From assembly GCA_047967505.1 (NCBI GenBank), contig CM106538.1: a stretch of DNA of 64,000 nt; one strand, given 5' to 3'. Below the pieces are notes generated by a model. The model was not told the DNA's origin, did no database searches, and saw only the letters and a list, made by a program, of their open reading frames with translations. Within the stretch, counting starts at the first letter, position 1; every line of letters begins with the position of its first letter. This DNA is from Dipteris shenzhenensis. Taxonomy: Eukaryota. A program made the position numbers and the translations under genes. Below, piece after piece: positions 1 to 64,000 of this stretch.

Positions 1-303
1 TTAGAGGCTAAGGTATGGTATAGGAATGTATTAAAGTAGCCATCCTAGCATGTGGACTACATGATGTGGAGATGTGGATCAAGGATATCCACAAGGAGAA
101 ATTTGGATGAGAGGATCCCACAAGTGTTGACTATTCTAAGGGCACTCTCTATATAAGAGGCCTATCATGTATTGCTGATATATAGATTTGAAATAGATTG
201 ATTCATAGTTTCTCATCATCTCTTTCATGGAGTTTCTTATATGCTTTGAGCCTCCGTAGTTCTTATGCTCATCTAGTTGCACTAGGTTTAGCACGATCTT
301 ACA
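1..303 (+). mobile_element. 3' part of an LTR (solo or 3' LTR), truncated by window start
   Basis: TATA-like CTATATAAG near 149, T-rich U5-like tract, ends ...GATCTTACA at 303; no PBS follows. Confidence 0.45.
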
Positions 304-1289
304 TTCTTTGACAGGGGATGCGGGTTGGGTTTACAGAAGACTTTCAGGGAGGAGGTCATTCCATTTATGATCTGTTGGAAAGAAACAACCAAATATGGGC
401 ATATAAAACACATTATAAATCATAGTAGGACACTCATACAAGAACTATAAAAAAATTCAGGGTACAAACAATTACAAACAAAAAAATTCAGGGACCTACA
501 AAAAATCACATTCACTACTATTCAAAATAGTAAGGGTACCAACAAGCCAATATCTTTCGAAATGATAATTCTAAAAAAATTTATTGCATCCACTCTCCTT
601 TATTCTGCAATCTTTGCCAATCACATCCCCTATCACCCTATCTACTTTTTCCTCCTCAGCTCTTATACGTTTGATTCTTTGCTTTCCCTTCTCCGCTTCA
701 TCCTCCTTTAATATTTAAAGTCTCTCCTCCTCTCTTCTTTGTCTCACACCACTCCCTTACTATATCGCTCACTGTTCCCTTTCGATATATTTTTCGTTCC
801 CTTCTCATTGCTCTCTTGTCATTCCGTTCTCGTCGTTCCCCTCCTTCCACTCCATCCACTCTGCTATTGCTCATTGCTCCCTTCTCGTCGATGTCTCTCT
901 TGTACTCCCAATGGCCCCTAGCAAAGAAGCTCTACTAGCATACTTGAAGGAGTTGTACTATCAGTATTATGATAGAAAGGATTGGGAGGTATATGTACCA
1001 TCGCTCCCTAGGGTGCATCTATGTCACTCCACATATGGTGCAGGCATGGATTATTCTAACCAGGACAAGATAGATCACAAAATCCTCAAGGATTCTATTG
1101 AGTGTATGTTGAGCTACATCAAAGAGGAAGGCCACATGCCCAAGGAAACACCTTGGAGTAAGGAGTAAAAGAAAAAATAAGTAAAGGACAAGAAGAACAA
1201 GAAAGATGACAAAGGAGAGGGTAGCACTTCATCGAAGACCAAAGTATTATAGAGTACTCTAATTTGGAGAATGTATTTACAGTTTCTGG

Positions 1290-2115
1290 TATATGAGAGG
1301 GAGAGAGGAGAAAAGACAGGGGAAAGAGAGGTGAAAAGAGAGGATAAAGAGGAGGAAAAGAGGGAAAAGAGAGGTGAAAAGAGAGAAAAGAGAGGGGTTC
1401 AAGAGGATGTGAAAATAAGAAAAAGCGAAAAGGATAGGAGTGAAGCAAAAGAGAGGATGGAAGAGGAAATAAGAGAAGAGAGGAGAACAGAGGGGAGAAG
1501 AGAGGAAATAAGAGAAGAGAGGAAAAGAGAGAGAAAGAGAGGAAAAGAGAGGGGAGAAAGAGAGGAAAAGAGAGGAAAAGAGAGGAGATAAGAGAGAGAA
1601 GAGAGATAAGAGAGGAAATAGAAAGAGAGGAGATAAGAGAAGATAGGAGAAGAGAGGGGAGAAGAGAGGAAATAAGAGGAAATAAGAGGGGAGAAAAGAG
1701 AGGAAAAAATAGAGATAAGAGAGGAAATAAGAGAAAAGAGAGACGATAAGAGAAGAGAGGAGAAGAGAGGAAATAAGAGGGGAGAAGAAAGGAAATAAGA
1801 GAAGATAGGAAAAGAGAGGGGAGAAGAGAGGAAAAGAGAGGGGAGAAAGAGAGGAAAAGAGAGGATGGAAGAGGAAAATAGAGGGGAGGAAAAGGGAAAA
1901 GAGAGGAAAGAGAGGAGAAAAGATAGAAAAGAGAGGAGCAAAAGCGAGGAGAAAATATAGAAAAGAGGGGAGAAAAAGAGAGGAGAAAATAGAGATGAAA
2001 TAGGAAATAAGAGAAGAGAGGAGAAAAGAGAGAAAAGAGAGGGGAAAAGAGAGGGGAAAAGAGAGGAGAAAAGAGAGATAGCGAGGAGAAAAGAGAGAAA
2101 AGAGAGGATAAAAGA
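1290..2115. repeat. Polypurine (GA-rich) low-complexity tract
   Basis: ~800 bp almost exclusively A/G on + strand, degenerate AGAGGAAAAG/AGAGGAAATA units. Confidence 0.9.
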
Positions 2116-3519
2116 TAAACTTCCTATGCTTATCATAGCAGCTAGCGCTTAAGGCGCTAGCTACATGCCAATGTATTCACGAAAAGAAAAATAGGAAAAG
2201 AGAGGAAGCACGTTCTTACTTGGAAAGTATGTGTCCTGGGCTCGGACGATCCTACTTGGAAGAGGTGTTTCGTGTCTATTGCCCTTTAAAAGAGAGGAAA
2301 CATGCCATTTTTTAGTAAAAGGAGGAATTTGTAAAAGCAACATTCCAAAGGGTACAGATTGAGGAGACAAAGACAAGCCTACAAAGAAGGAGAAAGCACA
2401 CAAATAATAGGTAGAGCTTTCATACTCTTCACTTTCATGATTGTTTTTCATGTGTTGTGTTTTCCTTTAGAGAAAGAAAAGGAAAGGAAAGGAGGAGAGA
2501 AACTTTAGAAAAAGGAAGGGAAAGTGAAAGTAGAGAAGGGAAACAAGAGGAGAGGCAGAAAGAAAGACAAAGAAACCAAACAAACTTGAAATAGAAGGGG
2601 AAGAGAGAAATTCTTACCTTGAGATGGAGAGGGAGTTGCAGCAAGTCTTGTAGCCACACACTAACAATGTAGGAGAGTATGGAGATGTGGGAGGGGGAGG
2701 GAGGAGGCAAGGGTTGTAGGTGATCATGAGCTGAAACCGAAAGCGAGGGATGAGAATGCATGAATAATCGAATGGCATCGTGGGACGAACAGCAACAATT
2801 TTTTGGTTCCTAGATTTTATCAGTATGGGCATCAGTATGAAAGTGGGTGAATAAAAGTAGAGCATCTGTATGGACGTTGGTATTGTCATAAGTATATACC
2901 GACACCCATACCAACAAAACAAGGATTTTTCGGGGTTTAGGGTTTAGGGTTTTTGGGGGGGCTTGGGGGCTTGGGAGATTTTGGAGTGTGAGTGGGTGTT
3001 TGAAGGGATCTAGGCCCTAGGGTGTTTGGTGAAAGAGAGGGGACTAGGGGGGGTAAGGGGGTTTGAGGGAATTGGGGGATTTGGGTGCTTGGGTGTTTCA
3101 AATTGGGTATTTGACTTCACTTGGGGGGGTGGCTTTGATGTGTTCAGATGGAGAGGATGAGTAGTGACAGCTCATCAAATAGGGAGCCACCTCCTGGGAG
3201 TTTGGAGTGGCTTTGTGAGAGATTGCCTTGTCCTTGCACACATTGCAAGTGAGGGGTTTGTCATCAGCAACATATTGTCATGTGCCGGCAACTTGCAGAT
3301 GTATGGAGGGGCATATCGGTTGACATGCTAGTGCATCATTAGTAAACTGATGAATATTTAAATGATTCATGGATATCTATATTGCTTGTCCTTGTTGCAC
3401 ACACTAACCTTGTATCATTATATTATACAGTTTAAGCAAGATTATCTTGAGGATGTGCACAACCACCATATTTCAAGCAAGATTATCTTTAGGATGATCC
3501 TCTAGAGGAGGACGAGGGT

Positions 3520-4690
3520 ATGGTGGACATGATGGATTCTTTTTTTGGAGGCGCCATGGGAGATGGAGCTGAGATGTCTGAGCATGAGACCATGGTGCGA
3601 GATTCGGCATCATCACACTTGTATGATGGTGCGAGGATGACAAAACTACAAGCTTGCCTCTGGATCTTGATTTTTCTAGCAAAGTATGGATGGTTAGACA
3701 CAAGTGTCTTAGCCTTGATGATGTTTGGAGCCTTGATCTTAGTGTCTCATTCCTGATTATTTTGATTAATATCTCATTCACAAGGTTTCTTGGATATGCA
3801 AATTGTAATAGGTTTCTCTAGAAGACGTTGCATGTCCCTTATACCATGCCCAATTCCAAAGACAAAGAAAAGAAGATGTTGACAATGGTTGGGATGGATT
3901 ATGACACCATCCACACTTTCCCTAATGATTGTATTTTGCTTTGTCATGAGTACATTGACGATTTGGTTAATTGCTCAGAGTGTGAAGCATAGCACTCTAG
4001 ATAGAACTTGCTAGGGGAGACGATCCAAGTGAAGGTCCTGAGACATTTTCCCATCATCGCTAGAATACATCACATGTCCAGATGCAAGTTCATTGTGCAA
4101 TTGGTGACATTGTGGCATGCTACACACCACTCCACCAATGATACTTTGAGGATCCCCTACAGATTTTGCTTCTTGGGAGCACATAGACAAAATGTGGCCG
4201 GATTTCGCAAGGGAACTATGCAATTTACATCTCGGGCTCGCAATGGATGGCATGAACCCTTTTGGGTTATGCTTCACATCTTTGTCAAGATGGCCCATAG
4301 TCTTGGTGAGATACAATATCCCACCATGGCTAAGAATAAAGAAGGGACACCTCATGCTTGCCCTACTTGTGTCGGGGAAGTACAAGGCCAAAAATATGGA
4401 TGTGTATATGGCACCCTTGATTGAGCAGCTACAAACCCTATGGAGGGGCATATGTTTCTTTGATATTTCTAGAGCCCTGAGGTAGAAACATGTGCATAAT
4501 GGGAATTTTGATGTGGACCATGCATGACTATCCAAGATATGGGGAGTGTACAGGTCCGTGCTTAAGCATGCCTATTGATACGTTTTTGCTTTATTGTGGT
4601 GTAAAAAATGCATGTGACCTATTTGTGCATGCATATATGTAGGACTTAAAACACAAGGGTAACATGCTTGTCCTATTGTAGCCCTAGTTT
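3520..4690 (+). pseudogene. CACTA/EnSpm Tnp2 (Transposase_21) remnant
   Basis: Motifs across frames: GMDYDTIHTFPNDCIL, KVLRHFPII, WPDFARE-LHLGLAMDGMNPFG, YNIPPW, KNMDVYMAPLIEQLQTLW, GILMWTMHDYP; probable intron ~4554-4642; frameshifts and stops. Confidence 0.9.
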
Positions 4691-4969
4691 GAATAGAGAG
4701 TACACAGCAAACTAGAGATGAACAAAATTTTCCTTCAATACTTATGTAGTACAGATGATGGCTCTGTCCACCCGTGCACTCCCACAATGGAGCTTAGATG
4801 GTGATCTAGATAGATAGTAGGTGAAGAGCTACAAGATGGAAGATCTAATCTGATACAATGGACTGGGAAGGTTGCCTCTTTATAGCTATGAGGGCGGCAT
4901 TAAAGTCAACATAGTTGGTGGAGCCGACTAGTCAACCTAGTCAGTGGAACTGACTAGTCATCCATGGAA
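4691..4969 (-). mobile_element. Internal fragment of Copia family-A LTR
   Basis: Closely matches 61158-61478 directly and the 38038-38680 LTR in reverse complement; both ends truncated. Confidence 0.85.
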
Positions 4970-5005
4970 AGAGGAGAATGCCTTAATAGCTCTCCTACAA
5001 GAGTA

Positions 5006-5263
5006 CAACACTATATTGGTGAATTTGGGAATTTCCAAATAGTTTGGAAATCCCAATATGGTTAAGATTTGGCCATATGGTCAAATCTTAACCGCTTACT
5101 CAAAAGTGGAATCCGCCATTAACACAATATTAGGGAATCCTTTAAAGTCCCAGTTTCAAATAAGGGGTTAAGATTTAGCCACATGGTCAAATCTTAACTC
5201 CTTATTTGATAGGAGTTTGATAGTGGGACTTGCCAAATTCCCAAATTCTCTAACATAGTGTTG
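5006..5263. mobile_element. 258-bp MITE with ~29-bp TIRs and TA target duplication (Tc1/mariner-type)
   Basis: Left CAACACTATATTGGTGAATTTGGGAATTT versus revcomp of right CAACACTATGTTAGAGAATTTGGGAATTT; TA at 5004-5005 and 5264-5265; excision restores Gypsy codons Q-E-Y-K-D-C. Confidence 0.9.
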
Positions 5264-7361
5264 TACAAGGATTGCATGGCCTAGAAGTACACCAACATGA
5301 AAGGGGTGCCTGCAAAAGTAGTGTAGCACACAATCCCCATGCTAGATGATGCTAGGCATACGTCAACGCCCCCACCCTATGGATCCCAAATACGCACTCG
5401 TAGTGAGGGAAGAAATCCAAAAAGTCATAGATGCAAGACTCATCTATGAGATTGAGCATATGGATTGGGTATCGCCCATCGTAATAGTTCTAAAGAAAAG
5501 TGAAAAAATTAGAGTATGCATGGATTTGAAAAAGGTTAATGCCACCACTAGACGTGACCACTATCCTTTGCCATTCACGAAACATGTTTTGGAAAGGGTA
5601 GCCACATAAAGAAAGCTTATAGCTTCCTCGACGGATTTTTGGGTTATAACCAAGTGTCGATCACCCTGCAAGATCAACATAAAACCACATTCACAACCAA
5701 GTGGGGTGTGTATGCATCTAGGGTGATGATATTTGGATTAACCAATGCCCCCACCACCTTCCAATGGATGATGATTATGGTATTCAAAGAGTATATGAGA
5801 GACTTTGTGGAAGTCTTCTTGGATGACATCTATGTGAACTTGTGGGATGACCACTTGAATTACCTCAAGCTTGTCCTTGAGAAGTGTCGCCTATACCGCA
5901 TATCCCTAAATCCTCTTAAGTGCCAATTCTAGTTCAAACATGGTATCATTATTGGCCACATAGTGTCTCGGAATGGAATCTCTACATACCACAATAAAAT
6001 CAAAATCATCTTGGACTTACCACCCCCAACAATGCCAAGGGATTCCAACGATGTACTGGTCACATGAGTTATTATAGGAGATTCATCTTATTCTACATGA
6101 ACATAGCCCGCCCATTATACAAAATGTTAGTATACTTTGAGTGGACTGAGGAATGCCAGAAATCTTTCAAAACCCTCAAACTAGCTCTAGCCACTGCACT
6201 AGTGTTGAGGTCACCCAACTAGAATTTCATATTCCATGTCCATATCGATGCCTCCAACTTTGCCATCAGGTGTGTGTTAGCCCAACTTGGGGAGCATAAT
6301 GGATTACCCAGTATATTTTATAAGCCGCCAGTTAAACGAGGCCGAGGTTAACTACACCACAACTGAGAGGGAAAGTCTAGCCATGGTCTATGTAGACAAG
6401 AAGTTCAGGCACTAGTTGTTAGCTAACAAGTTTGTCTTCTCTGTGGACCACCAAGCATTGCTATACTTGGTCAACAAGCCCTGCATGACTGGATGCATCA
6501 CCAAGTTGATGTTAATCCTTTTAGAGTTTGACTTCACAGTCGATGTATGTAAAGGGAAAACCCAAGTCTTGGCTGATCACTTGTCGAGAATCCCAAATGG
6601 TGAAGCCCCAATGGGAGTAGAAGATGATCTCCCAGATGCTTCTCTCTTCTTCCTTGACATCATCCGTGAATGGGTTGCCGAAATCAGCCATTACTTGGAA
6701 AACAGATTACCCCTGGGCTAGGCCCTTAAGAAGGATAGAGTCCGCAAACTCATTAAGGATGTCGCACCATATCAACTGATAGCAGGCCAATTATATGGAA
6801 AAGGCAAGGATGGCATCCTGCAAAGATGTGTGCGAACATGAATACTTCAATGTGCTTGAAGAAGCCCACTCAGGGATCGCAAGAGGTCATTTTGTCACTG
6901 ATGTTATAGCACGTAAAGTGCTACAAGCTAGTCTTTGGTGGCCGACACTCTTCGGAGACGCGGCCAAATTCATCAAACGATGCGACCCCTGCCAACGTAT
7001 CCAAATCCCACACAAAGCAAACATGATGCCCTTGACTGGAATCCTGACCAATCAACCCTTCAAGAAATGGGGCATTGATTTTATTCGATCCATAAGCCCA
7101 TAAGCTAAGGGAATCGGGGCCAGATACATCATCTTGGCTATTGATTGCTTCACCAAGTGGGTAGAAGGGAGAACCATGGTGAAGGCCGATGCGAGATCCA
7201 CTGCCAAATTCTTATATGAACAAGTCATCACGTGGTTCAAATGTCCATTGGAGTTATTAAGTGACCGAGGAACAGTAGAAGCCGGTCATACAGACTGGGA
7301 GCATGAGCACATAGCATCATTATGGGCCTATAGAACCTCCTATAAAGCATGCAATGTATCC

Positions 7362-7854
7362 CCTTCAGCCTAGCCTTTGGTGTGGAGGTGGTGATGCCAA
7401 TTTAGTATGTAGTGCCTAGCCTCCATCTTACTATTAAGGAAAGACTTACATAGAATGCGTTAGCAGAATGGCTAGTTGACCTCAAAAGGTTAAAAGAGAC
7501 AAGGTTGTGTGCAACTCACTCCTTCTGGGTAGAAAATCCCCAACATAAAAAGTGGTTCAATTGCAACCTCAAGAACAAGGACTTGGAAGAGGGAGATTTG
7601 GCACTCCTATACCTTCAGCCTAGGCTTCGATGTGGAGGCGGTGATGCCAATGGAGTATGTAGTGTCTAGCCTTCGTTAAGGAAAGACTTATAGAGAATGC
7701 ATTAGCAGAATGGCTAGTTGACCTTGAAAGGCTAGAAGAGACAAGGTTCTGTGCAACCCACTCTCTCTAGGTAGAAAAGGCCTGGCATAAAAAGTGGTCC
7801 GACTACAACCTCAAGAATAAGGACTTGGCAGAGGGAGATTTGGCACTTCTATAC
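7362..7854 (+). repeat. ~250-bp tandem duplication within the integrase C-terminal region
   Basis: CCTTCAGCCTAG...GGGAGATTTGGCACT occurs at 7362 and again at 7612, diverged. Confidence 0.85.
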
Positions 7855-8189
7855 AACGTCCATAATACCAAAGACAAGCTAAAGTGCCGAGGTATGGGTC
7901 CCTACCAGGTGGTTGGGATCACTCCCCAAGGGTCATGCCGAATAGCCACCCTTGATGGAACATAAATGGATGGCTACCTTAACGGGAGCAAAATAAAAAG
8001 ATGCTATGAGCTGATCACTCTCTCCACCCTTCAAGCTGTGCATAGAGAAAAAAACTCGAGGCTGAGGTGGCCAGAATGAAATGCTAGGCCATCGAGGAAG
8101 CTAGAGCCTGTAACGCTAAGCTCCGACAGCGTAAGCAAATGACACTACTTAAGGCAAGGACTAAACAGATGCAACTAATGGATGAGTCA

Positions 8190-8570
8190 ATAGTGGAGCC
8201 AGCTAGGTTGCTTGTTAAACTATAGGTTCCACACATGTGCATCAAAGCACTCGTAGATCCAGGAGCGAGCCACAGCTTCATCTCCTGCGAGGTATGGGAA
8301 AAGCTATAGGTACCCCTAACCCTCACCATCGCTTCAGTAAGAGCTATAAATGGCCAACTCCTACAAACATTGGGTTTTGTGAATTTAAGTTAATGGTTGT
8401 TTGTGAGGAAGTGGAAATATGATTTTATGTTCTCCCCATAGAAGCAACTGTTGGACAGATTATATTGGGAAGAACCTGGTGCTACGCCATGAAATGTCAA
8501 ATCGACTAGCATGCTCGGACTACTTCACTCAAAAATGGTGGCAGAATAGTGGTAGTCCCACTGTGTGGAC
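8190..8570 (+). pseudogene. Retropepsin-type aspartic protease domain located after the integrase
   Basis: Manual translation: IKALVDPGASHSFISCEVWEKL...VRAINGQLLQTLG...FYVLP...QIILGRTWCYAMKCQID; catalytic D codon at 8256-8258; stops and one frameshift. Confidence 0.85.
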
Positions 8571-10116
8571 AAAGTCCTACTCCTTCAGTTCCACACTTGC
8601 CAATCCATGACAACCAAGCTACACAAGAGGGCGAACCGGAAGCCCCAACGACCTCCAACACCCCAACAAAAGTCCCCTGAAGGGAGAAGAAAGCCAGCCG
8701 CAGTGGTAAACCGGTGCCATTGCCCACTCCATCGCCACTACCATCCTCCACTCAAGAAATTCATGAATAGCAAGTACAAGACGCTATCCTCTGTGCCCAA
8801 TGTCACTTCAACCCGACTCCAGAGGAAGTCCAAGTAGCATAGAAGACCCCAGTCACTTCAGAAACATCTCTTCCAAAACCATCCATTACAAGAAAAAGAC
8901 CACACCGCCAGCTTGTGCTTCAAGCCTCAAGCTCCAATCCACCGCCTAATCCACTGCTACACCTCCCCAATAGGTCTGTTAGCACCAAACACTTGGGTGG
9001 CCGAGGCAAGAAGGTCGCATGGCTCTCGAAGACGGTGCAAGCCACCAAGGTTCCGAAGGTAGCAACACAAGAACCTATGTTGTCCTGAGATGTAGCACCA
9101 AGAGAACCTACCAACGAACTGAACACAGTAGGCTAGCTCGAGAGTACTGAGTATGCACTATTACCATGAATAGTCTGACTCAACACAAATATCACTAAGG
9201 GTAGTGAGGGAGCATCGCAAGGACTAACCCCTCCCCTATGAGATGTTAGACCAGAACCTCCCTCTAATTCCAAAGGAAAACCCTCAAAAGTAATTGTGAT
9301 TGTACCATCTCTGACAATACCAACCCACTCATGAAACCAAGGGTCTGCGCCAAGGGCGGTCTCACAAGAACCCGCTTCCCCCAAGAAAATGGACCACGCC
9401 GCAACAACTAAGTACAACGCCAATGTGCCTCTGGCATCCAACATAAAACACAAGCTAGACACTTACTCTATGTGGCTATGTGGTAGCACGGTGTTTGCCC
9501 ACTCTGCATTCCTCATAATCATCAAGTCCAAGTCTAGGTGAATCATTATGGTAGGCATCTCATGTGACGCACCCGCTCCCCACAAGTCACTATCAAACAC
9601 ACACACACACACACCTATAGTCAGCACTAGGTGAGCAGAGTCAGCACGTCCATTTTTGCAATTATTCACCATCTTGCACACTATCCTCACAATCAATCCC
9701 ACACCATAAAAATGCACTCCACTTACTCCCTCTCCCACTCACCTTCACCCCCCCCGCCTCTCTCTTTTACTTCTCTGCAAAGTCAGTATCCCGCTGGTTG
9801 TGGCCATAGAAGTATACCGCTAACCGTCGCCATCTTGGATCTTGCTGGGCGGTGCCACCAAGTATCCTGTTGGCCATTTCCATGGAAGTATCCTGCTAGC
9901 CTTCGCAATCCTTGATCACACCGGCCGTTGCCAATGTCAGATCACACCGATTATCACCATCTTGTATCAAGCCGGTCGTGGCCTTTCTCATACCTTGCCT
10001 ACCATCGCCATCAACATACCCCTCTGACCATCGCCATTGAAAGATCTCGCCAGCCGTGGGGATCCAAAATCTATACAAACAAGCCTTATCCTGCCAAGTC
10101 ATCGCCATAGCAAAGC

Positions 10117-10261
10117 TGTCACTCATCATATGTAACCCTATCACATGAGTTCAACAGAAGGATATTTTTTATTTCTAAAATTTACAAAAATAAATATACA
10201 AAAGGGACAATTTTAAATAGTTTTGGAGTAAGTTTACAGATTTGTATAAAAAAGGGGTACA
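10117..10261 (+). repeat. Left terminal inverted repeat (TGTCACTCATCATATGTAACC...) of unclassified element
   Basis: Inverted match to 26438-26578; first 21 nt identical, similarity continues ~145 bp. Confidence 0.8.
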
Positions 10262-10739
10262 CTATCATGAAGATCCTAGTTCTTCCTTTGAAGATCCTTC
10301 ATAGAGTTATGCATTACAACAATGGTGCTATTTCCTAAATGTTCTAGCATCTCTGCTTGGGCTCTGCACATCTCGCTTGCTTGCATAGCCATTAACTAAG
10401 CATTGTTTAACCAATTTCAATAACCAAGCAACTTTGCATGTCCATTTCCAACAAACCGAACTAGCTCATGCATTGTATGGAAAGGAGGGATCTTTTGGTT
10501 GGCAGGATCTAAAGGATACAAGGATCCTTCTACCCAAAGCTCGAGATGCTTCTTTCCTTGCAAACGAAGAATGTGGATTTTGGAAGCTCCCCTCAATCCC
10601 AGACTACATGTGCTTGCATATTCAGCCTCCAACTCTAAGTGAACCTGGTACTTGTTGGAGACATCCTCGAATGGTGCCATGAGTAAAGGAGTGTAGAAAA
10701 GGAGAAGGTGCGGAGAAGTAGGCTTGAAGGAGTAGCACA

Positions 10740-11250
10740 TAGGAAGAGGGAGGGCAAGGAGGAGGAGGGATGGAGGAGGGAGGACCAGTAGTTGAAGAGG
10801 AGGGAAGGGGGGCAAACCAACAGGTGTGGAGGGTGATGAGTAGTAGGTGTGGAGGAGGAGGGAGGGAGGAGGGAGGAGCAGGAGGGAGGGGGGAGGAGGA
10901 GCAACAGTGGAGGAGGAGGGAGGGGGAGGGGAGGAGGAGCAAGTGTGGAGGAGGGAGGGGGGAGGAGGAGCAATAATGGAGGAGGAGGGAGGGGGAGGGG
11001 AGGAGGAACAGGCATGGAGGAGGGAGGGAGGGGGAGGGCAAAAGGAGCAGGCATGGAGGAGAGAGGTAGGGAGGGGGAGGAGGAGGAAGGGGGAGGAGGG
11101 AGGAGTGAGGAGGGGGAGGGGGAGGAGGGGGGAGGAGGAGGAGCAAGGAGGGTGAGGAGGGAGGGAGGGAGGGGGAGGATGAAGTGAGGAGGGGGAGTGA
11201 GGGAGGGGGGGTGAGGAGGGGGAGGGAGGAGAGAGAAGGAGGGAGGGAAT
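10740..11250. repeat. G-rich (GGAGGAGGG) low-complexity tract
   Basis: Dense G-runs and degenerate GGAGGAGGAGCAA.TGGAGGAGG units. Confidence 0.9.
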
Positions 11251-11699
11251 TCAAAATTTGAATTTTGAATTTTGAATTCTTTGGTCCCCACCTAGGAGTA
11301 AGAGTTGTGTAGGAGGTGTAAGAGGTGGGGTCACTTTTAACCCACCTAGGTGAGGGGGGTTAGGACTTTTTGGGACCTACCTTGGCCCTTTCATTAGGAC
11401 TAATCCATTTCTTAATCCATTCCTTATGAGGCCCTTTTGAGACCCCAATTCTCCCCTAATGGATTGATCTCACGATCGATTAAATTGTACAAATAGAAAG
11501 GGCAAACTCTAACAAATTGTAACATTTGCTTTAAAGATACATGTGGTCCTAATTTTTAAACCCACATTTATATTTTTCAAAGACATTACAACTTTGGCAA
11601 TCATAGTGTGATCATATGGGTCAAGCTCAAAAAAGATGTAGCTTATATTCAACATGTCTTCATTTCCTCAATGGGTTGCATTGCCACATCCTTGTTTAC

Positions 11700-12830
11700 A
11701 TCGAAACTATGCATTTTTGTTAAAATTTCTCCCATGGAAGGTTGCTCCTTTAGATCAGTCTTGCATAGCACGTTCCCTTGATTGCAATGTCTCCCTTCAC
11801 GGAGTTGTCACTAAGAGCATGTGCAGCATCTATGAGAAACTTGGCAATTTCCCTAAATAGCCAACCAATGATAAAGCAATCTGACTCTGGTGCCCATGTA
11901 CCCTTGGGATCTTCCTGTGTAGTTATACTAGCATATAATTCCGGTGCTGACCATGGAAATGCCTTAGGAGGAGCATAAGCCAAGTCTTGTGGATATCAAC
12001 TTTCGGTCCAGTGGAGGCTTCTTCCCCAATCACAGTAATCGCAACTCGGAAAAACTTGTCATCCCTCGTGAAGTCCAGCATGTAGTTGGTTGCTTGCAGA
12101 TCGGTGTGTGCATATCTTTGTTTGTGAATTGCTTTTAAACCATTGGCAATAGCAACAACAATGGACAATCCATGAAACCTGGGTCATTTTCCATTTTTCA
12201 ATGGTGGAGGTTTGTTTGTGCACACCTCCAACCTTGAAAAACAGGAGATGACCCACATCTCTTGGGTGTGTGAGTACCCCCATACTAGATAGACAGCTCT
12301 ATGGACAACTGTCATCGCTAGCTCATTCTTGAGTGCCAAATGAGCATGGGCATCATCTCTATTACTCTTCTTGCTAGCATACCATGATGTTGGCCTAAGA
12401 CTTGGGGACACCCTGCATCTGTATCCTGGATACCTTCCCTTCTCCTCCCTTGCCCACCAGTTCATGCAGCTCTTGCAATGGAAAGTGTACTATGTGGGAG
12501 CACATGACGGCAAATGCAATACATAGTTCTATCTGTGCTCTCCCTTCAGCTTGGGCTGGATTGGCAGTTGCTTCTGGACCACTAGCCATCTTGGTCATAT
12601 GGACCAGAAAACTGGCTATTGCCTTTCCAACAAACCCTTTCTCCTTAACATTTTTTCTACAATTAGAAATCTGTGATACCTTCCATTGAGTCATCCAGAG
12701 TGCAAGCTTGTCCTCTCCATTGACAAGCAAGGCTACATTACTCACCTTTGCATATAATTCCCATTGTCCTATTGGATCTCCAAACACTCCAAGGATGAAT
12801 TGATCAAGTATCACTTTAACATCCGATCAT
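11700..12830 (-). pseudogene. Frameshifted protein kinase gene
   Basis: Subdomains in order on - strand: LVGKGGEGKV (G-loop), WYASKK, LKNELAM (alphaC), IANGLKAIH..YAHTDLQATNYML, CDWGRS (DWG at 12023-12031), FPWSAPELY, PESDCFIIG. Confidence 0.85.
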
Positions 12831-13694
12831 GCCATTCGACCATGAGCAACTAGGCCAGGTCATGTACATAAGGTCAAATATTCAGAACACCATTTGATCG
12901 TGTAGAAATTTTGAGCGTGCATGGGCATGTTTCTTCATCACTCAATTTCCTATCAAGTTTTTTATCATTTTCTTATGGACAAGCATCTAAATCTCAATCT
13001 TCAACTACTCTTGTGTTGCCATCAAAGATGGGTGTATAGTGATCTAGTGCAATGCAACCGTTTTGTAAGCACTCAAACTTCAAAACAAAGAACATCTGAA
13101 ATACACATGCAAATTTGCAATGATGGTGTAAATTAAACCACTCAAAAGCAACGTGCAACATGCAACATCATTAATGTTTCTACATAAATTTCACATGAGT
13201 CACAACTTCTAATCCTTAGAATAAACTACTAGCTTTTCAAGGTAATGGTATACTACATGAAGTAATTCATGATCTCATCGATATAATCCACTATTATAGC
13301 AATCCTTATGTGATCTACTATTATAGAATAAATTTCATAAAGTCACTATCGAGTGTCAATCTATTAGCTAGTGGAGGCAAGAATAGGAAACACATAACAG
13401 CATCACATAGCCAAGATGATCTAGATCAGCTTTGCCAATCACACATCCAATTGAGAAGAGTTATATTGGGAGGAACTGATTGGCAAAAGTAGGCCATCAT
13501 CCGGATAAAACCCGGCTCTACTAACACCTATGTACATACATATAAGAAGATCAAAGTAGGGGGAACTGACTCACAGATGGAAGCCATCACCCATGGCTTC
13601 GATCTTTACTATTACGCACATCAATCGGCGAGGTGAATCCGATCGGCCGAACCAGATCACCTCTTGGACTACTGACACAGCCATAAGTAGGCAT

Positions 13695-13759
13695 CTCTCC
13701 CTCTCTCTCTTTTACTCTCCCCCTCTCTATTTCCCTCTCTCTCTTTTACTATCCCGCTC

Positions 13760-13828
<69 letters not shown>

Positions 13829-13850
13829 CCCCCCTCTCTTTCCCTCTCTC
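13695..13850. repeat. (CT)n microsatellite flanked by a ~50-bp direct repeat
   Basis: (CT)n ~13764-13826; GGCGAGGTGAATCCGA.CGGCC at ~13627 and ~13877. Confidence 0.85.
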
Positions 13851-14429
13851 AAACAACCTACTAAGACAGTCAACCAGGCGAGGTGAATCCGACCGGCCAA
13901 GGCAGGTCATCACTTGGCCTGACAGACTGACACTAAAGGGTATAGAAGCTCACCAAAAGGCTAAGGAGAGATTGCGACAAAAGCAATAGGTTTTGGCAGG
14001 GCGGTAGTCATGGGAGCAGGGTCCTTTTATAGAATTTTGCCACTACATTGTGTGGTACTATCCTGCACCATGCGCTATGCCAATGTTCAGGATAGCATAT
14101 CCTTCTAAATCAAACAATCTAGGGTGTCACACATGCTGATATAACATCTACTGCATGGTACAGGTAGGTTACCATGTGATATCTCGTGGCACCCTAAAAA
14201 TAACCATGCAGTGTAGATGCAAGACCGCGTCGAGTAAATGATACCGCTTGGTATGGCATGATACCACGCAGTAGTTAGATCACGATACTGTGTGGTAAGA
14301 TTATAAACCGTGTGATATGCTCCCAATTGAGCCAGTGTAAAGAACCACATTTTTTTGCATTTAGGTCATTAGGCCGCAATCTTTAATTGAAAACTACATA
14401 TTTTTATTTTTAAAAACTTACTTTTTAAA

Positions 14430-15700
14430 TCCGTGCTTGCATTCATGGATCCCGATATGCCACATTCCTGGAACATCAAGGATGATGATTCTATTGTTGA
14501 AAAGGTTCCCCAAGGTAAAGGGGTTGAAAGAAATATGAGCAAAGAGCAGAGAGAAATTTTTTTGTCCTCAATAGCTCGAGATGCAAAGATGGGTAGAGAG
14601 ATATGAAGAGGCCAAAGCAAAATGAGAGGACGAGATTTAGAGTCATGCACAGGCAAAGGGTGCCATATCCACCAAACCTTGCTCTTCTCCTCATACACAT
14701 GTCACATGATTGGCTACAATAAGCTCTTTATGAAGCCGAAAATGATGGAGAGAATGTAACCGATCGAGAGAGAGAGCTTGTAGTTGGATGTATGCCACAT
14801 GTAAGTTTCTTACCTTTCTACTTAATTTGGGTATTTATGATCACAATCGTTGCAAAATTCATCCTCATTGTTTTATTCATGTTCTTTTGTAGTACAAAAA
14901 GTACAATGCATTATGGTCACATGAATGGCATTTTTGTGTGGAATGCATCGATTCAAGAAGAGTAACCTATGATTGTGGAGTCATGGCTAACTTTGTACAA
15001 GATAGACAAGCAAGTGCTTCTAATACCAATCTTCTCTCCTCTCAGTTAGATTATTGTGAGACCATACATGACATCTATGAAGTTGATTTTAGATGATTTA
15101 GTATTTTCATTCTTGATGTCAAATGGTTTAGAACTATCTACAATGGTCCCAATGCTATAGTCAGGAGAGATAACAGTGGTTTCTTTGCCATTAACTCCAC
15201 TGGACCCCGATGAAAGTGATACTTTTGTTCTTTGAGAGAATTGTGAACAAGTATATACTAATGAATTGATTAAAAGCTAATATCTTCATTTTCAAACAAT
15301 TATTAGTAGATGTTCATATATATATATATATATACATATACTAAATCATAAATTAATATAATTATTGTTTCTAATTTGCATCTTCAACATAGGTGGTCTT
15401 TCATTTGGATCATTTGGAACCAAGATGGTGGTACATAGTCCAAATTGCTCATCAAAGAAAACATCTTTCTAAAGATAGGAATGTAGATACAGAGATGCCA
15501 ACACAAATCCAAATAATGATGCCGATGGATCTACGGAAGAGGATGAAGATGAGGGTATGGGCTAGGAAGAAGGTGACAATAATGACACTATAATGGAGGA
15601 AGGTGGAGATCATGACTTTGGGGAAGAAGAGGGAGAACTAGAGGATTAAGTCTTAGGTACAAATACAATAGGGGATGATGATATAGTTGATCAATTGTAT
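14430..15700 (+). pseudogene. CACTA transposase C-terminal region (DUF4216-like) with introns and acidic tail
   Basis: TYDCGVMANF, LDYCETIHDIYEVDF, ILDVKWFR, DNSGFFAI, DTFVL..CEQV, VVFHLDHLEPRWWYIVQ. Confidence 0.8.
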
Positions 15701-16004
15701 GTAAACCTTGAGATAGACTTATTTGGTGCACAAGACAGCTCAAGACAAATCCGTTCATGTAAATGCTACTGATGGATTATTTTGACATCAACAAGACTTC
15801 TTGTCTTTAGCCCTCACATTTTTATAGTGACATTTTGTACATTTGTATGTTAAGTTTACCATCAATATAGTGTTTCGATCTCAATTTTGGTGGACATACT
15901 CCTATATTTTGTTATCTTTCAAAGGACTCAGCCTTTGGTCAAATTTTATTTTGGATCTCTTGGAAACAAAGTTTTGTAAAAACATTGGTATGGAAAATTT
16001 AACC

Positions 16005-16247
16005 CCGAGTCGGTATCAGTGATGGTGGAAGCATTGTCATAGTTTTGAGTATGTACGTCAGTATAGGCATTGTTTTATATCGATGCCTATATTGGCCTAC
16101 ATACCGACACTCATACTGACTGTAATTTCTTCTTCCACACTAGCACCTTCCCCGCCCGCCAACCATACCAATGATTTTCATGACTATGCCTACAAAGCAT
16201 CAATAGACAGTGTCGAAATGTCGAAAAGAGACCTGTGCCTTGTAGTG
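16005..16247. mobile_element. Probable right terminus of a CACTA element with subterminal repeats
   Basis: Ends ...CTTGTAGTG (revcomp CACTACAAG) at 16247; CATACCGAC/GTCAGTAT-type motifs in both orientations, also seen at 2815-2920. Confidence 0.65.
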
Positions 16248-16810
16248 AATGCAGAAGGAGAAATGCAAAAATGGAGATGCAAAAATATAGAAATACGAAA
16301 GGCAGAAATGCAGAAATGGAGATGCAAAAATGCAAAAATGCTAAATAGGAAATATAGAAATGGAGATGTGAAAATACAAGTACAAAAATGCAAAAACGAA
16401 TATGCAAAAATGTAGGAATGGAAATGCAGAATTGTAGAAACAGAGACATGGAAATGTGGAAACGGAAATGCAAAAATGGAGATGCGGAAATGCAAAAATG
16501 CAAAAATAAGAAAAAAATGGAGATGCAGAAATGCAAAATGTGAAAATACGGAAGCAAAAATGAAGAAATATAGAAACAAAAATGTAAAAATGCAAAAATG
16601 GAGATGCGAAAATGTAGAAACGAAAATACAGAAATGTGAAAGCAAAAATGTGGAAATGCAAAAATAAAAATGCAGAAATGAAGATGTAGGAATGTGAAAA
16701 TGCTTAAGTTAAAATGCAAAAATGTAGATACAAAAATGGAAAATGCGGGAATGGAAATGCAAAAAATGCAAAAATGGAGATGCAAAAATGCAATTAATGC
16801 AGAAATGGAA
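16248..16810. repeat. Degenerate AAATGC/AAATGGAGATGC tandem array
   Basis: Short-period A-rich array running into the gap; same family as 25915-26140. Confidence 0.9.
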
Positions 16811-16910
16811 NNNNNNNNNNNNNNNNNNNNNNNNNNNNNNNNNNNNNNNNNNNNNNNNNNNNNNNNNNNNNNNNNNNNNNNNNNNNNNNNNNNNNNNNNN
16901 NNNNNNNNNN
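16811..16910. other. Assembly gap (100 N)
   Basis: Run of N. Confidence 1.
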
Positions 16911-17760
16911 TTAGAAAAGGATAAAAACACCCTAAACTACTTTAGTTAGGGTTCGCTAAGTTTAAGGTCTAGGTTAGGTTAGTATTTACCCTCTATTAGG
17001 TTAATTTTAAGCGTAGCTAGGTCAGTCTAATTGTTAGTTAGTTACTCTAACTAGGTTACTTGAACTAACTAACTATGGTCAGTCTTACCATCACTAGGCT
17101 AGGTTAGGCTAAATGATTAGCATCTAACTAGACAAATAGGTTAGTTCATCTAACTAGATCAACTTGGTTTCAACCCCTCGGTTGGACTTTAAAGTCCATT
17201 CACCCCACCATTAGGACCCCCCCAACGCAAAATTTACACCTACTTTAACCCCTCGCCATTTGGGGACCCAAACTGAACCCCATTTGAGCCTAGATTTCAC
17301 ACACCAGAAACACCATGCTACGGGTATTTTTCTAACCCATTGCACACCATTTTGGCATCCATAGCACTCGTTCATTCGCACCCCCGCTTGGGCCTCCTTT
17401 CGCACAAACTCGATCATATCTTCACACCGTGACCTTCGATTAACGATCCGTTTGCACCGACACATTTCCCTACACACGTAGGACAATCTTAGGCACATTA
17501 TTAACACAATGGTCCCTACACAAACTAACACCACTTTAACTCTCCTAACAAAGCTACATCCACACCACTGCCGCCTTGGGGCAGTGACACCCTTGGCAAA
17601 TCACGCACAATCTGCATGCAGCTATGTTTCAGCCAATGCTTTTGACTCCAACGCTCACCACATCTGCATATAACTCCACTGCAACAACCGCCACTGCCAA
17701 TCCTCTACCCCGAATCCCCCCTGAGATTCAACCACTCCCTCTAACTCCTCCATGCCCCAA

Positions 17761-19500
17761 CATGGCTAGATGCCATCATGACAATGATGGGGATCTCGAC
17801 CTCGATGTAGAGGTTGAAAACTTCTTCCATCGAAGAAATAACAACAATCAAGGCCGACGCCCCTTGGGAAAACTAGAACTTTCCAAATATAATGGTAGGG
17901 GAGACCCAGCCAGCTTCCTCTAGCATTTTGATGCCACATGTCGAGTAGGTGGCGATCAATCCCATGAAACCAAGGCGGCTTGGTTTCCAATGGCCTTGAC
18001 TGATGAAGCATCAGAATGGTACCTAGACCTTCTCGTGTAAGAACATGCCACATGGGACCTACTTCAAACCAAATTCAAACGATGCCTTCCAAATGGAGAG
18101 GCTACAAGACGATCCTGCTCTCCAACTTAGCAGATCGAACAAGGCCAGAGGGAAGATGTATGCACATACCTGGGAAAGATGAAGAGATTGATCACCAAAT
18201 GTGACCCATGCCTAGATGCAAAGTACCTCATAGCATGGTTCATAGCAAGTCTAAGAAAGAAAATCTGAAAGGATATGAAAAAGATAAGTAGCTATGAAAC
18301 ATTCAGTGCTGCTCATGTGGCAGCCATTGACATCGAGGATGGCATGACAGACTCAGACACTAGCAGTGACGACGGCAAATCAAATACACAAGATAAGCAT
18401 TCGAAAAAGGGTAAATCAAAGGACACTACCACAACATCAAATGAAGATTGCCTAGAGGCCATGACCTTGAAGCTGAAAGAAGATATGATGCAGGCCATGG
18501 ATTAAAAACTCCACTTGTCTCATTCGCCAACTCAAACATATCCACGACGAGAAAATGTCTGGTGTCCACACTTCCTAGCAAATCATACAGCAAATGAGTG
18601 CCCGTTCCTTAGAGCCAGGATCACTGCACAAGCAAATCCACCACCACGGTTGTGGTGCCATATCTGTGTCATCGGCGGCCATGATGAGAACAGTTGCATC
18701 TTCAACATGCATAACAATCTGCCTCGACCTCCACAATACCAAGCGGCACCCATGCCAGTATACAGGCAACTGGCACTTGCACAAGCAGCTAGCTCCAAGG
18801 CTAAATCTTGTTCCCATTCGGACACAAGTCCCACAACTACTCAAGAATCTGAATCCACGACCATATCCAAGAGCACCAAATCCAACTCCTCAAGCAATTC
18901 CCATACATCAATTACAAGCCAAGGAAGTAGACTCGTTATTTGAGTATGAAGCAGAATACCCAGTGTACTATGTAGAAGGTGCAGAGGATCTAATTCTAGT
19001 TTATGGAAATCAAGCATGACCCACCACATTTCGAGTACCAATTAAGTGCTACGGTTGTGGAGAAAATCACCGGATCGCGGAGTGTCCTCATCGTGGTAGC
19101 CTAGCTACTTTCCAACACCTTTGCAGAGATTGTGGCATAGGACATGCCTATATGGATTGTCCCATGAAAAATAAGGTCACAGAACAAACAGAGGTTAAGC
19201 CTGACGTCCCCATCGGCATCATTGGGGTGGACCATCAAAGTCTAGGTCTAGCAAGTGTAAAGTCACAACCTATCAATGTAATTACATGCCAACAGAAAGA
19301 GGCCACCAAGGACCCTAACATTCCAATCCAACCAAAGCGACTTTTGAAAAAGAAAGCACAAGTGCCTCCACCTCTGCCAAGCAATGAGTAGCCGAGCTCA
19401 TCCACATCAACTCCCAAGCCTCAAATAAAAGAAGCCCCATACCCGAATGCAGAGGTGGAGAAGTATCGTTTTTAGGTACTTCAACAATGGGTCCAAAATG
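17761..19500 (+). pseudogene. gag: Gypsy gag with four zinc knuckles
   Basis: CPHFLANHTANEC, CHICVIGGHDENSC, CYGCGENHRIAEC, CRDCGIGHAYMDC; stops and frameshifts. Confidence 0.8.
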
Positions 19501-19789
19501 AACAAGCTCAATTTGAGGCTAAGAAACAAGCTCAAGACCCAATCCATGACTTGGGCCCCACAAAGTATTGATATTGTACTCGAGCCTTTGTTCCAACAAC
19601 AGACTCCACAATAGAATGTACTGCCACGTCAACTTGAAGGAGCCACACTCTCTAGCATCCTAAATTGCCCTGTGTCAATTCCCATCAGAATCCTCTTACG
19701 GAATTGTCCCAATCTCTGGGAGAGTTTCAAAGGATGGACTAAACTTGCAAATCCCCCTCCACCTATGAGCGACATTGAAGATATCCCTA

Positions 19790-22700
19790 TGCGGATGGGT
19801 GATGAAGTCCAAGCCATAGTGGATGGTGGAGCAGGTGTCAATGTCATATCAAAGGAGCTCTACAAAGAATGGGGTCTCCCACCAATGTAAAAGGCTAATT
19901 TCAACATACACCTTGCCGATGATTCACAGGCTAAACCCTTGGGAATAGTGAATGGTGTGTCCGCAAAGATCGTAGGAGTCCACTTTTCCCTTCAATTCAC
20001 AATATTAGATGTCCCCAAAAAATCCTATCAAATCTTACTGGGACGTCCTTGCTTACGGGAAGCATCAGTCCTCCATGACTAGGGAACTGATAGACTGACA
20101 ATCCAGAATCAAGAGACTGCAGTCAGGGTGAACGTGGGGACAAGAGCTATTAAACCAATTGTTCCTAAAGCATTGGATGACACATCTTCCACAACAATCT
20201 CAAGCAAATCAACTCCCTTGCAACAGCATGCCATAGCAAGTGACTCACAAAGCAATGTCAATAACTGGATACAAACATTGGCAACCATCGACAACTGCCA
20301 TTTATTAGATCCCATCTTCTCACATATAGATGCTAATGCACTACAGGTCGATCCTCCACTGACACATGAAGAAACAATCGATCTACAGATGCCATTCTTT
20401 ATGGTTGACCTCGAATGGGATAACGAACCTGAAGAAGGTACCAATACCAATGATGACTCAGACTTTCCTTGGGACCTGGAAACAGAGGTTGCGAATGCTG
20501 AAATTGAAGATCAAATCTTTGATAATGACCTAGCCATTCTGCATGCCCTAATGGCAGTCGAGCTCCCAAAAGTTGAACCTCCATAGTTGAATAATAGTAG
20601 AAGATCCCACAAGAAAGCTACAAGAGGAAATCGCAGAAAATCCAAGGGTGAGCACTTTAATGAATTCAAACGAGTCTAATCAAGGATCATCAAATTGTAC
20701 CTTGCGAAGTCAACTCCCTCAAAATTAGAACCACTGCCTCTTGAATGATCCCCTAAGGGACTGGAAGGAGTATGTGCAGCACATGAACCCTTACTTGGAA
20801 ACACCTTACCAGTGGAAAAGTTACCCCACAGTTCCCAATGTAAGAAGTTTCGGAAATATAAGCCACATGTGCAGATGAAACTCAATCAAGCGACTTTAGA
20901 AAAAGAAAGAAAAGAAGAGCCTAACAAATTAATAAATGCAACTATGCCACCCAGTACACATGACACATGTCAGGCTAGTTCAACCCCATCAGAGGCCGAT
21001 CTTCGAGAAGTGCCAGAATACTTTAAGAATTATACAAGTGGCAATGCGCCAATAGCAATGCCATGACCACTCAGAGAATCTAAAGTTCAAGAAACCGATA
21101 GCATTGGAGAAACTCCAATCTATGAGGGACCGACAAAAACACACACAATAAACCTCACCCTTGAAGGGGAGGAAGAAAAATTGGTTTTCATTGGGAAACA
21201 GCTTTGTCAAGAAGATGAAACCAAACTCAAAGAACTCCTAATGGAATACCGTGACTGCCTAGCATAGTCATACAAAGAGATGAAAGGAATTTCACTAGAA
21301 GTGGCAGTACACACGATACCTATAAGGGAAGGTGCTCACCCTAAGATATGTGGACCTTATCGCACAAATCCTAAATATGGCACCATGGTTTATGACGAGC
21401 TGGGAAAACTCCTAGATGCCGGATTCATCTACGAGATAGAGCACACTGCTTGGGTTTCACCCATTTTCATTGTACCTAAATGCAACAAGAAGCTTAGAAT
21501 ATGCGTAAACTTAAAAAATGTGAATGCCACCACAATTGGGGATCACTATCTCCTACCCTTAACAAAAACAGTGTTGGAAAAGGTGGCAGGATCCGAAATA
21601 TATAGCTTCTTGGATGGCTTCAGTGGCTATAACCAAGTGCAAATTGCTCCTCAAGACCAATCAAAAACAACATTTGCTACAGAATGGGGTGTTTTTGCAT
21701 ATAGAGTCATGCCATTTGGCCTTTGTAATGCCCCAGCCACATTCCAGCGAGTCATGTTCACAGCTTTCAAGTCATTTTTGAATAAGTTTTTACACGTGTT
21801 CTTGGATGATTTGTGCATCCATTCAAACAAACAGGACCACTTCAAATGTCTTGAGGAAGTACTACTTAAATGCAAGGAGTATGGCATCTTCCTAAATCCA
21901 ACAAAATGCCAGTATATGGTCACCCACTCAGTTGTTTTGGGACACATCGTCTCTCAACATGGGATTGCAACTGACATGGACGAAATCAAAATCATCATGG
22001 AATCGCCTCCTCCTACAAATTCCAAAGGTGTACAGGTCTTTATGGGACATGCTGGCTACTATAGAAGATTTATATTACGGTATGCCATGATAGCTAGACC
22101 ACTTTACAAATTATTAGTGGAGTTCTTATGGACCAAAGAGTGCGACCAAGCCTTTGAGCTTTTAAAGTGGTGCCTAATCATAGCACCCATCCTTATATCT
22201 CCCAATTGGGATATTGATTTTCATGTACATACTGATGGATCCAAGTATGCAATTGGGAGTGTGCTTTGTCAACCTGGTGAACATAAGAAAGACTACCCCT
22301 TCTACTTCGCCAGTCGACAACTCAATCATGTAGAGATCTACCATACAACCACAGAACGAGAAGCCCTAGCAATGGTGTATAGTGTAAAGAAATTTCAACA
22401 CTATCTCCTAGCAAATGATTTTGTCTTCTACACCGACCATCAAGCATTGCTTTATCTTGTGAACCGTCTGTGTACCATAGGAAAAATAACCAGATGGCTC
22501 CTCTTGCTACAAGAATTCAACTTCAAAATCGTGGTCCACAAAGGTGCCCAACACTACATTGCTGATCACACGTCTCGAGTCAAGTCAAGAGAAGAAGCCA
22601 TTGGAGTAGAAGACAACTTACCAGATGCCACACTATTTCAAATAGATGCTGTTCCAGAATGGTATGGAGATATCATTGGGTACTTGATGGCAGAAGACCA

Positions 22701-23930
22701 CCCCCTAACATGAAAGCAGTAGATGCCAGAAAATTGATTCTAAAAGCTGCACCCTATCAACTCATTGCATGACAACTGTACAAGATGGGCAAGGACCAGA
22801 TATTAAGAAGATGTGTAATGCCTCATGAGATCATGCCAATCCTGAGTGAAGTCCATGAAGGTATTGTAGGAGAACACTTCCAAGGGGAAGCCATAGCAAG
22901 AAAAGTTCTCCTCGTAGGCTACTGGTGGCCAACACTGTGGGCAAATGCCTATGAATATGTAAAAGGTTGTGATGTATGCCAACGAACTATTAAACCATAA
23001 CACAAAGACTTCAATCCTCTAACACCAATTGTTGCACAAAAACCATTTGAAAAATGGGGGATTGACTATGTGGGTCCCATACATCCAACAGCAAAAGGAA
23101 CACAGGCACGCTGCATCATTGTGGCCACTGATTACTTTACAAAATGGGTTGAAGCTAAAGCAGTCAGAAAGGCAGATGCCAGAAGCACAGCAAGATTCTT
23201 ATATGAAAATGTGATCACCCGATTCGGATGCCCCATTGAAATTGTGTCGGATAGAGGCACACATTTTGTCAATGAGGTAATCCAAGAACTCTTGTCTGGC
23301 TTCATGGTAATCCATAGAAAAAGCACACCCTACTACCCCAAGAGAATGGACTAGCAGAATCCACAAACAAAATAATATGCATTATCTTCACCAAGGTAGT
23401 AGAACCACAGCGCTCTGATTGGGCAGAGAAATTGAATGCAGCCTTATGGGCATACATAACCACATTGAAGATCAATACAGGGAACACACCTTTTCAATTG
23501 GTGTACGGCCTTGAAGCTGTGGTCCCACTTGAATTTGTAATACCAAGTCTATGCATCGCAGTACAGGAACGCATGGGTGACCATGAATCCTTGAAAGAAG
23601 GGCTCTATCAGTTGGAAAAGCATACAGAGACAAGACTAGTTGCCTATCATGCCATGACAACAGAAAAACGTAGAAGAAAGGCATGGTTTGACAAAAACCT
23701 TAAAGCTAAAGACATCAAGGAAGGCAACTTAGTCCTGTTAATACAATGCCAAAGTACACAAGGGAAAACTAAAGTATCTAGGTCAAGGACCATACCGAGT
23801 ATGAAAGATGAATCCCATCGAATCTGTGCTGCTAGAAACATTGGATGGAGTCCAATTCAACACAAAAGTAAATGGGAGCCAATTGAAGTGCTACTACATC
23901 AACACGCAAGCCATCCCCAACAAAAATGAA
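19790..23930 (+). pseudogene. pol: Gypsy pol (PR, long spacer, RT, RH, INT)
   Basis: DGGA protease motif; FLDGFSGYNQ, FLDD, HTDGS, TEREAL, YTDHQ, EKWGIDYVGP, IVSDRGTHF. Confidence 0.92.
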
Positions 23931-24769
23931 GATTTGGGAAACCAAGTCCTCCTTAGTTAGGATTATATTGTATCATGAGCACTCACTAGCATATGCACGT
24001 TTTTGCACATATAATTTCCACTAGATTGTTACACGCACACTCACTGGCATATGCATGTTTTTACACATGTAGGAAGACCTAATCAATTTTGTATTAGGGA
24101 TGATTGAGTCTTAGTTTCCCTAATAAATGCCACAAATAAGCATATAGTTAGACACATCACATGCACTCACACGATTTTGCATAGGCACATAATAGATTGC
24201 ATCAATAATAGTATCACACACTCTCATTCCATACTGTCAAAGCATGCAATGAATTCACAAGCATGACACAAAGCTCTGCCAAAACTCTAGATGAATTGGC
24301 AAGAGTCTGCAACCTCCCCAATGAGACCCCCGCCAAACATCACAACCGTCTCCTATATGCAAAAATATATGACTTGCATACTAATTATCTACAAGCTCAA
24401 TGATACGGGTGCAATCGCATCCAACGTGTATGCAAGATAGCAAGAAATGCCAGCCTCAACAACGAGACCCCTGCCAAACCTCTTCCCAAAAAGATTTGAT
24501 GGCAGAGTCCCTAACCTCAGCAATGAGATCCCCTCTGAAATTCACAGCCATCTACCCCTTTTTAAGAGGAGATAAGCTTCTTGACTACAGACTACAAATT
24601 GTCTGGTGCAAAAGCATTACAGCAGGAATGACTCGCATGCCACAAGCTAAACAACCATTGGATTACGCACATGGCATCCAAACTTTGAAATCAAAATAAG
24701 CCATAACCCAAGGACGGGTAATAAAATGGATCCAGGAGTATGTCGACTCTATGCCAACATGAACTTATG

Positions 24770-25055
24770 TAGAAAGAGAATGTGATACAACTTTGTGTTA
24801 CAACTTTGTGATACAACTTTGTGTTACAACTTTGTGTTACAACTTCTACATATGACTTCTACATGTAGAAAGAGAATGTGTTACAACTTTTTGTTACGAC
24901 TTTGTGATACAACTTTGTGTTACAACTTCTACATGTAGAAAGAGAATGTGTTACAACTTTGTGTTACAACTTTGTGATACAACTTTGTGTTACAACTTTG
25001 TGTTACAACTTTGTGATACAACTTTGTGTTACAACTTTGTGAGACAACTTTGTGC
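24770..25055. repeat. 13-bp minisatellite (TGTGTTACAACTT) with CTACATGTAGAAAGAGAA interruptions
   Basis: Visible tandem units. Confidence 0.9.
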
Positions 25056-25209
25056 AGAGAGAGAAGCTCTCCAACTTGTATAAATACCCCATAATGGAAT
25101 GAAGCCCACACTCTTTCGAGAATTGTGTTGAGTCTACTTTGGTATTCCAAGCATTTGTCTCAAGTGTCCATGCTTCCTTGCACTCCATGTCCAAAAGCAT
25201 GTCCTAACC

Positions 25210-25670
25210 TTGCAACTCCTCCTCCCCTCTCCTCCAACCTTGTAACCCATCCTCTCCCTCTCCTCTTCCCTCCTCCTCCTCTTTCCTCCTCCTCCTCCTC
25301 CTCCCTCCGCCTCCTACTCCTCTCTCCTCGTCCTCCCTCCTCCTCCCTCCTCTCTTTTCTTTCCCCCATGCTAATACACCTTCTTCCTCTTCCACTCCTA
25401 TGCTCCCCCTAAACCCTTTGTTTCTCAACCCTTAAAACTTCATGATCTACGAGGGAGACGAGTTCTCCACCATGTACTCTACCCTAAACCTTGGAACCTC
25501 CTTCTAAACCCTGGAACCTCCTTCTGAACCGATCCTCCTTCTAACCCTGGACTCCTTCTAAACCCTAGAACCTCCTTCTCAACCCTGGAACATCCTTCTC
25601 AACCCTGGAACCTCCTTTAACCCTTAAACCTCCTTCTAACCCTTAAACTCCTCCTAAACCCTACAACCCC
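25210..25670. repeat. CCT-rich tract followed by ~20-bp AAACCCTGGAACCTCCTTCT tandem repeats
   Basis: Visible in sequence. Confidence 0.85.
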
Positions 25671-25914
25671 CAATGAAGGCAAAAGCCTTCATTACCTCAA
25701 CAAAGATGATTTACGTTCCTTTTACACATGCATGCACTTTGTTTGCGTACCACACTTAAGCCTACGTCTCTCACTGGAACACCACTCGAGGTCCTAAGCT
25801 ACATGCATACTACAACCGACAACCCCAATATATCTGTAGGTGACAAAAAGCCTCGGAACTCTACATACAGAGATAACCGAGCTCTTCCTACAAAAGCAGT
25901 AGGAAAGAGCCAAC

Positions 25915-26140
25915 AGAAATGCAAAAATGGGGAAATGGAGATGTGGAAATGCAAAAATACAAAAATAGGAATACATAAGCAGAAATGCAAGAATGGAGAT
26001 GCGAAATGCAGAAAGAAAAATGCAAAATGTGGAAATGGAGAGCAAAAATGCAAAAACAAAATGCAGAAATGCAAAAATATGAAAATGGATATGTGGAAAT
26101 GTGGAAATGGAAATGCAAAAATGCAGAAATGCGGAAACAA
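25915..26140. repeat. AAATGC-type array, ~300 bp inside the right TIR
   Basis: Same motif and orientation as 16248-16810. Confidence 0.85.
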
Positions 26141-26437
26141 AAAGAGAGAAAAACAAGGGAAAAGGTGATCCATATGTTCTACCATCAAAACCTCATCGAG
26201 ATAAAAATGATAAAAGGAGAAATGGAAAACCATGATAAAAATAAAATGATATGCGGAGTGCATGAAACCATACGTCACCAGTGCAATGGTATGTAAGGAT
26301 AACAAAGATCCACAATACAATGATATCCCAGAGCATGAGATCATAGATCAGTAACTCGAGGGGGGGGGGAACTCTATATCACATGCATTCAATGCCTATT
26401 TGTAAAATCCCTTATAGTAAAATTTTCCTTAATAAAA

Positions 26438-26578
26438 TGTACCCTTTTTCTATACAAATCTATAAAATTTTCCCAAATTTACTTTAAATATTCCCTTATG
26501 TAAATTAATTTTTGTGAAATTTAGGAATTAAAAATAACCTTTCGTTTCATGTGACAAGGTTACATATGATGAGTGACA
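26438..26578 (-). repeat. Right terminal inverted repeat (...GGTTACATATGATGAGTGACA)
   Basis: Inverted match to 10117-10261. Confidence 0.8.
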
Positions 26579-26599
26579 ATAATGAAATATATAATGAAA

Positions 26600-27375
<776 letters not shown>

Positions 27376-29577
27376 TCTTTTTTTAATATAGTGAAATCAT
27401 ATATTTCTCTGTGGGAAACCTCAGAAGAGGTGAAAACGCACCATGAAGTACAAAATTGAAAATATTACAAGAAGGCCCCTGGGAAAAGCCAGGAGGTCAA
27501 CTGAAAACTAGAAAAGTTGAAAAGTCACTAGGGAATTCACCAAAAACAAAAGGATGAAAATATGAATCTACATGCCTCCAGGAGGCATCATAAAGACAAT
27601 ATCCTCCAAAGTGATCCTTTCTTGTACCAAAAAAGCATTGAGTGAAGTAGTAGTGCCATCAATAAAATGTAACTTCTTTTGAACTTTGTGATTCTTTTTG
27701 ACATATGCAAGAAGACGGAACAGTTGAATCACTGAGTCAAAAATCTGTTGCAACATAGGATGCATATCCTCAATTGTAAAAGTACTTTTTGAGGGAGGAG
27801 AAGCATCCTGAGTATTTTTCACTCTCAAACCCCCCAGCTTTTCCACTATATCATTATCAACTACATCGGAAGGAGAGAGATCCGACTGTGTGTCTTATTG
27901 TTTCAAATCCACCTTCAAATCCTCATGACCATCAAGAAATATATCCGAGGGAGATATATCCACATGTAGCTGCAATTCAGGCTCCTAAAGATCAGATATA
28001 ACAACAATGGAAGAAATGGAAGCATTGGAGGAAGAAGGATCGTCAATAGGAGCTAGGTGAGACTTTTGCAACTTAGAGTCTAGCATAAGAATATCCTGGC
28101 AAGAAAGAGTGTGGAAAGGATTTGACAATGTAATTGAATCTTTCCCTTAAGTGTTCACCCATCTCCATTCTCTTTTAATCTTGGGCTATTCCAACTTTTC
28201 ATATTGGAGAGGAATAGGAACATGAGGGAGGGGCAAAACAACTTTTACACAATTTGAATGACCTGCAGATGTAGGGGAATACCAAGAAAAATGACCAACC
28301 TGCTTGCATTTGTAACACGCATTCAGGTTGGAAGCAAACTTTAATAAAATGCGAAAAGGATGGGTCATACCAAAGTCAAGATCTAAACATGAAGGTATGG
28401 CTTGATCCATATTCGACAAGACACAGACTCAGATATCCCTACTCAAAATCAAAAAATCCCTGCTCAAAATCAAAAAATCCTATTTAGGAAGATGAAGACT
28501 CTACCTAAAAGAGCTGCAATAGATGAGATATGCAGGAGCAAAGGCATGGGCAAGGATTTCAGAGTGACCCATACAGGACAAAAATGCATGAGGTTCTTGG
28601 CTGGGTCAAAAAGAGAATTCCAAGGCATAGCATATGCAAAGAAACCTATGCCATGAACCCTTGCCTTACTGCCCAAATGATATACTGTTTCCACATCAAT
28701 ACATCTCGCATAATAAAAACCTTTTCCAAGAAAAACAAACGAGGAAATTTTTTCCACCCCAACAGCTACTATTGACCATGCACATAGGGAAGCTGAATTC
28801 ATTACTATGCCCATGAAATAGAGACAAACTATGAGTTGTGCGTGATAGATATTATCAAGAAAAGAGTCCATAGGGAGAGCCCTACACAGTTGCGAAAGCG
28901 AATCTTGAGCTTCCAAGATAGAATCTTCACATAAACAGCTTAGAAGATCCCTTTGCAGCAATGATGATGGATGAAGAGAGAATTTTTATTTAAGCATTTT
29001 GTCAGGTTGAGGAGAATCCAAGAGATCAAGGGCCCATTTTTTCCTTGTAGAGGCTAAGAGAAGTGTAGCGGTGGACTGAAAAGTAAAAGGAGCACCAGCA
29101 AATGGAACATCCGACAAAACTATAAGTTTTGTCCCAGTAGAGGCTAAGAGAAGGGCAGTGGAGGACTAAAGGGAAGAAGGAACATCTAACGTATCTATAG
29201 ATGCTATAGGAGACAAAACAAATGACAAAAAGGATGCTACAATAGATGGAACAGCCGAGGTAGCAACTGATTGAGGGTCTAGGTGAAACAAAGGTGATGA
29301 AAAGGAAAACGAAGGTGTACCAAGAGAACACATAGGAGGCAGATCATCAGAACACACAGGAGGTAGATTAGCTGAACACCTAGGAGGCAGAGCAGTAGAA
29401 CATGCAGAAGGCAAACTAGCAAAAACAACAAGAGAACACATAAAGGGTGAAGCAGAGGGTGGACCAACAGAACACGTAGAGGGCGAACCAAAGGACAAAC
29501 CAACAAAAATAGTAGGAGGAGATGACGAAAAAGGAAACAATGGCACAGAGAGCCATCTCAACCATCTCTCTCACCAC
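27376..29577 (-). mobile_element. L1-type LINE derivative encoding only ORF1 (DUF4283-like plus CCHC knuckle), short poly(A), flanked by (CA)n
   Basis: FLGKGFYY, YAMPWNSLFDP..CPVWVTLKSLP, NACYKCKQVGHFS; stop near 27568, ~190-bp 3' tail, A7 at 27378-27384; no endonuclease or RT. Confidence 0.75.
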
Positions 29578-29909
29578 CACACACACACACACACACACAC
29601 ACACATGCACACGCAGACACAAAAACAATATTTTTTTATTTATACCAATTTTTTTTTAAACCAAATGCAAAATAAAGTATAAAATAAAAGAAGAGTTTAC
29701 AAAGCCATGTGACAACGTAGCAATATTATTTATATTCTTCTCACATCATGTAAACTCTAAATCAAATCCTATTTGCATGCACACTCAATATTTAAATCTT
29801 GCTAAAATTTGAAAAGGCCAATCATTTGTTAATTGCAGACAAGATAGCTAAAGTCAATATCATGTATTTAAATGTGCTTTCAAGTAGGCCACCTTCCGAT
29901 TCAAATTAT

Positions 29910-30190
29910 AGTACCTTATGGTGCCACAAAAAGTCCCTTTTGGTATACCAAAAAGTCTGTTATGGTATCCCAAAAAGTCCCTTATGGGATCCTAAAAGTT
30001 TCTTGTGGGACCCCAAAAAGTCCGTTGTGGTACCCCCAAAATTCCCCTATGGTACCTGAAAAATTCCCTTGTGGTACCCTTAAAAATCGATTATGGTACC
30101 CCAAAAAGTCCCTTGTGGTACCCCAAAAGTTCTCTTATAGTACCCAAAAAGTCTCCTATGGCAATCTACAAATTACCTCTTGGTACCTCT
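29910..30190. repeat. ~21-22-bp degenerate tandem repeat (GTGGTACCCCAAAAAGTCCCTT)
   Basis: About a dozen GGTACC-centred units. Confidence 0.85.
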
Positions 30191-30534
30191 TCAATGTACT
30201 TGATTGTATCTTTAAAAGTATCTCATTATAGAGTCAAAGTGTCCCAATATACCATCCAAAGTACATTGTACCCCAAGTTACATTGAATTGACATGCGAGT
30301 CTTTGATGGACATGATACTTTCATGCATCTCATTTGAACACATCTTAAAGGCCGTGAAAAGTATCATGCCCATCTGATATGGTACGCATGGTCAGGGATA
30401 CCTTATATGATGTTTTGCATGAGCCATCATGCACAAGAGTGAAACAACATGCTTCGATGTGGCTTATTTAAATGTGTGAGTCTCTGATGGACATGAACCT
30501 ATGCATGTGCCTCCATGTCACTTACCCTAATGCA

Positions 30535-31509
30535 TGTACTATTAACTAGAAAAGAACTCAAGACAAGAGGCTAGATGCTAGGCATGGCGATGCCCGAGGG
30601 CCATATAGGAAAAGGGAACGTGAGGGGAGAAGCGTTAACATGGGTGGGGGAAAGGGATTAAGAGGGGTGGGGCTAAAGAGGGGGACTATGGCATAAGGGG
30701 AGAGGGAGAGGGGAAAGAGGAGCATGTACATAATGGGACAAGGAATGTAGGAGGGTCATGCTTTATTTGAAACGAAGGATGGGTGGAAGAAGTCAAAGTA
30801 CTAGCTAGGTGGCTTTACAAGAATGAGCGTGTCCCATCAAGGAATAGCCCCCTCCTTTTATAGCCAAGAGAGGGAGTCTCTCCCAATAATGCATCCTCCC
30901 ACACGCATGGTGTGTGGAAGAGTCTCCCATGTGGGCTAGGCGGTTACGTGCTCTCAATTGTGTGCGACAACCCTTTGTCTCATTTTTCCACATAAATCAA
31001 CCCCCATATCCCAAGTCTAAGATACTCCCTTGGTCTCTTCCCAATTTTATAATACGTTTAAACATTTAGGAGGACAAGTAGACAAGAAATCTTGCCACCT
31101 CATCCTACTTTCCCATTATTTAACTTACATTCTTGGACTTTCTAGAAACCCCCCCCCCACATGGGCCTATCCTACATGGAGGGAATAATCCAATATAATC
31201 TCCATCTCGACCTATTTTATATTACTTCTCCCATGGTCCTTGGGCCATATCTCACTAAATGCAGGCGTGGGACTGGTGGAGGGGTGGTACATGGAGGACC
31301 CATGCCACCTTAGCATTTTAAATTATTACTACCATGGATTTTGTACAACACACCTTATGGGTCCTCTTACGTGGAAGGGTGGCACATGGTCATGCCCTGC
31401 CACCTCAACCCTGGACCTTATGCACACCATATTTTATTATACTATTACCACACATACAAGCATACACACATATTTACGCCTTTTACTTTGGTCAAATTTA
31501 TGCATAATA
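30535..31509 (-). mobile_element. 3' LTR of Gypsy element 3
   Basis: Follows PPT (G-run, 31511-31522 on - strand); TATA CTATAAAAGG ~30855; ends ...AGTACA at 30535. Confidence 0.65.
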
Positions 31510-31539
31510 GTTCCCCCCCCCCAAGCAGGGAATGCACAG

Positions 31540-33700
31540 CATTTCCATGCCTGGGACCAATCACGCACAAAGACGGGCTTGAGATAATGCTTGTTCATCA
31601 CCTTCTTACCATATGGCTCATGCAGCTCCTGAACTTGTACAGACCCATTGCTACGTTCCTTGATGACTTTGTATGGACTAGTCCACAGTGGCAGGAACTT
31701 CTTATCCATTTGGTGGTCCAATCTGTTATCAAAGCATAGCACAGCATCCCCCTCAGCAAAGTGTCTTTCCCATCCCTTGTGAATTTTAGCATCCAAGTGG
31801 GCTTTTTTCGATTTTTTTAGATCTCTGTTTGATGTAGTGCAAGGCATCAAGTTTCATCTAACTTCTCAAGTTGTACCAACCTATCCTCTACATGTTCATC
31901 TTTTGTCATCCTCTGTTCTTGTGCCAATCTCAAGGCTGGAATCTCTATCTCTAGGGGTAAAACTGCCTCAGTACTGTACACCAACTTAAAAGGAGTGTGA
32001 CTTGTAGACATTTCATGAGTGATGTTGTAAGCCCACACAACTTCAGTGACCTTGTAATCCCATTGGCCCCCGTCCCTTGTGGCCATTTTTTCCATGGATT
32101 TACAAAGGAGGCCATTGGTCTGCTCCGTTTGTCCCATAGATGCTGGATAATAGATGCTAGAAGTGCGATGATCAATACCCATGTGCTCCATGAGCAACTC
32201 CATTGCTTCATTTAAGAATGGACTCCCATGGTCAGATACTATTTCCATGGGTGTCCCAAACCTTGTGTAGATACGTTCAAATATGAAATTTGAAACTGCC
32301 TTACCATTTGCAGCGGGGAGGGCGATAGCTTCAGCCCACTTAGTGACATACTAAGTGGCTACCAAAAGATACTTCTTTTTGCGGGCAGTCATGGGTAGGG
32401 GCCCAACAAAATCTATTCCCCACTTCTGAAACGGACGGATGGACATCTCTGGGTGATGCTACCCAGGACACAAATCCTTCCTACCAAAGAATTGGCATGG
32501 TTCACAAGTTTCGCAATACATAGTGACATCCTTGAACAAGGTCGGCCAATAGTACCCAGCATGTAGAATCATCTTAGCTATATAGTCACCGGCATAGTGG
32601 CCTCCACAAAATTCATCATGATAATGCTTTAATACCTTAGGTACTTCATTTTCATCAATGGCCCATCTTAGTACCCCATTCGGGCCTTGACAGTATAACA
32701 CCCCATTAAAGAGAGTGTAGCGCCTACTATCTCTACAGATTTTCTTTCTCTCATAGCTAGTACTTTCTAGAGGAAAGGAGAAAGCGGTCAAAATCCTATA
32801 GATACCACCATACCATGGATCCCCAACTTCTATGGCTGCTACAAGGGTTACATCGAGGCACTCCTCTAAATCAATCAAAGCACTCTTCAAGTTGGAACAA
32901 CCCCTTTTACAATTTTGAAAGAAAAATCATATTCTTGTAAAACTGCCAACCATTTGGCCGATCGGCCCATGGGATTTGGTGATTGAAGAACCTGCTTTGC
33001 AAGACCATTGCTACATATTATAATGAAGGACTTTTTAGTAGCATAATGCTTAAATTTCTCAATGCAAAACACCAAAGACAAAGGATGCTTGTCAGCCTCA
33101 GAGTAGCATCGTTTAGTTTCAAGCAATTGTCGAGAAGCAAATCAAACGGGATACATGAACCGATCCTCCCCTTGCTAGAGAAGAATACCCGCCAGAGTGT
33201 GCTCACCAAACCCAAGATTGATATAGAAAGTCTTTGACCAATCAGGATTGCATAGAATGGGTTTTGAAGCTAGAGCACTCTTGATTTGTATAAACCCATG
33301 ATCACAATCCTCATCCCGAGAGAAATCAACTCTATCTTTTAATAGCATAGTCATGGGTTGCATCAAAGCAGCATATTGATCAATGAAGTGGTGATAGTAT
33401 CCTGCTAGATTGACAAATGAGCATACCTGACATTTGGTTATTGGTGGGGAGAGCTTGAGGATAGCTTCTACCTTCTTGGGGTCAGGCTTGACACCCTCGA
33501 ATGAGACAATATGTCCCAATAACCTCCCTTGAGTGGCTCCAATGGTGCCTTTATCAGGGTTGAGGCTCCCATTCACATCATTGACTTTGGAAGGCCAGCC
33601 TAACGTTCATGGCATGCTCCTTACGTGCTAAGAATATATAGAAATCATCTAGAAAACCCGCTACTCTTGCAATGGCTATGATATGCTATGGAGGGGTCTG
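31540..33700 (-). pseudogene. pol: Gypsy element 3 pol remnant (RT C-term, degenerate RH, INT)
   Basis: GFLDDF, LLGHIVS, HDEFCGGHYAG..CETCEPCQ, QKWGIDFVGP, IVSDHGSPF, KFLPLWTSPY. Confidence 0.9.
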
Positions 33701-33908
33701 GATCATGTGTCCGAGGACAAAAACAAAGCAACGCTCAACATCAGTATTGAAGGAAAATTTTGTTCCTCTCCAATTTGATGTGTACTCTCTATTCTTTGTT
33801 CAGTTTTTGTTCCACTGCACCCTATAATTTAACTTGGTATCAGAGCCCAGGTGGCTCTAAGGATCAAAGAATAGAAGCGATGCAAGGGCTTCAACAGCAT
33901 ACGGAGTG

Positions 33909-36900
33909 ATGGCAATAGGAAGCGGCTCAACAGGAAGCAGCTCGAGTTCAGCAGCTACTGCTGCACCAACAAGCCAGGCATTGAAGGCAAGCTCGATGGT
34001 ACGAACTACACTCTATGGAAGTTTAAATTATTTACTATTCTGGATTCATATGAGCTTCTGGAGATAGTACTGGGGACTGACCCAGAACCACAAGGAACCC
34101 TTGACCCAACAAATTCGAGGAGTATGATACCTCCTAATGTCGACCTTCTACGAGCTTGGAAACGTAGGAACGCAGATGCTCTATGTGCCCAAGTTACAAG
34201 TACTAGTGATAGTGATTTTGACCTTGATTTAGCATACATCTAAGGCAACTGTGGCCTGGAACATATTGAAGAGTCAGTATGAGATGTAGAATCAGACAAG
34301 GATCCAGCTCGCAGTAGAGAAGTTTAATGAAGGAGAGAGAGCGGAGGTGTTCATAACCCAAATCCAAAATCTGCGTGACTAGATGGTTGGTGTTGGGATA
34401 CAAAAGACTAGCAAAGAGCTAGCTCGGCGATGTCTCCGGATATGTCCACCAAGGTTTGATGGACTAGTAACAGCGCTTAACACTCAGGTGAGACCCCAAC
34501 CATTGTCATTTGAGGAGTTATGTGCTTTACTTCTGGAGGAGGAATTGAGGCTTAAAGCTCGAGATGGAGGTGGCAATGGTGATGCTGCTTTCTCTACCAC
34601 TACAAAAGGCAAAGGTGGTTCCTCCACCAAAGGTGAGTCCTCTACTAGTAGTGACAAAAAGAAGAAGGGCGGCAAGAAGAAGTTTCAGGGAGAATGCTTC
34701 TACTACAAAAAGAAGGGCCATATGATTGTAGATTGCCAGGTCAAGAAAGTAGATGAAAAGAATAGTATCTTGAAGAAGACAGATAAGGGGAAAGAGATAG
34801 CTAACATAGCGGAAGCAGAGTTGGATCTATTTCTGGCCATTGAGGAAGAGTGTTCCTCAGTTCAAGTAGCTTCAACCACTAATTCATGGGTGTTGGATAG
34901 TGGTGCCTCCCGCCACATGACCTATAAGAAGGGTCTATATTGCTCCATGCAGCCTCTACAGGAACCCATCACTATGATGGTTGGTAATAATGCAAAATGC
35001 CTTGTTGAGCGTATAGGTACAGTTTCATCTGTTTCTGTGGATGGAGATGTTAAGAAACTATCTAATGTGCTGTATGTTCCACAAATCAAGAGAAATTTGC
35101 TATCAGTTGCTGACCTTGACCATGAGGTGAGGTTTAACAAGATAGGAGCAAATTTTTTGGATAGTGCAGGCAATGTTGTTGGCACAGGAGTAAGGAGGAA
35201 CAACCTGTATGAGCTAAGTTCTCTTACATCCACAACTGGAGTGGGCACAAGCAGACTTTGGCATGAAAGATTTGGCCACATCAGATTTGTAGTGCTGAAG
35301 GAGATGCAAAAGCAAGGTATGGTGGCTCACTTACCTGCAGTCATAGAAATCAAAGAACCATGTGAAGCTTGCATGATGGGCAAGCAACAAAGAAAGGCAT
35401 TCCCACAAGAAGGCAAGAATAGAGCAAACACTCCTCTAGAGTTTGTGCATGTTGACTTGTGCAGTAAGATGCCTACACAAGCCTTGGGGGGATCTTCCTA
35501 TTTTTTATTGATTGTCGACGATTATAGTAGGAAGATGTGGGTGTACTTTTTTAGGGAAAAGGCCCAAGCTTTTGGTAAATTTAAAGAATGGCTACAGCTT
35601 GTTGAAAATGAAACAGGGAGAAAAGTGAAGAAAATAAGATCGGATGGTGGTGGTGAGTTTGTTTCTACAAAGTTTGGAGATTTTTGCAAGAGCAAAGGGA
35701 TCAAGCGACAAATGACAACACCACATATGCCTCAACAAAATTCGGTTGTTGAATGCCGAATGCGGACCACGGTGGAGATGGGGAGGTGTATGTTAAAAGG
35801 TGCTAGACTGCCAAACCACTTTTGGGCTGAGGTATCAATACTATGGTTTACATCCTTAATCACAACTATACAAAGGCACTCAAAGGTAAAACACCACATG
35901 AGACTTATAGCGGTAAGAAGCCATCTGTCTCCCACTTTAGAACGTTTGGGTGTGAATGCTATGCGCATGTACCAAACAAAGAGAGAAACAAGCTTATCTT
36001 CTTAGGCTATTGTGATGAGAAGAAAGCCTATAAGTTGTATGGCCAAGAGGCAAAGAAGATCATAGTGAGCTACAATGTGGTGTTCAATGAGCAGCCACAT
36101 GCAATGGAGGTAGAGAAGAGCTCTTTCACTTTATCATCAAGTGAAGAGGTAATTCAATATGGACCTATCCCAAGAGCTATAAAGGAGGAAATATCAGATG
36201 ATGAAGGTATAAGTCACCAACCTTTTGTTACACCACTGGAAAAGCCATTGCCGCGATGGGTAAGGCAGCTCTACAACTATGATAACCAGATGCCTATGTC
36301 TGTTGATTAGCATGCAAATGGAACAAGGCGGTCTCAGAGAATTGAGGAGCAAAGGAGGGCTTCTGCTCACATAGCCAATATGGCCTTGATGGCTGAGATT
36401 ATTATAGAAGTAAAGGAGCCTGTGAGTTTGGAGGAAGCACTTACAGACTGAGATTGGAAAAATGCTATGCAAGTAGAAGATGATAGCATCATGAAGAATG
36501 AAACTTGGGAACTGGTAGATCGACCACCTAACAGAAAGGTTATTGGCACCAAGTGGGTTTGGAAGGTAAAGTACAAGGCCGATGGGACTTTGGAAAAGTA
36601 CAAAGCCAGATTGGTTACACAAGGATTTCCATGGGTTGAAGGGTTTGATTTTTAGGAATCTTTTGCTATCAAATGGATGTTAAATCAGCATTCTTGAATG
36701 GTGACCTCAAGGAGGAGGTGTATGTGGCTCAGCCACCTGGGTTTGAGGACCCCCATTCTAAGAACAAGGTATGTAAGCTGAAGAAGGCTCTGTACGGTGG
36801 GCTGAAATAGGCCCCAAGAGCATGGTACCAATGGATAGACAAATTCTTTCATAAATTAAACTTCAAAAGATGTGCCTCAGATGCCAACTTATATGTGTAC

Positions 36901-38007
36901 AAGAAAGGTGGAAAAATTGCTATTATTGTTCTATATGTGGATGATCTCCTTATTACAGGTGACTATGAAGACATGATCTAGCAGACTAGAAAGGAATTGA
37001 GCTTCAAAAGATGTGCCTCAGATGCCAACTTATATGTGTACGAAAGGTGGAAAAACTGCTATTATTATTCTATATGTGGATGATCTCCTTATTACAGGTG
37101 ACTATGAAGACATGATCTAGCAGACTAGAAAGGAATTGAGCACAGAGTTTGAGATGATAGACTTAGGCTTGATGCACTACTATTTGGGGATTGAAGTCTA
37201 GCAAGATCCAAAAAAGATCTTCATCTCTCAACAAAATAATGCAAGCAAGATCTTGAAGGCATTTGGTATGTCTGAGTGCAAGGAGATAGCTACACCTATG
37301 GAGGTAAATGCGAGGTTGTCTATGGAGTATGCCTCACCACCAGTAGACATCGGGAGGTATAGGAAGTTGGTCGGTAGTCTCATCTATCGTGCAACATCAG
37401 ATCGGACATTAGTTTTGATGTTGGCGTTTTGAGCAAGTTCTCCAATAAGCCCCGAGAGAATCATTGGAATGCAGAGATGCAGGTGCTCAGGTATGTGAAG
37501 GGCAATCTTGACTATGGCATCACCTATGGTATGGGCACTTCCTTGGCTGGTCATTGTGACTCAGATTGGGCTAGAGATGTTGATTCTAAGAAATCAGTTT
37601 TTGGATATTGTTTCTCTTTAGGTTCAGGTATCTTCTCTGGGATCAATAAGAAACAACCAACAGTGGCATTGTCTTCTACCAAGGCTGAGTACAAGGTAGC
37701 ATGTTTTGCTGCATGTGAAGCAGTCTAGTTGAGGAGGATCTTATGGCACATGGGAGTACAAGAGGATGAGGCGATTGTGCTAAGGTGCAACAATCAAAGT
37801 TGCATGGCTAAAAATACAGTGTTTCATGCGTGCACAAAATATATAGAGATTCAATATCACTATGTGTGTGATTTGATTGAGGACAGGATAGTGGAATTGG
37901 TCTACTGTCCAACAGAGCAAAATGGAGTAGATGTCTTCACCAAGGCATTCGGGAAGGATCAACTTCAGGGTCATCTTCAAAGACTTGGCATTGGGTCGAG
38001 AACCTAG
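33909..38007 (+). pseudogene. Copia gag-pol, disrupted
   Basis: [84 protein letters not shown]; deletion ~36670 and 141-bp duplication 36861-37141. Confidence 0.92.
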
Positions 38008-38037
38008 TTCAGCTATGGGTGGACATTGAGAGGGGCT

Positions 38038-38680
38038 TGTTAGATATGCTCAATGCCCCACCCTCCTGGTAACCACCAGTGGTCAAAGATGCTCAAGTTG
38101 TAAGGCCCCCATAAGAGGAGAAGCCATGTGTGAGCTCAGGACATTGGATGGATCCTGACTTGCATGTGAGATGAGGTCTATCAGTGAGACTGTTGATGGT
38201 AGAAAGGTGATTGTGTGGGGACCCCTTATTCTTGTTGGGGCCTGGGGGGTAGCTGGGGGGTCCCATGGGAGCCGCTAGCCCCCCTGGTGGGGGTTCGGGG
38301 GTGGGAGCCCCTGAGGTGATGGTATAGGGAATATTCCTTGAATATTCCATGGATGACTAGTCGTTTCCTTCGACTAGGCCAACTGGTCAACTCCACCGAC
38401 TATGTTGATCCGACTACTCCACTCATAGCTATAAAGAGGTGACCTCCCCAGTCCATTGTATCAGATCAGTTCAGATCAGAGATTCGATCTTCCAGCTAGT
38501 AGCTCTTAACCTAGTATCTATCTAGATCACCATCTAAGCTCCACTATGGGAGTGAATGGGTGGATGGAGCCATCATCTGTACAACATCAATATTGAAGGA
38601 AAAGTTTGTTCCTCTCCAATTTGCTATGTACTCTCTATTCTTTGTTTAGTTTCTGTTCCACTATGCTGTGTAATTTAACA
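38038..38680 (+). repeat. Copia family A 3' LTR (643 bp)
   Basis: TGTTAG...TTAACA, TATA CTATAAAGAGG ~38429; homologous to 4691-4969, 33736-33833 and 61118-61664. Confidence 0.9.
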
Positions 38681-39420
38681 AGCCCTTGCTGCATCTCACA
38701 TCTCACCTTAGGGCTTAATGCTATTAGTTGAGGAAGCATGATGCTCAAAGACCGATGAATGAGGTCCTGAACGACCGAATAGTCCTCTTGCCCCCAACTG
38801 ATGGAAAAATACGAGGGCGACCACTTACTCCTGCGAGATCTTAAGTCTTCTCTATTGGTGGGTCTGCCATCTTAGCATCTGAGGGCTTTGAGAAGGACAC
38901 CTTCTTCCTGAGGTGGCCTAGTCCATGGTTTGGAGAGGGGTCTCAGGTCGTATGACTTCTTTTCTCAAGGTTAAGGATCTCTACGTCAGAATCCTCGGTG
39001 CTTGATTCACTTAGAAGATTCACCCTTGGAATATTGGGGCATTTCGTGCGATAATAACTGGTGGCACTCGTAGCACACAACATTGGCACGTTCTCTTGGA
39101 GGGCAATTGGCTTGATTTTTGATGCCCACCATCTCAAGCCAAAGATCATTCAGGGCCTTGGCTAGGTCATTGTCTCTGGGTTCTTTAGCAAGAGGGGCCG
39201 GGGAGTACGAAGGAGGGGGGCTCATGGGCAAGGCTGGGGAAATCTTCCAAGTGGAGGTTGAGGATATACTCCTTGTCGAGGGTAAGCATCTAAGGGAGGA
39301 CCATACATTTGAGGTGGAGGCAGTGGATACATCCCTAATGGGGGGTGGGGGTATGCCCCTGAGTTGGACCCCCTAGGTTATTGTTGCAAGAATTGAGGGG
39401 GTTGCGGAAGGACAATCATC
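38681..39420 (-). pseudogene. gag: Gypsy gag fragment (possibly element 3)
   Basis: Pro-rich segment, DLAKALNDL, knuckle VVCYECHQ..Y..KCPN; same strand as the pol at 31540-33700. Confidence 0.5.
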
Positions 39421-39428
39421 TTCTTTGA

Positions 39429-42400
39429 AATACCACTTTCGTCAGTTTTGCATATTTGCCCTTGTGAGGCAGAAGCTGTGTTTTTTGCAATGGCAGAATA
39501 TTTTGCAATGTTTTGTAATGGCATCTGATTCTCTTTCATAGATTGTCACTGAAAAGCTTGACAAGAACAACTTCCAAGCATGGAAGTTTAGAATGATGAA
39601 TTTCCTTATGGGAAAAGGTTATTGGGAGTTCATTACAGGAAATGAAGAAGAACTAGTTCTTCCTAATGTTCCCAATCAACAGGAAATGCAGGCATTTAAA
39701 GGATGGCATGAGAGAGCCAGAAAAGTTATGTACTGGCTGTCTATCAGTATTTTACATTCTATGATTGTGCATATTCAAGATGCAAGTACGCCAAAGGAGG
39801 CATGGGATACTTTGGCAAAAATGTATAGCACAAATAGGCAAGCCAAGAAAATGCAACTCAAGCAGGAGTTGCATAATGTGCAGAGAGAAAATATGAGCAT
39901 CAATGACTACCACATGAAGGTGAAGAAAATTGTAGATGCACTTCCTTCCATTGGGTCGCTAGTGGAAGATGATGATTTTCTGTGACCATGAATGGTCTAG
40001 GAAAGGATTATGCATAGTTCTGGACACCCATTGCGGTCCGTGAAAAATTTCCTAATTTTGAGGAGTTGTTTGCTCGTCTAATTTCTGAAGAGGAGAGAAA
40101 TGGTGGTGCATCTTCTTCAGGAGGAACTTCGAAAGAAATTGTCTTCTACTCAAATGCTGGAAGAGGTAGAGGTAGAGCAGGCCGATCTGGAGGCCATGGT
40201 AGAAATCAAAATATGCAGCAAACTCAAGAAAACCAGTCCTATGGAGGAGGACATGGTAACTCTAGAGGCAGAGGGAGCCAAAGAGGTCATGGTGGATGGC
40301 AGAGAGGCCAAAATGCAAACAGCAATGTTGAATGCTACTACTGTGGTAAAATGGGTCATATGGCTAAAGACTACTATAAAAAGCAAAATGACATCATGAA
40401 TGGAAAATTGCATCAAGGGAATTATGCATCTTCTAGTATACAGGGTGATGACAGAAAGGAGCATCTATTTATGGTGCAGCACATGACCAATTCTGTGACA
40501 AGTGCAGAAGAAAGCAATGATGTGTGGTATGTTGACTCAGGTGCATCAAACCACATGATAGGTTATGTAGAATGGATGCAGGATGCAAGGAAAATGGAAA
40601 GACCAGGATTTATGGAGATTGGTGATGATACTGCACATCCTATTGTGCAGATTGGTAAAATTCCTTTGTCTATGCAGGATGGGAAAAAGAAATACCTGTC
40701 TGATATATTTCATGTCCCAAATATCACCAAGAACCTAGTTTCTGTTGGTCAAATGGTTGAGCAGGGCTTGCAGGTCAGATTTAATCCTCATGGATGCTTT
40801 GTTGAGGATATGAAAAATAACGGTCGCTTGATAGCAAAAGGAAAGAAGAAGAGCAAGATGTTTATGTTGGATGTGGACATGCCTGAATTGAGTGCAGCAA
40901 TGTTTGCACATGGGACCGGTGTCATTGCAGATATTGATATCTGTCATAAACGCATTGGTCATGTTAATGTACAGCGACTTAAATTAATGCAGGCCCAAAA
41001 TATTGTTACAGGATTGCCTAAATTCAAGGTTGCAGAAATGCATAAGGTATGTGAAGCCTGTCAATTTGGAAAATAGGCAAGGAAACCATTTCCTAGACAT
41101 GTTCAAGAGAGTAAGAAGCCATTGGAATTAATGCACTCTGATGTGTGGACTACTAAAGCAGCATCTATTGGAGGCTGTCATTATTTTGTCACTTTTATTG
41201 ATGACTACAGCTAGAAAGTTTGGGTGTATTTTATGAAAAAGAAAAGTGAAGTGTTTGGGAATTTCAAAGCTTTTAAAGCTATGGTTAAAAAAGAAACAGG
41301 CCTGCAAATAAAATGCCTAAGGTCAAATCGAGGGGGAGAGTACCTCTCAAATGAGTTTGCAAGGTTCTTGCAGGAGGATGGCATAAAGCAGCAATATTCA
41401 TGCAATCATACCCCACAGCAAAATGGACTTGCAGAAAGGAAAAATAGGCATATTGGAGAGGTATCTCGGGCCATGCTAAATGAAAAAGGCCTACCAGACT
41501 ATTATTGGGCTAAAGCAGTTGCTACAGTAGTTTACATAATGAGCAAGTCTCCCACTGCACCAATACATGGCATGACGCCAGAGGAGATGTATACTGTTAG
41601 GAAACTAGATATTTTTCATTTGAAAATTTTTGGTTGCATTGCCTATGTTCATGTGCTAGATGAGTTGAGCTCCAAGTTGGATCCAAAAGCTGAGAAGTGC
41701 ATCTTTATGGGTTATTCTCTGCAGCAAAAAGGGTATAGATGCTATAACCCTTCTACTCGTAAGTTTATAGTGAGTAGAGATGTTGTCTTTAATGAGATGA
41801 GCAGCTGATATAAACCAGTAAATGTGATTGATGATGTAGATGCACAAAATGGTAATGCTACATAGAATTCACAGCAGCAATCACAAAATATTAGTGGACC
41901 TGCAGTGTCCTCTAGTAGTGGTTCACATACTTCACCATGGACAAGCAGATTGAGATCAGGAGAATCTCCTCAAAGCAATGCAGATAGTGGTATGCAGGTA
42001 TCACGAAAAGGAAAAGAGAAGGTAGATCAGCCCAAGTTTGATGTGAATGCAGGTCACTCTTATATGGATGGTGAATCCAGTGGCTCAGAACAGAGCATTC
42101 ATGATGAGTTGGGTATTCCTTCTGTTGTTACACCTAGAGTAAGGAAGACCAAGGATGTTTTGAGAGCACCTAGAGGTGAGCCTATTTTGCGCAGATCTAC
42201 CAGAGGTAGGTATCCTATAGATAGGCTAAAATATGATGGATTTACAGCCATTCACTATGCCTATATGGTCAAAGTGATACAGGAACCAGAATCCACTTCT
42301 TTTGAGCAAGCCATGGGAAAAGAAAACTGGGAGAAGGCCATGGATGAAGAAATGGATGCCTTAGAAGCAAATGCTACATGGGAATTGGTGCCTTTGCCTA

Positions 42401-42525
42401 AAGACAAGAATGCAATTGGCTATAGGTGGGTTTATAAGGTGAAGCACAATGCAGATGGTTCTATGAACAGATATAAGGCAAGATTAGTTGTCAAGGGGTA
42501 TGCATAGACATATGGCATTGATTAT
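39429..42525 (+). mobile_element. Older truncated copy of Copia family B (gag-PR-INT-start of RT), no LTRs
   Basis: Collinear with 52855-55960 but with many stops. Confidence 0.95.
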
Positions 42526-42554
42526 ACAGGAATTAAAGTGAATGAGTTTGAGTT

Positions 42555-43560
42555 GTGTTCAAAGTATCATACCCATAGGACAAACGCACATGCGATAGGA
42601 GCACACCAATACAAATTTTTGATACTCATGTATGAGACGTGGTGAAAAATGAGAACATATGCATGTGCAACCATGCAAACGGTGTCTGATGGACATGATA
42701 CTTTTCACGGTCCTTAAATTAAATAGGTTTAAGTCATGTGCAAAGTATCGTACCCATCAAACAAATGCACGTGATAGGATCATCAATGCATATTTTTTTA
42801 TAGTCGTGTATGGGACGTGGTAAAAAACACAAAAATATGTGTGCCCAACCATGCAAATGTTTTCTGATTGACATGATACTTTGTATGGGATTTAAGTGAG
42901 TAGTTTTAGGGTGTGTGAAAAGTATTGTACCCATCGGACATATGCACATGCGGTGGTAGCACACCGATGCATATTTTTTCATATTCATGTATGAGATGTG
43001 GTGAAAAAATAAGAACACATGCCTACCCAACCATGCAAACAGTGTTTGATGGTCATGATACTTTGCATGGGCCTTAAAGAGAATAGTTTTAAGGCATGTA
43101 CAAAGAATTGTATCCACCATCAGACATATGTGCATGCGATAGGAGCATGTCGATGTGTATTTTTTCATACTCATGTATGGGACGTTGTGAAAAATGAAAA
43201 CATATGTGTGTCTAACCATGTAGTGTCTGGTGGACATTATAATTTGCATGGGCCTTAAATTAAATAGTTTTAAGATTTTTGCAAAGTATTTTATTCATTA
43301 AAAAAATGCACATGCGATAGGAGCATGCTGATGCCTAGTTTTTATACTCATGTATGAGACATGAAAAATGAGAACATATGCATGCTCAACCATGCAAACG
43401 GTGTCTGATGGACATGATAACTTACATAGGCCTTAAAGCAAATAGGTTTAAGGTATGTGCAAAGTATAATACCAATCAAACAAATACACATGTGATAGAA
43501 ACATGTCGATGCATATTTTTTTATACTCATGTATAGGACATGGTGAAAAACACACAAAAT
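42555..43560. repeat. ~180-bp tandem repeat, about 5.5 diverged copies
   Basis: AAAGTAT anchor recurs at ~42561, 42742, 42919, 43102, 43283, 43461; related motifs at 30290-30530. Confidence 0.88.
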
Positions 43561-45178
43561 TGCAACAATCTGGAGGCCACTTGAGTGACACTTGTGGATG
43601 GCTCATGTTTTGCATTGCGCTCTCACAAGGAGTATCTTGGAGTGGAGGCTCCATCGGCATCTCTTCAACATCCCCACGACACGAGTCACCACCGAGACCC
43701 ACATATTTTTTGCACCACTATCAAGGATAAAAGGTATGCTTTTGCATTGCACTTGTCTTCCTTGTTATCTACCATTACAGAAGGCTTCAATCTTAACTTG
43801 GAGCTTTGTTAGTGGATTTGTAGGAGAAGAAAGAGTGAAGAAGTGAGAGTTGTGGAAGGAAAAGTAGGAAAGCTGTCATTTTGTGTTGGAAAGTCATTTT
43901 CGAGCATTTGAAGCTTGTTTTTGGTGCTTTTTAGTGTTTAGAGTTGATAGGAAGTTAGTTTGTGAGATTGCTAAGGAGTGTGTGATTCCAAACACATCAA
44001 AAAACAACAAAAATGATGATTCTTGCTGAATTTCGAAGTTGTTTTGTGCTCTAGAACTCACTCCTCAAGAAGTTTTGCATTTTGGCTTGCAAAAATTGTT
44101 TTTCTTCCAAGTATTCTTCATTGTGTAGGTAGACTAGGTAGTGTAGCACCCCCTAGCATAACAAAACTAGAACAAAAACTCAAAATCCCCCAAAAATCCC
44201 AAAAAACCAGTCATGTGGCAACATAGTGTTCCTATCGACAGTGCGTTAGCAATATCCTGTCGGTCAAACCACATTGACCCGGCATGATAACTATATCACA
44301 CTTACCTAACCTCTGACCATGGCCTAACCCATCGCCTTGATTAAATGCATGTCAGAGTTAACTATCCTACAGACTTGACAGCCACTGACCCGTGGCCTTA
44401 GAGTGATCCCACCGATCATTGCTATCTCGTTATTTCGCTGATCTCTACTCTACCAGCCCGTCGTTCTGTGTGATACATTATCCCCACGCCCGTGGTCATA
44501 TCCATATCCAGTCGATTGTCACAATATGCCTTCTCTGCTGCCCATCGTGATAAGTATTCCACTGCCCGTTGCATTATGCCTATCATATCACCTGTTTCTA
44601 TTTCTATTCCGTTGATTGTCATGACACGCCTACTCCGCCGCTTGTCACGATAATTATTTTGCCACCCATTGCTATTTTTATTCCACCAATCTGAAATGGC
44701 CCCTTTATATAATGTGCATTACTAAATGTCATTTTCACATTCACTATTCACACTCCTACTTCTCAGGACCTTCTCACAACCAACGTACACTAAAAATTGA
44801 CCTTGGGTTGATTTAACACACACACACACACACATACGTTCTAAGACACACTTGCACATATTGTACATTGATCTTAGGTCAATTTGAGTAGGGTATTGGA
44901 CATAGTGGCCAAGATTTGCAAATGACCATTTGTGGATTTGATGATCACACACACACACACACACAGACACACACGCACACACACACACACACATGCATGC
45001 ACACATGCACGCACGCACACACACACACACTAAAACATGTTTTTGAATTTTCCAATGAACCTTGGGTCGATTTGCACCTCATGGATGTTCGTGATCACTC
45101 ACACGCCCACACAAATAGATTTTCATACATTAGATACACAAGCTATTCTAAGACATTAGGTTGATTTTCATCTCATGG

Positions 45179-45211
<33 letters not shown>

Positions 45212-45496
45212 TGCAACATCCATGAGGTTTTGAATGACTTAGTGTGTGGGTGAGTGGTCATCAAATAGACCAAAGCAAAGCTTGTTCATTGTGTACATCA
45301 CCCTATGCTATCACTTCTGAAATTGACCCAAGTTCGGATTGCAATGACTAGAATGGCTTTTTTATGTACTAAGGGATATTGATGACTCATCCTTCCTTAA
45401 AATTTAACACACACACACACACAAATTTAAAAATAAAAAAACCATTATATGAATTTGGAAATTATCACTTAGAAGCTTGGCACAAAATGAGCCAGA

Positions 45497-45760
45497 ATGC
45501 AAAGTTGTTTAACTAAAGGATGGATTGAAGGTGACAGAAGGGACAATTTTATCAATTCTCTATCAATTGATCCAAATGGTTATGGCCACTTTTTACCATT
45601 GGGGTATGGGATGGTATCAGTTTCTATTAATTCTTCCTACATAGTTTTTAATGTTGAGCTTCCATACCTTAACATAGGTGCATCCCATGTCAAAGAGGCA
45701 CTTAGTAGTATTGTGCATTGGCACTCTAATGCAATGCAACTCTTATTAGAGGCAACCTCA
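45497..45760 (+). pseudogene. CACTA TnpA-associated (Tnp1/En/Spm-like) domain fragment
   Basis: GHFLPLGYGMVSVSI...NVELPYLN..ASHVKEALSSIVHWH resembles the H-x-PLG..V..LP.P....A.G..V.WP pattern. Confidence 0.5.
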
Positions 45761-48700
45761 AACACTAGCACACATGTACCAAATGTTGTACTTGGAGTAG
45801 GTCCACAACCTTTAGGCATGTGGCCATGTACATGCCCTCAATGTTATAAAGGATTTGATTGTGTACAAACTACTCCTTATGATAATTGGCTAGCTTTAAT
45901 GGCTACATTTTTTAAATCATTTTTCTTGTTTAAGAAGCTATTCAAGGACATGCTTGTAACATGATACTAGAGGAAGAGAACGTGCAAAGGTGACATGAAA
46001 AGTATACTTATGGTTACAACATTTGGAAACAAAGCTAGGGGAGGGTCACATACTTCTTGTGCATCCATATGAAACAATTAATAGAGTTAAGGGTGAAGTT
46101 GCTAAAATGGCCAATTGAATGACTTACATTTGAGGATGGGAGTAGGTTATTCCTAAGATATCCTTTTGAAAATGAGGAAATATTGATATTTTTTCCTTTT
46201 TGTTGACGACTTATATGGGAAAAACAAATAAAAAAAGAAATAGCTTTATAAAATGATAAATAGCAAAGGGTAAGAAAATAGTGGAAGTAAAACAAGGTTG
46301 GCCATGAAATTTACCCCCAGGGCTATCCAAAGAGGTGCATTCAGGTATTGATTGTTATAAAGGACATTTTTATCAAGTTACTTATTGGGAAATGGTTTTT
46401 AATGTGCAACAATAGTATTGGGGTCAATGTTTTACCGATTGAGTGAATCACATTTACAACCACCTAAAAACATTCGTGACAGTTGAGAGCCATGTATAGG
46501 TGGACTAACATCCTTCATAGGAAACATGACTATTTATTGCAAGGCTTGGTACATGATATAGGAAAACTTTCTATAGATACAAGAAGCAATACGGTCTTGG
46601 AGTGCAAAAATGATTTATTCTTCATATTGACGTCAAAGAATGCATTAGATTACCACGTGTGAAGATGGAATTTTCAAAGGAGGATGAGCAACATTCATGG
46701 ACAAGAATGCTTCAGTAATTTTGGAAATTTTGCTTTTGGGATGAATTTGATCATCTCTCTCCCTATCCTCTTTATTGAAAAGTATAGGCTAGTGCTCAAA
46801 CTTAAGTTCAAACATGGCACATGTGAAAAGTAGAGGCCATTCTCAAACTCAAGTTTGAGCATGGCATGAAATTAATACAGTTGCCTTAAGTTTCCATATA
46901 AATCAAACACCCTATACCCCATGTCTAAGATGCCCCATGGCTTCTTCCTAATTTTATAAGATGCACGAGGATCTAGGAGGACAAGGGGAGGGCTAGCACA
47001 AAGATTCTTGCCACCTCATAAAATATTTCTAGAGATAGGGGTGGGACAAGATTCCTTGCCATCTCAACCTCTTTTACACATTTTATATTTCCATGCCATT
47101 GACCTTGTGCCTAGCTCACTTAATGCTGCCATGGGTTTGCCTAGGTGGCAAGGTGGCCCATGGAGATTCCTTCACAATCATACACCTCTCCCATATCTTA
47201 TTCTAGAAGAACCACACTTGCATAAACAAACACCAAATGCACACAATATTTTATAGCCTCCTTCTACTTTAGGCTATTTCACATTATTTTCTTCATGAAA
47301 TAACACCAAGTATACTATAGCATATGGAATCGTAATACCTATGACAATACCACAAATGCAACCTTGAAAGCATAAGAGAATCTTCCAATGGCCAAGAACA
47401 AGAGTAAGAAGGATGGTTTGAATATTGATGATGTCTTAGATCTAATTAGTGAAAGATAAAGTCCATTTGAGCAAAAAGCCAATGCATGCAAAGACAATTT
47501 ATAATAATTGGATGATCTCTTTCGTTATAGTCCAAGTGTAATCGATCCTCTTTCATGAATGTTAATTAGACTCAACCTTTGCATTCTACTTTTTGGTACT
47601 AGTTCGTTCGAATTCGGTCTTGTTTTATGAAGTAATTTATAAAATTATATTGTGTTCAACAAAAGTTATTATTAATTATCTTAATTAACAATAATGATTG
47701 ATTAAGAATAATTATTTGATTAATTATTATTAATTATCTTAATTAATAATTATTATCTTATTTAACTATAATTATTCTTAATTATCTTTATTTTGTTTTG
47801 ATCAACAAATTCAATATATAATCTACTCTAATCAACTACATCAATGAAATTGCTTGGGGCCATAAACAGGTGGAATTCATTGTAGTCATCACATAACAAC
47901 AACTTCATGCATGCAATGTCTTGCAATGGAAGCATGTATCATATACACACTGAGTATATAGCATATCATAAACATGGAAACTAATAACATCAGGATTCAC
48001 AACTGTGAGTAGCATGCAAACCAAATCAACCTTAGCTCATTTGAATGCACACAAATGCCTTCAATGCAATTCAGTTGTAAACATCTCGCAAATCTTGAGA
48101 AAACATGCCAAAATTAAGAGTTTTAAGCAATTCATTGAACAAAATAGATATAAAAGTGTGCATTTTCTTGCTTCTTATCCAATTTTGAGATTCCAATTTC
48201 ACAAGGTTTTCCCACTTTTTCTAATATGGTCTTTCATGGGGTCCCCATCAATGAGGCTACTACCTCACAGAGGTGGTTCTCCAAGGTATCAGTTCCTCTT
48301 AAAGTCTTTACTTCTAGCATGACCATGATCTGAGCCTAGCCAATTTTGTGTAGTGTATAGTTGGTCGTCTCTTGTGCACTCTTCTTTTTGGCTCTCTCTA
48401 CCTCCTCCCTCCCCCCCCAAAAAAAAGAACTTTTTTTGGGGATACAAAACTAGCCATGGAGCCCCAAAATGGTTGCAGGTCCACAATCATTTTGGGGCCT
48501 TCACCACCATCTTTGTGCGCCCCCCCAAAAAAAAAACGTAAACTGTTTTTGGTCCCTCGCCACCATTTTCAGGTCCAAAAAATAATGATAAATTTTTTTC
48601 TTGGGCCTAAAAATGGCTGGGGTTTTACCTCATATTAAAAATATTGATTAATTAGTTACATACAATTTATATCATTTACATATTGCGTAAGAAAAGTTGA

Positions 48701-49936
48701 GATTAGAAAGCTTAGAAGAGAAAGGTGCTAAATTTAACGGTATTGGATATGGAAAAGGTTGGGAGCAATTGGCCAAAAAGATTTACTTGGGGAGGGGAAA
48801 CCATTATGGCAGTTGGTCTTAGGTTTGTTGACAATTGTTTTTTATTGCAGTCGGAAAGGGTAGTGTATTTAGATACAAAATTGCAATGTGAAGAATTTTT
48901 ATTGTAACATGATATGTATCCATCCCAAACTATGAAATGTTGAGAATTGTAATCGTCAAATAAATCAAACTTCATATGAGTTGTTGTTAAGGATCTACGT
49001 CCTGTGACTATTATAAGTGGGAAGCTTTATTTTCTATTCCATGGATGTAAGCAAAAATTTGCAATCATGCATGCAAAATTGCTTCAAAACTCTTTGATTG
49101 TAATTACCTTGTGTCAACATAATACCATGCATATCTCTTCATATTTTTTTGTGGAGAAGATAATGCTTTTGAGTGTCTACTTGCCTTGTGACACATAATA
49201 CCATGTGATCTCTTCATGTCTCCATGTAAAACTTTGATATGAATTGTTTTTTGACTTTTGAAACAAGCTTGCCTCATTAGATCCCATGATGATTAAGGCA
49301 TCCATATAAAGACTAATAACTCTCTCTCTCTCTCTCTCTTCCCCTGTGATAAGATGAAGACATAGTGGCTTGTATGCATATTATATCAAATCTAGAAATA
49401 AGTCCTTTAGAAAATTTTGAGTATGCCTTCTACTTCTTATGGTGTTTGAAACCAAAAATTGTTTTCTTAAATGAATCTCTCCTACACTTAGTGTTGCATG
49501 TTCATGAATTATCTCTATATGAAATTGAACAATGATATTCATAACCTATAGCGCATGAAAATCTCACTTTGGTAAAAAAAATGAAGTTTGTTCAAAAGCA
49601 TATATTCAATATTGTCAAAAATAAATAAAGTTTGCCTCATATGTATATATTGCTTGCTAAGTCCATAAGTCCCGTTCATTATAAACACCAAAGCAATAAA
49701 GAACATTAATATTTTTTCAGTTCATTATAAACACCAAAGCAATAAAGAACATTAATATTTTTTCCTTGTCCAACAACTGAAAGCCAAGATAACCCAAGAT
49801 TTGAAGAGCCGTCTTTTCCAAAGTTCTTAGAGACAAGGATTCTTATTTTTGAGCTGAGGAAACTGCCCAGGTTCCAACTCTTAGAGCCCAAAGTTATCCA
49901 AAGTGCAAGGCTCAAAGTTTCACACCCAATTGCTGA

Positions 49937-50398
49937 TCATACGCAGAAACAACACTGCTGCATGATCGATTTCTTTCTTCTTTGTAGCACTATTTCTTGT
50001 TTGTCCAGAACATTGCCTTGTTTGGAATGAACTGCGCTTTGGCTTTCTGATTCGTCGTTCGTCTTGATGCTCCAGCTGCTAGTGTACTCAGCATCCAAAC
50101 TGGTCTCATCGCTGTTGTCAAGGTTTTTCGCTCCTCGTTCTTTGATGGAAGCCATATCCCCTGTCAAGCTTTCAGATCCAGCTGCTGCATTCGTCTTGCA
50201 AAAGCTGAAGCTGCTTTCCTCCCCTTCAAGACTTGCCTCCTCACTTTTCTCTAGCTTTCCTCCATTGAACCCACCTATCAATTCCTTCAACGACGGTCCC
50301 ACGTTGCGGGAAGTGCTCACACCATACATTAAGCTTGTCTCCCCCGAGGATAACTCGTGCTCCATGCTTTCCTTCGTTCGCTGAGACGCGCCCTCCAT
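49937..50398 (-). CDS. Candidate host gene: Ser/Glu-rich disordered protein with C-terminal polybasic-Cys tail (RRKKSIMQQCCFCV)
   Basis: Clean ORF (197 codons open to 50530; first ATG at 50398 gives 153 aa), CpG retained unlike flanks, AT-rich downstream region, upstream TATA-like motif ~51000; start uncertain. Confidence 0.6.
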   Translation of the reverse strand: MEGASQRTKESMEHELSSGETSLMYGVSTSRNVGPSLKELIGGFNGGKLEKSEEASLEGEESSFSFCKTNAAAGSESLTGDMASIKERGAKNLDNSDETSLDAEYTSSWSIKTNDESESQSAVHSKQGNVLDKQEIVLQRRKKSIMQQCCFCV

Positions 50399-52088
50399 GT
50401 GCAAGGACTCCCTTCTCTCCACAGAGTAGTGTGTGCGCACTGGCGTCTGAATAACGCGTGCCTGAAAGGATTCAAGTACTGAATTGACGCATATTCTTTT
50501 CTCTGGAATTGTGTTTCTGAAGTCGTTCACGTGCTAGAGATTCGAACTACCCACCTCTCGTATTCTTGATGATCTCGTCACTAAAGCCTGTTACGTCAAT
50601 GGCCATGAGAGAAGTTCAAGCAGAGAGAGTCTTTAATTTGATCTACGGCACGGAAACGGCAGATGCTGTGCGAGGTGCTGTGAAATGTAACAAAAGCCGG
50701 CAGCAGGTCGGGATTACATATGAAGGCGTGCGGCAGAAGCGCATAAGAATTGCCTCCACCAAGTTTGCAAACTTTTCATCTTATTCTGCACATTTTGAAA
50801 AGCTCATCGTAAACATCTCCTTCGATCGATTTTGAAATTATGTTAGTCCAAATTCGTGGTCGATTATCCGAACACTTTCGTAGGCCGTCTCGTTCCAATC
50901 GCAGAAACGTAATACATCCAAAAATACAAATGTCCTCTTTAATAAAGATGCTTGGATATTCCTTCCGAGCAACTCTACAAAGCATCCTTTGCATTAATAT
51001 ATAAGTTCAATGAGAACTAGTTTCATGAAGAACCTTTGTACAATCCTAACTTCTAAGCAATGCCAAAATATGAAGACAAGCTAAAATATTCGAACTATTC
51101 TTTTGGCTACACATGTTTGCCCACGATGTAACAATGACCTTTCTCAATATGTGGCACAACCTCATGGCCCCTCTTAGCCTTAAAAAATAAAGTCGGACCA
51201 ATACTCTCGCAAGGTGAGGCCCTAAATAATAGAATCCACACAAGGTGTTTTCCTTGTGACATAACTTTTATGGATGCATCTCTTTTTGCACATAGGAGGG
51301 GAAAACGAGACCTAAATTACGTGTGTTTCTTTAGTGTCTTTTCATAAGAGAGAGTATTGATAGATCTCTAGATTTCATTGAATACTCAGCTTATAAGAGA
51401 AGCATTACGCTAAAATTTGGCTCAAAAAGTGTCCATTTCTAAAGGCTCGATAGTTTTAAAAGTTAAATGGATGATGTGATGAAATAAGAATGCATGTGTA
51501 AGAGTGGAATATAGCAAGATTTCTTATATCATAGTTGAATAACCCAAGAAAAAAATGATGAACTCCCTTGAGTTAAGTAATAAGCTTTACTTTAAAAAAA
51601 GAGACCATCTTGTAGACTTGAGACTAAGCTTTACTATTAAAAAAGAGACCCTCCTCTAGACTTGAGAATCTAATCCCCGACTTATAGAGTGTCACTACTA
51701 TAGTACACACCACTGTAGATGCTTTTCCCAATGTAAATTGACTTCTCTACATTTTTTTCCAATGTAAATAGACTTCTCTACCTTTTTTTTTGTTTTGGTT
51801 AGCTCAAGAAATAATTAAAAATTATCAGTATAGAACTGCTAGAATTGGCAAATGCATTTATGAAGACATTTATTAGCACTATTTTATAACATCTAGGCAT
51901 AAGCATGAAAAGGTAGACCACTTTTGTAGCTATTTAGCCTTGAGGATTCACAAGGGGCAACTGATGATATCATGTGAGTGTCTAATAGGGGGTTTTTTAA
52001 GATGAGGCATAAGCTTATACATTAGGGGTGGGGGCTATTTTTTCCTTTGCCCAATAATAAATTTAAGTTAGGGGGGACATGCCATCTT

Positions 52089-52440
52089 TGTTGAGATATC
52101 GAGCTCCACTCGAGATATGCCAGGGTGACCATTGGGTACTTATGTCACCGACTTGTTAGCTGGAGATGTGGTTGGTACACCGCCCACGAATAATAGCTGG
52201 ATGACAGCTATCCTTATCTACACTAGTTCGTGGCTCAGTTAGTATGCCACCTTAGTTAGTTGAGTTTGGTTTGAGACCCACATATAGGGTTCTTCTATTT
52301 CTTTGTACTAGTGTTCTTTTGGCTTTCACAACTAAGAAGAGGAAAACTGTTTTCAGCCTCCACCTTCGTGTGTATTCCCCCATTGTGCATGTGAGAAAGC
52401 CTCAAGTGAGACTCCTTCCCTCTCTCCCACAATCTTCACA
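52089..52440 (+). repeat. 5' LTR, Copia B
   Basis: TG...CA, direct repeat of 57268-57619. Confidence 0.97.
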
Positions 52441-52943
52441 TGGTATCAGAGCCTTGTTCGTGGTAAGGAGCTCAAGAAAGCAAACCAAGTTCGCAGTGTC
52501 CTGGTAAGAGGACCAGTGTTGCTTTCCTATTTCGAGTTTGGGAGCAAATCTCTGCAGGTAGCACAGCCAGAAGTGCAGGAGTGCACTGTTTCAGATTGAG
52601 ACGCCCTTCGCGGTGTGGCGAGAGCGCAGTATATGCTTTGAGGCCGTTTCGGGGCCCGTTTTGAAGGCGGAAGTTCTTCGCAGGCACTCAGAGAAACGCC
52701 CTGTTTTTTGCTGTGCGACCACTGCGCGGCTGGTCGGTGGAAAGGTGCCACAGAAATTGCATCGTATGCCTGTGTGCAGAGATACTGGGAGTTGCAGATT
52801 CATGCTTGTTGCCTGTTGATGCAAAATCGTCACTAGAAAGTGACTGTGTGGTGGAATACCACTTTCGTCAGTTTTGCAGATCTGCCCGTGTGAGGCAAAA
52901 GCTGTGTTTTTTGCAGTGACAGAATTTTTTGCAGTGTTTTGTA

Positions 52944-55900
52944 ATGGCATCTGATTCTCTTTCGCAGATTGTCACTGAAAAGCTTGACAAGAACAACTTC
53001 CAGGCATGGAAGTTTAGAATGACGAATTTCTTGATGGGAAAAGGCTATTGGGAATTCATTATAGGAAATGAAGAAGAACCTGTTCTTCCTAATGTTCCCA
53101 ATCAACAGGAAATGCAGGCATTCAAAGGATGGCATGAGAGAGCCAGGAAAGTTATGTACTGGCTGTCTATCAGTATTTCGGACTCCATGATTGTGCATAT
53201 TCAGGATGCAAATACGCCAAAGGAGGCATGGGATACTTTGGCAAAAATGTATAGCACAAATACGCAAGCCAGGAAAATGCAACTCAAACAGGAGTTGCAC
53301 AATGTGCAGAGAGAAAATTTGAGCATAAATGACTACCACATGAAAGTGAAGAAAATTGCATGCACTTGCTTCCATTGGGTCGCCAGTGGATGATGATGAT
53401 TTGGTTTCTGTGACCTTGAATGGTCTAGGAAAGGATTATGCACAGTTCCGAACATCCATTGCCGTCCGTGAAAACTTTCCTGATTTTGAGGAGTTGATTG
53501 CTCTTCTAATTTCTGAAGAGCAGAGAAATGGGGGTGCATCTTCTTCAGCAGGAACTTCAAAAGAAACTGTCTTCTACTCAAATGCTAGCAGAGGTAGAGG
53601 CAGAGGTAGAGGAGGCCGATCTGCAGGCCGTGGTAGAAATCAGAATATGCAGCAAACGCAAGAAAACCAGTCCTATGCAGGAGGACGTGGTAACTCTAGA
53701 GGCAGGGGGAGCCAAAGAGGCCGTGGTGGATGGCAGAGAAGCCAAAATGCAAACAGCAATGTTGAATGCTACTATTGTGGCAAAATGGGTCATATGGCTA
53801 AAGACTGCTACAAAAAGCAGAATGACATTATGAGTGGAAAATTGCAGCAAGGCAATTATGCATCCTCTAGTAGACAGGGCGATGACAGAAATGAGCATTT
53901 GTTTATGGTGCAGCATATGACAAATTCTGTAACAAGTGCAAAAGAAAGCAATGATGTGTGGTATGTTGACTCGGGTGCGTCAAACCACATGACAGGTCAC
54001 GCTGAATGGATGCAGGATGTAAGAAAAATGGAAAAACCAGGATTTGTGGACACTGGTGATGATACTGCACATCCTATTGTGCAGATTGGCAAAATTCCTT
54101 TGTCTATGCAGGATGGGAAAAAGAAATACTTGTCTGATGTATTTCATGTCCCGAACATCACCAAGAACCTGGTTTCTGTTGGTCAAATGGTTGAGCAGGG
54201 CTTGCAGGTTAGATTTAATCCTCATGGATGCTTTGTTGAGGATATGAAAAATAACGGTTGCTTGATAGCAAAAGGAAAGAAGAAGGGCAGGATGTTTACG
54301 TTGGATGCAGACATGCCTGAATTGAGTGCAGCAATGTTTGCACATGGGACCGGTGTAGTTGCAGATATTGATATCTGGCACAAACGCATTGGTCATGTTA
54401 ATATACAGCGACTAAAATCAATGCAAGCCCAAAATATTGTTGCAGGATTGCCTAAATTTAAGGTTGCAGAAATGCACAAGGTTTGTGAAGCCTGTCAATT
54501 TGGGAAACAGGCAAGGAAACCTTTTCCTAGGCATGTTCAAGAGAGTAAAAAGCCATTGGAATTAATCCACTCTGATGTGTGGACTACAAAAGCTGCATCT
54601 ATTGGAGGCTGTCACTATTTTGTCACATTTATTGATGACTTCAGCAGAAAACTGTGGGTGTATTTTATGAAAAAGAAAAAGTGAAGTGTTTGGGCACTTC
54701 AAAGCTTTCAAAGCTATGGTTGAAAAAGAAACAGGCCTGCAAATAAAATGCCTAAGGTCAGATGGAGGGGGAGAGTACCTCTCAAATGAGTTTGCAAGGT
54801 TCTTGCAGGAGCATGGTATAAAGCAGCAATATTCATGCAGTCATACCCCACAGCAAAATGGAATTGCAGAAAGAAAAAACAGGCATATTGCAGAGGTGTC
54901 TCAGGCTATGCTAAATGAAAAAGATCTACCAGATTATTATTGGGCTGAAGCAGTTGCTACAGCAGTCTATATAATGAACAGGACTCCCACTGCAGCAATA
55001 CATGGCATGACGCCAGAGGAGATGTATACTGGTAGGAAACCAGATATTTCTCATTTGAAGATTTTTGGTTGCATTGCTTATGTCCATGTGCCAGATGAGT
55101 TGAGGTCCAAGTTGGATCCGAAAGCTGAGAAGTGCGTCTTTATTGGTTATTCTCTGCAGCAGAAAGGGTATAGATGCTATAACCCTTCTACACGTAAGTT
55201 CACAGTGAGCAGAGATGTTGTTTTTGATGAGATGAGCAGCTGGTATAAACCAATAAATGTGATGATTGATGTAGATGCACAAAATGGTAATGCTGCACAG
55301 AATGCACAGCAGCAATCACAAAATATCAGTGGACCTGGAGTGTCCTCTACCAGTGGTTCACATACTTCGCCATGGACAGGCAGATTGAGATCAGGAGAAT
55401 CCCCTCAAAGCAATGCAGAGAGTGGTACGCAGGTATCACGAAAAGGAAAAGAGAAGGTAGATCAGCCCATGTATGATGTGAATGCAGGTCACTCTTGTGT
55501 GGATGGTGAATCTAGTGGCTCAGAACAGAGCATTGATGATGAGTTGGGTATTCCTTCTGTTGTTACACCTGGAGTAAGGAAGACCAGGGATGTTTTGAGA
55601 GCACCTGGAAGTGAGCCTATTTTGCGCAGGTCTACCAGGGTTAGGTATCCTGTGGATAGGCTGAAATATGATGGATTTACAGCCATTCACTATGCCTATA
55701 TGGTCAAAGTGATACAGGAACCAGAACCCACTTCTTTTGAGCAAGCCATGGGAAATGAAAAATGGGAGAAAGCCATGGATGAAGAAATGGATGCCTTGGA
55801 TGCTAATGCTACATGGGAATTGGTGCCTTTGCCTAAAGGCAAGAATGCAATTGGTTGTAAGTGGGTTTATAAGATCAAGCACAATGCAGATGGTTCTGTG

Positions 55901-57307
55901 AATAGATACAAGGCAAGATTAGTTGTCAAGGGGTATGCACAGACATATGGCATTGATTATGAAGAAACTTTCAGCCCGGTTGCAAGGATGGCAACCGTAA
56001 GAGCAGCCATTGCTATGGCTGCATCAAAGGGATGGTCTTTACATCAGATGGATGTAAAGAATGCCTTCTTGCATGGTGATTTGCAAGAAGAGGTCTTTAT
56101 GGAGCAGCCAGTAGGTTATGTTCATGCCACTCATCCTGAGTTTGTTTGCAGGTTGAAGAAAGCCTTGTACGGCTTGAAGCAAGCACCTAGAGCATGGTCT
56201 GACAAGATAGGACAGTATCTTGTCACTATTGGCTTTCAGATTTCCAAGGCAGATTTCTCACTCTATGTGAGAAAAACAGAGAAAGGGATTATGCTGCTGG
56301 TCATTTATGTTGATGATTTGATCATCACAGGTGATAGTGATGAAGATATCCTTCATGTGAAAATGCTATTGAGGCAGAAGTTTGAGATGAAGGATTTGGG
56401 AGAGCTGCGTTATTTCTTGGGCATTGAGGTGATTAGATCACCAAGTGGGATACAGCTCTTGCAGAGGCAGTATGGATTGGACATGCTGTCCAAATATGGG
56501 ATGACAGGATGTAAGCCTATTTCAGTTCCTTTGGAGCAGAATGTGAAGCTGAGCACAGATGCAGGTGAGCTTCTGGAAGACCCTACTATGTACAGACGCA
56601 TAGTAGGAAGTTTGATTTACATGACTATTACCAGGCCAGATTTGAGCTATGCTGTTGGGTTGGTAAGTCAGTTTATGCAGGCTCCAAGGAAACCGCATTT
56701 GGATGCGGCTAGACGCATACTCAGGTATGTGAAGTCCACATTGCAGTATGGACTATTTTATGAGGCTGGGGTTCAGATACAGTTGCATGGATACACTGAT
56801 GCTGATTGGGCTGGTAGCATTTCTGATAGACGATCTACCAGTGGATATGTGTTCTCTTTTGGGAGTGCTGCAGTCACTTGGAGCAGCAAGAAACAGCCTA
56901 CAGTTGCCTTTGTCGAGCACAGAGGCTGAGTACAGGGGTGCAGCAATGGCTGCATGTGAGGTAGCTTGGTTGCATAAGCTACTCTATGATATGCATCAGT
57001 CTACAGATGGACCGGTTGTCATTTATTGTGACAACATGAGTAGTATACATTTGGCAAAGAACCCAGTCTTTCATGCCAGAACAAAGCACATTGAGGTGCA
57101 TTATCACTATGTGCGGGAGAAGGTTTTACTAGGTCTTATTGATCTATTTATGTCAGCACAGAGGATCAGGTAGCTGACATATTCACGAAAGCATTGGGTG
57201 CAGAGAGGCTGCGCAAGTTCAGAGACCTGCTTGGTGTGCAGGATTTGGGATTGAGCTCGAGGGGGAGTGTTGAGATATCGAGCTCCACTCGAGATATGCC
57301 AGGGTGA
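52944..57307 (+). pseudogene. Copia gag-pol polyprotein with four frameshifts (~53358, ~54680, ~56910, ~57148)
   Basis: ORF pieces of 154, 442, 747 and 141 aa join into gag(RGG, CCHC)-PR(VDSGAS)-INT-RT(YVDD)-RH(DADWA). Confidence 0.93.
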
Positions 57308-57619
57308 CCGTTGGGTACTTATGTCACCGACTTGTTAGCTGGAGATGTGGTTGGTACACCGCCCATGAATAATAGCTGGATGACAGCTATCCTTATCTAC
57401 ACTAGTTCGTGGCTCAGTTAGTATGCCACCTTAGTTAGTTGAGTTTGGTTTGAGACCCACATATAGGGTTCTTCTATTTCTTTGTACTAGTGTTCTTTTG
57501 GCTTTCACAACTAAGAAGAGGAAAACTGTTTTCAGCCTCCACCTTCGTGTGTATTCCCCCATTGTGCATGTGAGAAAGCCTCAAGTGAGACTCCTTCCCT
57601 CTCTCCCACAATCTTCACA
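57268..57619 (+). repeat. 3' LTR, Copia B
   Basis: Follows PPT, followed by TSD. Confidence 0.97.
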
Positions 57620-58199
57620 ATCTTGTGGGGAGGGGGGGTAGGACACTACAAATTTATATGCTACACATGAAAAGGGCACACGCATACACAATTGACAAGT
57701 TGTAATAGTCATATACCAAGTGTATGAATAAACCAAGCCTAAACTATGGCTAGTTTCAGGCCATAATAGGGGGGGAAATTAAGACTATTGGCAGATATTT
57801 GAAGTTCTTCTAATGTATATCAAGGGATCTTATTTTTATATTCTTATTGTATAATCTAAATGATTGAAAAATAATGTAGATTTAAGACAAGGGGGGGACA
57901 TAGTAGACTTTTGGTAGTATTCTTATAAGCTTAAATAGGGGTGTTTTATCCCCCTACATGGACCGTATATAGGGGGTTTTCTTAAAGTTCATGCACATAG
58001 GTGACGTCACCCTTTTATTGAGAGTGAATCTCCCATGCTATTTAGTTGGTGTTAGCTAGTAAATTAGGAAAAAAGGGAGCTCATTTTATGGCCTTTAGCC
58101 AAGAAAGAAAATAGCCCTCCACCAATCAAATGAGGGCCAACGTAACATTGAAAATTTTAGAAAAAGAAAAACAAAAGAAATGCGGTCGAGTTTGCATAA

Positions 58200-59592
58200 C
58201 CTTCACAAAGGCATTTGACTCCTCGTCGACCCACATCTCTATGTCAGACATCCTCACTATGATTTCTAGATCAAGATATCTGACCTCGGTAACACTTGGT
58301 GATGTCACCAGGAACAACTCTTTGATTACCACATTTGCTTTGGTTTCTCCTTTTGGAGTCGGACTCCTTTTTGTTTTTCTGATCTGCCTTTTTCTTTCTG
58401 CAGTCCTTTGCAAAATGTCCTGGCGTATCACAATAGAAGCACTTCTTTTTCTGCTTCCTCTTCGAAGTCTCCTTGTCGTCAGAGTTGTCTTTCTTGGACT
58501 TGCCACTATTAGGCTTGCCCTTTCCTTTGCCAATGGAATCCTTCGCCAGCATTGCCTTGTCGTCTTTGTCCTCGTTGTAGAGCTTCTCCCGAGCTTCCTC
58601 CTGTAGCAGTAATGGACCCAACTCCTCAAACGTCAGAGGTTTGGTCCTCTGTCCTGCTGTCATAATCATAACAAAGCTCTTGCAACTCCAAGGTAGTCTC
58701 CTCAGTACCATTAAGGCCAAATGGCATGAATCTGTCTTCTAACCAACTGCTACCAGCTAATCTCTCACCACCTTGACCTTCATCAAATGGCTATGTACCA
58801 TATCTCCTTCTTCCATATCAAGATTGTAGAGTTGATGCTGAAGAAGCAAAAATCGGGAGGTGTTGTCTGTCTCGTATAGATCCTTCAGAGATGGAGTCCA
58901 CCGTAGCCCCTATGATTAATGCCAGGGCATGGGCATTTTTGTCTTCCCAAGCTTCGAGCTCCTCCCTGTCTACTGCCATGACAATCTCCCCTTTCTTGTC
59001 CACCATGTCCTCGGGCTTCGACTCCACTCCCCTGGTCAGCTTCCACAATGTCCGAGCCACTAAATGACTCCAGATCTTCACTTTCCAAACTGGGTAGTTG
59101 GTCCCATCCAGTTTCCTAGACTCTCCAAAGTTAGGGATAGTGAATGAGAGAAAACTGGGGGAGGAGGAAGGGAAAGCAGGGGCTGAAGAGGCTATTGAGG
59201 TTGACATCTCTGCTATTTATACCACACAGCAAAGTCAACCAAACTCAATTTCAGTAAACCAGAACTTTGAACGCACCTAACTGAACCTGAGTCACCCTCC
59301 TTCTTGCAAGGGCACAATCCTCCAGTCGTGGAAGTCAATTCCCTAGAGCTTCTGAATCAGGGTTGTCCTTCAGCAAGGTCCCTGCCTTTAGGCTCCCACA
59401 CCTGTGAGCCTCCTACTTCGCCTCTGATACCATGTTAGAAAAGACCCAACAGAGGGTACACATAGCAAAAGACTTATAGTAATGCCTAGGAGCTCACACA
59501 GTGTGGTGTGGGTGTGGAATCACAAACTTCTTTACTTAATGTGCAGACTCATCAATACACAATGAACCAGCCAGATAGAGAAACCACCAACA
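58200..59592 (-). mobile_element. Copia family C 5' fragment (LTR end, PBS, gag)
   Basis: LTR end 59433-~59592, PBS TGGTATCAGAGG 59421-59432, KLDGTNYPVWKVKI, KCFYCDTPGHFAKDCR; stops before protease. Confidence 0.85.
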
Positions 59593-61664
59593 ACTGCAGG
59601 TAAGTGAGCAACCAAACCTTGCTTCTGCATCTCCTTCAGCACTACAAATCCAATGTGGTCGAATCTTTCATGCCAAAGTTTGCTTGTGCCCACTCCAGCA
59701 ATGGCTATAAGAGCACCTAGCTCATACAAGTTGTTCCTCCTTACTCCTATGCCAACAAGATTGCTTGCACTATCCAGAATTTTTGCTCTTGTCTTGTTGA
59801 ACCTCACCTCATGGTCAAGGTCAGTTATGGAAACCACTAATAGCAAATTTCTCTTGATTTGTGGAACATACAGCACATTAGATAGTTTCTTAACATCTCC
59901 ATTTATAGAAACAAATGAAATCGTACCTATACCCTCAGCAGGGAATTTTGCATTATTACCAACCGTCATGGTGATGGGTTCCTATAGAGGCTGCATGGAA
60001 CAATATAGACCCTTCTTGCAGGTCAGGAGGCACTACTATCCAACACCCATGAATCAGTGGTTGAAGCTTCTTGAACTGAGGAACACTCTTCCTCAATGGC
60101 CAGAAATAGATCCAACTCTGCTTCTGCTGTGTTAGCTCCCCTTATCTATCTTCTTCAGGGTACCATTCTTTTCATCTTCTTTCTTGACCTGGAAATCTGC
60201 AATCATATGGCCCTTCTTCTTGCAGTAGAAGCATTCTCCCTAAAACTTCTTCTTGTAGCCCTTCTTCTTTTTGTCACCACTAGTAGAGAACTCACCTTTG
60301 GTGGAGGAACCACCTTTGCCTTTCGCAATGGCAAAGAACATAGCATCCCCATTGCTGCCTCCATCTCTAGCTTTAAGCCTCAATTCCTCCTCCATAAGTA
60401 AAGCACAAAACTCCTCAAATGACAATGGTTGGGGTCTCACCTGAGTGTTAAGCGCTGTTACTAGTCCATCAAACCTTGGTGGACATATCCAGAGACACCA
60501 CTGAGCTAGCTCTTCGCTAGTCTTTTGTATCCTAGCACCAGCCATCTGGTCATGTAGATTTTTCATTCGGGTTATGAACGCCTCTGCTGTCTCTCCTTCA
60601 TTAAACTTCTCAGTTGCGAGCTGATTCTCCAGGTTCTAGATCCTTGTCTGATTCCGCATCTCATATTGACTCTTCAATATGTTCTAGGCCATAGTTGCCT
60701 TAGATGTATGCTAAATCAAGGTCAAAACACTATCAGTAGTACTTGTAACCATGGCACATAGAGCAGTTGCATTCCTACGTTTCCAAGCTCGTAGAAGGTT
60801 GGCATTAGGAGGTATCATACTCCCCGTATTTGCTAGGTTGGGGGTTCCTTGTGGTTCTTGGCCAATCCCCAGTATTGTCTCTAGAAGCTCATATGAATCC
60901 AGAATAGCAGTAATTTTAAACTTCCACAGAGTGTAGTTCATACCATCTAGCTTGCCTTTAGTGATGGCTAGTGGGCGAATCCTCAATGCCTGGATTGTTG
61001 GTGCAGTAGTAGTTGCAAAACTCGTGCTGCTTCCTATTGCCATCACTCCATATGCTATTGAAGCCCTCGCCTCTCTTCTATTCTTCGATCCTTAGAGCCG
61101 CATGGGCTCTGATACCATGTTAAATTACACGACGTAGCGGAACAGAAATTGAATAAAGAATAGAGAGTACACAGCAAACTGCAGAGGAACAAACTTTTCC
61201 TTCAATACTGATGTAGTATAGATGATGGCTCCATCCACTCGTGCACTCCCACAGTGGAGCTTAGATGGCAATCTAGATAGATACTAGGTGAAGAGCTACT
61301 AGCTAGAAGATATGATCTGATCTGAATTGATCTGATGCAATGGACTAGGGAGGTCGGCTCTTTATAGCTATGAGGGTGGTAGTTGAATCAACGTAGTCGG
61401 TGGGGTCGACTAGTTGACCTAGTCGATGGAGCTGACCAGGTAGCCTAGTCAGTGGAACCGACTTGTCATCCATCGAATATTCAAGGAATATTCCCTATAC
61501 CATTGCCTTGGGGGCTCTCACCCCCGAACCCCCACCAGGGGGCCTGTTGGTGCCCTTGGGACCCCCCAGCTGGGGGCCAGCTGGCCCCCAGGCCCCAACA
61601 AGAATAAGGGGCTCCCACACAATCACCTTTCTACCATCAACGGTCTCATTGATAGACCTCATCT
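59593..61664 (-). mobile_element. Second Copia family A copy: 5' LTR (interrupted), PBS, gag, PR, pre-integrase
   Basis: LTR 61118-61664, PBS 61106-61117, coding region collinear with ~33850-35340. Confidence 0.93.
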
Positions 61665-64000
61665 TGTAAAGAATAAGGGAGAGAGATAGGAGACTCAAGT
61701 TCAGCTTTCTTCACAACACACAAAAGAGAGAGGACACAAGGTTGGAGGGTGAAGCTTTTCTTCACTTTTGCACACAACAACAATACAATAGAAGAGGGAA
61801 ATACCCTATATGTCAAACCCTAGAATACGTGGTTCATATGTGAACCCAAACCAAAAACATACGTGGTAGTCTAACTACACCACGAGTACAACTAACATAG
61901 GCGGTGACATAAATGATAGTCATCCAGGAGATATATCGGGGGTAGAGCTTGATATCTCAACACTCCCCCTCAAGCTCAAATCCATCTCACGTACACCAAG
62001 CAAGCTCCTAAATCTGCGAAGCTTCTCGGTACCCAATGCCTTTGTAAAAATATCAGCCACCTGCTCCTCAGTGCTGACATAGACAAGATCAATCTCACCA
62101 GCTAGAACCTTCTCTCTCACAAAGTGATAATGCACCTCAATGTGCTTCGTTCTAGCATGATAAACTGGGTTATTAGCAAGCATGATGCTGCTAATGTTGT
62201 CACAATGAATGACAACTGCTGCATGAATTGACTGTCCCATATCTGCAAGTAGCTTCCATAACCAAGCTACCTCACATGCAGCCATTGCTGCACCCCTGTA
62301 CTCAGCCTCTGTGCTCGACAAGGCAACTGTTGGCTGCTTCTTGCTGCTCCAACTGATGGCACCACTCCCAAGGGAAAACATAAAACCACTAGTAGATCTC
62401 CTGTCTGAGACACTACCAGCCCAGTCAGCATCTGTGTATCCATGTACCTGTAATGCACACCCAGCTTCATAAAACAGTCCACAATGCAATGTGGACTTCA
62501 CATACCGTAGTATGCGCCTAGCCGCATCCAAATGTGGCTTCCTTGGTGCCTGCATAAACTGACTCACCAGCCCCACAGCATAGCTCAAATCTGGTCTGGT
62601 TATAGTCATGTAAATCAAGCTACCTACTATGTGCCTGTACATAGTAATATCTTCAAGAAGCTCACCTGTCTCTGCATTGAGCTTCACATTCTGCTCCAAT
62701 GGAATAGAGATAGGCTTACAGCCTGTCATCCCATATTTGGACAGCATGTCCAAACCGTATTGCCTTTGCAACAGCCATATCCCACTCGGGGATCTAATAA
62801 CCTCAATGCCCAAGAAGTAACGCAGCTCTCCCAAATCCTTCATCTCAAATTTCTGCTTCAACAGCAGCTTCACTTCATTAATGTCTGCATCACTATCACC
62901 TGTAATAATCAAGTCATCAACATAGATGACTACAAGCACAATCCCTCTGTTTGTCCTTTTCACATAAAGTGAAAAATCTGAATTGGAAATCTGAAATCCA
63001 ATAGTGACAAGATATTGCCCTATCTTGTCTGACCATGCCCTCGGCACCTGTTTTAAGCCATACAAGGCTTTGCGCAACCTGCATACAAAATCGGGGTGTG
63101 AATTATCCTCATAACCTTCTGGCTGCATCATATAAACCTCTTCCTGCAAATCACCATGCAAGAAGGCATTTTTCACATCCATCTGATGCAAAGACCATCC
63201 CTTTGCAGCAGCCATAGCAATTACTGCTCTCACGGTTGCCATCCTTGCAACTGGGCTGAAAGTTTCCTCATAGTCAATTCCATATGTCTGCGCAAAACCT
63301 TTGGCAACCAATCTTGCCTTGTACCTGCTAACAGACCCATCAGCATTGTGCTTTACTTTGTAAACCCACTTGTAGCCAATAGCCTTCTTATCATGAGGCA
63401 AAGGCATCAAATCCCAAGTGTGGTTTGCATCCAAGGCAGCCATCTCTTCATCCATAGCTGCTTCCCAATTTTTATGCCCTACTGCATCCTCAAAACATGT
63501 GGGCTCTGGCTCCTCTAGAACCTTGACCATATAAGCATAGTGATGTGCTGTATACCCATCATATCTCAGCCTGTCAACTGGATACTTAATACGAGTGGAC
63601 CTCCGTACAACTGGATCAGTTGCAGGAGTCTTTAAATCATGCCTGCTTTTCCTTGCACCAGGTGTAACAACAGAAGGAATCCCAAGTTCCTCATCAAGGC
63701 TCATTTCAGAGCCGCTTGACTCTCCATCAACATGAGAGCTACCAGCAGACACATCAAACACTGGAGCATGGTCTACTTTTTCTTTTCCCTTATGTGATAC
63801 CTGCACAACACTATCAGGGCTGCCATGTGACGATTCACTAGATCTCAATCTCCCTGTCCATGCATTAGATCCACTAGTAGAGGACTCTCTGGGTCCACTC
63901 AAGGCTTGAGATTGCTGCTCTGCATTTATTGCAGCATTCCCATTTCCTGCATCTGCATCTCCTACCATAACAGTTGGTGCATACCAGCTGCTCATTTCAT
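61665..64000 (-). mobile_element. Copia element related to family B, inserted into the family A LTR; runs off the window
   Basis: 3' LTR 61665-61962 (TGTTGAGATATC...TTACA), PPT 61963-61971. Confidence 0.95.
61920..64000 (-). CDS. pol: Copia pol C-terminal part (linker, RT, RNase H), uninterrupted
   Basis: 691-aa open ORF with KARLVAKG, QMDVKNAFLHG, YVDD, DADWAG, ARTKHIEV; reads through the PPT into the LTR. Confidence 0.95.
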   Translation of the reverse strand, partial: EMSSWYAPTVMVGDADAGNGNAAINAEQQSQALSGPRESSTSGSNAWTGRLRSSESSHGSPDSVVQVSHKGKEKVDHAPVFDVSAGSSHVDGESSGSEMSLDEELGIPSVVTPGARKSRHDLKTPATDPVVRRSTRIKYPVDRLRYDGYTAHHYAYMVKVLEEPEPTCFEDAVGHKNWEAAMDEEMAALDANHTWDLMPLPHDKKAIGYKWVYKVKHNADGSVSRYKARLVAKGFAQTYGIDYEETFSPVARMATVRAVIAMAAAKGWSLHQMDVKNAFLHGDLQEEVYMMQPEGYEDNSHPDFVCRLRKALYGLKQVPRAWSDKIGQYLVTIGFQISNSDFSLYVKRTNRGIVLVVIYVDDLIITGDSDADINEVKLLLKQKFEMKDLGELRYFLGIEVIRSPSGIWLLQRQYGLDMLSKYGMTGCKPISIPLEQNVKLNAETGELLEDITMYRHIVGSLIYMTITRPDLSYAVGLVSQFMQAPRKPHLDAARRILRYVKSTLHCGLFYEAGCALQVHGYTDADWAGSVSDRRSTSGFMFSLGSGAISWSSKKQPTVALSSTEAEYRGAAMAACEVAWLWKLLADMGQSIHAAVVIHCDNISSIMLANNPVYHARTKHIEVHYHFVREKVLAGEIDLVYVSTEEQVADIFTKALGTEKLRRFRSLLGVREMDLSLRGSVEISSSTPDISPG

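Follow-up and report, generated by a model that had tools for sequence, protein, structure and literature searches.

When plant DNA transposons carry pieces of genes, these are usually pseudogenes without function, according to a review whose text contains the word 'kinase' 0 times (PMC13317346). Neither full-text literature searches nor this review brought up a plant kinase borne by a transposon, though one may be in print. Here, we describe a kinase-like pseudogene on the minus strand (11649..12826) of a 64,000-nt stretch of DNA from Dipteris shenzhenensis (GCA_047967505.1, contig CM106538.1), which was analysed as a whole and is referred to below as the window. The locus resembles Pack-MULE and Pack-CACTA elements in that a non-transposase coding sequence of host type, itself non-functional, is found between long inverted termini in the absence of a transposase. 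Unlike in these elements, however, there is neither a 9-bp nor a 3-bp target-site duplication, no parent gene could be identified in the protein collections searched, and the 16.4 kb that separate the two arms include an assembly gap as well as a retroelement. Besides, what was captured would be an entire domain free of introns and not an exon-intron fragment.

With members of the protein kinase superfamily (PF00069/PF07714), the locus shares the canonical motifs in their proper order and a catalytic-loop segment that matches both models. On the other hand, the scores fall under both cut-offs, the gene is broken, and HTD replaces HRD, DWG replaces DFG and PWSAPE replaces GYxAPE. Plant RLK/Pelle kinases, a group that also has non-RD members, commonly show the signatures G-x-G-G-F-G-x-V and H-x-D-[IL]-K-A-[ST]-N-x-L-L-D. 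We take the motifs of the locus to be closest to the TKL group, which includes the plant RLK/Pelle kinases: its GxGGxGKV and H-x-D-[IL]-x-A-T-N-x-x-L-D presumably resemble common signatures of plant receptor-like kinases, and its C-x-x-D-x-x-x-[RQ]-P-S-M-x-E-I presumably subdomain XI of TKL kinases. Given such comparable signatures and the non-RD members, the assertion of the initial annotation, made from the sequence of the same locus, that its HxD/DWG combination is unlike plant receptor-like kinases appears doubtful. Still, the locus differs from plant receptor kinases in that STK16, ERK2 and CDK8 rank highest among its relatives of solved structure, and in that it has no extracellular or transmembrane part.

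Fungal FunK1 and oomycete Crinkler-type kinases, with which the locus had also been compared, are similar in idea only, namely that of lineage-specific, divergent and possibly multicopy kinases. Pfam includes a FunK1 model, yet PF00069 and PF07714 were the only families that the kinase pieces matched, so that nothing points to FunK1-type or viral kinases. In a further difference from these systems, the surrounding DNA is plant-like. The window appears to be dominated by retrotransposons, among them Ty3/Gypsy pol domains on the plus strand (21268-23926) and several Ty1/Copia copies, one of which has direct repeats of 300 bp with 99% identity, and it contains ORFs with DUF4283 and DUF4219, domains that are typical of plants. 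Rfam gave 0 matches within the 64 kb.

Finally, the extra or antisense ORFs of Ogre/Tat-type plant LTR retrotransposons would likewise be unexplained ORFs near a terminal repeat unit beside Ty3/Gypsy sequences. In contrast to these, the kinase-like locus is antisense to the Gypsy element, from which 5 kb and an assembly gap divide it, and no LTR pair was found for that element. We know of no kinase in Ogre/Tat-type extra ORFs.

Motif order, reading frames and breaks

The pseudogene comprises ∼124 open codons before the glycine-rich loop and a catalytic domain of ∼250 codons, and with three frameshifts and two in-frame TGA codons it lacks an uninterrupted reading frame. The canonical motif set (GxGxxGxV, AxK, alpha-C Glu, HxDxxxxN, DxG, APE) is complete, ordered and kinase-spaced, with 115 residues from the G-loop to HxD, 24 from the catalytic Asp to DWG and 28 from DWG to APE. 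The glycine-rich loop GKGGEGKV (12431..12454) lies near the end of a 143-codon open frame (12826-12395), and its pattern GxGxxGxV occurs only twice on the minus strand of the window. In a second frame, ASKK (12367..12378) is the candidate beta-3 lysine motif (AxK), as judged from its position ∼20 residues past the G-loop Val, and KNELAM (12313..12330) provides the candidate alpha-C glutamate, as judged from its spacing of 16 residues past the AxK lysine. The same frame contains the first TGA (12184..12186), in the interval between the hinge region and alpha-E. The catalytic loop HTDLQATN (12085..12108), of non-RD type, belongs to the only segment that has profile support.

A frameshift directly before DWG (12035..12039) leaves 5 nt between the last frame-1 codon and the first frame-0 codon. 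DWG itself (12023..12031) occupies the DFG position, and the second TGA (11996..11998) falls in the activation segment and in the first frame, that of the G-loop. SAPE (11950-11939) and SDCFIIG (11884-11864) follow, representing the APE motif and the start of alpha-F as motifs only, without profile support, and a subdomain-XI-like tail, EQPSMGEIL (11721..11747), with Gln at the Arg position, is in a third frame and likewise had no support from sequence searches. Thus, the G-loop shares its frame with the DWG/APE/SD block, the AxK-to-HxD block uses the second and the tail the third. Because the motif blocks alternate between frames in this way (first, second, first, third), we count three frameshifts, at ∼12385-12412, 12035-12039 and 11753-11807.

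These observations bear out most of what the initial annotation had described at the locus. All of the kinase motifs that it had listed on the minus strand are found in order from 12454 down to 11864, the frameshifts by which it had the gene split number three and are joined by the two TGA codons, and the catalytic domain is contiguous and without an intron, as proposed. An N-terminal extension of more than 100 residues had been predicted as well, and the open frame from 12826 indeed spans 124 codons before the G-loop, without an ATG at its start and with the first in-frame Met at 12694. The possible upstream exons, by contrast, were rejected: the acceptor-like TTTCAG (13101-13096) and the ATG...GTGAGT strings (13594-13569) exist, but upstream of ∼12850 there was neither an open or coding-like stretch nor a Pfam match. 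Since the open signal is limited to ∼11700-12850, the proposed exons are left without support.

When a path through the 1178 nt of the locus was computed by dynamic programming, counting each frameshift or stop as a disruption, it contained 5 disruptions as against 12.7±2.0 in composition-matched shuffles, of which 0/500 had 5 or fewer. Such openness is not rare in this 64 kb, given that at most 5 disruptions were also needed in 61 of 310 equally long stretches of the real sequence, retrotransposon genes and low-complexity runs included.

Probable kinase ancestry and the search for relatives

The catalytic-loop segment is kinase-derived. Pfam Pkinase (PF00069) matched the AxK-to-HxD piece with E=6.4e-4, its model positions 90-133 aligning with residues 66-115, at a score of 19.6 bits that is below the gathering cut-off of 31.7 bits, and PK_Tyr_Ser-Thr (PF07714) did so with E=0.0083, also under its cut-off. 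When 57 ORF pieces from the 9 kb around the locus were scanned, Pkinase was the sole family under E=0.01 (next best, 0.038). In a PDB search with the same piece, 60/60 of the matches listed were kinases, the ranking being headed by STK16 (E=0.002), ERK2 and CDK8, with IRAK4 reaching just E=0.27. The ESM Atlas placed the catalytic-loop fragment among Pkinase clusters with a score of 0.93, in a weak match with 120/256 features in common, which is under the usual level for same-family matches.

A chain of GxGxxGxV, HxD[LIVM]xxxN, D[FWYLM]G and [ASP]PE at kinase-like distances, with the frame left free and with a definition that was fixed post hoc, after the motifs had been seen, occurs once on the two strands of the 64-kb window and in 0/200 block shuffles. 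For the G-loop piece, the DWG-APE piece and the tail, Pfam and PDB returned no kinase match, and a frame-0 read-through with X at its 9 stops matched no Pfam family. The ESM Atlas had no usable match for the N-terminal piece, whose 'recognition' value was low. Single-sequence AlphaFold2 models of the two largest pieces were too unconfident to use (pLDDT 42.2 and 44.1). Taken together, we regard it as very probable that the stretch is of kinase ancestry.

Close relatives did not emerge. Word-indexed protein searches, which covered the kinase core, came back empty for the AxK-to-HxD piece (against longer and near-length proteins) and also for the N-terminal piece (against longer proteins). The 143-residue N-terminal piece was in addition covered by an exhaustive HMMER search, which gave two matches at E<=0.001; both were to short stretches of repeat or low-complexity proteins and were judged spurious. 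The conventional single-copy host kinase that the initial annotation had named as the best match speaking against its reading was thus not obtained, and no close relative was found among the annotated proteins searched. In metagenome contigs, 0 of 79 protein-pattern matches were confirmed and the exact 21-nt terminus described below had 0 matches, and viral contigs scanned for the kinase likewise gave 0 confirmed matches. A second kinase copy was not found within the 64-kb window. As no parent gene or sibling copy appeared among the protein, metagenome, viral or window sequences searched, a recent origin of the locus from a live gene is proposed only tentatively.

The inverted repeat and its neighbours

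The kinase had been placed 1.5 kb inside the left terminal inverted repeat of a transposon, and a genuine inverted repeat is indeed present. Its left arm, with the terminus TGTCAC..., lies on the plus strand (10117..10261) and pairs over 145 bp at 80% identity (E=4e-31) with the right arm on the minus strand (26438..26578); under looser scoring, the pair extends to 156 bp at 78.8%. The outer 21 nt of the arms are identical and are found nowhere else in the window, and a distance of 1.53 kb lies between the left terminus and the kinase at its 3' end. Inward of both arms are mirror-image low-complexity blocks, one GGAGG-rich (10747..11248, plus strand), between the left terminus and the kinase, and the other CTC-rich and complementary to it (25206-25352), near the right terminus. 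With lengths of 9 bp expected for MULE, 8 bp for hAT and 3 bp for CACTA/PIF elements, no target-site duplication of 2, 3, 8 or 9 bp was found at the arms, whose flanks read ...tagcaaagc on the left and ataatgaaa... on the right. Neither a transposase nor a remnant of one was detected between the arms, be it among 57 ORF pieces (>=45 aa) or among 28 ORFs (>=70 aa), the only domains found being those of Ty3/Gypsy pol.

The internal region of this Ty3/Gypsy element (17760..23926, plus strand; RT, RNase H and integrase, with a gag start near 17760 that was read by eye) lies between the arms and was recognised by RVT_1 (3.2e-25), RT_RNaseH_2 (5.9e-28), Integrase_H2C2 (7.7e-9) and rve (1.3e-12). An LTR pair was not detected for it or for the arms, nor was a tRNA-Met primer-binding site near 17.6 kb, and a sensitive blastn comparison of 10117-17760 with 23930-26578 gave no alignments apart from the inverted termini and a minisatellite common to both segments. 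A minisatellite of GAAATGCAAAAATG type is located 300 bp inside the right arm and again immediately before an assembly gap of 100 N (16811..16910), which separates the kinase-bearing segment from the Ty3/Gypsy element. The two arms need not share one element, and the true partner of the left arm could be hidden within this gap. Straight after the Ty3/Gypsy integrase begins a right-hand block of 2.6 kb, which holds ∼20 tandem 13-mers followed by TATAAATA at 25079-25086 and ends in the right arm. The 13-mers and TATAAATA resemble an LTR promoter region.

Origin of the locus and its possible meaning

We favour, with reasonable though moderate confidence, the reading that a very divergent kinase gene of eukaryotic type, with ∼350 codons and no introns, survives at the locus as one dead copy, which is most likely an inert passenger. 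The ancestor would have carried every residue involved in phosphotransfer (G-loop, AxK lysine, alpha-C Glu, HxD...N, DxG and APE), and from this full set, of non-RD type, we infer that it was probably an active soluble kinase. The present copy is unable to make this protein owing to its three frameshifts and two TGA codons. Since few breaks have accumulated (5 as against 12.7±2.0), the pseudogene appears to be fairly young and to have been inactivated recently; as a rough estimate, two stops in ∼390 codons would correspond to a few per cent of neutral change since inactivation. For the same reason, its distance from known kinases seems to have arisen under a maintained frame and not through decay. 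The copy sits in CpG-depleted, repeat-derived DNA 1.5 kb inside one 145-bp arm. It presumably came there through duplication or capture of a gene, lies within a non-autonomous element or next to one, and would have no role in transposition. Passenger status, whether as a captured or as a merely resident pseudogene, is the most economical reading and agrees with the account of transduplicated fragments in the review cited above (PMC13317346).

The other readings differ in how much of this they dispute. That there is no kinase at all, and that the motifs and the weak profile match arose by chance in repeat DNA that codes for nothing, strikes us as quite improbable. While the Pfam score stays under its cut-off, three of the four pieces have neither profile nor PDB support, the models of two pieces are unconfident (pLDDT 42 and 44) and the N-terminal frame is low in ESM Atlas 'recognition', the motif chain was seen in 0/200 shuffled windows, the spacing of the motifs is kinase-like throughout, the PDB matches listed were kinases in 60/60 cases, and shuffled sequence gives a reading path with far more breaks. 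A dispute over the arms, as opposed to the kinase, is raised by their termini, which read TG...CA as the ends of two opposed LTR-type repeats might; the kinase would then lie between unrelated repeats, or else a non-autonomous retroelement would have it in, or just downstream from, its long terminal unit, with the kinase upstream. The position of the right-hand 2.6-kb block behind the Ty3/Gypsy integrase, its LTR-promoter-like 13-mers (∼20 in tandem) and TATAAATA, and the lack of a target-site duplication joining the arms would all fit. Yet the Gypsy element has no matching direct repeat that could serve as its 5' LTR, given that only the inverted termini of 145-156 bp and direct minisatellite arrays align, and no tRNA-Met primer-binding site was found near 17.6 kb. 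In addition, the similarity of the arms ends after ∼150 bp, as in terminal inverted repeats and unlike in LTR copies of one family. We view this arrangement as rather unlikely.

The proposal with the farthest reach is the one put forward at the outset, in which the kinase is a regular cargo gene, here in a decayed copy, of DNA transposons that form a multicopy family bounded by TGTCAC... termini. The pseudogene would accordingly be a decayed member of an unannotated, lineage-specific and divergent non-RD kinase family, a standing gene of a plant DNA transposon whose product could act on host or silencing proteins. Its location 1.53 kb inside a real 145-bp terminus, with the outer 21 nt perfectly kept between the arms and mirror-image low-complexity blocks behind both, speaks for such a link, as does a CpG depletion that exceeds the window average. 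Likewise, a well-kept frame without a similar annotated protein is what one would expect of a family that is masked as repeat before annotation. Against this, the arms have no target-site duplication and no transposase between them and are separated by an assembly gap and a Ty3/Gypsy element, no second kinase was found in the window or in the DNA beside the right arm, and no copy turned up in the metagenome or viral contigs scanned. On balance, a cargo family of this sort is unlikely, as is membership of the pseudogene in it.

If the favoured reading holds and the copy is only a dead passenger, it adds to the remains of genes that litter the repeats of a large plant genome, and the main use of our analysis lies in annotation, where the locus should be masked and not called a gene. 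If, by contrast, intact linked copies exist, plant transposons would have a novel type of cargo in a kinase that they regularly carry, and a true cargo kinase would raise the testable question of whether mobile elements use phosphorylation against silencing or defence by the host. What keeps this possibility alive is the combination of a well-kept frame with no recognisable relative.

Two further properties of the DNA itself were recorded. The observed/expected ratio of CpG is 0.21 in the kinase stretch versus 0.32 in the whole window, a low value that is consistent with long-standing cytosine methylation. Besides, the hinge/alpha-D region of the kinase contains an imperfect palindrome of 96 bp (12170..12265) that includes the first TGA. 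Its 45-nt arms are 76% complementary and separated by a 6-nt spacer, and its predicted DNA fold of -25 kcal/mol (z=-4.0) was matched in stability by 0/200 shuffles.

A palindrome within the kinase hinge region

The minus-strand kinase-like pseudogene carries, inside its hinge region, an imperfect palindrome of 96 bp (12170-12265), made up of 45-nt arms with 76% complementarity and a 6-nt spacer, which covers the first in-frame TGA of the kinase. Folded as single-stranded DNA, this segment reached -25 kcal/mol (z=-4.0), and none of 200 shuffled sequences (0/200) proved equally stable. A simple insertion as the origin of the palindrome was ruled out, since the spacing between the G-loop and HxD motifs of the kinase is normal. 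An Rfam search of the window gave no family match for the palindrome. Upstream of the kinase, there is a direct repeat of ∼25 nt on the minus strand (ggccg.tcggattcacctcgcc; 13620-13650 and 13870-13895), as well as a (GA)n/(TC)n microsatellite (13694-13850). The two copies of the direct repeat flank this microsatellite.

Tandem repeats and the assembly gap

Minisatellite arrays of a GAAATGCAAAAATG-type unit occur at 16248-16793 and 25914-26137, in the same orientation. The former ends 17 bp before an assembly gap of exactly 100 N (16811-16910), while the latter lies 300 bp inward of the right inverted-repeat arm. The gap separates the kinase-bearing segment from the Ty3/Gypsy element, and neither contiguity nor orientation across it is guaranteed. 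A block at 24781-25086, located downstream of the Gypsy integrase, comprises ∼20 tandem copies of TGTGTTACAACTT and then TATAAATA (25079-25086); it resembles a unit of repeat enhancer and promoter.

Further retroelements and an ORF in the window

A second Ty3/Gypsy copy on the plus strand (3000-9000) is related to the one at 21.4-23.2 kb, with 65-69% identity between the two across RT and integrase segments. Besides, a DUF4283 domain (E=1.7e-6) is present in an ORF on the minus strand at 28470-28985. The Ty1/Copia element at 52089-57567 is bounded by 300-bp direct repeats (52089-52388 and 57268-57567) that are 99% identical, and combines a tRNA-Met primer-binding site (52441-52452) with an open pol frame of 752 aa; this insertion appears to be young and may be intact. 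Copies related to this element were observed at 39.4-42.5 kb and, in the opposite orientation, at 61.9-64 kb.
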